Source: Savitreella phatthalungensis
Lineage: Eukaryota
Reading direction: 5' to 3'
Length of the DNA: 64,000 nt
Assembly (NCBI GenBank): GCA_051599415.1
Contig: AP039703.1
Location: 248,001-312,000 of the forward strand
Both the position numbers and the translations under genes were made by a program. This document shows, one piece after another, positions 1 to 64,000 of this stretch (the first letter of the stretch is position 1; each line of letters begins with the position of its first letter). Below the pieces are notes generated by a model. That model was not told the origin of the DNA. It worked only from the letters and a program-made list of their open reading frames with translations, and did not search any database.

Positions 1-224
1 TCATTCGGCAGAGGCAAGCAAGCAAGCAAGTTACAGTGAATCACTCCGATCGAGAGACACAGAATACACACACGGACAGAGAGAGAGAGCGCAAACTTCC
101 AACACCAAGATCCAACCCGAGATCCACCGTCCAGGACAATCAGTTGAAAGAGAGCGTCGCCTTACATTAGTCAAGAAACCACATCCTCTTTTTCACTTCT
201 CTACAGTCACCTCAAATCGCAATT

Positions 225-664
225 ATGGGCGGCGGACACCAGGGCGGTTACAGTAAGTCCTATTCCTTCCGCGGCGCTAAGTCTTCTTCTGCCGACCGAG
301 GTCTTTATTTATGAAGTGGACGTAGTTACTGACAGATTCTCCTTCAGTGGGTTGGTGGGGCTCCTTCCAGGGCGCTCGCCAGAAGGGCATCACGACGTAC
401 TCTCTGTCGTCGTTCCAGCAGCGTGCGCTCGCTGGAGCTGCACACAACGCCGTCTTCAACACTTTCAGACGCGTCAAGAACCAGTTCCTCTACTTCGTTC
501 CACCATTCATCGGCGCCTACTACATCTACACCTGGGCGAACGCAAAGTACGATCACCAATCCCCCTTTTTGACCAGAAGCAAGCGGCAGTACTGACATGA
601 ACTTTTCAACAGGAATGAGTACTATAACTCAAAGGCTGGACACGCAGAACTTGCCGAACACTAG
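225..664 (+). CDS. QCR8: Cytochrome bc1 complex subunit 8 (Qcr8/UQCRQ), 3 exons: 225-252, 348-546, 613-664; 92 aa
   Basis: Spliced product [39 protein letters not shown]...FNTFRRVKNQFLYFVPPF...WANAKNEYYNSKAGH. Introns 253-347 (GTAAGT..ACTGAC..CAG) and 547-612 (GTACGA..ACTGAC..CAG) give a 279-nt open frame. Confidence 0.95.
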
Positions 665-789
665 AGAATGAGCGATTGAGCTGAAAGAAAGAAATGCATC
701 ATATTGCGCTTGCTTGATACAACCTCAAGAGTCCCCTTGTCGCTTTCGTTCATCCAATCTTTTGTCCGCTTGTCCGCTCGTCCGCTCGT

Positions 790-1995
790 TTACAATACGC
801 CAAAACCCTTGGGATTGAAGGATCAGGTCAGCTTCTTGCTCTGCGCGACTGCGAAAATGCTCGGTTGAACTTACCCCGAGACCTGCGCCGCCAAAGCCGC
901 CGAGACCGCCGATGCCAGTATTGATGCAGTTGAGGCAGAGTGCCCCGATACAGGTTTGGCAAGATTGGACTCCAAGACCTCCCTATGTTTCGTGAAGCAG
1001 TTGTGTCAGTTCCTGATGTTCGAGGAGAGGCAGGCTGTTTTGTTTCCTTACAAATCCTGCACCGACGAGCGATCCACCTAACCCGAACCCGCCTCGAATG
1101 CCTGGGAAAAATCCACCGAGGCCGAGCCCAAGTCCAATACCTGAACCAAAAATGCCTAGCCCGCCGCCGAAAGGACTGAAACCGAAGCCTGCACCACCGA
1201 TCGGTAGACCTCCTAGCCCCTGTATGTGCCCACCACGTCAGTGATCGATACGAATGCGTGAGCAAGTGTGTGTGTATGGACTTACACCGAGTCCGAAGCC
1301 TAGAGGACCACCCAGACCGAGACCAAGCCCGCCTAGTCCACCAAATCCGCGGAGTCCAAATCCACCAAACCCACCAAATCCCTAGTCACCACGTCAGTCA
1401 CCATGTTCTTTTGGTGAACAGACGACTTACAAACCCGCCGAGACCTGCGGATAGGAGCAACCGTTTCTTGATACCAGTCCTTGACACTACTACTTCTGCG
1501 CTCCCAGATTTACTGGCTGGTGAAGCGTCTGGGGTGATGCAGTTGATGCACGTTGCTCCAAGACATTGTAGGCAGGATTGCCTGCCGATGCCACCTATCC
1601 CACCGCCGACGATGCCCTTGAACCCGGACACACCCCCTCCCTGCCAACGTGTCAGTGTCTGGGGTGTCTAGGTGTGGGGGAGGACGAACGATCGCTGTAG
1701 CCCTGAAGCTGAGATCAGCAGTATCGTTGGCTGCAAAGCGGGCGTTGAGAGTGGTGGTGTCGCATTGTGATGCTTGGTCGAACGACATGCCGCTCAGAAA
1801 GTGGTCAGGCAACGGATTTGCGAACACACGCTGGAAGTCTCGTGTCGTGACAGACTCGACCACAGACATCACTGCCTGGATGTCCTCAAGCCCAGAAACA
1901 TCGCCGGAGGCGGTGGTCGCGTTAGGCTGGGTGCTGGGTACTTGAGCTACGCACACGCAGGCAAGTAGAGAGAGCGTGATGGCAAAGATGAACAT
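790..1995 (-). CDS. Secreted glycine-rich, Cys-motif protein of unknown function; 6 exons (1995-1690, 1640-1431, 1381-1286, 1219-1052, 982-875, 807-790); about 301 aa
   Basis: Signal peptide MFIFAITLSLLACVCVA. Five introns, each with a GTTCGT/GTAAGT/GTAAGG donor, a CTGAC branch and an AG acceptor. Every exon length is a multiple of 3 and the joined frame is open. Two QSCxxCxGAxCxNC motifs and a KKR site. The last acceptor (AAG) is the least certain. Confidence 0.85.
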
Positions 1996-2222
1996 GGCTG
2001 CGGACGAAGATGGAGTGTAAGCTGTGGTGCAAGATGGCGCTCAAGTAGATAGATGCGTGCAGTAGGGAGCGATCGATTTTTTGGAATAGTACGCATCAGG
2101 CTCGAGTTCAGACGTCCTGCGTCTCAACATCCGAGCGTCTGTCGCAGATCAAGTCGGAGCTGTCTCAGACAGAGTTGAGCGATCCACAAAACAAGGGCAG
2201 TGGCGAATGAATGACGTCGGAG

Positions 2223-2978
2223 CTATTGCAGAACTTTGTAACATATGCCGTCTGGCTCGTCTTGATACGTTTTCAAGTCCAGTCTGCGGTGCTCAAGCGG
2301 TCGATCGATTGGCGACCAACCGTGATGAGAAATTTCTGTGACAATGATTCGGTGCAGTCCCAACGTAGGATCATCTTCGCTGTCAGAGCCGCCGTCGACG
2401 TCCAGGGATTCTGATTTTTTCAGCTTTTTTGAGCTCCGCCGCTGACTTGCTCCAAGGGAAGGAGAATCAGGTGCATCCTCATCTGACCCTATCTCTGACA
2501 ATCGGCGTTTTCTGGATTTCCTCGGCGTTTTGGGGGTGGTCGGCATGGCTTCTTCACCAAGGACAAATACCTTGACTTTAGTTTTGAGGCGCTGAAAACG
2601 CTGTTGAAGGGCTGTTTGCTTGATGTTGGACCCGGTGTGCTTGTGGAGGAGTGCGAAAGCGTCAGGCGGGGGTCTGGGAGCATGGACGAGCATATGAGCC
2701 ATGACGTCCATGAAGAGATCGTGCTCTGCGGTGCCGATGTTCGCAGGCGGCGTGCATTCGGTGGAAGCGTCTTCATTTTCTAGATTCGACCACGCCACCA
2801 TCTTCTTCAGGAGCCGGCGCCAGCGTGCACCCGCAGCGCCAGGATTCAAGTCATTCTTGCCGGCATGCCACTTGATCGCTTCGCTCGGCGTGGTGTCCAT
2901 CACGATAGGCACGAATACGAACCGCATCATTTCGTAGTCTGCAGGTGTGAAATCGATTTTGCGTTGAGATTCCTCCAT
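2223..2978 (-). CDS. Hypothetical nuclear protein with two Myb/SANT-like helical repeats, 251 aa
   Basis: ATG-initiated ORF. Repeats end in AAGARWRRLLKK and ALQQRFQRLKTK; basic NLS-like RKSRKRR; TPK/TPRK sites. N-terminus aligns with the neighbouring 3244-5304 protein. Confidence 0.75.
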   Translation of the reverse strand: MEESQRKIDFTPADYEMMRFVFVPIVMDTTPSEAIKWHAGKNDLNPGAAGARWRRLLKKMVAWSNLENEDASTECTPPANIGTAEHDLFMDVMAHMLVHAPRPPPDAFALLHKHTGSNIKQTALQQRFQRLKTKVKVFVLGEEAMPTTPKTPRKSRKRRLSEIGSDEDAPDSPSLGASQRRSSKKLKKSESLDVDGGSDSEDDPTLGLHRIIVTEISHHGWSPIDRPLEHRRLDLKTYQDEPDGICYKVLQ

Positions 2979-3243
2979 TTGTGCGACGATGAGATAATAT
3001 TATGAACAACGGTACACGTCTTTATCTTCGAGGCGGAGGGCATGTTGATATGCGCAACGGTGCACAACAACGATGCTCACATGACCAGGTCATTTGCTAA
3101 GTTATGTGTCAGGTTAGTACAGAGCGCTCAGGTCACACAAAAGACAGATGCTTGACACGCTCGCCTTGTGTCAGTCATGGACGCCGCATGCTGACTGCTT
3201 GGCCACTCCTGGCTAAGCTTGCGGTCAATTTGCTATGCCTGAT

Positions 3244-5304
3244 TCAAGGGGCAGATCGCAAAGATGACCTGACTTTCTGAAGGGCCTCGCTTGGTAGGCG
3301 TTTCCCAAACGATCCCACTTTTGAGTGGGGCTGCTCGCGTAGCTCATCGATCGCCTGCCACTCTGTATTGATGAAGGCCGTAGCAGCATTTGGAAAGCTC
3401 GGCCAGCAATTTGAGCGACTCTTAGATTTACAGCCAATGCAGCGGTAGACGTCGTTTGGATCGCGGACGACGCGATAGACCCGGACCGTTGGGATTTTGC
3501 AATCTTCACCGTTGTCCTTGCACTCATGGCACCTCAGGTGTTTCGGCAAGACAAAATGGAAAAGCGGTTGGCGGAGCAAGCGATTGCGCCAAGAAGTTGG
3601 TGGCTGGCATGCTCTAGGCCACACGAGATCCTTTAGCCACAACTCGGAATCGGGTTTCTGCACTTCGGATACCACTCGGGAGACCCAATCGACCTGCTCT
3701 TCTCCTTGTAGAACTGTCAGATGAGCAGCATTTGGATCTTGCGTGCTGAGACGATGACGTTGATCGATTGCACCTTGAGGACGGGCAGCCTCGATCCTTT
3801 CAGGTATCGGTAAATGATTCGAGTGCAATGCCGAGCTCGGTGGCTGATGTACTTGGTCAGCGGACACTGAAGATACAGCTGATTCCACGAAACTCTGGCG
3901 AGCGGGTCCTGCGCCGCTCAGAAGTCTCTTGAGGATGCTGGAGGGCAAATTTGTCCCGAGAGGACCTGCTTCTGCGAAAGTGTAGTTTTTGAGCATCCCC
4001 AAGGCCTGATCTTCGAACGCGATGAATTGCTCATCCGCTGGTGAAAAGACACATGTAAGGCCTGAAAGCTTGCAAGTCAAACAGCCACCTATTTTGGTCA
4101 TGATGGACAACTTGCATTTGCGTTCGTTGCACCGGCAAGAGGTGCAACGATGCTCTTCTGGGAGGATGTAATGGAACACGTCGCTGGCTGAGTGAAGGTT
4201 GGAGATCCATCGCCAGTTTCTTGACTGGTCGCGGGTGAATTTCAGATGTTTTAGCCAGTACTTAGAATCTGGCAGTCGTACTGCGGTGTCGACCCGCTGG
4301 ATCCAAGCATCCTTTTGCTCCTCTTTGCCAGCTTGGAGCTCAGTCGCATAGATGTGATCAATATTGAGCACACGGTCCGTAGGATTCTTCTTCTTTCTTT
4401 TCGGTGCACTGTCTTCATCGGCTTCGGCAACGAGCTGATTCTCAGCAGCATCGCGATCTAACTCGCTCTGATCTTGGCGATCTAGCTCGATATCCGGTGC
4501 TGACGCTGAAAGAGGTGTGTCGTCACCAGATTCAGATTGCTCATCGTATGTCACTGCAGTCCTTGGACGCAGTCTTGTCGAGCTTGTAGGCGTCTTAGGC
4601 GCGTCTGGCAAATTCTGCGAAGGCCGAGATCGCTTTCGAGGTCGTCCAGTGACTTCAGCCGAGCTTCTATTCGACCTGCTTTGATCTGTTTGATTCTGAT
4701 CGTCTTGGATGTTGAGTGATGGTGGCGTGTTGTAAAGTTGTGCAACTTCATTTGCTGGCTGTGCATCTAGTAATGAATCGCGAGTCGGGGTAGAATGCAT
4801 GCTAGTCGGTAGACTCAGATCATGTATATCTTCGGGTAGCAAGAGCAAGTCCTGTTTGAAGTTCGACCACCTTTTGCGGGCAACGCCCAACGTGATGCGA
4901 TTCACTTTGCAGTATTGGTCAAAATCACTGTCCTCTGGTGATGATTGCAAAACAGCTGCGTGCAGTATGATCGGCTTGAGCAATTGCATTTGCCCCTCAT
5001 TGAGTGATAGCGTACTTCGATGGAGAGCTCGTCCGTTCATGTTTGTCTCATATTCATTGTACCGGCTGATCCACTCGGCAAGATGCCTGCGCAGTGCTTT
5101 CCAATGCGGCTTGTAATCACGACGATCACATTGGTTCTTTTTGGCGAGCCACTTGAGTGCAGCCTTTGGCTTGTTCCGGAGCAACATCGGTATGACGCCA
5201 TCCTGTATAGTATCAGCACGTGAGGCGAATAACGAGATTTGTGAAAAGGCGCTGCTTACCTGGATGATCTCCGCTTGATCGACAGGATATATTGTATCAA
5301 GCAT
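3244..5304 (-). CDS. Putative transcription regulator: N-terminal Myb-like double domain plus two Zn(II)2Cys6-like clusters; probable in-frame intron 5203-5259 (667 aa spliced)
   Basis: 686-codon ORF. Clusters are C-x2-C-x6-C-x10-C-x2-C-x6-C (4051-4146) and C-x2-C-x6-C-x19-C-x2-C-x7-C (3406-3531). NLS PKRKKK. A 57-nt GTAAGC..GCTGAT..CAG segment lies near the start. Confidence 0.8.
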   Translation of the reverse strand: MLDTIYPVDQAEIIQVSSAFSQISLFASRADTIQDGVIPMLLRNKPKAALKWLAKKNQCDRRDYKPHWKALRRHLAEWISRYNEYETNMNGRALHRSTLSLNEGQMQLLKPIILHAAVLQSSPEDSDFDQYCKVNRITLGVARKRWSNFKQDLLLLPEDIHDLSLPTSMHSTPTRDSLLDAQPANEVAQLYNTPPSLNIQDDQNQTDQSRSNRSSAEVTGRPRKRSRPSQNLPDAPKTPTSSTRLRPRTAVTYDEQSESGDDTPLSASAPDIELDRQDQSELDRDAAENQLVAEADEDSAPKRKKKNPTDRVLNIDHIYATELQAGKEEQKDAWIQRVDTAVRLPDSKYWLKHLKFTRDQSRNWRWISNLHSASDVFHYILPEEHRCTSCRCNERKCKLSIMTKIGGCLTCKLSGLTCVFSPADEQFIAFEDQALGMLKNYTFAEAGPLGTNLPSSILKRLLSGAGPARQSFVESAVSSVSADQVHQPPSSALHSNHLPIPERIEAARPQGAIDQRHRLSTQDPNAAHLTVLQGEEQVDWVSRVVSEVQKPDSELWLKDLVWPRACQPPTSWRNRLLRQPLFHFVLPKHLRCHECKDNGEDCKIPTVRVYRVVRDPNDVYRCIGCKSKSRSNCWPSFPNAATAFINTEWQAIDELREQPHSKVGSFGKRLPSEALQKVRSSLRSAP

Positions 5305-5811
5305 GACCCCTGAGGATCAGCTGAATAGGCTACAATTGAGCACTAAGTGTGGTTGGTCAAGGAGATGGGTAGCTGTTGGTAAAGATGAGGAGGACGTGGA
5401 GGATGGTTGTTGCCAGTCACTGGGGAGATTAGGCGGGCTTATATGTGGCAATGTCCCAGAGTATCACTCAAGACTTGGACTAACTTAATTGAGTCTTTGA
5501 AAGGTGCTTTTCTCTTTCTTCAGTCACTTTTAATGGAGAATTAAATGATTATTGACTAATTTCTAACGTTTCCTGCTTCGAGCTGTTACTTTTTATTGAT
5601 CGTTCCACCTTGTATCAGCCTGGTACGCTTCCAGTTTAACATGATGCACTGTTGAATGCACAGACCGCCTGTCATCTTCTCTTCAGCTGACAGACAGCAA
5701 GCTAATAGTATACCATCAGTGATCAGGCTGAATGCACAAATACCTACCAGTGCACTTCAGCCTTTCCTCTTAGTGATCAGTGGTTCGATGTTTTGATGGG
5801 ATGCTGATGTG

Positions 5812-6333
5812 ATGGAGGAACGCTCATGCTGCTGCCACTCCCACGGTGGGTCTGCTGGCTCGCTCGGTGGGATTCGACAGACGCTAGATGAGATTGAGTT
5901 TTCGTCGCCTGTGCTGTCGCTGCATAAGTTGCTTTCGATCGATGCAGGGGATGCACAGCTTGATCGGTGGCTTGGACGTGGTCCATCATCATCACGTGGA
6001 GGCGCGCTTTGGAAGACTGATTCCTCTGGCTGGTTTCCTGTCCTGTACTGTCGCTCGGCACGCACTTTCCGATGGCTGTGTCGGGCAGGACTGTTGAAAG
6101 AGCAGCACGTGCCTGCAATCCTGCAACCACATCCGCTGGCCCAGGCAGTGACGCCAGAGGGCAGAAAATCACTCGCTCATCGCGCTGCAGCGTCCGGCGA
6201 CGGTGAGCTGCTAGCGGAGATCCTCACGCAGGCGAAACCGTACGCAGCCCAACTCCTAGATCAGCTAGATGCAGATGGCGAGACACCGCGTCAACTCGCC
6301 AAACGACGCGGAGTGCAAGATAGTACATTCTAG
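5812..6333 (+). CDS. Small ankyrin-repeat protein, ANKRD39-like, 173 aa
   Basis: N-terminal CCCHSH...GIRQTLDEIEF resembles the ANKRD39 CCSH...GVQQTLEEMDF motif as I recall it. Ankyrin-like segments DSSGWFPVLY, SLAHRAAASGDGELLAEIL, DADGETPRQLA. Confidence 0.7.
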   Translation: MEERSCCCHSHGGSAGSLGGIRQTLDEIEFSSPVLSLHKLLSIDAGDAQLDRWLGRGPSSSRGGALWKTDSSGWFPVLYCRSARTFRWLCRAGLLKEQHVPAILQPHPLAQAVTPEGRKSLAHRAAASGDGELLAEILTQAKPYAAQLLDQLDADGETPRQLAKRRGVQDSTF

Positions 6334-6445
6334 CATGCATGTAATTTCGTCAGGCGTCTAAAAGCACTAAGAGACTGGACGCTACTACAACCCTTTTGAC
6401 TTTAGGTCTCTTGTCGTTTTCACCTCCGTGAAGAGTCCTCGGGAC

Positions 6446-6907
6446 TTACTTCTTCTTGGGTCCGCCGAGGTCGGCACCGATGTCTTTGCCCCGTAGCTTG
6501 ACGCCGAGCTGTCGCTCGATCTTGGCTAGGATCTGCTGGTTGGGTACGGCCTTGCCTGACTCGTAGTCGTTGATGACTTGAGGTTTTTCGTTGATCTTCT
6601 GGGCGAGGTCGGACTGCTTGAGACCCTTTGCCAGACGCGCCTGTGACATGACCTTTCCCACTTCCGCGTCCACCTTCTTTGGCGGAGCGACCTCGTTCTC
6701 CCGGTCAATCTTCGTCAGTAGCTGACCCTCGGTGCTCGAGTGCTGAGTATTCGCACCACCGTACTTCTTCTCAGTCCCGACAATGCCGCCCGCGCGAGCG
6801 GCAGCATTCACAGCCCCAGTCGTCCGTGCTACACCCGTCCGACTGCCTGTGCTCTTGCCGATCTTGACGACATCGTCCCATCCTGTGTTGCTCGGCTGGA
6901 ATGCCAT
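6446..6907 (-). CDS. MBF1: Multiprotein bridging factor 1
   Basis: GWDDVVKIG N-terminus, TEKKYG, EGQLLTKIDRE and the HTH3 domain QSDLAQKINEKPQVINDYESGKAVPNQQILAKIERQLGVKLRG. Confidence 0.97.
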   Translation of the reverse strand: MAFQPSNTGWDDVVKIGKSTGSRTGVARTTGAVNAAARAGGIVGTEKKYGGANTQHSSTEGQLLTKIDRENEVAPPKKVDAEVGKVMSQARLAKGLKQSDLAQKINEKPQVINDYESGKAVPNQQILAKIERQLGVKLRGKDIGADLGGPKKK

Positions 6908-7491
6908 GGTGGTAGATATATGCTAAGCTGCGATTGGAAAGATTTGAAGCCTGTCTGGACTCAAGGTTGTCTTGACGTTCGTAGGTGTCGTGCGTGGATC
7001 CGGGTTGAGCTGGTGACGTGAGCGGCGGAAACTCAATGACGGTCAAACGGTTACACGGCGGCGATCGAATCGAGAAGAATCTATTCACTTGAATTTGCAG
7101 CTATACCTCGCGATGTATGGAATTAAATCACGTGCATCTCCGATGTCATGCTGGGTATTCACGTCGAATGCGTAAGATTTTGTGCTCCCTGCCAGACGAT
7201 CATCTGCTGGACGCTGGCGTCCGAGTTCCAGGGGTCTCATCTCTATAGGCACTTTGACACCGGAAAAGCATAGCAATGAGTGTCTCGTGGGCAGAGGACA
7301 AGGGAGTCAATCACACTGCACTTGCGATTATCACAGTCGCGGTAGACCAGCCTATGGGCAGGGCTGAAGAACACCAGGTTGGATCAAGGCATAGTACTGA
7401 TTGTGATTGCTCGTGGAGCGTGAGGATGACACGTACGGTCAATAGACATTCATCGTTATTCGTTAAGATTAGGATCTGGGATATTGAAGAA

Positions 7492-8964
7492 TTACTCGAG
7501 ACCTGCTCTCTTCATCTCGAGCTGGTTTTCGAATTTGCGGAGTGTGAGCATGAGACGTTGCTTCATGATCGGGTTGATGGTTCGTTCGATTTCTGCTTTC
7601 TTTGCTGCGATGACGTCTAGCAGACTGTTGACGCCTTCCTTGAGCGCCTTGTCTTCCTTCTTGCTCTTTGCTGACTTTGGCTTGGTGGCGTTGGCGGATG
7701 CGGCTGAGGCTGTAGGATTGCCATCCGGTCCTACGGCGGTGGTAGCTGCGGGATCCTTGTCGGCGCCCTCGCCACCTTCGACACCTTCCAATGGCCCGTC
7801 GTCGCCGTCCTCCTCATCATCCTCACCGTCCTCCTCTTCGTCGTCGTCCGAGCCTGCCTCGCTCGCAGACGAGCCGGATGTGGCTGCGGCTGGCGTTTCG
7901 CCAGGGTGACCACCGGCTGGGGTGTCTACCTCGCCGATGATGGCCGGAGTCATGGCGCCTGGTGTGTAGGGAGAGACTGGTGGCATGGGTGAGTTGAGTT
8001 GTGCCTCTAGATCTGCGGCGTAGTCGTCGTAGTCTTCACCGTCGCCTTCGTCGTCGCCAGCATTCATGCCATCGATGTCCATCTCATCGCCGTAGGGCCG
8101 AGGTGAGGCGGTCGACTCGCGCTCCAGCTGATCGCGATCCATGATCTCGTACGTCGTCTGTTCAGACCTGGCATCCAGCCCGAGTAACCGCTCGACCTCC
8201 TTCTCCACGAGCTCGATCGTTTTGGCGGACGCGCGCTTGCGGAACCGTCGTTTGCGCACGTGACGGAGCGGAGGGGTGATCCCGTGCGGATACTGTAGGT
8301 CTTGAGGTCGTGTTGGAAGGGCGACGACGGTATCTTCGTGTGAGACGCGGTCGCCGACGAGGAGCATCTGACAGAGGTCTGCGACTTTGTAGATATTCTT
8401 CTTGTCGAAGGTTTTGTGGACCTCTGTGATGGTAGGGAGGTCGACCAGTCTCGCTGCGAACAGCTTCCGCTTGTTATCATGCTGGAGAATGACGACTGCA
8501 TTGCGGGAATCCTTCCACTTGACACTGATAAAGTCCATCCGCTCCTTGGCTGCGATTCGCTCTCTGACAAAGTCAGCTTCCACTGACGGTTTCCAACGCA
8601 TGAGCAGACATGTCTCGATCAGTGGGTCATCCTCGCGATCGGATGCTTCGCTATCATAGCCATATCCTGCCTGGATAGATTTGCGGAGTGTGATCTTGGT
8701 CGAGGATGCTTGGGACTGCTTGACTTTGACTTTCATTCCTGTTAGAGGCGCCTTGATCTTGACGCGTGGCAGCGAACCTGTGGAGCCTATGGCGCTGGCA
8801 GACCTGCTGCCGGCTCCCAACACAGACAGACCTGGTCGAGCCAGTGCAGACGGGAGGTTGCCTGCAGGCGCTGCTGTCGGCGTTCCCGGGATGCTGTCAT
8901 TGTCACGACCAGGGGTACCGGGAGTGGCAGCGCCCCCGCCGAGCTTGATCTTGAACTTGACCAT
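7492..8964 (-). CDS. TAF7: TFIID subunit 7 (TAFII55 N-terminal domain); start taken at ATG 8964
   Basis: GYGYDSEASDREDDPLIE, ARLVDLPTITEVHKTFDKKNIYKVADLCQML, YPHGITPPLRHVRKRRFRKR, and a C-terminal NPIMKQRL coiled coil. Confidence 0.95.
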   Translation of the reverse strand: MVKFKIKLGGGAATPGTPGRDNDSIPGTPTAAPAGNLPSALARPGLSVLGAGSRSASAIGSTGSLPRVKIKAPLTGMKVKVKQSQASSTKITLRKSIQAGYGYDSEASDREDDPLIETCLLMRWKPSVEADFVRERIAAKERMDFISVKWKDSRNAVVILQHDNKRKLFAARLVDLPTITEVHKTFDKKNIYKVADLCQMLLVGDRVSHEDTVVALPTRPQDLQYPHGITPPLRHVRKRRFRKRASAKTIELVEKEVERLLGLDARSEQTTYEIMDRDQLERESTASPRPYGDEMDIDGMNAGDDEGDGEDYDDYAADLEAQLNSPMPPVSPYTPGAMTPAIIGEVDTPAGGHPGETPAAATSGSSASEAGSDDDEEEDGEDDEEDGDDGPLEGVEGGEGADKDPAATTAVGPDGNPTASAASANATKPKSAKSKKEDKALKEGVNSLLDVIAAKKAEIERTINPIMKQRLMLTLRKFENQLEMKRAGLE

Positions 8965-9273
8965 GCGACAGCCGAAGGACACCTAGCAGCAGCGATGAAC
9001 CAGATTGCCGAGCCCGGGACCTGCTGAAGTATGTTGTCGATGTCCTGCCAGAGGTGTGCAGTGCTGTGTGGGTAGAGCGCGTTGGAATCAGTGTCTGATA
9101 CAGTTTGCATTGTAAGATGCACGTGTCAAAATTGACTGACTCGGGAGTGCCGATCTTCTGTGCAATCGATTGGTGGGATCATGCACACACATACGCACAC
9201 GCCGCCTACAAGGTGGTAGAGTATAGACAAGCATCAATCTACAGACATCTGACTTACACGCGCTATAGAAATC

Positions 9274-10710
9274 ATGTCTGGAGATCTGGACAAGTTCTCA
9301 GCTGCGGTTGACGCGCATGCCGATGCATTCATCGACCGGCTTCGGAAAGCTGTTGCAATCCCATCGATCAGCGCTGAGCTGCCTCGTCGCGGGGATGTGT
9401 TCAGGATGGCTGAGTATCTGAAATGCGAGCTTGAGTCGCTGGGTGTGGTCGTGGAGTCGCGTGCGAACCCGCTGGGCAAGCAGCATGGCACGGATATTGA
9501 CCTTCCGCCTATACTCCTAGGCACTTACGGCACCGACGCAGCAAAGCCGACAGTGCTTGTGTATGGTCACTACGATGTACAGCCTGCAAGCAAGGGTGAT
9601 GGCTGGGGTTCAGAGCCGTTTGAGCTCACGCTCGATGAGAAGACTGGTCGGATGTACGGCCGCGGAGCGTCTGACGACAAAGGCCCCGTGCTCGGTTGGT
9701 TGAACGCGATCCAGGCATTCAAGAGTGCTGGTGTTGATTTCCCAGTCAACCTGAAGGTCTGCTTCGAGGGAATGGAGGAATATGGTTCCGAAGGACTTGA
9801 CGAGCTGATTGTTGCAGAGGCGTCAAAGTACTTTGCGGATGTCGACTGCGTCTGTATCTCCGACAACTACTGGCTCGGATCGTCCAAGCCGTGCTTGACG
9901 TATGGTCTCCGCGGTGTGTCTTACTTCAACCTGATCGTCAAAGGACCTGGTGCAGATTTGCACTCTGGAGTGTTTGGCGGAACGGTGCACGAGCCGATGA
10001 CAGACCTCATCCAGCTCTTCGCCACGCTCGTTGACCCGAAGGGCAAGATCCTGATTCCTGGCATCTACGACAAGGTTGCACCGATGACGGATGAGGAGCG
10101 CAAGATCTACGACGGCATCGACTTCTCGATCGAGGAGTTTCAGGACGCTTTGGGTAACAAGACGAACTTGAAGGAGACGGTTCAGGAGACACTGATGGCG
10201 AGGTGGCGATACCCGTCCCTGTCGCTGCACGGTATCGAGGGCGCTTTCTATGGCGCAGGTGCAAAGACAGTGATTCCTGCAAAGGTGAACGGCAAGTTCA
10301 GCATCCGGACTGTGCCGGATATGCAGACTGGCGAAGTGTCCGCGCTCGTGCAGAAGCACATCGAGACGGAGTTTGCCAAGCTTGGCAGCAAGAACACCGT
10401 TTCGGTAGAGGAGTTGCATGCGGGCAAGCCGTGGTACTCTTCTCCTGACCACTGGAACTTCCGAGCCGCTGCAAAGGCGACCGAGTACGTGTACAAGGTG
10501 AAGCCTGACTTGACACGCGAGGGCGGCAGTATTCCAGTGACCTTGACGTTCGAGGAGTCTCTCGGCAAGAATGTCTGCCTCCTCCCAATGGGACAGGGTA
10601 ACGACGGCGCTCACTCCATCAACGAGAAGCTCGACAGGGGTAATTACATCAACGGCACAAAACTGCTCGGTGCATACCTGTACGAGATTGCACGTGTGGA
10701 CCGGTCGTAA
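9274..10710 (+). CDS. DUG1: Cys-Gly metallodipeptidase (M20A, Dug1/CNDP2)
   Basis: YGHYDVQPA, GRGASDDKGP, EGMEEYGS, DLHSGVFGG, REGGSIP and GAHSINEKL motifs. Confidence 0.95.
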   Translation: MSGDLDKFSAAVDAHADAFIDRLRKAVAIPSISAELPRRGDVFRMAEYLKCELESLGVVVESRANPLGKQHGTDIDLPPILLGTYGTDAAKPTVLVYGHYDVQPASKGDGWGSEPFELTLDEKTGRMYGRGASDDKGPVLGWLNAIQAFKSAGVDFPVNLKVCFEGMEEYGSEGLDELIVAEASKYFADVDCVCISDNYWLGSSKPCLTYGLRGVSYFNLIVKGPGADLHSGVFGGTVHEPMTDLIQLFATLVDPKGKILIPGIYDKVAPMTDEERKIYDGIDFSIEEFQDALGNKTNLKETVQETLMARWRYPSLSLHGIEGAFYGAGAKTVIPAKVNGKFSIRTVPDMQTGEVSALVQKHIETEFAKLGSKNTVSVEELHAGKPWYSSPDHWNFRAAAKATEYVYKVKPDLTREGGSIPVTLTFEESLGKNVCLLPMGQGNDGAHSINEKLDRGNYINGTKLLGAYLYEIARVDRS

Positions 10711-10832
10711 GCGATGTAGATGATCTCGCCATAGCACTGATGGGATTGAGTTGATTAGGCTAGAGCTAGACTTTGACTTGATTTGTCTTTTGACAAGACT
10801 ACAAAACGCGGTGGTCCAAGTGGTTTGCCTGT

Positions 10833-11255
10833 TTAGGAGAACCATCCACGCTTTTCCTTCTTGGCTTCCGCCTTGAGGTCTTCTCCTGCCTTCTGGGCAT
10901 CGTGTCCTAGCTTTGAGGCTTCGCGCTTGACGTCGTCTCCGAAGTTTTCTGCCTTGCGCTTTGCGTCTGAGAGTGCAGAGGCGATGTCGTCCTTTGCATC
11001 CTTGCCGTATGCCTTTGCCTTGTCGACGGCGTTGTCGACCGCGTTGTCAAACTTGTCACCGTAGTTCTGGGTCTCACGCTTGATCACCTTGGCATCGTGC
11101 TCTGCACGACCTGGGTTCAGCAGGTAGTAGCCAGCACCCAAGGCTGCACCGAGACCAAGCAGGATCGGCAGGGTCGAACGTCCGCCGGCAGGACGCGGAG
11201 GTGGCACAACAGGTCTTCCCTGAACGCCGGGACCGGTAGGTGGGACTGCAGACAT
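10833..11255 (-). CDS. Small single-pass membrane protein with a LEA-like amphipathic K/D/A tail
   Basis: Hydrophobic LLGLGAALGAGYYL, followed by DNAVDNAVDKAK/DAKRKAE repeats and a C-terminal KRGWFS. Biased codon usage. Confidence 0.75.
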   Translation of the reverse strand: MSAVPPTGPGVQGRPVVPPPRPAGGRSTLPILLGLGAALGAGYYLLNPGRAEHDAKVIKRETQNYGDKFDNAVDNAVDKAKAYGKDAKDDIASALSDAKRKAENFGDDVKREASKLGHDAQKAGEDLKAEAKKEKRGWFS

Positions 11256-11506
11256 GATTGATAGGTGGTTGTTTTGGTGAGTTGTAGAGGAAGGTATTGG
11301 CTTATAAGAGACGATGAAGGTGTTGGAGTCTGATGTAGTGAGTTGCTGCTGGATGAGGGAGGTGATGGTGCGATGGTGTGTGGGTACGTGGTAGAGTAGA
11401 GTGGAGCTGCGACTAGGACTGTATGGTAGCCGAGATTGGTGGTCTGTAGGTCAATCTAGCTAGGATGCTATTGTGCTGGGTAATGATCATAGGCTCAAGC
11501 CAAGTT

Positions 11507-11514
11507 TGACGTCA
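11507..11514. promoter_or_regulatory. CRE/Atf1-type palindrome TGACGTCA upstream of the LEA-like gene
   Basis: Perfect TGACGTCA about 250 nt upstream of ATG 11255, with a TATAAG-like element at about 11301-11308. Confidence 0.4.
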
Positions 11515-11841
11515 TCCTGGTCAGATTCTATCGAACTTTAAAGACGATTAAGCATGAACTGAATAGAACTCAATCGAGAATTGAATAATCATTAACATCA
11601 ACGGAATCCGATATATGAAGCACACTTAATCGAGATAAGACAGAGCAAAGGAGAGAAGCAGTCCAAATTAGCACGTGAAGAAAGAGACCGAGGATGTTGT
11701 TCTTAATGTACGTACTGAAGGTACTTTCAACAACGATGCGGTCGGCAATTGTGTGTGACAGTGACGATGAGATGCGTTCATGCTATAACCTACTTTTGAA
11801 TGTAGAGAAGGGTCGGATGATAAGACAAGCGCCTCTTTTGT

Positions 11842-14800
11842 TTAGTACAGTCTGGGTGCGATGTTCATCGCCATGAGTTCTTGGAAAAGCAGTTTTGCAG
11901 CGTAGGGGATGTGGACTTGAGAGATTTTGGTAGTGTTGCGACATGCTCTGCACTCAAAGATGTTCTTCTTGAGCTGTGCGATGGCCTGGAGGCCGCACAG
12001 GTCGCACACATGGAGTCGATATGCATCAGAGGAGTCAAACAATCGTTCCTTCAGGAATCCAGCGACACCGTGAGAGATCATACAGTCACGCTCCATCTCT
12101 CCGAATCGGAGTCCACCGTCACGCGCACGACCCTCGACAGGCTGACGCGTGAGGATTTGCATAGGACCACGAGCACGAGCGTGAATCTTGTCGTCGACAA
12201 GATGCTTCAGACGCTGGTAGTAGGTCGGCCCAAGGAAGACCTGTGCTTTCAGTTTGCGTCCAGTGTGGCCGTTGTACATGACCTCAAATCCACGTGACTG
12301 ATAACCTGCATCTCTCAGATTCTGCGAGACCGCCTCGACGGTGACGTCTGTGAATGGCGTCGCATCGCCCTCGAATCCGGCGAGAGAACCCACCTTGGAT
12401 AGCTGACACTCGACCAAGTGGGCCACCGTCATACGCGACGGGATGGCGTGCGGGTTGATGATTAGGTCAGGCACGATACCTTCTGCTGTGAACGGCATGT
12501 CCTCATTTCTGTAGGTGACACCAATAGTACCCTTTTGACCGTGCCGGGATGCGAACTTGTCTCCGATCTGAGGGATCTTCGTTGTCCTGATTCTCACTTT
12601 CACGAACTTGCGACCATCGGCGTTCGTGGTCAACATGACTTGGTCAACGATGCCACTCTCTGTAGATCTCAGCGGAGTAGATGCATCGGACTTTGTGTGA
12701 TCGACCGTTCTGGCGCCAAGCTCTGCGTTGCTGTCGCCCTTGGGAATGGGCGCAGTCTTGCCGATGATGACATCCTCACCCGAGACACGCACACCAGGCG
12801 CAATCAGACCGTCCTCGTCCAGTTTGTCGTACGTGCCCCGCTTCATCCTGAGCACCGTCATTCGTGTCGGCTTCTCAAACTGTGAGATAGCGCCCATTGA
12901 GAGCTTCTCCTCGGCATCCTGGTACACACGGTAGAACATCGACCGGAAGAGACCTCGATCGATAGAACTCTGGTTCATGATGACGGAATCTTCCTGATTG
13001 TAGCCGGAGTAACAAAGAATGGCGACGATCGCATTCTGGCCGGCCGGCAGCTCTCTGAACTTGAGGTACTCCATCGATCTCGTGGTGGCCAGGGGCTTTT
13101 GCGGGTAGTACAGAATGTTGGCCATTGTGTCCATGCGGACTTGATAATTGGTGAGGAAGACTCCCATTGCTTGCTTGCCCATGGCCGATTGGTAGGTGTT
13201 ACGGGGGGACTGATTGTGGTCTGGGAAAGGAATGATGGACGCACAAACACCCAGGATCATGGACGGGTGGATCTCGCAATGTGTCCAGAGATGTTGCGAT
13301 TTGTTGACGGCCGGTCGAAGACGACGAGCAGCCTGTTGAGCAGCGGACAAGTCCTCATCGTTCTCGGGTTCGTATCCGCTGATCATATTTCGGGTGGCCT
13401 CGAGATCGTCCGGCGTCATGGCAATCATGACCGTCTCTTCCTCTTCCGCGTCGAGGTATTCTGCAATGCCGCTCGTCAGCACGTTTGACCAGGTGAACTT
13501 GTCCTCCGGAGGTAGATCCGGCTGGTCGCGTGTAAGGGCGAGTCTGTTGACCACATCCTTTGTGAGAACGAGCACACCTGGCTCCGCTTGACCCGTCTCA
13601 TCTGCTGCTGCGCTATCTTCGTCATGGACAATAAACAATGGCCGACAGACACGGCCAGCGTCAGTGAGAAGCCGAAGCTCGCGCTCACGGATATCGCGAA
13701 CGATGGAAACTTCGACGGAGATGTCACCCCGACGACGCAATGAGCGTAGCGTCCTGACAAGTTGTGCAGGGTCGCGATGCACGCCGAGCCAGACACCGTT
13801 GACAAAGACTTTTGTCGCATTCGGAGAAGTTGAAGGGCTGTAGTCTTCCAGCGATTCCATACCCCACTCCTCGAGGAACTCGATGATGGGTGCGCTCGCC
13901 GATCCGACAGATACATACGACATGAGGGAAAGGTTCTTGACTAGACCGCAAGCTTGTCCTTCCGGCGTCTCAGCCGGACAAACAAGTCCCCAATGAGTGT
14001 TGTGCAATTGACGCGGCTTTGCAATCTTGCCGTCTCGTCCGATCGGCGTGTTGGTGCGACGCAAGTGCGATAGGGTTGAAGCATAGGTGTAGCGATTGAG
14101 TACCTGTGAGACACCAACACGTGCCTGCATCTGCTTCTTCTGGTCGCCCCATGTGCCTGTTGCGAGAGAGTATTTGAGACCGGAGGTGATGGTGGTGGAC
14201 TTCACGGCGAGCGCCAAGTTGAACTCTTTCTGAGTCTCATCGCACTTCTTCATGTATGCATAAACGTCCTTTGTGAGACGCTTGAAGAGCATGCGGAAGA
14301 GACCAGCAAGGAGCGGACCAGCCAGGTCAATACGCTTCTTACCGAAGTGGTCACGATCATCTGGATCGCGACGTTCGAGAGCACACATGAGGAGGCGATT
14401 GACCATGTAGCCGAGGAAGAATGCTTTCCGGGACTCAAAACCCTCGTCCGTGGTAATGTGCGGCAGCATTTCTTTCTGAAGGATGTCCTGCGCGTAGCGC
14501 AAGCGCTTCTCCTTCGTGACACCTGTCGCTGAACCACGCTTGCCAATGAAGTCAAGAGCGACCTCGCGGTCCTGGATGACGAAAGCATCCTCGATACAAG
14601 GTTTAAGCATCTCGAGCATTTGCCTGTCACGAGGATCGTAACAAATATGCTCGATGATCTCACGATCTGGGACGACGCCGAGCGCTCGGAAAACGACGAC
14701 GATGGGGATGTCGGTCTTGATGTATGGGAGGGTTGCACGGATCAGTTGGCCAGACTGACCCACACGGGGTGCTGTGAGCTTGATCTGCATAGACGAGATG

Positions 14801-15483
14801 AGCTTGCTGCCTCGCTCGACAGCTGACCGAATCTCTGCGACGTATGATACAGGTGACGGAGGTGCTTTGCGGAAAACCTGGACCATGTTTGCGGCGGACC
14901 GCTCCTGCGCAATGATGACTTTCTCGGAACCATTGATGACGAAGTAGCCTCCAGAATCGAATGGACACTCTTTTAAGTCATACTGCTCCTGATCAGATAG
15001 CTCGTGCAGGACACAGAATGAGGAGCGCAGCATGATAGGAACGCGACCAATGAAGACCTTCTGCGGTTCGTCGTCCTCTTCCTCCAGCCTGAATTCTGCA
15101 CCGTCCTCGTCCTGGACCCAGACCTTCTTGCGCATGTCGACGTAGAGGGGTGATGAGTATGTGAGCGAGCGGAGACGTGCTTCCTGAGGATGCATCGGCT
15201 GTGTGCTACCGTCTGCCTCTGTCATTGTGGGTTTTGAAAGGTAGATCTGGCCAAAGCTGATTTCGTAACGCTTTGCGACATCTGTCTCCTTACCTGAGTG
15301 CTGTTTGTGTGACTCTAGGGTGAGGACAGAGTCTTCGTCGACAATCTCCTGCATCGTGTTCTGGACAAACTCATCGAAGGAGCTTAGCTGCTGAGCGACG
15401 AGGCCCTTTTCGTCAAAGTATGATGCGATGACGGTCCAGTAGTCCTCATTTGTGAGGACCTGGTCATCGTACTCTTCATCCAT
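11842..15483 (-). CDS. RPB2: RNA polymerase II second-largest subunit, intronless, 1213 aa
   Basis: [54 protein letters not shown]-terminal zinc site [20 protein letters not shown]. Confidence 0.99.
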
Positions 15484-15896
15484 AATGTGAAGACTAAAGA
15501 GATGCTAGGGTGAAATGCTGACGGAAGAGAGAAAAGATGATGTACAGTGGTGTGAGAAGGAGAAGAGGGACGGTGAGAGGGTGGTTTCGGGTGATCCCAC
15601 GTCAGGAAAGTGCCCTGCTCTACTTATAGGCTTTGTCCGTAGTCGCGGATGGGAGAATCGATCAGCAGCAAGAATCTATAAGCCTGGTTGAAGTGACGCA
15701 GAAGGGAGGTGGATTGAATGTCGCGCGATCGGTGGAAGGGGTGGAAGAGTTGACTTTGCGTATCTAACAAATTTTGGATGATCTAGGCGTGGTGAATTTG
15801 ACCTCTGACCGGCCAGTGAAGGAGGTAGAGAAGCACGAAGGAGGATTGAGTGAAGTTGCGCGTCTTTTGAGACCAGCCAAGAGCCGGTCGGCAGGA

Positions 15897-15975
15897 GAGA
15901 GAGTAAGTGAGTGAATGAGTGTGAGTGTGTATCCTGGATGCTTGCGCGTGAGTGAGTGAAGTGAGTGAATGAAAG
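15897..15975 (-). repeat. Imperfect (TCAC/ACTC)n microsatellite upstream of RPB2
   Basis: The plus strand reads gagtaagtgagtgaatgagtgtgag...gtgagtgagtgaagtgagtgaatga. Confidence 0.7.
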
Positions 15976-16364
15976 TGGAAGTGTGCGTGTGCTCGTGCGT
16001 GCACGGGGTTTCACCAGATGTGAAGAGAGAGTGTGTCCAATACGACAGAGACATACACTATATTGGAATGATCCTTCATTTTCTATTTCATACAAGATTT
16101 TTCTTTAATTCTTTCCAGATCTGTAGAAGATCCAACTGACTGGAATTGCTGTATTGAATTTTCAATTTGAAATTAAATTTCACTCCGTGATAGGATACAG
16201 AATCCAGAAGTCAATTGACTGTGACAAAAGATTACAATTGGAAATGATTTCAAATTGGTGCATCTATAGGGAATTTTTGTTCAAATGAATGAGTAAAAGG
16301 CTGTTCACTCTCAACCCACTTACACACTGACTCAATCACTTGATCCTGTGCATCCCGTGTGCAT

Positions 16365-16412
16365 TCACTCACTCATTCACTCACTCAACTCACTCACTCA
16401 CTCACTCACTCG
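16365..16412 (+). repeat. (TCAC)n microsatellite upstream of dynein light chain
   Basis: tcactcactcattcactcactcaactcactcactcactcactcact. Confidence 0.85.
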
Positions 16413-16735
16413 ACTATACACACCTACACGTGCAGATCTCTCGGAGTGGTCGAGCGCGTGCATATATATATATCTGCTGCATCAATTAGGTGTGTCTGTC
16501 GAAGGGCACGGGGATCACGATCGATACACACCACACAGCAACACCAACAGCGAGCACTAGCTCTATTATACACAGCTTAGATTGTTCCAACTCTCTACGC
16601 GACTGTACTCCGTCACCTATCCTACTCTATCACCCTACCACCTGTAGCGAGCACAAAACGCTCACACTTCCATCTTCTTCTTCTGTATCAATCAACCTCG
16701 GGGACAAACCTTTAATCGACACACCCACCCTAAAG

Positions 16736-17077
16736 ATGGATCAACAGCCAAAGGCAGACGGCCAGCCGAGCCACGATCATGGCAACCTTCCACAGGGGCA
16801 ACAACAACAGCAGCAACACAAGGCGGTCATCAAGTCTGTGGATATGGTAGAGGAGATGCAGCACGACGTGGTCGAGTTGGCTCACACTGCCATGTTGCAC
16901 CACACGATTGAGAAGGATATCGCGTCGTACGTCAAGCAGGAATTCGACAAGAAGTACGGCTCGACCTGGCACGTCATTGTCGGTCGCAATTTTGGATCGT
17001 ACGTCACTCACGAGACTCGTCACTTTATCTACTTCTACCTCGGCCAGATCGCCTTTCTTGTCTTCAAGTCGGGATAA
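16736..17077 (+). CDS. DYN2: Dynein light chain LC8 with a short Gln-rich N-terminal extension, 113 aa
   Basis: [14 protein letters not shown]...[56 protein letters not shown]. First ATG in frame is at 16736. Confidence 0.96.
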
Positions 17078-17417
17078 TGTTCGAACTAGGATTTCCCTTG
17101 ACCTGGTATTCCCACTCGATCGGGTGCTCGGGGTCACAGTCACGTGCAGATGATTTCCGAAACGCTTGAGCAGATCAGGAATCATCCGCCACCACCCAAG
17201 GAGCAAATTGGACACAAGAAGACGAGCTGAGAAAGCCAGATGCTGATACTTGATCACCATGGAGAACTCAGCAACGGTCTAGTCCTCCAAATGTACAGTC
17301 ATACACACAAACAACACACTCCTATCACTGGTGTCTTTGTTCGTTCTTCTCGCTCGACTTGTGGTCCTGCTTTTGTGAGATTGTCATTCTGTGTCATGAA
17401 TATCGTTTGAGTTCTCG

Positions 17418-18778
17418 CTAGCGGAGACAGGCACACACGCGGCTGATGTACCTCTGTGAATCGACCGACATGATCCTTGAGTCGACCTCGTGTATTGGTG
17501 GATCGAGCGGGTTGATCTGTTTTGCATATGCTCTGAGAGCGCGTACTGCACCCACGCCGACATTCTCTCCTGAGGGATCGTCTGGGTATAGTTGCTGGTA
17601 GGCTGCTAGGAGTCTTGCCTTTGCTACACACGCTCTCTGAAGCGCTTGATCTGTGTGGGCGGCTGTGACGGCGTGAGTCCGTGCACGCATACACTCGCAC
17701 ACAGCATCCCAATCACACCGCCCGACAATCTCAGTGTCCGGCAGACTCCGGGTCAAGCACAATCGAACCAAGATTGCCTTGCTCGTCCCCACAACATCCT
17801 TTGTCTCGAGCCCCTAATCCACCTGTTAGCCAACTGAATCCCTCGGCATGGGGGAGAGATCGGGGAAGTTCTTACGCTGAGCATGAGATCGAGTGCGTTT
17901 GGCTCGTACAGCATGAGTTGGTCGGCTAGGAGATCTGTGAGGGTGGTATGTGGTATGATGTTCGGTAGTTTGTGGTTGGTTAGGGTTAGAAGTAGCTTTG
18001 CTAGCCGTGCTCTGAGCTGGACGATCTCGAATGTGAGGGACGACACGAGATCGACCTTCTGCCAGGTGAAGATGCCACGGAGCGCGCGCTTCAACTCGCC
18101 CGCCACACTCCCTGACACCATTACCCCAATCAGTGTCTTCGACAGATCCTTAGCCCTCGCAACCGTCTCCTCCCAATCGAGCTCCAGCGTCGTCATCACC
18201 AACCCGGCAATCGTCAGCCAACCTCGCAGCGCCTTTGGAGATTCCGCCGGCGTGACATTCAGCACAGTCTCCAAAAACGGTAAGGCCGACCCGAAACCGA
18301 GAAACACGGTCGGTGCGAAGAGCGCGTCTGGAGAAGTGTCTGTGGGTGCGATGTCTGGGAGTGCGATGTCGGAGGTGAGGTTTGGGGTGATACGACGACG
18401 CTTGAATCGCCTGGAGGTCGCGTCGCCATCGGCGGGATACTTGTCGACTGCGATGGCATGGCGGAACGCAGCTGCGCCGTGCTGCTTGATCGACCGATTG
18501 AGGACGCGTGTGCAGGCTAGCGAGAGTGTGGGATCGCTCGAGAGCGTCCTGTGCACGAGGAGAGAGCAGCACGCGATCAGGTAGTGGTCTGGGATGGCGA
18601 AGCTTGCCTGTAGTTGCAGTAGGAGGTCTGCATAGTCTGAGTCTGGTGTGGAGGTGTCAGCCTGGGTGGTTTCCCACGCAAATCAGATGCTGCAGTTTCG
18701 ACACTTACAGAGCTCTTCTTCCAGCACGCTGTCTAGCAGCTGGCAGAGCGAGTCTGGCAACAGCTGAAGCGTGTACAT
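17418..18778 (-). CDS. Three-exon helical protein (18778-18709, 18642-17876, 17813-17418; 410 aa), possibly Smc5/6 loader subunit Nse5-like
   Basis: Introns 18643-18708 (GTAAGT..GCTGAC..CAG) and 17814-17875 (GTAAGA..GCTAAC..TAG) join three ORF-track fragments in frame. LEEELYSDYADLLLQL and WLTIAGLVMTTLELDW recall fission-yeast/Pezizomycotina Nse5. The gene model is solid; the identity is tentative. Confidence 0.6.
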
Positions 18779-18987
18779 CACCAGGTTGTCATGGCGTGCA
18801 CGACGCGTCTTTAAAAGACATCCTAACAATTTTACGTGACAAGAACACAAACCGAGATTTGATCTTCCCAGGCGTATCGTTGTCAACAACCACTCGCCGG
18901 ACGTGAAAAGCTCAAACGCACCGACTCACATCCGTTTAGACCATCTTCCGCTGTGACAACGCTACCACCAGACGTTATTCTACTCTG

Positions 18988-20061
18988 ATGAACTGTGTCC
19001 AGGCTCGAGAGCTTGCGGCTGGCGCATGGCTGTTTGAGATCGAGCCTGTGAGGGACAATGGGTTGGCGGTGTCTACGTCAACAAATGGTGTGTACGTGGT
19101 TGATGGCGAGACGCTGCAGACGCGGCATGTGATTGGGAAGGCGCACGACGATGTGATCACTGGGCTATCGAGCTCTGCCGACGGCAGGGAGCTCATCAGT
19201 GTCGGCCGTGACTGCATGCTCAAGGTCTGGGACTCAAGAAGCTCAAAAGCCAGTCCCGTCAGATCGTACCGCGCACCTGCGGGAATCCTGAGCGTGTCTG
19301 CACATCGAGTGAATGATCGGATTGCCATTGGCACGGAGTTGAAGGGCACGGATGCGTGGGTGAACGTGTACGACACCCGGGGTGGTGAGCCTGTGGTGTC
19401 TTACAGCGATTCACACTCTGAGGATGTCACGTCGCTGTACTGGCATCCATCGACCGATTTGCTGCTGTCTGGCGGTGGCGACAGCATTGTGAACTTGTTT
19501 GACACGCAGGTGAGCGATGAGGACGATGCGGTACTACAGGTCTTCAATCATGGTGCTAGCGTTCACATTGCCCAATTTGTCGGGAAGAACGAGGTTCTCG
19601 CAGTCTCGCACATGGAGACGGCAAGCTTGTATCGACTCACGTACGCGTCCGAGCAGGAGCCTCGTGACGAGGTGCGTGAGTACGGCGATCTGCGTGAACG
19701 GCTCTCGACGGACTACGTCATCTCCCTGGACTCAGGACCGACGCCGCGATTGTACTGCGCTTCTAACGCCGGTACGCTGTCCATGATCCCCTTCGATACC
19801 AACGACCTGAGCTTCGACGTCGACAAACGAGTCGATGCTGACGCAGGTACGACGGAGGTCATCAGGTCTGCTTACAGGCTGTCGAATGCGCTTGAGCACG
19901 GGGACGAAGTTGTGTATACGGCTGGGGAGGACGGTATGCTTCGCGTATTTGCAAAGTCGACAGTCGTCCGCACGGACGAGGAGAAACTCCAACGTAAGCG
20001 TGAACGCAGAGAGTCTAAGCTGGCTGAACGCAAGGAACGCAAGCGGTATGAGCCGTATTGA
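18988..20061 (+). CDS. WD40-repeat protein, WDR89-like
   Basis: AHDDVIT..LKVWD, VYDTR..SYSDSHSEDVTSLYWHP..LLLSGGGDSIVNLFD, EDDAVLQVFNHGAS, VYTAGEDGMLRVF, basic tail ending RYEPY. Confidence 0.88.
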   Translation: MNCVQARELAAGAWLFEIEPVRDNGLAVSTSTNGVYVVDGETLQTRHVIGKAHDDVITGLSSSADGRELISVGRDCMLKVWDSRSSKASPVRSYRAPAGILSVSAHRVNDRIAIGTELKGTDAWVNVYDTRGGEPVVSYSDSHSEDVTSLYWHPSTDLLLSGGGDSIVNLFDTQVSDEDDAVLQVFNHGASVHIAQFVGKNEVLAVSHMETASLYRLTYASEQEPRDEVREYGDLRERLSTDYVISLDSGPTPRLYCASNAGTLSMIPFDTNDLSFDVDKRVDADAGTTEVIRSAYRLSNALEHGDEVVYTAGEDGMLRVFAKSTVVRTDEEKLQRKRERRESKLAERKERKRYEPY

Positions 20062-20132
20062 CCAGGTCAAACACAGCATGTGGGTACCGCGACTGATTGA
20101 TGCTACGTGAAGATCTCGGGGACCGCTAGGCA

Positions 20133-21290
20133 TTACGCCTCGATCCTGACTCGTGGTATTGAGCGAGAGGATTTGGATCTGCGGGGCATCAAGTTCCAGC
20201 GCGCCGACTTGACAGTTCCTGTGCTGCCACGGCGTGCCCGCGAGGGGTCGTCCTCGGGATAGGTTGTGTCGATGGTGATGATGGATGGCTCGTTCGGGCG
20301 CGGTAGATCTTCTATGAACTTGCTAGGTCGACCTACCTCTTCTGCCCATGGAGACTCAACTACCACGCCATCGTCGAATGCGTGTGAGTCTCCACTACCA
20401 TTCTGACCTTCAGCCTCAGTCTCGTGCTCCGCACGTTGCGACGAAGCTGGAGACTTGACTCTTTGGAGTGCCTGCATCTCTCGATGCGTCGGTGTTCTTA
20501 TGGTCAGTGACGGCGGCGGCGACTTCTTTCGTCCTGACGTGGGCGACAGAGCATGTGCATCTGCGGTCGTCAAGTACGGATTGTCCTTTGTCATCTGCTG
20601 ATGCTGGTGGTTTTCCTTAGCGAGAGCGGTGTCAACCTCTGCCTCGGACGTGGGCCGAACACCAGCTTTACTACCAAGGCCGAACTTGGGCAGCAAGGAC
20701 GAGAGACGGTGACCTTTCTTGGCGTGCTCGAGATCGTTGCCGAACCAGACTTGGTGCGCTGGGGAGGCTAGGGCGTAGCCGTACTGCTGTTGCTGGTTTG
20801 GGTGTGCTTGGAATTGTTCGAGGATGGGGCTTTGGGTTGAGGATTTGACGTCACGCATTGCGAGGTCGAGGTCGCTGCCTTTGGGCCAGGATGCTTGTCG
20901 TTGCGCTTGCGACGACCCCACCCCGTCTCCGACGGCGAAGAGCTTGTCGTGTGCGGCGTCGTTGTAGTGGTGGTGCGAGAGCGTGATATGTGCAGCTTGG
21001 AGGAACGCTAGCGGGTCGTACCCTGCTTGCCCCTCATGGTGCCGATGCCATCGCACACGCTGGTGCCACAACATCGCCTCCACCGCCCAGACCCAATCCC
21101 GTGACCCATCCTCCACACCACCACCGCCCCGAACACGCATCCCAGACATCGTCTCTAGCCACCACCGTCCATCACCAACCGTCCTCCTCAATCGCACCAC
21201 CCGAGCATCCTCCTTGGCTGCACGTACTCGCATGATGGAAGGCGTCGACGCTCGAACTACTGCAAACTCGTCACGGAGTGTGCTCCGCAT
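20133..21290 (-). CDS. Hypothetical protein, 385 aa, largely disordered C-terminal half
   Basis: Long ATG-initiated ORF filling the space between two identified genes; no family recognised. Confidence 0.65.
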   Translation of the reverse strand: MRSTLRDEFAVVRASTPSIMRVRAAKEDARVVRLRRTVGDGRWWLETMSGMRVRGGGGVEDGSRDWVWAVEAMLWHQRVRWHRHHEGQAGYDPLAFLQAAHITLSHHHYNDAAHDKLFAVGDGVGSSQAQRQASWPKGSDLDLAMRDVKSSTQSPILEQFQAHPNQQQQYGYALASPAHQVWFGNDLEHAKKGHRLSSLLPKFGLGSKAGVRPTSEAEVDTALAKENHQHQQMTKDNPYLTTADAHALSPTSGRKKSPPPSLTIRTPTHREMQALQRVKSPASSQRAEHETEAEGQNGSGDSHAFDDGVVVESPWAEEVGRPSKFIEDLPRPNEPSIITIDTTYPEDDPSRARRGSTGTVKSARWNLMPRRSKSSRSIPRVRIEA

Positions 21291-21578
21291 TCTGGATGGT
21301 CTCCTCGTTCCGTAGTCGCCCTAACCCATACTCTTATATGTAACCCTCTGCACATCTCACGCAGATCGAGTTTCACTTGTGGGGCGTTGGGTTTGTTTGC
21401 CGATTTGGCGTTTCCGTTGACACCGTCTGTGTATGTGTGTGTACATGCTTGTCTCGAATTCTGTCATTGCCACTCACCCGCCCATCGATAATCAATCAAT
21501 CCATACATACCCCTAACCCCCCGCAATCTCCATGTAACTTTCAACATGACCTAATTTCACACACCCTCACAACCCCGT

Positions 21579-21887
21579 ATGGTCGTGTCGGAGATCGCTA
21601 GGAGGTTATTTGGGGCGGATGGGGTGGGGAGCGGTGGTGGAGAGAGGCTTGGTGGTGATGAGGATGAGGACTGCTTGGGGTGTAGGGTGGTTGGAGCGAC
21701 GGCGCTGTCAGGGACCGGGGTGTATCTGCTGATTGAAGCACGGCGCCAGCTGGAGAGGGAGGAGGCGCGTGCTCGCGCAGGCGGGAAAGGCAGAGGGGTT
21801 GGGATGCCGATGGGTGTTAGAAAACTCGGATGGTATGGGGTGAGTATCTCGCTGATCGCGGCTGGTCTCTATCGCGCGGTAATGTGA
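21579..21887 (+). CDS. DUF4536/DMAC1-like small membrane protein
   Basis: EDCLGCRVVGATALSGTGVYL motif, plus a second hydrophobic helix ending AGLYRA. Confidence 0.8.
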   Translation: MVVSEIARRLFGADGVGSGGGERLGGDEDEDCLGCRVVGATALSGTGVYLLIEARRQLEREEARARAGGKGRGVGMPMGVRKLGWYGVSISLIAAGLYRAVM

Positions 21888-21994
21888 AGGGTCATATGGA
21901 AAGTTTCACGTGGCAGACGATTCATCGGTCATGTATGCATTAGGTCATGATATGTACAAGAACTGTTGGGTCTGCGCAATAGTCTCGACTGGGA

Positions 21995-23842
21995 CTAGGA
22001 CATGATGATGGCGTCCAGAGCCGCAGCAAGTTGTTGGGCGGTCGGCCGGGCTGCTGGGTCTGCGACGAGGGCAGAGGTGAGTGCCTGCTGAAATGCTGGA
22101 GGAAGACTGTGGAGGTGCGCTTGAGCTTCGGAAGTGATGAAGGCAAGCGGGTTGCCTCGGGCTGCCCAAACGGTCCTCTCGACCATAGATCGAGCGGCTG
22201 AAAGGGGCTCTTCTGCGGTAGCGAGTGCCAGGAGACTGCATGCTAGCGCATATACATCTGCGGAGAAGCCGCCATCAGTGCTCTCGTCGACCTCCGGCGT
22301 GTTTAGACGGCGCAACGGAGACGATGAAGACAATTCGGCCAGAATTTCAGGCGCAGTATATCCCGAGCTACCAACAACGTCTTCGTTGCCTCTTGCGAGG
22401 TTTCTCGGCAGCGGAGATTGATCATTGCAGCCGGGAATATAGGCTTCCTCTAGATCCGTAAGCTGGACAGTGAGCTCTTCGGGTGAAGTCACAAGCGCGT
22501 CAGCTTTATGTGGAGACGGGTAAAGGAGCATGTTCTGAGGCTTGATGTCTGTGTGAACGACCCGAAGGGCGTGGAGGCTGGCAACGGCATGTGCGGCCTT
22601 GCGAGAGAGGTTGAGGACTTGCTTCGGGTCAAGACTCGTCAGACTTGTCGAAGATGATGCAAACGATGGTTTCTGTCTGAAGTCGTCGTGCTGTTGAGCG
22701 AGTGCAGCGACGGGATCGCGGATTAGAGTCCAGAGATCACACATTGCTAGTGGTTTCACAAGGGCGAGTCGGTTCCCAACAAGTGCGTCCGCCAAGACTT
22801 CTGGCACGGGTGATCTGGATGGCAGCGATTGTGCTGCAGCACGGGCACAGATGACACGTGTTGCGAGGAGTTCTCGCCTCAGGGAACGCTCTGCCGCAGG
22901 AGTGCTAGCGCGCTTGACTGCGCATCGTGCGCCCTTGTAGACGCCTCTGTGGACGACTGCTTGAGCTCCACGACCAATGACTCCGTCGATTCTCAATTTG
23001 TCATTCTCGTTGGATTGACCGCTGATCTGCATCAAAGCTGTGGAGGTCTCCAGGGAGACGCGTCGATTGTTGGCGTTGGCGTCAGAGAAGCCCTCGACCT
23101 GACGAACGACGGGGGAGACCGGTGCACTGTCACTGCCTCGACCAGAGTCCTGCTGAGGCTGTCTCTGCTGGGCAAGCCTGTTGGCGGGAGGTTTGCTGGC
23201 TGCACGGCGTGGAATGGAGACAAAGGATGCGGCGCTCACAAGGGCGGTTGCATCGAGCGATGTCGTCCGGTAGTGGGATGAGCTTGAAGAGATCGGATGT
23301 CCGGCAGTGGTCTGATTCGGTGGTTGAAGTATCCCTGCGTCTTTGTGGTCGTCAGCAGGCGCTTTATTAAGCGCTCCCACATTCAATTTATGAAGAACGC
23401 CAGCGTCGATGGCCTGCCTGCGCCGTGAATGTGAGGGTAGTGTGAAGTTGCTCTTGTCCGAGTTGTCGTCGCTGTCATCTTCACTCTCTTCGCTGGAGCC
23501 CCAGGGAACTTGCCTGAGCAAGGGCGAGATGGAAGATACGTGCTGGGTAGAGAAGGTGTACAGTCCAGGAGATTCTGGTGTGTAGGGTGGCGTGAGAGGA
23601 GTACTGCTTGTGGGCTTGCGCGGTGTGGTTGTGCCTGTGGCTGAGGGGGCTTTGGGACGTGTGGATCGGTTGCGACCTTGACTGACGAAGCCTGCTGACA
23701 TGGGTGAGACTGGCGGTGAGTGTTGCGCTGAGGATGATTCATGACTTTCTCTGGTGGTGGTGCTGGTGGTGGTGGCGATTGTGATGCCGCGCTGACGCTG
23801 CTGGAAGGCACGCAGCCTCTCTCCTGCGTCTGCTGTAGCCAT
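21995..23842 (-). CDS. Ser/Thr protein kinase-like protein with a long disordered N-terminus and atypical DLE in place of DFG
   Basis: IGRGAQAVVHRG, CAVK, RRE (helix C), VHTDIKPQNML, LTDLEEA, GSSGYTAPE, ADVYALA, DPAARPTA. Confidence 0.88.
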   Translation of the reverse strand: MATADAGERLRAFQQRQRGITIATTTSTTTRESHESSSAQHSPPVSPMSAGFVSQGRNRSTRPKAPSATGTTTPRKPTSSTPLTPPYTPESPGLYTFSTQHVSSISPLLRQVPWGSSEESEDDSDDNSDKSNFTLPSHSRRRQAIDAGVLHKLNVGALNKAPADDHKDAGILQPPNQTTAGHPISSSSSHYRTTSLDATALVSAASFVSIPRRAASKPPANRLAQQRQPQQDSGRGSDSAPVSPVVRQVEGFSDANANNRRVSLETSTALMQISGQSNENDKLRIDGVIGRGAQAVVHRGVYKGARCAVKRASTPAAERSLRRELLATRVICARAAAQSLPSRSPVPEVLADALVGNRLALVKPLAMCDLWTLIRDPVAALAQQHDDFRQKPSFASSSTSLTSLDPKQVLNLSRKAAHAVASLHALRVVHTDIKPQNMLLYPSPHKADALVTSPEELTVQLTDLEEAYIPGCNDQSPLPRNLARGNEDVVGSSGYTAPEILAELSSSSPLRRLNTPEVDESTDGGFSADVYALACSLLALATAEEPLSAARSMVERTVWAARGNPLAFITSEAQAHLHSLPPAFQQALTSALVADPAARPTAQQLAAALDAIIMS

Positions 23843-23942
23843 TGAACGTGTGAGCGTGTGTGGCAGGAGGGTCAGGGTTGTTGTGAATGGAGGGCTAGTT
23901 GAAGGACATGGATTGAAGAGTGTTTCAGTATACTAAGTTAAT

Positions 23943-23964
23943 CGTGCGTGCGTGCGTGCGTGCG
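23943..23964. repeat. (CGTG)n microsatellite about 100 nt upstream of the kinase ATG
   Basis: cgtgcgtgcgtgcgtgcgtgcg. Confidence 0.8.
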
Positions 23965-25737
23965 CGTCAGGCGAAGATGGTCAGCTGATGATGACGGTAA
24001 TGATGGAGAATGACTTGATAGGAGAAGCGCGTGTCTGTGAAGGGAAGAGTGGACTGTGGAGGTAAATGGATTGATATATGTGATGTGGTTGCGTCCTGTA
24101 GAGAGAAAGGGAAAGGTACTTGGATGATGGACTGTCTATTTGATCATAAGTACATACATATGCATACCGAGTAGACTTGCGTACGTGTATTTGACTTTGA
24201 ACAGTATGGAGCAGAGCAACGTAGATTAGAGTAGAAGAGAGTAAAGTGTAGAGCATGTGGAAGCGAGCAAGAAAGAGAAAGGGAAAGAAGACTGAAATTA
24301 AGTTTCTCTTGCCAGGTTGCCACTCCATTGATTTTAACTCCAATTGGTATACAGTATACAGTCTAGTGCAGTACAGTACAGTACAGTAGATGTATCTCCA
24401 GCCGATTGATTTGAGCTGATTCAAGTATAATCATCTGTCACTTTGGAAATTTTCTTCATGTATTGAGGAATTGTTGTACAGCGATTGCATGCCGATTGGA
24501 CTGCTCGCTCGCTCGCTTCTTCCCTTTCTCTTTCCTATTCTCTCGCGGGTTGGTTTTTAAGCGTGAAGATCCAGAAGTAAGCCGCGGCAGAATCAGTTCA
24601 AGATATATGTGAGTAACTCTAGCTTCAGGTTTAGACGATCACGCTTTGTCTGGGGTGAATCCATTGTGGTTGGCTTTCACTTCTTACATTAATATCTGGT
24701 CTAGGCCAGCCATCTACTTGCTTCACATGAATTGGAGCATTTGACCCATTGAATATTGATCTTACACAAGGTCAATCGATCTGAATGGAGTCATTAAATT
24801 TTGACATCGGGTGTCTCACTTTTTGTCTTTGCCGCTTCATCCATGTATGCATATCTATGTAGACACCCTTTGATATATATTGACTTGAATTGACTTTCTT
24901 TGTTTTCTGTAATGCTCTTGCGGTCTGATTGATCGGCAGGCGGGGAATTGAGTGAATGAATATTACGTACGTGTGAATGCATGGGTGTCTGTGTAAAATT
25001 TGAATATGATTGAATGATTGAATGATTGCAATGAATCGAGGCCTCCCGGTGGAGTAAAATCCACTTGGGAAGCGAGACGTTCCAGACTCTCTCCAACACA
25101 CACATGAAGTCTCGAGCAAATTGTTACACAAATGGAAGCCGACATAACAACTGAGGATTCTGGATGCACCTAGCTAACTAGCTATCTTCGCTTTCCTTGT
25201 CTAGGCCTGATTGACCTTCTTTCAAGACGCGCCTTGGCATTTGTTATACCTTCTTTCTAGACCTCATGAGACCTTAGCTTGCAATTGAGCCTAAGTTTTG
25301 ATGTCGCTTGACTCATAGGGTGACAATCACAGCCGTCAATGTTGCACTTGCTTCAAGGTCATTTGCTTGCAACCACACACCAGACACCGCACCTAACAAC
25401 ATGCCATCATTCAGGAGCTGCTGCGCTCACTCTTCCACCCTCAAATTTTCTTCACCTCACACGATCAAGAACTGTTTTTGTTATGAATGTTTGTAGACAA
25501 GGGTTCTTTGCTAATGATGTGAGATCGGAGTGTGTGTGTGTGTATGGGCGAGTGAATCGGCATAGAGGAGAGCATCTGATAGCTCGAGAGAGGACACACA
25601 TGACTCAGCGTAGTGGAGTGGTTGTGGAAGGGGAACGTTCTCTGGCAAAGGAGATTTTTCCGGGAAAGCGGTGGAGGAGAAAGAAAAGAAAATAAAACAT
25701 TGCATGGTATAGCTCATCCAGGTAAGAAGCAGCGCGC

Positions 25738-28233
25738 TCAGTGGTGGTACCCAACGCCCACACGCCACCGATCCTCACCTGCAGGACTTCCCCGCCGTGA
25801 TCCTGCACCAGCGTGATTGCCTCCACTTGCAAATGGCAGACTCGGTGCCTGCAAATCATCTCCGAGCGATGGCAAGCCTGAACCGCCATAACCATTGCCG
25901 CCTGTGGCTCCTGCACCAGCCGCAGCAGAAGGGTGGTTCTGGTAGCCTTGATATGCGGTGTGCTGCTGTGTGAATTGCCCAGGCTGGACGCGTTGTGGCA
26001 CAGGTGCTCGAAGGGCAGGTGACGATCTACCACCGGCCGTCGTCCCACTGAAGGAGTAGGGCGATGCAGGGGTGGCGTGACCTCCAGCCATCGGCCCTGG
26101 CGACATCGTCCGGAAGCTGCCAGAGTCGTGTGTGCCTCGCCGAGGATCCCACGGATCCTGGCCGCCTGCACCAGCAAATGCAGGGCTAGGCTGCCGTAGT
26201 GGTTCCCGTTCTGTAGGTGAGTTCGGCGCACGACCTCCAGCTGCCGGTATTGCTGGAGGCCTGTTCAGCAGTGACGATGAGCTGCCGTTCTGGTACGCTG
26301 TAAACTTCGGCTCCTTGTGGTACTCATCCACAATGTCAGCCTCGGAGAACATCTCCTTCCGTGAAGTCACACCGCCACCGTTCTTGTTCGAGCCAGAGTC
26401 GCTGCTAGATATGTTGTCGAGCTCTGTCGTCAAGGCCAGGTTCGTCTTGCTCTTCAAGTAGCTGTTGCGCTCGTCCTTCATTCGCTGGTATCGCACGTCT
26501 GGATTCTTGGCAAACAATGCGTATGCGCAAGAGCAGATGATCATGATGAGCAGGATGGTCGAGAAGATGGCGTTGACGACGAAGAAGATGACGCCCATGA
26601 CTCCAGTAACAATCGCCTTGATGCCGAAGATGTTGGTGAAGAAGACGAGTAGGATTGCGTTGAAGAAGTTGACCGACACGATCGCGATGTTGAAGATGTT
26701 GGTTCGACGATCCATGAAGGGCCGCAAACCGACCACAAGACCAAAGTATGCAGCCTCGATCACAATGAAAGCGATTGCCTGGAACACCTGCGATGCCTGT
26801 CCAAGACCGGTGAAGGCAGCTTTGAGGAACAAGTATCCTAGGAAGGGAATGATGAACCAGTAAAGCGCCGCTCGGAACTGAATGTACAGGAAGCCCCAAC
26901 GACTCAGCTGCTTCGGATCGCTGAAGAGAATGTACGCCGCGTTCTGGTGAAGCTGAAGCGAGCGTCTTGCAAGACGAATGACTCGGAATGCAGCGTATCC
27001 AATCAGCACCGTATTGAACAGAAGGAGCACGATCGCCAGAACAACGCATCCCACAGAGTCACGATGCGTCAGCTCCCATAAGCACATCGTCACAACGGCC
27101 GGATAAGTCATCAGGATGATGCGATAGATCATGCCCTTCAGCACCACTTTCCAGCCTTGACGGAATTCGATGAACTTGTCGCTTGCGAGTTTGTTGCGCT
27201 TGACGAGGATAGTGATGATGGCCTTGAAGAGCAGCAGGGACGCGGCAGCGACGAACAAGAGAATCGTCCACCAGCTCACAAAGGTGATAAAAACGTTGGT
27301 GTCTTCAATTCCTGCGACATAGGCCACTCGGTCGACACCACTCAGGATATCGACATTTGTCGATGCATCAGTCTTGACTGCGCGCTTAGCAAGGTCTGAA
27401 AGTCCAACGTCGCGCTTCTGAAGGACAACAGACTTGACAGTATTGACGAGATAGGTGGAGGGCGTGCCATTGGTGGATTTCACATACCAGGTCATGATAT
27501 TCTGCATCCACTTGACATTGATGATTCCGTTAGACCACTGGAAATTCTGCGTCCAGGCGCGTACGATCGGTGGAAGCTCGACGGCAAGCAGGCCAACAAG
27601 AGCCTGTCCGTGGAAGTAGAAGATGAGTGAGACGGCATTTGTCGCAACGTGGGCAGCCGCGTTCGGATGGGCGAGTCCGCTCACGATGAGGGAAACGAGT
27701 AGCGCGATCGCAGCAATCGCACCAGTCACCCACGCAACACCCTCAACGTCGACCGATCGTCCGTTTGTGATGTCAGCGCGCAAGCAAGCGAGTTGCTTTC
27801 CGGTCGTCGAGGAATTGATGTAGATCTTGACGTAGCCATCAATGTCCGGAACGGTGTAGGCGATGCCAGGCACTTGGTCTGCGACCGAGTCGTCAACGGT
27901 AGTCTGGGAAGTGACATCAATGTCATCGGCCTCGATCGGACAAAGCTGGGTCAAATCTGTCGTGCAAGGGTCGATCGTCTTGGTGACGGCCTGGATACCG
28001 TATGCGAAGACTTCGAGCGTCACAATGACATTGCCAGAGACGGTTGACTTGCCGTTGATGTCGAAGGTCAAGGTTTTGTTGTTTGGTGTGTATGTGACAT
28101 CGAAATGTGACGCTGAGATCTGAGAATTTTCCATGCATGTTGACAGGGCTTTTGTGCCGAGTTGACGAACAATGGCCTGTGCAGGCGCTGCAAAGATTGT
28201 CGCTGCACCTAGCAGCAATGAAGGAATGTGCAT
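25738..28233 (-). CDS. TRP-like channel / flavin carrier (FLC family, fission-yeast Pkd2-like), 831 aa
   Basis: Signal peptide, ML-like TRP_N domain (CMENS...DPC...LCP...VPGIAYTVPDIDG...LACL), WTQNFQWS, several TM helices, WGFLYIQFR, RPFMDRRTN. Confidence 0.93.
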   Translation of the reverse strand: MHIPSLLLGAATIFAAPAQAIVRQLGTKALSTCMENSQISASHFDVTYTPNNKTLTFDINGKSTVSGNVIVTLEVFAYGIQAVTKTIDPCTTDLTQLCPIEADDIDVTSQTTVDDSVADQVPGIAYTVPDIDGYVKIYINSSTTGKQLACLRADITNGRSVDVEGVAWVTGAIAAIALLVSLIVSGLAHPNAAAHVATNAVSLIFYFHGQALVGLLAVELPPIVRAWTQNFQWSNGIINVKWMQNIMTWYVKSTNGTPSTYLVNTVKSVVLQKRDVGLSDLAKRAVKTDASTNVDILSGVDRVAYVAGIEDTNVFITFVSWWTILLFVAAASLLLFKAIITILVKRNKLASDKFIEFRQGWKVVLKGMIYRIILMTYPAVVTMCLWELTHRDSVGCVVLAIVLLLFNTVLIGYAAFRVIRLARRSLQLHQNAAYILFSDPKQLSRWGFLYIQFRAALYWFIIPFLGYLFLKAAFTGLGQASQVFQAIAFIVIEAAYFGLVVGLRPFMDRRTNIFNIAIVSVNFFNAILLVFFTNIFGIKAIVTGVMGVIFFVVNAIFSTILLIMIICSCAYALFAKNPDVRYQRMKDERNSYLKSKTNLALTTELDNISSSDSGSNKNGGGVTSRKEMFSEADIVDEYHKEPKFTAYQNGSSSSLLNRPPAIPAAGGRAPNSPTEREPLRQPSPAFAGAGGQDPWDPRRGTHDSGSFRTMSPGPMAGGHATPASPYSFSGTTAGGRSSPALRAPVPQRVQPGQFTQQHTAYQGYQNHPSAAAGAGATGGNGYGGSGLPSLGDDLQAPSLPFASGGNHAGAGSRRGSPAGEDRWRVGVGYHH

Positions 28234-28835
28234 CTTTGTGATATTTTGGGTTGTCTGAAAGAAGGACTGTGGTCGGGACTTGGTATGTCAGTAGAATAGT
28301 GCTTGGCGCCAAATGTCGATGGTCTAGTCCGTAGCTTGCGTCGCGCAGTTGCAAGAAGCGTTTGTGGGAGCAGAATGTCGACTAGCGAGGGTCGAGAGAA
28401 AAGTGCGATCGAAGGATCGTGCTAGATTGCCTGAGATAAGGATCAGACCGGAGGGCGAATGATCGTTGCGCTCTTGCCTTTATCGATCAACTTGTCTGCT
28501 CAAGCCAACGTAGTAGATCGCGCGCACGGCCTCCTCACGTAGCGCTAAGGATCGAAACGGGTCTGATCGCGCACGAGGAGGGAGCTTGACGATGGAACTG
28601 ATCACCTTCCGTTTAAGACGGAGAGAAACGAGGGATAAAATGTCAAGACGGTTGTGTGGATACCGCCCCGCACTCGCTGGTACTACGGCGAGAGCCTGTG
28701 AGCAAGTGTGCAGTCTCTGTGGAGGGTATGCTCGGTTGTGCGTGTATGTGGTGCGTGACCGGTTGATGCGTGTTGCCGGAATGCGAATGTGTGTGGAAGT
28801 GTCCGTGAATGAGCCGGTGTGGACAGAGAGAGGAT

Positions 28836-28917
28836 TGTGCCGTGCTGTGCTATGGAGTGGTGTGGTGTGGTGTGGTGTGGTCTGGTGAGGTGTGTGTGTG
28901 CGTGTATGTGTGCGTGC
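28836..28917. repeat. (TGTGG)n pentamer array followed by a (TG)n tract, upstream of the FLC gene
   Basis: tgtgccgtgctgtgctatggagtggtgtggtgtggtgtggtgtggtctggtgaggtgtgtgtgtgcgtgtatgtgtgcgtgc. Confidence 0.75.
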
Positions 28918-30788
28918 AAGGGAGTTGTGTGTGTATGGAGAGTCCAGATTAGACTTGGCTCTACGTAGGGTCTGAAGATCCGCTGGAGGTGGTGCAGGTG
29001 AATGAGTAACGTGTAAGTGAATGCTTAGCCAGTGAAAGACTGTGAGAGAGCCCGGCTGTAATTTCTGGGTGTAAAAGGATCCAATATTCGTATGTGGAAA
29101 TGAATATGTGGATGTGGACGTGGATGTGTGTGTGTGTGTTTGTGCTGTGTAATCAGTACGCGCTTCTGTGAATGTTCATGGCCTGTCTTGCAAGCACAGG
29201 AGGGACAGATCACTATTCTGCCGTGTTGATATGGGCATTGAATAGTTGTATTTGAAAACGGAGGATTACCTGGATCTGAGCGCAGAGATCTATGAGACAG
29301 TATGACTCCTTTGGATGATCAATCATTTTCTTACTCGCTACAGATTTGCAATTTCTTACCCTTCCCTTGAGAAAGAAAGTACGATGTAATCATATGGACA
29401 GTCAAATTCGAAGTGACGCCGATCAGAATGACTTGGTGTATGTGTTACTATATTGGGCTACACTCGCTTCAGCTAGCCTTCCCAAAGGCTTGGCTCTTGC
29501 CATTTATTGCACAGTATCGCTCACGCTTCCATAGATCTCCACAGGCTGCTCCCCCAGTGCTAGTCTCATCGGGGAACTATCTCTCCTCGGAGTTTGACTC
29601 TCCTGTCCGCTCACGGGTCGAGCTTTACAAACGTCACTGTTCGACTGCTGCAGGATGATCGAATTTGCCAAGGAGGTGGATGTACCCAGGCTGAACGATA
29701 AAATTCACGTCGTTTCACTGTCCATCAGGGAAGCTTACACACCCCCTGGAGTAGTCAATTAGAGTGCTTGCATTCACGCGGGCGTGGGTTGCTGCGGTGC
29801 AGCTATGTGTGTCTGCGAATGGATTTGCTGAAGAATGCACAGCCTGATGCTCTAATCAAGGATGCACTCAATGTCATGACCCCTTGACTTGCACGTATCA
29901 AGCTCAATCAAGCGGAGCAAAAAAGGCAGACGGCCCGAAGAATGCTTCTACCCGCTGCACGAAAGGTCAATACTTAAGTACACAGACTCTACCTGACACA
30001 TGTGCGCTACAGTCATTGTGGCAGAGCCCATTGATCACGCGCACGGCGACAGCGCTGCGCCCGCGTAGTGCGTGAGCTTTAATCAGGGTCTCAAAGATCC
30101 TGCAATCAAACAGATGAACCATGTCCTTGCATGCCATTGCCAAGTGCGCAGCAGTGTTGCTCGCTCTCGGGGGGGATTGGAACTCATCATCTCCAGGGCG
30201 CAGGTAGACTGACCACATGGTTGACGCTCATGATGTCTGAAACTGTCGTCACGATCATCGTTGCAATTTGCATTCGATGCTGGTACTCTGAGACCGGCCG
30301 CGTGTGTATCTTGATGCCCAAATTTGTGACCGAACACGCGGCTGAAATAGCAAAAGGCAAGGATCATCGATCTTTGGTCCTGCTTTCGAGTTCATTTTGG
30401 AAAGAGAAATGAGCCGCACTCGGGATCTCGGTACGGCCTATGGGTCCGAACGGGAAGACTTCCGAAAATAGATCAAATCGAGAATTTCTAAATAGCATGC
30501 ATCTGTGAGAGGGAAATAGCGCGAGCTCCATTTCTTCGAACACACAGCTTTGATGTGAGAAATTGGTGGCTCTTGTGGCAGTAAGCACGTGTACCTTGCT
30601 TCTTCAGATGGACTACACGTGTCTCAGGCGGAATCACAAATCACCTGTTAGATGGTCGATTGACGCAATCGAGGATTTTTTTGAGAGAGCGAGCCAGACA
30701 TTTCACTCGAACTTTACTGACCTTTGATCTCGCCCTCAATCGTACAGTCTGCGATAATCTTGGTCATCGCCATCGGCCCGAATATTCA

Positions 30789-31038
30789 ATGGACGCCAAG
30801 ATCGGCCAGCAAAAGCCAAAGCTGGCGGCTGATGGTCGACCAAAGCCATGCTGTAAGCACTCCTGATCCGCTGTGAATGATCGATGAACATCGCTGACAC
30901 GACGATACAGGTATTTGTCTCGACGAGAAGAAACTGCGCGACGAGTGCATGTTCCAGCATGAGGATGGCATGACGAAATGTGCAGACCTGATCGACGCAC
31001 ATCGGAAGTGCATGGCCGGCTTTGGATACAAAGTCTGA
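30789..31038 (+). CDS. COX17: Mitochondrial copper chaperone Cox17, 2 exons (30789-30852, 30911-31038), 63 aa
   Basis: Spliced MDAKIGQQKPKLAADGRPKPCCICLDEKKLRDECMFQHEDGMTKCADLIDAHRKCMAGFGYKV has KPCCxC plus twin CX9C. Intron 30853-30910 is GTAAGC..GCTGAC..CAG. Confidence 0.96.
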
Positions 31039-32291
31039 GAGTCTATGGCCTTGCGCAACGACTTCAGGACGTCATGCGAGCAAGTCTCGTACAGCGCATC
31101 GGTGTCCCAATGGTCAGCGTTTCTGCAGCCAAGCGCGCTCATGATTATGTACAAAACCCTCTGGCATCGACGATAGTTATTCGGCACTGCCCAACCCCCT
31201 GCTCACGACATGTATATCAATGTACATCAGCTGAAATTCACGAGTATTGATGGACGTCATTAAGCTTGATTAAGCTTGTGTGCATCTGGCTCGCCATGTG
31301 ATCAGAGACTGTAGCAGCCATTTGCCCCTTTGTATGGCTTCGACATGACTACTACATTGCTTCGACGAGTCAGGCGGCCCTATCATAGCGCAATTCTTGT
31401 CGTTCGGAAGCTATGGTCAATGGTCTTGAGGTGGAAGATTTGATGATTGAACAGACTTGTACCCACATAGCTCATATCGAAACCTCTAAAGGAAAAAGTC
31501 ATCCAGGGTGAAAAGCACGTGTATCCACAGGAGCATCCTCATTCAAGGCCATAAAAGAAGAGCCTGAATATATGAATTAGGGAAAATCAGGCGCGTCGCG
31601 TCTAGGTTTCTTTGTAGAAATAATCGCTTGACCAAAAGTGAGTCAAGGCTGCATTAGAAATAAGCCTTTGAGATTTACCAATTTATCCCTGAAATTGATC
31701 AATCGAGTAAATTCAGAATTCAGGTTCAGCCGAACATGATTCGAACTGTATGCACGTAACCAATCACATATTGATCCTCAAATCATCAGTCCATCCAATC
31801 TGCCGGACTGCTCCGTACGTTGATTATAATCAGCAGAGCGATAAAGTTCACCAACGAATTTTTTTTTCTTTTCTTCCTCTTCCTGAATCGAAGCTGTAGG
31901 AGGAGCTAATGCACGAGTGAGAGAGCACGGGTTCTTCCAGTGTAACCTTTACTGTACCACCTGCCTACCTATTCTACCTACAGCCAAGCTACCCTCATAC
32001 ACACTCTCTCGTACACACGCTCACTCTCTGACTTTCCTCTCCGGTACAGCCAGTCTCCTCGACTACCACCCAGTCTGGTGACCAGACTTTCCTCCTCTAG
32101 GTCGATCCTGAATCCTGCTACAATCCTCGTACGAGCCTCGCCTCCAGCCACTGTCTCGTGCCGTCCAGTTGCAAACATCCTTCGCTCCACGAGCTGTGTC
32201 ATCTGAATCACTCTGTACACAAGAGTGCAGAGTATATCACCCATTCTTCACCCTTCGTCTGAGCAGTTGTCAATTCGACAGCTGCTTCTCC

Positions 32292-34484
32292 ATGCTAAGG
32301 AGCCTCGTTCGTGGTTCCTCGCGGATCCCTCACCTCACAAGGTCGAGAGCACTAGCTTCTCGTCCTCATCTCGCTTCCACACCTTTCATAGTAGCTCCTC
32401 GGCTACTCCGTACAACTGCACTCGCTTCGCCCTTTACTCGCTCCTTCTCTTGTACATCTGCAAACATGGCCGCCCAGAAGATTGACGGCAATGCCATCGC
32501 CAAGGACATTCGCAATGACATCAACAAGCAGATTTCTGAGCAGCAGGCCCGCAACCCAACCTTCAAGCCCTCCCTGGCCATCATTCAGGTCGGTGAGCGT
32601 TCTGACTCGACCAGCTATGTCAGCATGAAGGCAAAGGCAGCAGCAGAGGCAAACATTGTATTCGACCACGTCAAGCTGCCAGAAGACATCTCTCAGGCTG
32701 CCCTGTTGTCCAAGATCAACGAGCTTAACAACGACGTCTCCGTCCACGGCATCCTCGTGCAGCTGCCCATCCCCGGACACCTCGACGAGCACGCCATCAC
32801 AGGCGCAGTCTCCCCGCTCAAGGACGTCGACGGCTTCGGTGCAGGTAACATCGGTGAGCTAGCCAAGAAGGGTGGCAAGCCACTCTTCATCCCCTGCACT
32901 CCTCGTGGCGTTATGGTCCTGCTTGAGAAGGTCGGTGTCGATGTTCGTGGCAAGAACGCCGTCGTGCTCGGTCGTTCTGACATTGTCGGAGCCCCGGTCT
33001 CGTACCTTCTTCGCAATGCCGATGCCACCGTCACCGTCTGCCACTCCAAGACACAGAACCTCGAGGAGGTCGTGCGCAATGCAGACATCGTCATCGCAGC
33101 TATCGGTCGCGCAGAGTTTGTCAAGGGCTCGTGGATCAAGGAAGGCGCTGTCGTCATCGACGTTGGCGTCAACTTCATCGACGACAGCTCGAAGAAGTCT
33201 GGCCAGCGTCTGGTTGGCGATGTCGAGTACGAGGCTGCTGCCGCCAAGGCTTCCTTCATCACACCTGTGCCTGGAGGCGTCGGTCCGATGACTGTCGCCA
33301 TGCTCATGGAGAACGTCTTTGAGGCTGCCCAGCGCTCATTCGTCTCGGGCGGCAAGAACTTCAAGCCTTTGCCCTTGTCGCCACTGAAGAACGTGCCCTC
33401 AGACATTGAGGTCGCTCGCTCTCAGACTCCCAAGCACATCTCCGTTCTGGCCAAGGAACTCGGCATCAAGGACGAGGAGCTTGAGATGTATGGCGCATAC
33501 AAGGCCAAGATCTCGCTCGACGTTCTCGGTCGCTACCAGCACAAGAAGGATGGCAAGTATGTCGTCGTCACCGGCATCACACCAACGCCCCTCGGTGAGG
33601 GCAAATCGACCACTGTCATGGGTCTTGTCCAGGCTCTCGGCGCACACCTCGGCAAGACCGCTTATGCGTGCTGCCGTCAGCCATCGCAGGGTCCCACCTT
33701 CGGTATCAAGGGTGGTGCCGCAGGAGGTGGTTACGCACAGGTCATTCCAATGGAGGAGTTCAACCTGCACTTGACGGGTGATATCCACGCCATCACCGCC
33801 GCTAACAACCTGCTCGCCGCCGCCATCGACACTCGCATCTTCCACGAGAACACTCAGAAGGACAAGGCCCTCTTCAGCCGTCTGACACCTGCGAAGAAGG
33901 GTGTGCGCTCGTTTGCACCCGTCATGCTCCGCCGTCTGAAGAAGCTTGGCATCAACAAGACGAAGCCAGAGGAGCTGACTGAGGAGGAGGCTGCTCGATT
34001 CGCTCGCCTCGACATCGACCCAAGCACTATAACCTGGCAGCGCGTGCTCGATGTCAACGACCGTTTCTTGCGCAAGATCACCGTCGGCCAGGCTGCAACT
34101 GAGAAGGGCATGACTCGCGAGACCGGATTCGATATCTCCGTCGCTTCTGAGATTATGTCGGTGCTCACGCTGTCGACCGATCTCGCTGACATGCGTGAGC
34201 GCCTCGGCCGAATGGTCGTTGCCTCTTCACGCGCAGGAGAGCCAATCACTGCGGACGACATCGGCATTGGAGGTGCTCTGACCGTCCTCATGAAGGACAC
34301 GATCAAGCCTAACCTGATGCAGACGCTCGAGGGCACACCCGTGCTCGTCCATGCAGGTCCGTTCGCCAACATTTCGATCGGTCAGAACTCGATCATTGCC
34401 GACCGCATTGCTCTGAAGCTTGCCGGTACCGCAAACGAGCAGGAAGAGGCCGGCTACGTCGTTACTGAGGCCGGTTTTGGTGCA

Positions 34485-34519
<35 letters not shown>

Positions 34520-35273
34520 CCGTGCCTCTGGCCTGAAGCCAGACGCTGTCGTGCTCGTTGCCACCATCAAGGCGCTCAAGATGCACGGTGGCGGCCCCGA
34601 AGTTACGCCAGGCAAGCCGCTCGACGAGGTCTACCGCACGGAGAACGTCGACCTTGTCACCAAGGGTTGCGAGAACCTTGCTCGTCACATCCAGAATGCT
34701 CAGAAGTTTGGTGTCCCTGTCGTGGTTGCGATCAACCAGTTTTCGACCGACACACAGGCCGAGGTGGATGCAGTCCGGAAGGCTGCCCTTGAGGCAGGTG
34801 CGCTCGACGCCGTCCGTGCCAACCACTGGGCCGAAGGTGGTGCCGGTGCAAAGGAGCTCGGCGAGGCTGTCATTCGCGCATGCGACCAGCCAAACAATTT
34901 CCGCTTCCTGTACGACGAGAAGGCCAGCATCGCTGAGAAGATCGAGACCATCTGCCGTGAGATGTACCACGCAGACGGAATCGAGATCTCCGAGCTCGCT
35001 CAGCAGCGTATCGCCACCATGGAGCGCCAGGGCTTCGGCAATCTCCCAGTCTGCATCGCCAAGACGCAGTACTCCTTCAGCGCTGACCCGTCAAAGAAGG
35101 GCGCACCGACCGGATTCACCGTCCCGATCCGCGACATCCGTCTTTCTGCTGGTGCAGGATTCGTCTACCCGCTCGCTGCCGAAATCCAGACAATCCCCGG
35201 TCTGCCAACCCTACCGGCCTACTACAACATCGACATTGACCAGGAGACTGGCGAGATCGAGGGTCTCTTCTAA
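32292..35273 (+). CDS. ADE3: Trifunctional C1-tetrahydrofolate synthase (Ade3/Mis1 type); mitochondrial-presequence start at 32292, second in-frame ATG at 32466
   Basis: [76 protein letters not shown]-terminal IEGLF. Confidence 0.96.
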
Positions 35274-37030
35274 GCGCGAACTGGCCATGTGACACGTGCA
35301 CAAACACAGGTGTACGCACCACCAGTTCAAATTCAGTTCAACCTATCGAGCAGGAATTCCACGGGGGACTATGCTGTCAAGAAGGCTTTCATGACCTGTC
35401 CTCTGTCTTCCTCTCATCTCATCTTGATTTCAACCTTTCCAAACCCTTTTTTCATTTTCATGACTCTTGATTGACGGCTGGAGTCCCATTGCCAGCTCAG
35501 TCCTCTGACGACCTTCAACAATAACTCACAAGACTATCAAAACTTCACCAACCCTTCTTCTATCACAGCACCATTCCACATCCTTTCTACCATCTCACCT
35601 ACTGAATTCTTCTATCGCTAGAGATAGAAAAAGGCAGAAAAAACAACGAGGGTTCACCTACTACAACGGACACTCTGACTTATTCAACACTTTATCGGAC
35701 TCGATGATATAGCCTGCTTAGATTACCATCTGAATCCCAATCCACTTTCAACAGAAATACCTCATTGTCCTTGAGGTGATCTATCGCTTCAGCATTTGCG
35801 GGACATGAAATTGTGTATTGTGATGGAGGCGATCGACAGATCCTTTTTTTCGGAACTATACGGTACGGTACTACTCTTCATCCTCATGATCTTCGGAATT
35901 TTGATTGAGAAAGTCCGCGGTGGAAATCCCGACCTGATTTGTGACCACGCGATTTGTAGATCTGTCCGTGAGCGAGATTGGTGATTGAGTGTGGGGATGA
36001 ACAAGACTAACAATGGAATAGTGGGAAGGATGAAGTAGGAGGAAGATCGACAATTACCATGCTTGCTTACTCTGATTGATTTCTTCCATAGGGCGTGCGG
36101 ATCCCAAGCTTGATGAAGACGTCGATCATTCTACATCGGCTTTCTCCACGTGCCATCCGAAAATCCTTCTCCCGCAGATACACACATGCACCTACCTGCC
36201 TAATCCACAGTCAGATCCCTCAAGCATATACACGTATGTCAATCATGGGCCCGTACAGTGCGTGTATATCACGCGTGGATGAACCTCACTTGCTGACAGA
36301 CCCATGTGTTCACCAATGTCGCTTCCTTGCCGATGACGTTTCGCTTGCAGCAGCGATATTCTCTTCATGACATGACTCATCCGCTTTGCAGAAGAAAGAA
36401 AGTTTGACCTGAGATAGTTGGAGGGGTGGATGAGGAAATCGAGCTGGAATCTGTGGCCTTTCCAGCCAGAACCTTGGAACGGGTGACATGTGAAAGCGAG
36501 CCTCCTGTATTCTACTTTTACTGCCTACAGATTTTGCAGACCAAATGGAAATTCACGTTTCAGGGTTTTCATCCTCGACAGTCCATCCAATAGAAGTACA
36601 AGGTGGGAGAATAGATCTGAGAATCAAAGCCCGAGAGATTGATGGTGGCTTGGCGGATGGGCTGAGAGAGAGTATCTAATGTGTGTCTAGTCTAATATAG
36701 AGTTGACACGAGCTGATGCGATAGGCTAAGCAATCATCACCATATGGCTTCAAACAGGGACCAACACCCTTTCCAAACTATTCACAGACAAATCAGTTGG
36801 ATCATGCTCTCTTCCGTCAGACTAAATGCTTGAGACATAGGCGCAGAGTGAAACTCAACTCAACCCGGTATGAACCTTGTTTTCCCCTTTGACGTGATTA
36901 TTCCCATATCTGACCCGCGTGACAATCTGAAAACTCATTGTCTGAATCCAATAGAGGTCAAGAATGTTGTTGAGCTTTCCAAGGTAGAAAGAGATCGACC
37001 ATGAATCTGACGGGGATTCGATAAACACCT

Positions 37031-37071
37031 CAACTCAATCGACAACTCAATCGACAAGCCAATTGACAAGC
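37031..37071 (+). repeat. Tandem 12-bp repeat (CAACTCAATCGA x2 plus degenerate copies)
   Basis: caactcaatcga-caactcaatcga-caagccaattga-caagc. Confidence 0.75.
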
Positions 37072-37849
37072 TTTCGGTAAGACGGAAAGCCAAGCTCCAA
37101 CCCAAATAGCTCTATCTGGTGCTAAGTACGTGTACGTGCTAAATGGAAAAATCACCGCGGCCCAGTACGTGTCAGCAGACCCGCCTGTCGTAACCACGGC
37201 GATCCATCTGACCCACAAAAAGACTCAGACGTCTCTCGTGCCATCAACATCATCTGTCTCGTACGACAGGCTCGAGAACCATATCTTGGAACTACTCCGC
37301 TATCTGACAACTAGGCGTAAAGTGTTCCATCTTGGGCACAGACGACAGTGTGCTACGAGGAAATAAGAGCGCGTCGAATACTCATAAAGAGGCGCAGCAC
37401 CAAAAAATACCCCGATCGCTTGCCTATTCCGCCTGCCTGTCTTTGACCGAGGGTGAACCACAACTCTCGTGTGCCAAGACCCGCTAGCAACCGCGACCTT
37501 GAAACTCAGGTCTTGAGTCTTTGTCTCTCACAAATCGACCTGCCCACCTCAACACACACCTAGGCACATACATATACACACGCGCAGCCCTGTAACAAGA
37601 GGTGCATCCGTGTCGGTGTGTTTCAGCTCGTGCGTGTGACCTGAAGGGCTGCACGGTCATTGAGCAACACTTAATCTACTTGAGACAGACACGTGGGCTT
37701 ACCCGCTTGATCTAGCCAGCACGCCAGGGCAGGACAACCTGGAGATTTCGCCCGGCCATTTTTATACTCAGGACATTCTGGACCTCAGTTCTGTGAGTCA
37801 GTAGAAGCTAGCCACGACGGCATCGACCACGAGAGAGACCACGATCGAC

Positions 37850-38857
37850 ATGGTGGCAATGCTACATCCCGCAGACGCTCCCGTACGACGCTTGGACGCC
37901 CGGGACGGTGTCTCCGGCGGATTCAGTATACCAACAGGAGCTGGACGTCCCTCACAACATCACTCACACCCGTTGAAAGACGACGGTGAACGGAGGCCGT
38001 CGATGCACGAACGCGAACTGAGCGCGAGCAGTTGCTCTTCTGCAGCCAGCTCACTATCCTCATCCCCCACCACCCCACACGAATCCCACTTCACAACACA
38101 AGCACCTCCCCTCTCACCCAATACAAAGGCCGTACAGACAGACGATATTGACGACTCGGACGACTCGCGGCCGAGATCGAGCTCAGTGCTTTCGATCGAC
38201 TCAAACGGAGGCGGTTGTGAGATTGCAGAAGAGAACACAGAACGACGTCGGTCATCTACGGGTGCTCCAGCCAGGGTCTGGTCATCATGGAAGGAGGAAT
38301 TGCTCGATCGATGTGTTCGCTACTATGCCCGTGACAGGGCAATCCTTCCAGAATCTTCAACAGAGCGTGGTCTTGTCGAAGACGTCTGCGCTGCCCTCGC
38401 CAGAGTCAATAGCTCGGCAAAGACAGAGCTGCTCAAGCGGCAAGCCCTTGCAACCCATTTCGGCTACACCAGAACCCCAGGCTCCCCAATCCTCTTGGCA
38501 AGTCCGTCAGGATCACTCAGACGGCGTTCATCTGCGCAAACGACAGCTGACGGTAGCGTCAGCGGCGGTGGTGATCGCAGATCGTCAGATTGTCCTTCGG
38601 TCGCGCTGGCAGGCGAGGACGATCCGCTAGGCGTTGCTGCCGAGATTGCCCAGCGGGAATTCGAAACCTGCTTTCGCCGACGTCTCCAAGCTCAAAAGGT
38701 CTCTGCAAACGCGACCTCCTCAGACCACCCACTTCTCCTCCCGCCCGCGTACGACCCCACCCCCAAAGACGACCCAGCACAAATCCTGGCGGCCAAGGAG
38801 TGGGATCTCCTAGTGGCCAAACTAGTCCACGACGTCTACGTCAAGCGTCTCCGATAG
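37850..38857 (+). CDS. Hypothetical Ser-rich protein, 335 aa
   Basis: Long ATG-initiated ORF with RRxS phospho-like sites and short helical blocks (WKEELLDRCVRYY; KEWDLLVAKLVHDVYV). No family recognised. Confidence 0.7.
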   Translation: MVAMLHPADAPVRRLDARDGVSGGFSIPTGAGRPSQHHSHPLKDDGERRPSMHERELSASSCSSAASSLSSSPTTPHESHFTTQAPPLSPNTKAVQTDDIDDSDDSRPRSSSVLSIDSNGGGCEIAEENTERRRSSTGAPARVWSSWKEELLDRCVRYYARDRAILPESSTERGLVEDVCAALARVNSSAKTELLKRQALATHFGYTRTPGSPILLASPSGSLRRRSSAQTTADGSVSGGGDRRSSDCPSVALAGEDDPLGVAAEIAQREFETCFRRRLQAQKVSANATSSDHPLLLPPAYDPTPKDDPAQILAAKEWDLLVAKLVHDVYVKRLR

Positions 38858-38958
38858 ACTTTACACCGCGCATCCGAATTATCGATGCAACCATATACAG
38901 TACATATATACATTCATACACATCTTTTTCCGTGTTTCTGTCCTGTGCGGCGAGCGCA

Positions 38959-39264
38959 CTAGTGAGCACCTCCGGGGAGCGGGTCGTTAGGACGGAGTGC
39001 TTTGGCTGCGGTGTGCGCCATCTCGATGACTCGTGGTCGGATCCCCTCGAGATTGTGCAAGGGTGGAGTGAAAGGGACGTGGTACCGGGTCGACCGAGCC
39101 TCAGCACCGTCAGCGACAATCGTCATCCCAGCATCATCCAACTCGACCATCTGCGCACACCCAATCATCCCTCTATCCACACCGCAGTAGTACATCAGGT
39201 AGTCGCGCATGTTATGGGCGTGGTCCTTGTTCATGTGGGACATGATTCGATCCTTCGGCAGCAT
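38959..39264 (-). CDS. DUF2470-domain small protein
   Basis: RIMSHMNKDH..MRDYL, AQMVELDDAGMTI, VPFTPPL...IRPRVIEMA. Confidence 0.85.
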   Translation of the reverse strand: MLPKDRIMSHMNKDHAHNMRDYLMYYCGVDRGMIGCAQMVELDDAGMTIVADGAEARSTRYHVPFTPPLHNLEGIRPRVIEMAHTAAKALRPNDPLPGGAH

Positions 39265-39481
39265 TTCTTTCCTCGATTGACCTAGTGGCAATCTGTGTGG
39301 AAGGCGTCTTGACGTTGGTCCTCCTTGCTTGTCAAATCGTCATGAAACCCGGCATCATGCATGCGCATGCGTGCGCACGGATCAAAATCAATCACAAATT
39401 CAGATTACACGTCTACGAGATCTTGTGAAATTTGTTTGTTGTAGCAACGGGTTTGACGCGCACCTCCAAAGAGAGAGAGAC

Positions 39482-40165
39482 ATGGCAGGCGGTGCAACGA
39501 CGACTGGTGGTAGTGGTAGTGCGGAGGATGCGCCGACACGATCGACGTTGTCGCTGAAAGGAAGTGCGAAGACGGTGTCGGAGTTCTTCGAGTACTCGAT
39601 CAACACGCTGCTGTACCAGCGAGGGGTGTACCCGCCAGAGGACTTCAAGATCGTCAAGAAGTACGGCCTCAACATGCTCGTCACAATCGACGACCAAGTC
39701 AAGCGGTACATCCGAAAAATCCTCCACCAGATACACAAGTGGATCGGCCAGAAGAAGATACACAAGCTGGTGGTGTGCATCGTGGATAAGGAGACAGCGG
39801 ATGTGGTTGAGAGGTGGCAGTTCGATGTGGATGTGTGCGAGCCGCAGCAGGGTGGGGAGGGTGGCGGGGTGGAGGTGAAGCTGAGGGATGAGGTGGAGGT
39901 GACAAGGGAGATCCAGTCGCTGGTGAGGCAGATCACGGCTAGTGTCACATTCTTGCCAGAGCTTAGGGGTACGGTCACCTTCAACGTCCTCGTCTACACA
40001 GGTCTCGCAGGGCAGGACGCAGCGCCGGAAGACTGGGTCGATAGTGATGCAAGGGATCTCGCCAACGATGCAGCAGAAAGGGTTCAGCTCAGGTCATTCT
40101 CAACGGGAGCACACAAAGTCGCCGTCCAGGTCGCATATGCGCTCGACGATGGCCTCGCAGTATGA
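39482..40165 (+). CDS. MAD2: Spindle checkpoint HORMA protein Mad2
   Basis: LSLKGSAKTVSEFFEYSINTLLYQRGVYPPEDF..VKKYGL, VERWQFD, RQITASVTFLP, VQLRSFST..HKV. Confidence 0.97.
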   Translation: MAGGATTTGGSGSAEDAPTRSTLSLKGSAKTVSEFFEYSINTLLYQRGVYPPEDFKIVKKYGLNMLVTIDDQVKRYIRKILHQIHKWIGQKKIHKLVVCIVDKETADVVERWQFDVDVCEPQQGGEGGGVEVKLRDEVEVTREIQSLVRQITASVTFLPELRGTVTFNVLVYTGLAGQDAAPEDWVDSDARDLANDAAERVQLRSFSTGAHKVAVQVAYALDDGLAV

Positions 40166-40293
40166 GCTCACGGCAATGTGGGAACATGGTCCGCGATTTG
40201 TATATTTCTTTCTCTTCATCTCTTATCGTCATGTCATTACGTACGTACATCGGGCTGCATTCCGCAAAAGCGCAGGCGTTTTCTGATTTGTGT

Positions 40294-41301
40294 TTATAGC
40301 TCGTCGCGAAGGACCGAGCCGTGGTGCACAGGGATATCTGGGAATTGGTTGCGACGGCGATCACGCCAGCTTTGAACAATTGATGCGTTTAGGATTGGCA
40401 TTGGCCGCTCGCTGACTTGCACATCGGCCTTTGCGTTCGAGCCGAAGAAGTCAGTCACCTTGACCGTGTCGAGCGGTCTGTTGAAAAGATCTGTCCGTAC
40501 ACCAGGCTGGGAATTGCACCTGTCAAAATCGACATAGTCAAATTGGTCCTTCAGGGTTGCCGTCGATCCACCGTCCTGCACAAACCGCTCGAGGAACTCA
40601 AGATGGTAGTAGGTGTATCGATCGATCACAGAGACACCGATGTCCATATCGGAGTGGTGAGAGTAGGATGACTCGCCAAGCTCAGAAGACCCCGTAGCCA
40701 GGATGTTGGGCGAGTAGAAACGAGAATACATCGTGTTTGCTTGGCAGGTGTCGATCATGAACAGAATCTCGTTGTATCGACGTGCTTCGTGCATCTGTGC
40801 GAGCGCGTCTGCAATATCAAAAGCGGAGATCTCCTCAGCATCCTGGAACTTGAGAAATTCGTTGCCGCCATGGCCTGCCATGTAGATAAGGATATTCGAA
40901 TTCTCGTCTGTCAAGAGCTTCTTAGAAGACGGGTGGTCTGGTCCCCAGCGATTTGTCAACAATCGAATGAAGTTCTCCACGGTGACTTCGTATCCACGGA
41001 AATCGACTTCGATGTTGTCGCCATAGAGATCAAGTGCTCTGTCTGCATTGTTGAAGACCGTGCCGGGGAATGCATTGCGCGGATTGCAAGCGATATCATC
41101 TGCCAGCATCAGGACAATCTGACTATCAGGAATTCCAAGACGCTTGACTGTCCTATACATAGACAACGCATTAGACATGTGTCTGTAATTGAACCAGAAT
41201 CGTGACGTGGATACGAGCACTGCCCAATTGTTGGTATGAGCTGCGAGCACATGGCCGAGCAAGGATATCCAAAGGACGATCGATGCATTATGTAACAGCA
41301 T
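40294..41301 (-). CDS. GPI8: GPI transamidase catalytic subunit (C13 peptidase), 335 aa, no C-terminal TM, ends RDEL
   Basis: Signal peptide followed by HTNNWAVLVSTSRFWFNYRH. Catalytic GHGG and DTCQA; SYSHHSD. Confidence 0.96.
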   Translation of the reverse strand: MLLHNASIVLWISLLGHVLAAHTNNWAVLVSTSRFWFNYRHMSNALSMYRTVKRLGIPDSQIVLMLADDIACNPRNAFPGTVFNNADRALDLYGDNIEVDFRGYEVTVENFIRLLTNRWGPDHPSSKKLLTDENSNILIYMAGHGGNEFLKFQDAEEISAFDIADALAQMHEARRYNEILFMIDTCQANTMYSRFYSPNILATGSSELGESSYSHHSDMDIGVSVIDRYTYYHLEFLERFVQDGGSTATLKDQFDYVDFDRCNSQPGVRTDLFNRPLDTVKVTDFFGSNAKADVQVSERPMPILNASIVQSWRDRRRNQFPDIPVHHGSVLRDEL

Positions 41302-41832
41302 GGCTGTCGCTGACGTGGATGAGTCCTTGAAGCACACTTCCTTTGACTTCTGGACGATATACGCGTATGCGTGTTTGAAGAGACGAGTGTCTTCGTGACC
41401 TGTGATCCAGCCGTCGTGCACGTGAATGTTTATTAATTTACAACGATTAAATTATTGTAGATCGCTGGTAAAAATCTGTTAGTAATTGGCTGCCAGAATT
41501 CAAGAAGCAGTTCTCGGCCGAGATCAAATAAGAATCAAACGTCAAGTATACACACGTACGTACACATACAGTCAACATCACACATAAACCCTCGCACACG
41601 CTCATAAGGTCGACAAGAGATACATCAGCGGCCAGAGTCAAAGTAAAGGAGCGCTTGCTTTCGTCTATAGTCGGACTTAGATCGGCTACAGTCGTGTAGG
41701 TAGTCGCTATCAGAGCAACTTTGCTACTTGCCACCGCAGCTTCCATCTCATCACAACCGAGAGGGCAACGAGCTCACAAGCATCCTTCAGATAAATCAGA
41801 GGTTCATCTCACACAGGGATCAGAGGCTCTTG

Positions 41833-44115
41833 ATGGAGGCGCGCCCAGTGTCTCGTGAGAAGCGGGATTCTTACGCTAATGTCTTTGCTCCAGCCAGAGA
41901 GCTGTATGCTGACAGCAACAAGGAACAACGCGAACGAACACTGCGTCATCGTACTCTTTCCACAACCAATGCGCTAATTTTCGAGAGCAGCGATCGACAG
42001 TCTACACTACAGCCAAAGGTTCGGAGAAGACTATCTGGCGACGACAGCGCCGACCAGCCGCGCAAATTTCTCGTCAATGTCGAGCAAACGCTCAAGGCCT
42101 TGCTTGAGAGTGAAGACACGGACGACAACATGCAAATCACCATTGAGGACATGGGTCCAAAGGTACTCAATCTCGGGACTGCCAACTCAATGGGTCTCAA
42201 GAGATTTGAGGTACGTGGCACGTACATGCTCTCGAACCTGTTGCAGGAGCTCACCCTCGCTAAGGATTTCGGCCGGAGATATATCCTGCTAGACGAGCGC
42301 AGGCTGAACGAGAATCCCGTCGACCGCCTGGCAAGATTGATCCGTGGTACCTTCTGGGACGGTCTCACTCGCAGAATCGATGCGTCCATGCTGGACGTGA
42401 TTTGCCGAGACCCAAAGAACAGGTCAAAGGATCAGGCACCGCGAATTTACGTACCGCCAACCGAGACACACATCTACGACTACTATGTTAAGGCATGCGC
42501 GAAACGTCCGGAGCTGGGTATCCGCGTTGAGTATCTGCCAGAGAAAATCACAGACGAGTTCGTCCGCGACATCAATCACAAGCCTGGACTGCTTGCCCTG
42601 GCCATGGAGGAGTACACGACAGAGGCGGGCGAAACAGATCTAAGGGGCGTGCCGTTCGTTGTGCCTGGCGGACGATTCAACGAGCTGTACGGCTGGGATT
42701 CTTATTTCGAGTCTCTTGGCCTGATCGTGGATGGACGTGTGGACCTCGCTAAAGGAATGGTAACAAACTTCATTTTCGAGATCAAGCATTACGGCAAGAT
42801 CCTCAACGCAAACCGCAGCTATTATCTTTGTCGATCTCAACCACCATTCCTGACCGATATGCTGCTGCAAATCTATCAGAAGACACAGCATGAGGACGAT
42901 GCCGTCAGCTTCCTGCTCGCCGGTCTCGAGGCTGCGATCAAGGAGTACGAGACCGTGTGGACCTGTGCACCCCGTCTAGACCCTGTCACAGGACTGTCGA
43001 GATACCGTCCAGGTGGTCTGGGGATTCCACCAGAGACGGAGGCTTCTCACTTCACACATCTACTCGAGCCGTTCGCAAAGAAGCACGGTATGAGCATGGA
43101 CGATTTTGTGGAGGCATACAACCATCAGGAGGTGTCTGAACCAGAGCTTGACTCGTACTTCCTACACGACCGTGCGGTACGAGAATCCGGTCACGACACG
43201 AGCTACCGCCTGGAGCACGTATGCGCGGATCTGGCAACGACCGACCTGAATGCTTTGCTGTACAAGTACGAGCGCGATATTGCGCACATCATCAAGACCC
43301 ACGCAAAGGACTCATACAAGTACAACGGGCAGACCCACACATCCTCGACATGGGAGCGGAAAGCGAAGCTTCGCAAGCAGGCAATCGACATGTATATGTG
43401 GGACGAATCTATGGGACTCTACTACGACTACGACTGTGCGAAGCGCCAGCGGAGCGACTACGAGAGTGCCACGGCCTTCTGGATGCTTTGGGCAGGCGCG
43501 GCGTCACCAAAGCAGGCTGCCCAGATGGTCGACAAGGCACTCCCGATGCTAGAAGAGCTCGGAGGGCTTGTTGCCGGCACAAAGCGGTCAAGGGGCACGA
43601 TCTCGCTCTCGCGACCGAATCGGCAGTGGGACTATCCGTTCGGCTGGGCGCCACACCAGATACTCGCATGGGGCGGGCTGCAGAGGTACGGATACGAGGA
43701 GGAGGCGAAGCGGCTGGTGTACCGGTGGCTGTACACGATGACCAAGTCGTTTGTGGACTTCAATGGGGTGGTGGTGGAGAAGTACGACGTGACGTCGACG
43801 ACGGCGCCGCACAAGGTCGTGGCCGAGTACGGCAACCAGGGTGGCGACATCAAGGGTGTAGCGAGGGAAGGATTCGGGTGGGTGAACGCCAGCTTCTCAG
43901 TCGGACTCACCTACTGCGACACACACATGCGTCGCGGCCTAGGCACCGTCACACCACCACACCTATTCTACCAGGGACTCATCAACGATCCAACCACTCT
44001 CAACGCCCTCGGTCCACAGCTACAAGTCGACCTAGAAGCACTCACAGTCCAGGATCCGCGCACCGTCGTCGTCACAGCCGATGCCGACACAGTTGCTGCC
44101 AAGACAGGCGCGTAA
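41833..44115 (+). CDS. NTH1: Neutral trehalase (GH37)
   Basis: PKA-type RHRTLS/RRRLS sites, EF-like [65 protein letters not shown]. Confidence 0.97.
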
Positions 44116-44555
44116 ACGCCATTCAAGAGCATCAGATATCTACGGGAGGAGCATGGCAAAACGGATTTTACAGGAGACATGACACGCGCACAGAATTGGG
44201 AGAGGCAATGCACACGTCGAGGAATGCGAGAGGGTTGAAAGAGGTTGCCAAAAACAAGCTTTTAATTTGAGATCTGTGGATGTGATTGTGATTTGTGCGT
44301 TGTGGCAGGGGCGCGCTCGCGCTAATGCTTATTCGTGAAAGCTGTGGTCGATCGACTGTGAAACGGAAGAGGATAATCTGTGTGCTCGTGCGAGGATATT
44401 GGAGATCAGGAGAACCGCTTACGGAGGAGAAGGCGGTCAGAGGTCATCAAAGGAGTGTGGGCGTCCGAATTATTTCCCGGATTCGGGTAGGAAGTCATGC
44501 ATCGTGAAGGTATTCTTGTGTAGAGGCTTACTTGTGGGAAAGCAGCTCAAGGGCG

Positions 44556-45569
44556 TCAATATGGTCGTGCTTGCTGAGGTTGCGGCAGACCTGCAGCCTG
44601 TGGATAGAATCCGCCATTCGACGGATGGTAACCACCGCCGTTATTGGCATAGTGCTGTTGCGCTTGCATCATCTGTTGTGGATGCTGTTGCGGAGCAGGC
44701 GCTTGGATTTGCTGATGTTGCTGATGCTGTTGTTGAGCCTGAGCCTGAGCCTGGATTTGAGCCTGCTGCTGCTGCTGCGCCTGTTGCTGAGCCTGTTGCT
44801 GCTGGAATACTTGAATGAGGACGGCGAGAGGTTCAACGTCACGCGCATCCAACAGTGCAAATTCGCGTCCGAAAGCGACAAAGTGCTGGAAGAATGAGTT
44901 CCAGTGCCCTTCAAGAGAGAGATGAACGATCGTATCGAAGTGTGCATGATAGATGTGAGCGAATACTCTGAACATCTGCTTGACCATCGTCTTTGCTGTC
45001 GGAAGGAAATTTGGTCCGAAGGTGGATCCTGCCTTTGTAGGGAAAAGGGCCTCCTCATTGACGCGGTTGTTGATCCAGGCAAGGACATAGTCGATGTACT
45101 GTGATGCTGGTAATCGCATTTGCTTTCTGTTCTGGTCCAGCCAGGTATAATCAAGCCCTGGTCCGGCAGACATGCTTGGACATGTGGCCGGTGTACAGAA
45201 CTCGGCAACGGTTGCGTAGAAGTGGTTCAAGTGAGTGAAGAACTCGAAGATATTCAGTGCCAACCACTCATTCTGCTCCACATATTTAGGCAGGGCAACA
45301 ATCGTAGCGAAGGATCCCTTTACCAGGGCCGTCCGTACAAATGGCTGGCAGAGGTAAAGTGGTCTATTGACAGCTGAACCGCCGGCTACTGTGGCTCCGT
45401 CGTTACCGTATGCCCCTGCAGCATTTGTTCCAGCGCCGCCAGCAGCACTGAATCCGGCAGCATTCCCATTGAGTGCCTGACCGTTCCCTCCCAGCTGCGG
45501 TGCAGGTGGACGTGTATCTTTCTTTCGCGTATTGCGGCCGAAGCGGCCCATGTTGAAGAAGGAAGACAT
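44556..45569 (-). CDS. MOB2: Mob2-type NDR kinase activator with a poly-Q C-terminal tail
   Basis: PLYLCQPFVRTALVKGSFATIVALPKYV..EWLALNIFEFF, CPSMSAG, FPTK, QMFRVFAHIYHAHF, HWNSFF. Confidence 0.92.
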   Translation of the reverse strand: MSSFFNMGRFGRNTRKKDTRPPAPQLGGNGQALNGNAAGFSAAGGAGTNAAGAYGNDGATVAGGSAVNRPLYLCQPFVRTALVKGSFATIVALPKYVEQNEWLALNIFEFFTHLNHFYATVAEFCTPATCPSMSAGPGLDYTWLDQNRKQMRLPASQYIDYVLAWINNRVNEEALFPTKAGSTFGPNFLPTAKTMVKQMFRVFAHIYHAHFDTIVHLSLEGHWNSFFQHFVAFGREFALLDARDVEPLAVLIQVFQQQQAQQQAQQQQQAQIQAQAQAQQQHQQHQQIQAPAPQQHPQQMMQAQQHYANNGGGYHPSNGGFYPQAAGLPQPQQARPY

Positions 45570-46028
45570 GATCCTCTAAACTTCAGACTCTCTTATAGAT
45601 CGACGAGGAGAAACAATAAGGACCTGACTGAGTGCCTCAGAATACTGCAAGGCAGGGACGAGCGAGCTGAGGCGCTTGAAAGGCGGTAGAGCCGACCTGC
45701 TTGAAAGGGCGTTGCGTGATGAGTGTTGTGATTGCTTTTGGCCTGTGACGCGAAATGATAAGAATTAATGGTTTGTATAGAAATCATTACAAATGACTTG
45801 CAAATTGATTAAATTTTGCAATTTATGTGGCTGTTGCCGGGAATCTTTATAAAATTACTGGTATACACGTGATGTAGCGCTTGTCAAGCAAGGAACTGAT
45901 TCAAATGCAGGAGACACAGATACATCTTCATACCAGAAGAGAAGAACCAGAGACGTAAGTGCTGGTAAAGTTGAGAAGTCTACAGGCGAAGAGGAGCTTC
46001 AGACTGCTGGAACGCCTGCGTAGCTATC

Positions 46029-47528
46029 ATGTCAGACTCTGATGACTTTGACGATGATCTCCTGGCACTTGCTGGTCATTCAAATGGTAATGACAAGGCT
46101 TCAGGTGCACGGAAGAGACGCAGGACTTCGTTTGACTCTGACGATGACGACGGTGCAGTAGCAGCTGCAAGAGATGCTGCCGCTGCAGAGAATCCCTATC
46201 CACTCGAAGGCAAGTACAGAGATGCTGCAGATCGTGATCGTATCCTCGCCATGGCCGAGATCGAGCGTGAATCCATTCTGTATGAGCGCGAGGAGGAGAT
46301 GAATGGTATTCGCGAACGTCAGCGATTGAACCAGAGATTACGAGAACAGCAAGCTCAGCGGGAGAAGCAGGAAAGTGCGCGAGCACCGGCCAAAAAGCCA
46401 CAGACTGCCAAAGAATCTGCGCTGTCCGCTCTGAAAAAGAAGCGTGAGGCCAAGGTCAACAAGGTCAGTCGAGCTTACTCATCCAGCGAGTCTGATGACG
46501 ATGAGGGCGACGACGACGATCTAGAGAGCGAGCTGGATGAGCCGAACTTTGAACGGTCTGACGCCGAATCTGATGACGACCGCGCGCAAGCACGGCGGGA
46601 CGGCGACAAGGACGCGCTCGAGCCTCTGGATTTCGTGGATGCGAGCTCGATTCGCATCACGAGGAAGCAAGTCGCAAAGTTCCTCTACTATCCCATGTTC
46701 CCAGACACCGTTAAGGGCTGCTTTGTACGGATAGCTATCGGTCGAGACGTCTATCGGGTCTGCACAGTCAAGGCCTTAGTCAAGGCGGGTCGTAACTACC
46801 GCTTGCCGACGGGCGAGCTGTGTGGACACGTTCTAGAATGCGCTCATGCACACAGCACGAAACGATTCGAGATCATCTACGTTTCTGACTCTGCCTTTAC
46901 AGAAAAGGAGTTCGACCACTGGAAGGAGGGCATGGCCAAGGACAAGCTCTCTCTGCCACGCAAGTACCACGTTCGTCGGAAATTGAACGACCTCAAGACG
47001 ATGAACAAACATGAGCTTACGTCAAAGGAGATCGACGCCATGGTTGCAGAGAAGCGATCTCTGCAGCGTCTGCCATCGAACGTCGCACAGGAAAAAATCC
47101 GACTCAAAGAGCTCCTTACTGAAGCACGGGAACTGGACGACCATGCGCGTGTTGAGGAGCTGGAGAATGAACTGGCGTCACTCGAAGAGTTGCAGACGGC
47201 AAAGCGCGCTCACGCCGATCTCGATCGCATGAGCAAGTTGAACGAACGCAATCGACAGAAAAATGCAGTCTCTATCTCCAAGGCAGAGGTCAGCATGGCC
47301 AAAGGCGAGCAGAAAGAGGATAATCCTTTCTCGCGACTCAAAACAAAGCCAAAGACGTTCTATGGCTCGGCAGCAGATCAGGACGCTGCGAAGGCCGCTG
47401 CGGCTGCGGCTGCTGCGGCAAGCCAAAAGACAACTGCCGCGGAAGCTGAACCTGTGAAGGTGAAAGCAAAGCCAAGCGGCATCGACCAGCTTGTCGCCTC
47501 GGTCGAGCTCGACCTCGATGACATCTGA
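46029..47528 (+). CDS. RTF1: PAF1 complex-associated Rtf1 (HMD and Plus3 domains)
   Basis: DDDLLALAG, PYPLEGKY..DRDRILAMAEIERESILYER, Plus3 GCFVRIAIG..YRV..VSDSAFTEKEF, NPFSRLKT. Confidence 0.93.
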   Translation: MSDSDDFDDDLLALAGHSNGNDKASGARKRRRTSFDSDDDDGAVAAARDAAAAENPYPLEGKYRDAADRDRILAMAEIERESILYEREEEMNGIRERQRLNQRLREQQAQREKQESARAPAKKPQTAKESALSALKKKREAKVNKVSRAYSSSESDDDEGDDDDLESELDEPNFERSDAESDDDRAQARRDGDKDALEPLDFVDASSIRITRKQVAKFLYYPMFPDTVKGCFVRIAIGRDVYRVCTVKALVKAGRNYRLPTGELCGHVLECAHAHSTKRFEIIYVSDSAFTEKEFDHWKEGMAKDKLSLPRKYHVRRKLNDLKTMNKHELTSKEIDAMVAEKRSLQRLPSNVAQEKIRLKELLTEARELDDHARVEELENELASLEELQTAKRAHADLDRMSKLNERNRQKNAVSISKAEVSMAKGEQKEDNPFSRLKTKPKTFYGSAADQDAAKAAAAAAAAASQKTTAAEAEPVKVKAKPSGIDQLVASVELDLDDI

Positions 47529-47729
47529 CCATCGACCTGTCCCAGTCTCGACCGAATTCACCTCCGAGCGACGATTCCGAGTCTTCTGCGCATGTGGCTA
47601 TCCGATGTCGCATCACGCGATTTGCATGCGTCACATGCCCTTTACACCTTTCTTGCATGCCTTGCCTATTCCGAACCCGCATAAATACATGACTGGAAGC
47701 CCGTTCCCACCCAGACCCCCGTGTGTGTC

Positions 47730-49526
47730 ATGGAGACCTTTTTGCTATTGTTCACAATCTTGTGCTGCCAACCAGCCGCCGGGTTTGTTCTTTCGAGCGG
47801 CGATCGCCAGCGGGCTATCGATTCGTCAAGTCGGCCAACGCTGAGCCCTTCGGCGTCCAACGACGTGTCCAACCGACCCTCACCGACCCCGTATATATCC
47901 CTGCGGACAGGCGCCTCAACGCCTGTACAACCGAGCCTGTCAGCTTCTGCCGCATCATCTACACCACTGTCGGATCCTCGTCCGCATTCAAAAGCATCCG
48001 CGTCTCCAACTCCGTTCACAAGTAGTTCCATCTCATCTTCAGCCACACCCAGAGGCGACACAGCATCGGCCGCCGCAACCTCCTCTGTACCTTCAGGTGG
48101 GGCTTCAGACGCTCGCTGGATTGTCTTCTCGGGTGGCAAGGACAGTTTGAATTCATCACTTCATCCAGCGATCCTGGCGGAAGTGCCAGGTTACGTTGAC
48201 AAGCACTTTGACAATGTGAATGGGATGCGTCTGAAGGCAGACACGCCACAGGACGTACTCGACAAGTTCTCGGCGCAGCGCGGGGTCAAGCTCACGCGTG
48301 ACACACGGATCAAGTTTCTTGGTGCACAGACTCAGTCAGACGCCTCCTGGGCACTAGCTCGGATCTCGAGGTCGAAGAAGCTGGAGGTGGTCGGGAGCGG
48401 GGATGTCCAGTATGGAGCGCACTACGCGTACGCGTACAACGATGAGGAAGTTGGTAAGGACGTTGATATCTACGTCGTCGATTCCGGCGTCATGTGCAAG
48501 CTTGATGAATTCGGTCAGCGCGCCACGTGTGACAATGCAGCCGTCTTCACGGACGAAAGGGATCCCAGCAAGACGTCGGAAGATCCGATCGGTCATGGCA
48601 CTGGTGTCGCGAGTCTTGCAGCTGGAACGAAGTTAGGGTCATCAAAGGAAGCCAAGATCGTCGCGATCCGAGTGACGGACGCGCAGGGCATGGGATGGAC
48701 GTCTGATGTCGTCCTCGCGCTCAGCTACGTCGCTAGACAGGTCAGGGGCAATCGAGGTCGCAGAGGCGTGCTGCTAGCCGCTCTGGCGGGGACCTCTGAG
48801 TCGTATATTGGCGATGCGTTCCACAAGTCCATCGTCGACAACGGCGTTGTCCTCGTAGCAGCAGCAGGCAACGATGCGAAAGATGCTTGCGAGCAAGGCA
48901 TGCCGCACTCCATGCCGGAAGCGATCGTCGTTGGCGGCACTGACATCGAGGACAAGATGGATTCTCAGAGCAACACGGGTCCGTGTGTGGCCCTATTCGC
49001 ACCGTCGAAGGAAGTGTTGGCACTCAACAAGGACGGCGGAACATCGCTTGTGACTGGTACGTCCTTTAGCGCAGGACTTGTCGCTGGTGTCGTGGCAAAT
49101 TACTTGTCGCGCACAGGTCAAAGCGTCTGGTCAGCTCGCTCGATCAAGCCATGGCTGCAATTCTTCGCTGTGAGCGGCGCAATCCAGGGTGTGCCGGACA
49201 ACACGTACAATTACCTCGTTCAGAGTCAAGTACCCGCGGCGAAGATTAGCCTCACCAATGACGACGAAGGTGATGCTAATGGCGGAGCCAATGACAAAGA
49301 GGACAAAGAGGATGAGCGTGATGGTGGTAGAGACGATGATTCGGAAGACACAGAAGACTTTAAGAGCTCGAGCGACGACAGCGATAGCGATAGCACTGGT
49401 AGTCCGTCACCATCTAGCAGCGTCCATCGTCGACCTGGGAGTGATGGAGGATCAATCGAAGGATCAACTCCGCAAGCAACACCAACGCCAACAACTTCCC
49501 CGGAGAACACGGGAGGAGGCGATTAA
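47730..49526 (+). CDS. Secreted subtilisin-like serine protease (S8, proteinase K-like), 598 aa
   Basis: Signal peptide METFLLLFTILCCQPAAG, Ser/Pro/Thr linker, TQSDASWALARIS. Triad YVVDSG / GHGTGVAS / GTSFS; oxyanion AAAGN; acidic Ser-rich tail. Confidence 0.9.
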   Translation: METFLLLFTILCCQPAAGFVLSSGDRQRAIDSSSRPTLSPSASNDVSNRPSPTPYISLRTGASTPVQPSLSASAASSTPLSDPRPHSKASASPTPFTSSSISSSATPRGDTASAAATSSVPSGGASDARWIVFSGGKDSLNSSLHPAILAEVPGYVDKHFDNVNGMRLKADTPQDVLDKFSAQRGVKLTRDTRIKFLGAQTQSDASWALARISRSKKLEVVGSGDVQYGAHYAYAYNDEEVGKDVDIYVVDSGVMCKLDEFGQRATCDNAAVFTDERDPSKTSEDPIGHGTGVASLAAGTKLGSSKEAKIVAIRVTDAQGMGWTSDVVLALSYVARQVRGNRGRRGVLLAALAGTSESYIGDAFHKSIVDNGVVLVAAAGNDAKDACEQGMPHSMPEAIVVGGTDIEDKMDSQSNTGPCVALFAPSKEVLALNKDGGTSLVTGTSFSAGLVAGVVANYLSRTGQSVWSARSIKPWLQFFAVSGAIQGVPDNTYNYLVQSQVPAAKISLTNDDEGDANGGANDKEDKEDERDGGRDDDSEDTEDFKSSSDDSDSDSTGSPSPSSSVHRRPGSDGGSIEGSTPQATPTPTTSPENTGGGD

Positions 49527-51992
49527 GAGAATTCACTAAGTAGCACAACCCCTGTCTCGTAGATTAAGAGGGTGACAGGACAAATGAATGAGGAGCATCG
49601 CGGCATCGCCACGATTACATTGCCCGTCAGGAGGTCGGTGTTACCACGATAAGGGAATGACCGGGGAAGCGAATTGCTGGGGTGATCAGGATCTGGCTGC
49701 ACGCTAGTTGTATGGGTATCGAACTGTGGAATACATATGGGGCCATGATCATGATTTCGTGGTCACGCAAGGTCGATACATTTTTCGACCTAAGAATGGA
49801 CTATCTGAGGCGCAAGATCAAGTTTGTGGGCCTAAGCGGAGCTACGCGACCCCGTTCTTATTGTTGGGATTGTGATTGTCCCGTGTCATCGAGGACAATC
49901 AACGACACATGGCACGGCGTCACGTCCATCACCTGGAATCTGAAGACTCGTCTCGCTAGCGGCTTCTGGGTCTCCCGCAATCTGCATGCAGGCAAATTAA
50001 TGTCGAATGACTTCATAGCTACGCGTGTATGCTTCCGGACGGCGGACGTAAGCGTGTCTGCGTGTGTACGTGGGATGAACGCGACTTCACCCGACTTACA
50101 GATTAACCGATGTTTCATGTTGAGTGAATATGTGTATTTTCATGGTCTTGCATCCAATTCTATTTTGGTTCTTGTTTCTTTCGACGAGAGGCTAGTTTTC
50201 CACTCTCCGCTCGTTCGTATAGCGGATATCCTTTCATTTGACCCTGTGTGCGCTCACGACTTTACCAACAATGTGTCCAAGGCAATTGCGTGCAGGCTGA
50301 AGAAGGTAGGCTCAGACCGGGTAAAATCATATATCAATGTAGCTCGAGCCAGCGCTTGCTTTAGCCTATTGCAGAAATATCACAAAATTCAGACCATCTA
50401 CTTTGCTCCAGCCAAAATTCTCCTTGACCTGCCAGTGCTGGTACTACATCCACCTCCAGCTCCACATCCGAATCCACTTCCGCGTACTCCAACCCATTCA
50501 ATCATGATCGAATCTCAAGTCTCAACCACAATCGAGGGAACGCATTAACAGGAGCATTGCAGAGACTCATTAGCAGCATGTGTTTAGCGTTCAGAGCAGA
50601 GATTTCTGTGACTCACAGCGTATAGCGGCACTCCCGGTACTCACTCCAGGTATATAGATGGCAACATGTCTCGTTCGACGTTCTCTCAGTGAATCTCTTG
50701 TTCTGACTGGACAAGAATCGTCACATCGACATCAGCGCTATGCACTGAGTGGAACCAGCCTTTCTCATTAGCTCAATCGGAGACTCTCGCCGCTATTAGC
50801 TGAATCAAAATAGCTTTGGGTCTTCGTCGGCGAGCACGACAGCGCTGCGCCTCACACAATGCTGAATGAATCTTAGTCGATGCTGGGGATGTCTGAAACT
50901 CTGATGATCGAGCTTTCATTTCGATTCGAACTTTTGGAATACTCCCTGTGGATGATCGGGGCAAGCGGAGATGGAGAAAACAAGTCCATCGACGCGAGCC
51001 AATTTGACAAGGGCTGATGGGAAAAGTGATGCAAACTGGTGATAATTGTGAAGAAAGGTCTCCATATTTGGAACAGTTCAAGGTCAAATTTTGATAAAGA
51101 CTTTTGACAGTCTCCAGCCTTGCCATGTGGGGAGCATGTGGTTCCGACGTCGTATCCGAGCGGCAATATTATCCAGCTTAACGACTTGGCAGCCTCTGAC
51201 CTGCTGCACATTCATTCTATTCTCCCTATACGGATCGACGGCTAATTCTTTAGACAATAGACTTGTTGGGTCATTTCCAGCTTCTTATTCAAGTGTTTTC
51301 AAGGTCATCCCGCACTGTCGAGATGAGGCTCTGACGACGACTTACCTTATTGATGCTCGTATGGTGATCTCGATGTGACCGTCATGCAGAACCGACTCTT
51401 TCATGCACTCGGTGAAGCGCTGTTTCACTGCAATTTTGCTTCTTCTGCGCAGCAGTCTCCTGAAGAACAAGTCGCGACAACATGCATCCGAAGTTAATTC
51501 GAGTGACAGGCCGAGCGACGAGCCGAGTTGTCTGGTCGTAGTGTTCAAATAAGGTTGACAGACGGCAGATTTCCCACCACCAATTTCGGCAGTAAGAAGG
51601 CCCACCTATGGCACAGATCTCTTGATGGCTTCCAGATTAGCATCCCAATATCTCGGATGGAGAAGAAAACTAAAAGGCGCCTAGACCTTATCCCTGATCG
51701 GCTTTCATCAAATAGCAGCACATTGAGCCTAAAGCTGCTGGTGGTCCGTAGCTAATCACTTTTTCTGTACCAATTTAGTGGCCGACTGATTCAAGCGGAG
51801 AAGACCCCTGGGCTGTGCCCAGAACGGCGAAGCGGTCAGTAACATTGTGATGAGGTCGTCGACGTGGGATGCTGCCATCTGCACAGCTCCCACCCGTCCT
51901 TCCTCAGCTACTCGTGGAGTCTGCAGACCCTTCAAGATGTCGAATTGGGATATGCTGCACGTCTCGCGAAGAATCGGGTCGTCGTCCCGTAG

Positions 51993-52130
51993 CTGGGGTA
52001 TGCCAGGCACGCAGACCTCGAGTTTCCCCGTAGCTAGAAGGTCGTAAACCTCGTCCGGGGTAGCGCCCGGAGTCAGACCCGGGGTAATCTAACCAGAACC
52101 CCATGCTTGATTGTCTTCTTGGTCTATAAG
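51993..52130 (+). promoter_or_regulatory. Cluster of CreA/Mig1/Scr1-type SYGGRG sites plus a TATA-like box in the MFS promoter
   Basis: CTGGGG 51993, CCGGGG 52055, CCGGAG 52067, CCGGGG 52079; TATAAG 52125-52130. Confidence 0.55.
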
Positions 52131-52192
52131 TACAGGGGTCCTCCCCTGACAAGTCACAAGACATCCTCCACATCCTCGACTCAACGCCGATC

Positions 52193-53899
52193 ATGTCGAG
52201 CCTCACTCCTAAGCAACCGGGCTTCTTCCAGCGCATGCTGGGCAAGAAGGTTCTTGCCAAGCCCGCCGAGATTTTCAACATGTATCTCTTCATCGGATGT
52301 CTCACATTCGGTGTGCTCGGTGCAGCACGTGGTTTCGACGAGGGCAACGTCTCCAACATGCTTAACTCGAAGAACTTCAAGTCGACCTTTGGCCTCGTTG
52401 TCAACAAGACCACGACCAAGGCTCAGGTCGCCGCCATTTCCGGAAACATTTCCGGCATGGTCCAGATCGCCTCCATCGGAGGCTCGCTCTTTGCTTTCCT
52501 CTTCAACGACCGTGTTGGTCGTGTCTGGACTCTCCGTGGCCTCTGTCTCCTGTGGATTGCCGGCGTCGTCACTCAGATTACCTCGCACTCTCTCGGTCAG
52601 CTTTACGCCGGTCGCGTTCTCTCTGGTTTCGGAATCGGCGCAACCACCGTGACTGGACCAACCTACCTCGTCGAGCTGGCTGACCCGTCTTTCCGTGGTC
52701 TCGCAGTCGGTGTCTTCTCCGGCTCTGTCTACCTCGGTATCGCTCTCTCATACGCTGCAACTTATGGCTCTACACTTCACCAGACAGGTCGCATCCAATG
52801 GCAGATTCCGTTCACCCTGCAGATCATGTTTGCGGGTATCTCGATCATCCTATCATTCTTCGCCGTCGAGTCTCCCCGCTACTACTTCCTGCGCAACAAC
52901 GAGGAACAGGGCATCAAGAATCTGCTTAAGATTCGTCAGCTCCCTCGTGAACACCCATACATCGTTGACGAAATCGACACGATTCGCGCAGGTATCAAGG
53001 CACAGCGCGATGCATACGCAGGACAGTCCCTGACCAAGCGCGCACTCAAGATCTTCTCCACCCCTGCCAACCGTTACCGTCTGATCGCCATTGGTTTCAT
53101 GTCTCAGGCTCTCGGTCAATGGTCTGGTGCTAACTCCATCACCCTCTACGCACCCCAGTACTTCTCCTTGCTCGGCATTACGGGACAGGAGACGAAGCTG
53201 TTTGCCACCCTCATCTTCGGTATCGTCAAGCTGATCGCTTCGATCGCCTGCGCTGTCTTCCTGGTCGACCGTATCGGCCGTAAGCGTTCGCTCTACATCG
53301 GTGTGACCATTCAGTTCCTCACCATGTTCTACATTGCCACCCTCACTGCCGCCGTGCCATCGCTCCAGACTGGAAAGATCGAGTCGAACGGTGTTCGGGC
53401 TGCATCGACTATTGGTATCATCGGTATCTACCTCAACGGTGCTGGCTGGGCTATGGGCTTCAACTCGCTTCAGTACGTCATTGCAGCTGAGGTCTGGCCT
53501 CTTGACCTGCGTGCTCTGGGCAACTCGATCATCATGGCTGCACACTTCATCCTCCAGTGGTCGAACTCGAAGGCTGTCCCCGTTGCGCTGCTCACTCGCG
53601 AGGAGGGCGGTATCACCCCTGCTGGAACATTCTACCTGATGGCCACTGTCTGTGCGCTCGCCCTCATCTACTGCTACTTCTTCCTGCCAGAGCTTGCAGG
53701 ACACTCGCTCGAGTCGATGGAGGCTATCTTCTCTGGACCATGGTGGAAGATTGGTCGCCAGTTCGCTCGCCAGGACCTCCGCGACCGTCCTGCCGTCCTC
53801 GCCACCGACGACAACGCAGACGAGAACTCGCTTTACGACATCAAGAACGAGAAGCCAGAGGTTGTCATGGTCGAGGACTCTGCCGTGCGCAAAGCCTAA
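52193..53899 (+). CDS. MFS sugar-porter family transporter, quinate-permease-like
   Basis: RGFDEG, DRVGR, GRVLSGFGIG, YLVELA..RG, ESPRY, QWSGANSITLYAP, DRIGRKR, AEVWPL..R, PELAGHSLE; 12-TM pattern. Confidence 0.92.
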   Translation: MSSLTPKQPGFFQRMLGKKVLAKPAEIFNMYLFIGCLTFGVLGAARGFDEGNVSNMLNSKNFKSTFGLVVNKTTTKAQVAAISGNISGMVQIASIGGSLFAFLFNDRVGRVWTLRGLCLLWIAGVVTQITSHSLGQLYAGRVLSGFGIGATTVTGPTYLVELADPSFRGLAVGVFSGSVYLGIALSYAATYGSTLHQTGRIQWQIPFTLQIMFAGISIILSFFAVESPRYYFLRNNEEQGIKNLLKIRQLPREHPYIVDEIDTIRAGIKAQRDAYAGQSLTKRALKIFSTPANRYRLIAIGFMSQALGQWSGANSITLYAPQYFSLLGITGQETKLFATLIFGIVKLIASIACAVFLVDRIGRKRSLYIGVTIQFLTMFYIATLTAAVPSLQTGKIESNGVRAASTIGIIGIYLNGAGWAMGFNSLQYVIAAEVWPLDLRALGNSIIMAAHFILQWSNSKAVPVALLTREEGGITPAGTFYLMATVCALALIYCYFFLPELAGHSLESMEAIFSGPWWKIGRQFARQDLRDRPAVLATDDNADENSLYDIKNEKPEVVMVEDSAVRKA

Positions 53900-54572
53900 G
53901 CGAGTGCATCATAGAAATCACTCGACCCAACGACTTGCCATCATGGCTTTTTCACCCTGTACACTTCCAGTTCATTTCACTTCCTTCTCTTCTCCATCTT
54001 GCAATAGAGGAGAGGAGACACTAGCTTAGGAGTGCTTTCCGGCCTTCTCTACAGTACTTGTCACGTAGATTTATCACGTACTGATATTCGAACATACATC
54101 GTGTCATCAGATTTGAACTCAATGCTTCTTCTAGCCTCCACTGACTGTTCCTTCGAGTGCATCGAGCGTCTTAGACTGATGTCGGTAGACTCGATCTGAT
54201 TAGATACATGGCCGTTGACAATCACATGCAATTTTCTTATAACTCGCACGATCGAAAGTACTTTAGGCAGTATTCAATAGGATTTCAAATAATCTTAAAT
54301 TGTTAGCCTCTTAAGTCAAATGTGGTGCTTTCTAATGTAGTTCCAGTCATTGCAATGAAAAATCCAGGCTAATGAGATTCAGAAGCTGAGGAGCGTCAGT
54401 ACGGATTGTTTGAGTGAGTGGGGCTCGAACTGGGGTTCAGGATCACGCACGCACCTGACGCCTACGCAAGTCAACATTTCCAGCACACACCTACGCAAAC
54501 CATCGTTCCAAAGGCGCTGCCTAGTCATCAGAACAGATTGACCAATATCGATCCACTCTCACTGCATCTACC

Positions 54573-55796
54573 ATGCCCGCAGAGTACGATATCGCTGTTG
54601 TCGGCGCCACCGGGTTCACCGGCAAGCTTGTCGCTCGCTACCTTGTGAAGTCTGGTCCACGGAACCTGAAGTGGTGTGTGGTCGGTCGATCACAGGCAAA
54701 GCTGAACGATGTGGTGGATGAGCTGAAGTCGATCGCCGGGAATGACACGGCAGTGGCCAGCAAGCCTGGACTCCTCGTCGCCGACACGTCGAAGGACGCA
54801 GACTGCGACAAGATCGCCAACCACGCTCGAGTCGTCCTGACGACCGTCGGACCGTATGCACTGTACGGCGAGCAGCTGATCAGGGCATGTGCTCGAAACG
54901 GTACGCACTACTGCGATCTCACAGGCGAGTTGCCATGGTACCGGAAGATGCTGCTGGCGTACGGTGAGGATGCGAAGAAGTCAGGAGCAGTGCTCGTCCC
55001 GTGCTCCGGCTTCGACAGCGTCCCTGTCGATATCGCCAACTGGCTGGTTGCTAAGACTGTGCGCGAGCGGTTCGACGGCGCAGGCACGACAGATGCGAGG
55101 ACCGTGATCGAGAAGGTCCAAGGCGGCGTGTCTGGCGGTACGCTGGCGAGCGCGATCGGCCTCATGGAGACTTTCTCCCTCACGGAAGTCCAGGCAGCGC
55201 ATTCCCCCAACGGCATCATCGATGCACAGACACGAGGATCTCCAGCTACGCCACGCGTCAAGTGGGAGCCTGAGCTCAAGCGATGGACTTCCTCATGGCT
55301 AGGTGACAACGTTGATGGAAATGTGTCCCGCCGAAGTGCTCACCTGCTCGGTGGGTATGGCTCGCGCTGGGCGACACGGGGCTCGCTCGCCGTGACGAGC
55401 TGGTGGCGTGCAGCGATGATGTGGTATCTGACCGTGACCGGCGGCATCATGTTGGCCATCCCACCTGTAAGATGGGCACTCAAGAAGCTCGTCACACAAC
55501 CAGGCTTCGGTCCATCGGAAGAGCAGCTCGACAATGGATTCCTGAAGCTCCGTGGGTACGGTGCATCTGACCGCAACCCATCAAGGGACAAGGTCTCTGT
55601 CACGATCCACGGCAAGGGTGATCCAGGCTACAAGATGACTGCTCGGTTCATCGCTGCTGTGGCCATCACGCTCGCCTACGATCTCGAGAAGACGGTGGCT
55701 GGCAAACTTGGCGGAGGATTCGCCACCCCTGCAACCTTAGGTGAGCAGCTTGTAAAGCGCCTCGAGGACGCAGAGGTCCATGTCGAGGTCGATTGA
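54573..55796 (+). CDS. Saccharopine dehydrogenase-like oxidoreductase (SCCPDH / trans-acting enoyl reductase family)
   Basis: YDIAVVGATGFTG, GRSQAKL, TTVGPYALYGE, HYCDLTGE, GFDSVP, SGGTLAS, PGFGPS, GDPGY, GGFATPA. Confidence 0.9.
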   Translation: MPAEYDIAVVGATGFTGKLVARYLVKSGPRNLKWCVVGRSQAKLNDVVDELKSIAGNDTAVASKPGLLVADTSKDADCDKIANHARVVLTTVGPYALYGEQLIRACARNGTHYCDLTGELPWYRKMLLAYGEDAKKSGAVLVPCSGFDSVPVDIANWLVAKTVRERFDGAGTTDARTVIEKVQGGVSGGTLASAIGLMETFSLTEVQAAHSPNGIIDAQTRGSPATPRVKWEPELKRWTSSWLGDNVDGNVSRRSAHLLGGYGSRWATRGSLAVTSWWRAAMMWYLTVTGGIMLAIPPVRWALKKLVTQPGFGPSEEQLDNGFLKLRGYGASDRNPSRDKVSVTIHGKGDPGYKMTARFIAAVAITLAYDLEKTVAGKLGGGFATPATLGEQLVKRLEDAEVHVEVD

Positions 55797-56835
55797 ACAG
55801 CAGAGCATCCTGCAGGCACGAGATGAAATGAAAGCTATTTACAAAGCAAGACAAGGCAAGATAGCTATATGGTTTCAAATGCGCATAGATGAGCGGACAC
55901 AGGTCCTCAGCACCTAGAGATTGCTTGAGCGATGAAGAATCGCAAATTTCATTCAGGCAGATGAGTGGGCAAACTGAAGGTCTCAGGTGTCGTGTGATCA
56001 GAGAGGCTTGGAGAAGACCCGGTCATGACGATGTTGATAGACGGTGATCTGAAGGCAATACATTTGCAGGCATTTCCTTGTGCGTACACGTGCATGATAC
56101 AACTATGAACGAATTGATTGTCGTATATATGTGGTTGGGTGGTTGAGCACATGTATATATGTATGAGTATAGTCTGTGCATAGATCGTCTATGCATATGG
56201 TCTAGGTCTATGCATAAATGATCCAATCCATCTATACAGATTATTAGAATTGATCCAGCGATGGCTAAATCCATGCAGCGATATATTGTATCTGGGGATC
56301 CGTTCTATATATGCAATATTAGGCATCTAATGTAAATACTTTATTAAGGTCATATATTGCAATTCATTGAGTCGGAAGGCAAAAGACAAGGGCATGCGCA
56401 CGAGCACGAGCAGAGATCAAAAGATGCAGACAATATATGCATGATATACACATGCAATATTCATATGCAGTCCATATCGATACACCACTCAAAAAGCCAA
56501 TCACACAAAAGGGGTATACACTCACTCACTCACTCCATCACCTTAACACACAGCACACAGTCTCAGCCAAAGCACAAGTACAGGAAGCGGCAGCTTAGAG
56601 GATCATTCTACGATCGCATCTCTCTAATCTCTTATCAAGTACTCAAGAAATCTGTTGCTCTCATAACGACAAAAAGCTGTATTATTTGGCTCATTCGCAT
56701 CCGTGTACCTGGGCGCATATCTCATCAGCAAGCACGGCAGGCCCATCACGTCATTCCCCTTCCAAGGTCAGCTCCAGTCATGACGTTGCTCTGCAACAGC
56801 TAGACTAGCCAAAGAGCGCGCGCTCATCAACAGAC

Positions 56836-59800
56836 ATGGACTTCATCGATGACAACATATCGGCTTATGCCAAGCTCGAGTTTCCTGACTTCAGTTTCTT
56901 CATTCAGACTCTCACCTTGATTATCGGTCGGAAGGCAAAAGCGCATGACAACGTCGACGTGCATCTCGGCGGGAGCAAAGCAATCTCCCGAAATCACGCG
57001 CGCATCTACTATCACTTTGCATCGACAAACTGGGAAGTCGAAGTGCTCGGCAAGAACGGTTGCTTCGTCAACGATCGATACATCGAAGCAGGTGGGCGCA
57101 CGGAACTCAGATCCAACGATCGCATCCAGATCGCTGAGGTCGGCTTTGTCTTCCTCCTGCCTGATGGCAACGATTTGTTGTCATTGCCGCTCGCGCTTGA
57201 CTTTGGCGGCGTGGACCCGCTTAAGGGAGCACTCGCAGATCCTGCGGCCATCGCTGCAGCGGCATTCAGCGGCACGTCAACGCCATTCGATCCGGTCGAT
57301 CTCGCCACGACAGCGCAATTTAGCGATCTCCTCAACATCGATCCCTCTAAATTGTCAGGCGACCCTCTGCTTCTCGATTACGGCATCCCACCGGCGGCAT
57401 TACATGCACCTCTTCCGACCACACCGCTGCCGCTACTAGACCCCGTGGTCCCAATAGCTCCAACACCGGCACCTGCCACAACGACCAAGAAGGCTCCGCG
57501 CAAGAAAGCAGCAAAGACCGAGAAGGAGAAGGCAGAGAAGGCGGCGGCAGCAGCAGCAGCAGTATCTGCAGCTGCAGCGACTGTCGCTTCCAACGCTGCT
57601 GCTGCAACAGCAGCAGCAAAGGCTGCAGAGGAGGCTCGTGTCGCCACCAGCGCAGCTACCAGCAGCGCTCCGACACCAAAGGTCACAAAGGCGAAGAAAG
57701 GGACGAAGAAAAAATCGAATGCGAAGCAACCACAGCAAGAGCAGCCGCAGGAGCAGCTAGATCTGCATGAGAATCTCGCAATCCCGTCACTTGATGACCT
57801 GGCCATGGCCGATGCGCTCCTAGCAGCTGAAGCCGCCAGCGTGGGAGATGATATCGAACCACTGGACGCCAAGACGCTTGAAGCTTTGATGAACCAGGAC
57901 TTTAGCGCTGCCATTCCTACGCTGCCAAACGCCACATTCCCAGGCGCCCTACTACCGCCGACCTTGCCGCAGCCACTCAGTGCACAGGACCAAGCGGCCT
58001 CGAGGCTTCATCAGGCTAAGTTAAAGCGCCAAGCTGACATCGAGGAGCAGGGTCTCAAGCTTCCGCCACCAGAATCTGATCTCAACGTAATCGCCAGCTT
58101 CACAAAGCCACCAGCTTCTCTCGCCGTACTCATATACAGTGCCATCAGCAGCCATCCGAAGCACAAGATGACACTTCTCCAGATTTGCAAGTGGATCTGC
58201 ATCAATCATCCCTTCTACCGCTATTGTCACGACGGCTGGCCTCAGGCCATCAGGCAACAACTCTCTCTAGACAAGGCCTTTCGCCGCATACCCCGGACAG
58301 AAGAAGAGCCCGGCAAGGGTTCCTTCTGGGGTGTAGAAGCAGAATCCGAGGCCTCTTTCGCTGGCAGTGTCCCGGAGAAGACAGACAAGGCGAGCATGCT
58401 GCCAGGTGTGCATGGCAATCCCGTGGTGTGGAAGGACGGTCGCTTAGTCCTGAGCACAGGATTCTTCCGGAATGGGCTGCATGAGAAGGCTGAGGCAGCC
58501 GTGAGATTGATTCGTTCCGCTGTACAAAAGCAATTTGGTGGACCTGCAGCACCGCCGCACAAGGTGGAGAAAGTCGTGCGTCTGCTATCTCTCGCGGTTT
58601 CTGTTCACCTACGCAAGGCCGCACACGAAGCGGTCGAAATGAAAGCGCAACGCGAAAAGACGGCGGCGGCCGTCGCTGCCGCCACAGCAGCTGTGGCGGC
58701 GAATGTTGCGCCAGCAGGCGCCAGTTCCGTGCAGGCAACGCCTTCTAAGGTCGTCCCACAGACCCCTGCGACTGGACCGAAGTCCTCTCCAGCAACAGTC
58801 ACTGTTCCGCGAGCCGGCACCAATGGCGGCGTCCACAATCCAGCAGTGCCTCTGACAACAGCTCAGATTCAAGGCCTTCAGCAGACGCCGACGAAAGCAG
58901 CGACCGTTGTCGGGGTCGCGCAAAGGCTGCCGGCCAATGGTATCTCCCTACCGGTCACCTCGAGCACGTCTAATCGCACCGTGCAGACACAAACGGCATC
59001 ACAGCAGTCGCGTCTGACAGCGTTGCAGCAGATGCAAGCTCTCCGAGGCGCGCCTGCCAATCGTCCTGCAGGTACCCCCGTTGCAGGTCCTTCGACCATG
59101 AACAACGGGAGCGCTGCGCGGTCATCTGCCTCTCCGATAGGCAGCAGTGCATCACCTCGCCCGGTCGGTGGCGCTTCAACCCAGAGCAATCCACTCAAAC
59201 GTGGCGCCGAAGGCTCTGCAGGGCAGTCTACGACGACTGCAGCCACAGGGCAGCACAAACCGACGTTCACGCCAGGCACGAGACCGCAACAAGCGACAGT
59301 CGTCGGCGGCGCTCGTCCGGTTACTGTCGTCGGCGGTGCAAGGCCTGTTGGCAAGCCTGGAACGCCAATGAGCGTCACAATCAGTCAGCAGGTTCGTCCT
59401 GCAGGCGTGAGCTCACCAGCATTGGCCAGACCTGCCCAGACTTCAACAACTCCAGCCTCGCAACAGCAACGTGTCACTGTGTCAGTGGCCGGCCCAAGCC
59501 CGCGTAAACCTGGCATGCCTGTCAACAGGCCAGTCACCACAGCGGGTACAGCATCGCAGCCGCAGCAGAGAATGGTCGTCAACACCGTCACGAAACCTGC
59601 GGGCGCACCGCAGGCGCATGTTTCAGGCGCGCGACCAGTCAACGCAAATTCTACCCAGACTCAGGCACAGGGAGCGCGGACGGTCCAGGTCGTTGGAGGA
59701 GCAACAGTGGTGAATCGGCCACCAGGCGCAGTGACGACAGTTGCAGGTGCGGCGCGACCTATAGGCCAGCAGCAGCGACCAGCGCAAGCGGGCCCGGTGC

Positions 59801-60618
59801 GCGTTGCTGGTACTCCGACGCAAACATCGACACCTGCTCGTTCCACGGCGGCAGTCGTTACACAACCCAATGTCACGCGACCACCGGCAGCTGCTGCAGG
59901 AGCTATGCAGAAGCCCAACATAGCGCGTCCTGCAGGACCCCTTACGCAATCGCAGCAGGTGCAGCAAACTGGTGGAACTGCAGGCGGTACCAAACCTTCA
60001 GTCCAGCCTACACGTGCGCCGAGTAGCGGCATACCCACAAGTACAGTACAAGGACAGCCACAAAGGCCGGCAAATGTTGCCTCGCAAGGTGCCAAACCAT
60101 CGGTCGCCTCCAGCACAAGCAGCACTCCGGGCGCTGCGCCTGCTGCGCGTCCAGTGCAAGCGGCCACGACCGCCACGACGGCCAAGTCCGATGCAGCAGC
60201 AACGACAACAGCCCAGAAACCATCTCAGGCGCAGGCTCCTGTCCCGGCCGGCAGGACGCCGGCACAAGCGCCGCCAAGGCCAGCGGTGGGGCCCAGTACA
60301 GGTAAAGCAAACACGCCTTCTGTCCCTGTTCCTGCTACGCCAGCGGTGTCAACGAAACCCACGCCTGTCACTGCTCCTGTGCCAGCTCCTGCCACTGCCA
60401 CTGTTCCTGTGCCGTCGAAGCCGGCAGGCACAGCTACTGTGCAGCCATCGCAGCCTCAGGCTCAATCCGAACCAGTTGCTCACATCAAGGCCAGCGCTCC
60501 ACCACCGCCTGTCACTACGCCAGCAACTGCTGTGCCCATCACCTCTTCGACTTCGCCCACTACGACAACCACAGCAACCACGACGACGACCGAGCAGCAG
60601 GCTGCTGAGCCGTCATAG
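56836..60618 (+). CDS. FHL1: FHA plus forkhead transcription factor, Fhl1-like, with a very long A/P/Q/T low-complexity C-terminus
   Basis: AYAKLEF..FFIQTL..IIGRK, ISRNHARI, LGKNGCFVN (FHA). Forkhead KPPASLAVLIYSAI...MTL..I..WI...PFY...W...IR..LSL..AF.RIPR..PGKGSFW at about 58105-58335. Confidence 0.8.
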   Translation: MDFIDDNISAYAKLEFPDFSFFIQTLTLIIGRKAKAHDNVDVHLGGSKAISRNHARIYYHFASTNWEVEVLGKNGCFVNDRYIEAGGRTELRSNDRIQIAEVGFVFLLPDGNDLLSLPLALDFGGVDPLKGALADPAAIAAAAFSGTSTPFDPVDLATTAQFSDLLNIDPSKLSGDPLLLDYGIPPAALHAPLPTTPLPLLDPVVPIAPTPAPATTTKKAPRKKAAKTEKEKAEKAAAAAAAVSAAAATVASNAAAATAAAKAAEEARVATSAATSSAPTPKVTKAKKGTKKKSNAKQPQQEQPQEQLDLHENLAIPSLDDLAMADALLAAEAASVGDDIEPLDAKTLEALMNQDFSAAIPTLPNATFPGALLPPTLPQPLSAQDQAASRLHQAKLKRQADIEEQGLKLPPPESDLNVIASFTKPPASLAVLIYSAISSHPKHKMTLLQICKWICINHPFYRYCHDGWPQAIRQQLSLDKAFRRIPRTEEEPGKGSFWGVEAESEASFAGSVPEKTDKASMLPGVHGNPVVWKDGRLVLSTGFFRNGLHEKAEAAVRLIRSAVQKQFGGPAAPPHKVEKVVRLLSLAVSVHLRKAAHEAVEMKAQREKTAAAVAAATAAVAANVAPAGASSVQATPSKVVPQTPATGPKSSPATVTVPRAGTNGGVHNPAVPLTTAQIQGLQQTPTKAATVVGVAQRLPANGISLPVTSSTSNRTVQTQTASQQSRLTALQQMQALRGAPANRPAGTPVAGPSTMNNGSAARSSASPIGSSASPRPVGGASTQSNPLKRGAEGSAGQSTTTAATGQHKPTFTPGTRPQQATVVGGARPVTVVGGARPVGKPGTPMSVTISQQVRPAGVSSPALARPAQTSTTPASQQQRVTVSVAGPSPRKPGMPVNRPVTTAGTASQPQQRMVVNTVTKPAGAPQAHVSGARPVNANSTQTQAQGARTVQVVGGATVVNRPPGAVTTVAGAARPIGQQQRPAQAGPVRVAGTPTQTSTPARSTAAVVTQPNVTRPPAAAAGAMQKPNIARPAGPLTQSQQVQQTGGTAGGTKPSVQPTRAPSSGIPTSTVQGQPQRPANVASQGAKPSVASSTSSTPGAAPAARPVQAATTATTAKSDAAATTTAQKPSQAQAPVPAGRTPAQAPPRPAVGPSTGKANTPSVPVPATPAVSTKPTPVTAPVPAPATATVPVPSKPAGTATVQPSQPQAQSEPVAHIKASAPPPPVTTPATAVPITSSTSPTTTTTATTTTTEQQAAEPS

Positions 60619-60825
60619 CCCGCCAAGCCCCGCTACGAAACCTCGCTTGCGGTCAAGGTCACGGACATGAGACCAGGGCAATGTACTATGGGATAGAGAG
60701 CGGTGGGAGAATGGTGTCGAAGACTCATATATGGTCGGTGCTATATCTATCAATCAATCATTCATGAAATATCGTGCCTGCAGCCAGAGCATCAAGTCGT
60801 GTCGTGTCGTATTGCGTGTGCTGAT

Positions 60826-61557
60826 TTAGTCCACAGGCAAATCAGGCGAAGTTGTCTGTCGCCGTTGCCTCGTCCTGATGATTTCCGGGCTCGGTGGGTT
60901 ACCTGCACGAGGCGTACGTGTGCGCTTGGCTCTGGACGTCGATGTATCTGCAGGGCCACCTGCGACATCCACACCGTCGTCGCCGTCCGTCTTAGCTGCA
61001 GCAGCAGGGCGTGTCCGCTTACCTCTCGCTCTACTCGCCGTCGCGGCCGCAGCGTTCTCAGCCTGCTGTTCTACCAGCGCTCTCGCGCGAGCCTCCCTAG
61101 CGTCCATCAAATCCTTCCGGAGGATACTAAGTGGAACGAGCTGAGAGAGCTTGACGCGCCGCCTGCACACGGGACACACACCGACACTGCCACTCGGGTT
61201 TCTGTGGGACGGCGTGGAGTGTGCGATCTGGAGCTGTTGCGCAGAAGATTCGAGCGCAGCGGTGATACACGCGTGGCAGAACAAGTGCCCACACACCGTC
61301 GCAGTCAAATCCGTTGGCGTGTCCAGGCAGATGACGCACGACAGGTGCGATAGTCGTGGATCTGCAGGCGCAGGCCGCTTACCGCCACTCCCTTCGCCCA
61401 CACTCGCTTCACCTGTCAAGTCAGCCAAATCGGATGGCCCAGCGGTACTCGAGGCAGCAGCACCGTTGCCGACCTCATCGTCAGAGATAACGGCTAAGAA
61501 ATCGTCATCAGCGCTGTCGTCCGATGGGATGTCTATCACCTCGATTTGCGTGGTCAT
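60826..61557 (-). CDS. SIM-containing C3HC4 RING protein, SUMO-targeted ubiquitin ligase subunit (Rfp/Slx8/RNF4-like)
   Basis: N-terminal SIM-like IEVIDI and AVISDD next to acidic runs; CVICLD..TATVCGHLFCHACI...CPVCRR. Confidence 0.8.
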   Translation of the reverse strand: MTTQIEVIDIPSDDSADDDFLAVISDDEVGNGAAASSTAGPSDLADLTGEASVGEGSGGKRPAPADPRLSHLSCVICLDTPTDLTATVCGHLFCHACITAALESSAQQLQIAHSTPSHRNPSGSVGVCPVCRRRVKLSQLVPLSILRKDLMDAREARARALVEQQAENAAAATASRARGKRTRPAAAAKTDGDDGVDVAGGPADTSTSRAKRTRTPRAGNPPSPEIIRTRQRRQTTSPDLPVD

Positions 61558-61981
61558 CTATGTGATCGATGTCAACGTTGCGTCCTTCTCTCCTCGTTCT
61601 CTCAACCCACGATCGCCATCAGGCCACGGTGGCGACTGTACTGCGCGATCTTCAAGGCGTGGGCAACGGTCAGCGTAAGCTGAGTCGCTGGTGTAGAAGC
61701 TGACGTTGTACGAGACTGAGAGCAGACCAGGATGTCGTGCATGTGTTTGTGCTTTACCTGCAATTGCGTACGTACATATGCTGTCAGCCACTTGCCGTGA
61801 AAATACGAATGCACGATGATGAACGACGGCAGGACGCCAGAGGACTAGCACGACGTCCTTGTGGATAGCACTCGGCGTTGTACTACCTCCACTGCCAAGG
61901 GAGACGCGAAAGCCTACAGTGCATGAAGTTCTAGGGTCAAGGAGTCCATAGCAACAAGTTGGCGTCACGCCGGCGTCGCGC

Positions 61982-63151
61982 ATGGCATCCGCAGAGGAAT
62001 CACAACTCGCAGAGACGCGCAAGAGGAAGATCGATGCAGTGCTCGGCCTCTTGGACGGTCACACCGAATCGTCTTCGCCCAAGAGCGTGGTTGCGATAGC
62101 AGGATCGCCATTGAGCCTGGGACTGCCTACAACGCCGCGGCCAGAAGGTCGACAGACCACGCGCTATAATCCCTGGGATGCAGACGCCTGCAGCAAACGG
62201 CTGGCCAGCTTCCGACCCTGGGCACATCACGACCAGAGATCTCCGATCAACGCTTACTTGCTCGCTCGCCACGGCTGGCGCCTTGTCCCTGATGACATCC
62301 GGCGTGTCTCTGCAGCTCGCCTGTCTGTCACCGCTCCAGGTACTCCGCAACAACGACCTCAGACACCAACGCTGACCAGTCCTGCCACTCCAAACAATCC
62401 ACCTGGCACGCCAACGGCATTCAGTGCGGAATCACCTGGCAGCCGGGTGAAGGCGCGGTACTGCACGATCGAGTGTGTTGGATGTGGCGCGCGGGTGGTG
62501 TGTGACACGAATAGCCAGGTAGCCGGGGTGTCGAGGAAGCTGGCAGCCAAGTACGGCGAGCGGCTGATGGGAGATGACCCCGCCCACGGCCATCGGAAAG
62601 ACTGCCTGTGGAGGACGAAGCCGTGCGTCGGCAACATCTTGCACGTGCGTGGCGTCGATCAGAAACAGTCTGCGATCGCAGCCTTCACATCCCGGCAACA
62701 GGCATTGGAGCAGTGTCAGACACTGCCCACACTCTCGCCTCTCATCGATACTGATGAAGACGAAGCACTTACACAGGCCGAGAAGCTGGCAATGGTCGGT
62801 TGGACTATCTCTCGCCAGTCCGGCGTCGGTATGCTGTCTTGTGGGACATGTCATCGTCGAACTGTTGTCGAGCGACCTGGAGGCATCGCCGGGCTCGCGG
62901 CGCAGGACAAGGCTTTCGATGTGCTCAAAGAACACCACGACTATTGTTCGTGGGTTAGCTCGCAATCTCAAGGAGGCAAGTCGCCGGCTTGGCGGCTTGT
63001 ATATGATTTCTATCTGGCCGACCAGGCAGCGCGCAGCTCGGACACTGCCATCTCATTCGAGCGGCAAGCTTTCAACATTGCCAAGTCACTTGGATTCCGC
63101 GATACCCAGAAACCGAGGCCCAGAAGAATGATCCGCAAGCGGATCGTCTAG
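61982..63151 (+). CDS. zf-C3HC / Rsm1-like protein (Pml39/NIPA family)
   Basis: YNPWD..CSKRLASF, LARHGW, CVGCG...HRKDCLW, LAMVGW, CGTCHRR, FDVLKEHHDYCSW. Confidence 0.88.
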   Translation: MASAEESQLAETRKRKIDAVLGLLDGHTESSSPKSVVAIAGSPLSLGLPTTPRPEGRQTTRYNPWDADACSKRLASFRPWAHHDQRSPINAYLLARHGWRLVPDDIRRVSAARLSVTAPGTPQQRPQTPTLTSPATPNNPPGTPTAFSAESPGSRVKARYCTIECVGCGARVVCDTNSQVAGVSRKLAAKYGERLMGDDPAHGHRKDCLWRTKPCVGNILHVRGVDQKQSAIAAFTSRQQALEQCQTLPTLSPLIDTDEDEALTQAEKLAMVGWTISRQSGVGMLSCGTCHRRTVVERPGGIAGLAAQDKAFDVLKEHHDYCSWVSSQSQGGKSPAWRLVYDFYLADQAARSSDTAISFERQAFNIAKSLGFRDTQKPRPRRMIRKRIV

Positions 63152-64000
63152 GTCTGCAGGGCTCTCTGGACGCGATCGCGTGGCATGCGGTCAAAGCGAT
63201 CGACCTGCATAACGAAAGCGCCTCGACCTTTCGTCAGAGATCGCAGAGCACGAGAGTAACCAATCATCTCCTGTAATGGTACTCGTGCATGAATTGTCGT
63301 CGTCTGCTGAGCAGCGTCAGCGTTATGACCATTGGTGCCGTCACTCGTCAAGGACGATGTCGCCGCTTGATCGGGGTCTCTAGGGATGTAAACTGTAGCG
63401 AGATCGATGACGTCTTCAGATGAGCCTGTGTCGGGATCAGCGTCGTCAGCCAGCGACAAGATCTGCCCGCCGCGCTGACCAGTCAAGTCATTCATGACCA
63501 GTCCGAGATCGCGCTGACCACGAGCAGTGACATGGACGTTCATGATGGGCTCGAGCAGGACAACTTGCTGCTGTGACGCCATTTCCCCGACAATCTTACT
63601 CGTGAGTGCGCGGGCACCCGACGCAAGCAATCCGAGCGTTGTGCCGAGCTGATAAGTATCGGACAACACGCTCACCGACACAGCTGTGTTGTGCATCGGA
63701 TAGCCATAAGCTGGACCACGAGATAGAGCTGCGGCGACTGCAGATCGGATCGCCATTTCAGCCTCGGCCGCAGTGAAGTCCACGTTGTCTTCGATCTCCG
63801 GCAGATGCACCTTGATATGGTTACCGTCGACCTGCTCTGCCTCGGGCAAGGTCGTCATTGCGTCGATGTCAAGCTCTGACACCGATACATGGAGTTCGAC
63901 CGACTGTGATGCGCCTACGGCCGGCGATCTCTCGTGCAGCTCCTGCAGCGTGTGAGAGCCGGCCACAGTCTCTCGGTAACCAATACGCAGCTTGCCGACC
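63148..64000 (-). CDS. MEF2: Mitochondrial ribosome-releasing factor EF-G2mt (C-terminal part; gene continues beyond the window)
   Basis: RIGYRET, RGPAYGYPMH, LLEPIMNVHV, DLGLVMNDLTGQRGGQILSL, ARVPLQEMIGYSRALRSLTKGRGAFVM. These are EF-G domains IV-V with the insert typical of fungal EF-G2mt. Confidence 0.85.
   Translation of the reverse strand, partial: VGKLRIGYRETVAGSHTLQELHERSPAVGASQSVELHVSVSELDIDAMTTLPEAEQVDGNHIKVHLPEIEDNVDFTAAEAEMAIRSAVAAALSRGPAYGYPMHNTAVSVSVLSDTYQLGTTLGLLASGARALTSKIVGEMASQQQVVLLEPIMNVHVTARGQRDLGLVMNDLTGQRGGQILSLADDADPDTGSSEDVIDLATVYIPRDPDQAATSSLTSDGTNGHNADAAQQTTTIHARVPLQEMIGYSRALRSLTKGRGAFVMQVDRFDRMPRDRVQRALQT

Follow-up and report, generated by a model that had tools for sequence, protein, structure and literature searches.

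A candidate six-exon gene for a predicted secreted, glycine-rich protein with a duplicated four-cysteine motif in an ascomycete fungus

On the minus strand of the analysed stretch of DNA, a window of 64 kb, six exons running from an ATG at position 1995 to a stop at position 790 join into one frame of 301 codons. The first-pass annotation had proposed this arrangement, with five introns, and our reconstruction reproduced it with every coordinate and residue correct. The stop-to-stop ORF list of the region contains fragments only, as had also been pointed out. The locus comprises the following features.

1690..1995, minus strand: exon 1, 102 codons, with the ATG at 1993-1995; hydrophobic N-terminus followed by a polar acidic region
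1641..1689, minus strand: intron 1, 49 nt, GTTCGT...CTGAC...CAG; retention shifts the frame and the protein stops at 161 aa
1431..1640, minus strand: exon 2, 70 codons; runs from a Gly-rich stretch through four-Cys motif copy 1, the Ser/Ala/Pro linker and IKKR into the uncharged tail
1539..1580, minus strand: four-Cys motif, copy 1, a match to the pattern Q-S-C-x2-C-x-G-A-x-C-x-N-C
1461..1469, minus strand: KKR, residues 160-162, with Ile at P4; candidate Kex2 cleavage site before the tail
1382..1430, minus strand: intron 2, 49 nt, GTAAGT...CTGAC...TAG; retention leads to a stop at 182 aa
1286..1381, minus strand: exon 3, 32 codons, rich in Gly, Phe and Leu
1220..1285, minus strand: intron 3, 66 nt, GTAAGT...CTGAC...CAG; in-frame stop if retained (219 aa)
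1052..1219, minus strand: exon 4, 56 codons, rich in Gly, Leu, Phe and Ile
983..1051, minus strand: intron 4, 69 nt, GTAAGG...CTGAC...TAG; in-frame stop if retained (282 aa)
875..982, minus strand: exon 5, 36 codons; carries four-Cys motif copy 2 ahead of a Gly-rich stretch
926..967, minus strand: four-Cys motif, copy 2, a match to the same pattern
808..874, minus strand: intron 5, 67 nt, GTAAGT...CTGAC...AAG; retention gives a 345-aa product with a different, charged C-terminus
790..807, minus strand: exon 6, five codons and the TAA stop (790-792)

All five introns share the arrangement GT...CTGAC...AG and lie in phase 0, and each of the six exons has a length divisible by three. The frame is cut short when any one of introns 1-4 is retained, while retention of intron 5 alters the C-terminus. 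Introns 2 and 3 have 12 nt around the branch point in common. The unusual AAG acceptor of intron 5 is the first AG past the branch point; this acceptor and the GTTCGT donor of intron 1 are imperfect splice signals. Within the open frame 1510-2040, the ATG of exon 1 is the first to occur. An upstream ORF has its stop at 2223, only 228 nt from this ATG. The locus lies in the interval between a UcrQ gene and a Myb-like gene.

The intron signals are strongly clustered. A relaxed intron pattern matches 11 times on both strands of the window, and five of these matches fall within the 1.2 kb of the gene, on one strand. Mononucleotide shuffles of the window contain a mean of 8.1 relaxed matches, so the window as a whole is not enriched (11 vs 8.1), whereas the gene region holds five introns against approximately 0.08 expected. 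The density exceeds that expected by chance about 65-fold, with a Poisson probability of at least five matches of about 2e-8. With a strict pattern, three of the eight matches in the window lie in the gene region. The relaxed pattern matches the plus strand three times, at 32943, 37165 and 54399, all of them outside the gene region.

Codon usage was assessed by a log-likelihood score for which ten long ORFs of the window served as training set. Exon 1 reaches +25.4 bits in the proposed frame vs -43.0 and -54.6 in the other two. The proposed frame is also top among six frames in exon 4 (+21.1 bits), exon 3 (+13.5 bits) and, with a score of just +1.6 bits, exon 2; exon 5 scores +8.4 bits, and one of its reverse-complement frames is higher at +15.5. 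In the gene, GGG makes up 15 of 79 Gly codons and TTT 13 of 25 Phe codons, vs 36 of 588 and 62 of 265, respectively, in the reference ORFs; the GC3 of exons 3, 4 and 6 is 0.31-0.43 vs 0.56-0.70 in those ORFs. Other frames of the same Gly-rich DNA are open as well, for example one of 185 aa at 828-1385, so the openness of the proposed frame counts for little by itself.

The predicted protein begins with a hydrophobic, signal-peptide-like stretch (residues 1-17, positions 1945-1995; GRAVY 2.66), in agreement with the N-terminus that had been described before. The -3/-1 rule of signal-peptide cleavage, applied to the C-V-A ahead of the predicted cut, would place the mature N-terminus at residue 18. 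It is followed by 85 polar, acidic residues (18-102) with a net charge of -6, two NxS/T sites and one Cys. The AlphaFold model of exon 1 is of low confidence save for the signal helix (mean pLDDT 44.5), and its values below 50 over residues 16-102 are compatible with a disordered N-terminal region. Residues 103-136 form a Gly-rich stretch with the first Cys motif, residues 137-162 a linker, and residues 163-301 a tail of 139 aa containing 62 Gly, 25 Leu and 16 Phe (45%, 18% and 12%). The earlier remark that the tail has no acidic residue and just two Arg is confirmed by a composition count: Asp, Glu and Lys are absent and the net charge is +2. The tail contains 13 FG dipeptides, 15 GLG and four GGxxxGG units. 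The predicted mature protein has nine Cys, an odd number.

Several known classes of protein fit this layout poorly. Past the N-terminus no 19-residue hydropathy window exceeds 1.32, which speaks against a membrane protein; a GPI-anchored wall protein was considered less likely because the mean hydropathy of residues 281-299 (0.57) is below that expected of a GPI signal. The hydrophobin signature consists of eight Cys spaced as C-CC-C-C-CC-C; CC pairs are absent here, and exons 1, 2, 4 and 5 contain no Pfam hydrophobin domain. With approximately one FG per 11 residues, the uncharged tail resembles cohesive FG-repeat and elastomeric Gly-rich domains. It differs from FG-repeat nucleoporins, to which the protein was not assigned, in that GLFG is absent (0 of 301 positions) and the putative signal peptide predicts an extracellular location rather than one in the nuclear pore.

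The Cys residues of the motif are at positions 125, 128, 133 and 136 in copy 1 and at 268, 271, 276 and 279 in copy 2, which ends 22 residues before the C-terminus; the ninth Cys is residue 78. In six-frame translation of the window the motif occurs twice, both times in this gene, and its DNA pattern gives two matches in the window vs none in 100 shuffles. The two copies form a 46-nt direct repeat with 74% identity and keep 10 of 15 residues. Eight of the ten conserved codons are identical, and base changes number two in the ten conserved codons vs ten in the five variable ones. The duplicated combination of Gly-rich stretch and four-Cys motif noticed earlier is thus present, and the view that the protein consists of two related modules holds as far as duplication is concerned, but the modules are very unequal in size (approximately 34 aa vs 139 aa).

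A single-sequence AlphaFold model of exon 2 places a β-hairpin over the motif, with strands at exon-2 residues 20-27 and 30-37, the only strands assigned by DSSP. The pLDDT means of 10-residue blocks are 76 and 64 at the hairpin vs 41-48 elsewhere; 12 residues lie at pLDDT 70-90, and the overall mean is 51.7. The model thus suggests, with moderate confidence, that the four-Cys motif forms a β-hairpin, in line with the disulfide hairpin that had been among the options raised for it. Two-disulfide β-hairpin peptides are short and carry four Cys in CxC or Cx3C spacing. The present motif is similar to them in having four Cys with four residues between the inner pair, and unlike them in its CxxC spacing, which sets both Cys of one strand on opposite faces and is unusual in two-disulfide hairpins.

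The sole dibasic site of the protein is K160-K161-R162, and IKKR sits at the junction of the charged half and the uncharged tail. It fits the extended Kex2 motif described in the excerpted text of PMC8528282, with an aliphatic residue at P4, Lys at P2 and Arg at P1. When the mature sequence is shuffled, 33% of the shuffles contain a [KR]R site and 12% a site that also has an aliphatic P4, and the only S8 protease ORF of the 64-kb window lacks a P-domain match. The suggestion that the precursor is processed by Kex2 is therefore retained in part: the site agrees with the extended motif, but it is single and of a kind that shuffled sequence yields at these rates. Cleavage after KKR, as read from the sequence, is conceivable but doubtful.

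Searches for relatives returned no convincing match. Pfam, searched with exons 1, 2, 4 and 5 at E-values up to 0.1, gave one sub-threshold match, a viral coat family on exon 1 (E 0.095; 13.1 bits vs a cut-off of 27.5), which was rejected. A word-based protein search with exon 1 gave 212 candidates in longer proteins and two at similar lengths, none of which scored. Exhaustive HMMER comparison of exon 2 with 1.84 billion protein representatives gave two matches, both spurious tandem-repeat proteins (632 and 5143 aa) in which the motif is absent, and the same exon had no match among PDB sequences at E-values up to 10. The first-pass annotation had assigned the Cys motif to no named family and had asked whether the protein belongs to an already characterised one; no confident match emerged from Pfam, the PDB or the 1.84 billion representatives. 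A wider motif search, run as a metagenome scan with a degenerate motif pattern, found seven loci representing four distinct sequences and no convincing relative. Loci L002, L006 and L007 encode a Cys-repeat protein with in-frame stops, L001 and L003 an AT-rich protein with a DnaJ-like CxxCxGxGCxxC context, and L004 and L005 have stop codons near the match in the translated frame. All were judged to be chance matches, since Gly-rich flanks are absent and approximately four chance matches had been estimated beforehand. As none of these searches found a relative, conservation provides no evidence of selection on the frame.

The RPB2 gene located about 10 kb away (protein-collection relatives at 82-94% identity, the best match at 94%) indicates that the genome belongs to the early-diverging Ascomycota and that the host is not a smut fungus. 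The analogy previously drawn to Rep1 of the smut Ustilago maydis thus comes from another phylum. According to excerpts of PMC3133707, Rep1 is a pre-pro-protein processed to 11 peptides, which assemble on aerial hyphae into amphipathic amyloid fibrils. The predicted protein resembles it as a secreted-type fungal precursor with a candidate Kex2 site that would release a hydrophobic, putatively self-assembling piece. In contrast to the many sites and 11 peptides of that excerpted account, it has one dibasic site and two unequal modules. Searches of the protein collections with exons 1 and 2 brought up no homology to Rep1, and the comparison was made at the level of architecture.

Kex2-processed repeat proteins (KEPs) are defined in the excerpted part of PMC6339444 as having three or more repeats with Kex2 sites (KR/RR/KK) between them. 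Our protein resembles them in its internally repeated motif, its dibasic site and a putative secretion signal, but two motif copies and one site are too few for a KEP. Two copies of approximately 20-22 conserved residues cover about 14% of the 301 aa, a borderline shortfall from the 15% coverage rule given there, which is moot as the repeat-number rule already fails. In K2PP effectors such as SnTox3, the Kex2 motif (KR, RR, LxxR) follows a disordered N-terminal pro-domain, which the secreted mature protein has lost, in the first half of the protein, as stated in excerpts of PMC8528282. Here, too, a single Kex2-type site ([aliphatic]-x-K-R) follows a probably disordered N-terminal part, as judged from a low-confidence model. 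The site ends at residue 162 of 301 (54%), just beyond the first half covered by the K2PP search as excerpted. Furthermore, one copy of the Cys module lies within the putative pro part, the putative mature part is of low complexity rather than a folded Cys-rich domain, and no plant-pathogen context is known.

An architectural parallel is found in plants. [quoted passage not shown] The host is fungal, and the comparison of exon 2 with the 1.84 billion representatives revealed no sequence similarity to these proteins. The Cys element is duplicated, one copy being internal and the other near the C-terminus, with further Gly-rich sequence behind it; irregular GLG/GFG repeats stand in place of the GG(X)3GG arrays of the excerpted description, and there is an additional acidic N-terminal region of 85 aa. 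Among the literature matches listed for fungal Gly/Phe-rich self-assembling wall proteins, mostly reviews and papers on plant cell walls, none was comparable by title.

Taken together, our data suggest that the locus is quite probably a real spliced gene and that its product is likely to be secreted, while a structural or self-assembling role is a more tentative proposal. The complete statement, a lineage-restricted gene for a secreted Gly-rich protein with such a role, falls somewhat short of an even chance. Sequence anatomy, clustered splice signals and the failure of the searches to find relatives are observations, and expression, secretion, disulfides, self-assembly and processing are inferences. 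According to this model, the gene would be protein-coding and confined to a narrow lineage around an early-diverging ascomycete. Splicing of its five short phase-0 introns would yield a 301-aa precursor that enters the secretory pathway by means of a cleavable N-terminal signal peptide. Behind the acidic and probably disordered N-terminal region, the precursor would consist of two modules, each combining a Gly-rich stretch with a 14-residue four-Cys element. This element may fold as a small β-hairpin with Cys facing Cys across the strands, probably forming two disulfides. The uncharged, FG/GLG-rich tail would be poorly soluble and cohesive, and the protein may self-associate extracellularly into wall material of the cell or the spore, or into a surface coat or adhesive, with the Cys hairpins serving as folded knots or as cross-links between molecules. 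A kexin cut after I-K-K-R, which is optional in the model, would free the tail from the acidic half.

Four alternatives were weighed against this model. The locus may be non-functional, either because splice-like signals and open frames happen to line up in DNA rich in Gly codons, or because it is a very young or decaying proto-gene whose product has no function under selection. The failure to find a homologue in any search fits this reading, as do the weak codon bias and low GC3 of exons 3, 4 and 6, the alternative frames open across the same DNA and the chance level of intron-like patterns elsewhere in the window. Chance does not readily provide five frame-preserving consensus introns within 1.2 kb, however, and exon 1 is not of low complexity and has a frame-specific codon score. 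The textbook hydrophobic N-terminus and a duplicated motif in which base changes are concentrated in whole codons argue in the same direction, and we consider a non-functional locus unlikely. A Pro-rich protein encoded on the plus strand could draw on open frames of 163 aa (1180-1671) and 75 aa (1017-1244) and on the high-scoring antisense frame of exon 5. GGN codons read in antisense are expected to give Pro-rich frames, though, and in exons 1-4 the proposed frame outscores its reverse-complement counterparts. The plus strand of the region has no relaxed intron match, and no signal peptide or start context links its pieces, which makes plus-strand coding extremely improbable.

The two remaining alternatives accept the gene and differ in the role of its product. 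The protein may be cut after KKR into two diffusible bioactive peptides, antimicrobial or effector-like, instead of forming wall material. The position of I-K-K-R at the charged/uncharged boundary and its fit to the extended motif are in keeping with this, and so is the predicted hairpin. Disulfide-rich toxins and defence peptides typically combine a conserved Cys frame with fast-changing inter-Cys positions, as seen here between the motif copies, and Gly/Leu-rich antimicrobial peptides exist. On the other hand, the products would measure 145 and 139 aa, far above typical released peptides, and the nearly uncharged tail is unlike most antimicrobial peptides, which are cationic. The frequency of comparable sites in shuffles, the repeat number below that of KEPs and the S8 protease ORF without P-domain match also weaken this explanation, which we regard as improbable. 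The four-Cys elements may instead be knuckles for Zn or another metal in an extracellular metal-binding or metal-crosslinked matrix protein. CxxC pairs have the classic zinc-knuckle spacing, the literature matches listed for C-x2-C-x4-C-x2-C were zinc-finger proteins, as far as the excerpts show, together with a badnavirus review, and the DnaJ-like context of one metagenome sequence is of a similar kind. This reading is nevertheless very unlikely: a genuine signal peptide would send the protein into the oxidising secretory pathway, four residues between knuckles is very short, and Pfam gave no zinc-finger family match.

The preferred reading, a secreted Gly-rich structural protein, can be taken further, although we put this extension forward as a speculation that is itself unlikely to hold in full. 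The protein may be the founding member of an undescribed family in which an extracellular, cohesive FG-like coat is combined with disulfide-stapled CxxC-x4-CxxC hairpins, fast-evolving inter-Cys positions and symmetric phase-0 exons that each start with a Gly codon. The Gly/Leu/Phe domain would then form a gel, an elastomer or an amyloid-like coat, the symmetric exons would allow in-frame exon duplication or skipping, and removal of the acidic, solubilising half by kexin may serve as activation.

If expressed as modelled, the protein would extend the short list of surface-forming fungal proteins (hydrophobins, repellents, cerato-platanins) by a new type of sequence, from a branch of the Ascomycota that has been little sampled. 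Its compact natural design, an uncharged, cohesive Gly/Leu/Phe domain joined to 14-residue Cys hairpins, may then be of interest for the study of fungal cell surfaces, adhesion and protein materials. Provided that the gene model is true, the locus would also illustrate how intron-dense, low-complexity genes can evade annotation based on ORFs and homology.

The gene reads on the minus strand from an ATG at 1993-1995 to a TAA at 790-792, and removal of five proposed introns leaves a single open frame of 301 codons. The first-pass annotation had joined the same introns into a frame of about 301 residues, with which our translation agrees residue for residue. It had also seen only fragments on the ORF track; the stop-to-stop list indeed gives 1510-2040, 1398-1667, 1238-1381, 983-1237 and 725-982.

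Proposed introns of the gene
1641-1689, minus strand: intron 1, 49 nt, donor GTTCGT, CTGAC, acceptor CAG
1382-1430, minus strand: intron 2, 49 nt, donor GTAAGT, CTGAC, acceptor TAG
1220-1285, minus strand: intron 3, 66 nt, donor GTAAGT, CTGAC, acceptor CAG
983-1051, minus strand: intron 4, 69 nt, donor GTAAGG, CTGAC, acceptor TAG
808-874, minus strand: intron 5, 67 nt, donor GTAAGT, CTGAC, acceptor AAG

CTGAC lies shortly ahead of the acceptor in all five introns. The lengths of all six exons are divisible by three, so that every intron is in phase 0, and a Gly codon opens each of exons 2-6. Retention of intron 1, 2, 3 or 4 would stop the protein at 161, 182, 219 or 282 aa, respectively; with intron 5 retained it would reach 345 aa, the last five residues being replaced by a charged tail. 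Introns 2 and 3 both start with GTAAGTC and have an identical 12-nt stretch across the branch point, which hints that an exon-intron unit may have been duplicated as the Gly-rich region expanded. An 8-nt tandem repeat (764-789; 3.2 copies, 94% matches) lies directly 3' of the stop codon.

On both strands of the window, a strict intron pattern matches eight times, three of them inside the gene, and a relaxed pattern covering all five introns matches 11 times, five of them inside the gene. The relaxed pattern is not enriched window-wide: 100 mononucleotide shuffles average 8.1 matches and peak at 15, versus the 11 observed. About 0.08 matches are expected per 1.2 kb of single strand where five are seen (Poisson P ~2e-8, frame preservation not counted). 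The gene model draws good support from sequence signals but none from transcripts or conservation.

Codon scores trained on ten of the window's long ORFs rank the proposed frame top in exons 1-4 (+25.4, +1.6, +13.5 and +21.1 bits), exon 2 being near neutral. In exon 1, which is not of low complexity, the remaining two frames reach -43.0 and -54.6 bits. In exon 5 an antisense frame outscores the proposed one (15.5 versus 8.4 bits). GGG accounts for 15 of the 79 Gly codons in the gene versus 36 of 588 in the reference ORFs, TTT for 13 of 25 Phe codons versus 62 of 265, and GC3 in exons 3, 4 and 6 is 0.31-0.43 versus 0.56-0.70. We regard a non-functional or very young locus as unlikely. Other frames are open as well: a 185-aa Arg/Trp-rich frame on the same strand (828-1385, minus) runs through the Gly-rich DNA and spans introns, and Pro-rich plus-strand frames lie opposite the gene at 1180-1671 and 1017-1244. 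These are most likely by-products of GGN codon periodicity, and a plus-strand Pro-rich gene is extremely improbable. Since the Gly-rich DNA is open in other frames too, openness there is weak evidence.

Segments of the predicted product
Residues 1-17: strongly hydrophobic (GRAVY 2.66), C-V-A at the end; signal-peptide-like by the -3/-1 rule for signal-peptide cleavage
Residues 18-102: polar and acidic, net charge -6; two NxS/T sites, one Cys
Residues 103-136: Gly-rich stretch leading into the first four-Cys motif
Residues 137-162: Ser/Ala/Pro/Val linker ending in I-K-K-R, the sole dibasic site
Residues 163-301: tail of 139 residues with 62 G, 25 L, 16 F, 7 I and two R

A composition count of the tail bears out the earlier statement that it has no acidic residue and only two Arg; it also lacks K, H, Y, W and M, and contains 13 FG, 15 GLG and four GGxxxGG. 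The second motif occupies residues 265-279 and is followed by 22 further Gly-rich residues. Past the signal peptide, hydropathy reaches at most 1.32 in any 19-residue window, making a membrane protein unlikely, and the average of 0.57 over residues 281-299 argues against a classical GPI signal.

The motif, QSCxxCxGAxCxNC, had been described as duplicated, and a degenerate DNA pattern finds exactly two matches in the window (1539-1580 and 926-967; none in 100 shuffles). No other CxxCx4CxxC string occurs in the six-frame translation of the window. The copies form a 46-nt direct repeat with 74% identity. From the Q to the Ile past the last Cys, 10 of 15 positions are conserved, eight of them with identical codons, all four of the Cys codons among these; 10 base changes fall in the five variable codons. 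The likeness extends to G-G-[I/L]-G ahead and C-I behind. A constant Cys frame with fast-changing positions between may suggest that selection acts on a disulfide scaffold, though from a tiny sample and a partly circular test. An AlphaFold single-sequence model of exon 2 places DSSP strands solely over the motif (two strands, exon-2 residues 20-27 and 30-37), and the G-A pair sits where they turn. Ten-residue pLDDT block means are 76 and 64 over the motif versus 41-48 elsewhere (12 residues at 70-90; whole-model mean 51.7). From positions in the predicted register, we read the outer and the inner Cys pairs as lying opposite each other across the strands. The exon 1 model (mean pLDDT 44.5) is usable for the signal helix only.

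No named family was recognized for the motif in the first-pass annotation, and our search of PDB sequences gave no match. In Pfam, exon 1 drew a single sub-threshold match, and exons 2, 4 and 5 drew none. Word-based protein searches with exon 1, among longer proteins and those of similar length, found no relative, nor did HMMER with exon 2 against 1.84 billion representatives a true one; its two matches are tandem-repeat artefacts without the motif. A metagenome scan with the motif pattern yielded seven loci, representing four distinct sequences, about the number expected by chance, and none of the four has Gly-rich flanks around the match. Three loci (L002, L006 and L007; match near 3001-3042) encode one Cys-rich repeat protein with furin-like CxxC repeats on contigs of ~39-40% GC. 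Its frame has in-frame stops, possibly reflecting a ciliate-type genetic code, and it is unrelated beyond the forced motif match. Most entries in the collections searched are predicted proteins, and gene prediction in related fungi may simply have missed a low-complexity gene of six exons; the absence of relatives is therefore weak evidence.

The window, a eukaryotic segment, is densely packed with genes and carries long ORFs without interruption, including RPB2 (1220 aa), C1-THF synthase (1053 aa), a TRP-like channel, trehalase and a forkhead/FHA protein. The top named matches of RPB2 (11842-15504, minus) are Pneumocystis (76%) and Schizosaccharomyces (75%); metagenome and run-assembly proteins match at 82-94%, and the protein collection searched holds no 100% match (best 94%). 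In a maximum-likelihood RPB2 tree of 22 rows, the window plus 21 chosen from 120 listed matches, the window groups within Ascomycota (support 99/98). The clade of six rows in which it falls, all metagenome or run-assembly, has full support and belongs to an unresolved grade that also includes Pneumocystis, Neolecta and Schizosaccharomyces. Judged by RPB2 tree placement and matches, the host is an early-diverging ascomycete, and a smut fungus is rejected. A UcrQ gene (cytochrome bc1 subunit 8; 326-595, plus; Pfam E 9.8e-30) lies tail-to-tail with the gene, which begins 228 nt downstream from where a Myb-like ORF (2223-2999, minus) stops. At the upstream side of the UcrQ ORF is a strict-consensus 95-nt intron candidate (253-347, plus). 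A 613-aa subtilase ORF (47685-49526, plus; Peptidase_S8 E 6.2e-23) has no P-domain match and is thus not an obvious kexin. At the thresholds applied, five long ORFs (295-690 aa) match no Pfam family.

ORFs without a Pfam family
3244-5316, minus strand
17753-18682, minus strand
20133-21320, minus strand
37805-38857, plus strand
49661-50548, plus strand

Whether the product is a Kex2-processed precursor, as first proposed, receives a divided answer. The I-K-K-R site, at the border of the charged and uncharged halves, has P1 Arg, P2 Lys and P4 Ile, matching the extended Kex2 preference described in PMC8528282. But it is a single site, and shuffled mature sequences contain [KR]R in 33% of cases and [KR]R with an aliphatic P4 in 12%, leaving processing plausible but statistically weak. 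The definition of KEX2-processed repeat proteins calls for three or more repeats separated by Kex2 sites (PMC6339444); with two motif copies and a sole dibasic site, the product falls outside this class. Release of two bioactive peptides, among the options first proposed, appears unlikely to us. Kex2-processed pro-domain effectors bear only a loose resemblance, and Ustilago Rep1, whose 11 peptides form amyloid fibrils (PMC3133707), is a functional analogy from a different phylum. That the motif forms metal-binding knuckles rather than disulfides is very unlikely. The CxxC-x4-CxxC spacing turned up in four papers; of the three listed, two deal with zinc-finger proteins and the other is a review of badnaviruses.

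In silico splicing, translation and motif checks confirm the predicted gene and its sequence anatomy as originally observed. A signal-peptide-like start, an acidic half, two Gly-rich/Cys-hairpin modules and an uncharged Gly/Leu/Phe tail together fit best a secreted protein whose tail would self-associate outside the cell, a function suggested by composition. Such a product may be a wall, spore-wall or surface-coat/adhesive component, its Cys hairpins serving as folded knots or cross-links. In architecture, and by analogy only, the product comes closest among documented cases to plant class II glycine-rich proteins, active cell-wall components in which Gly repeats follow a signal peptide and a Cys-rich motif lies at the C-terminus (PMC5852109). 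We would class the predicted product as an orphan secreted glycine-rich protein, among those with a Cys-rich motif.
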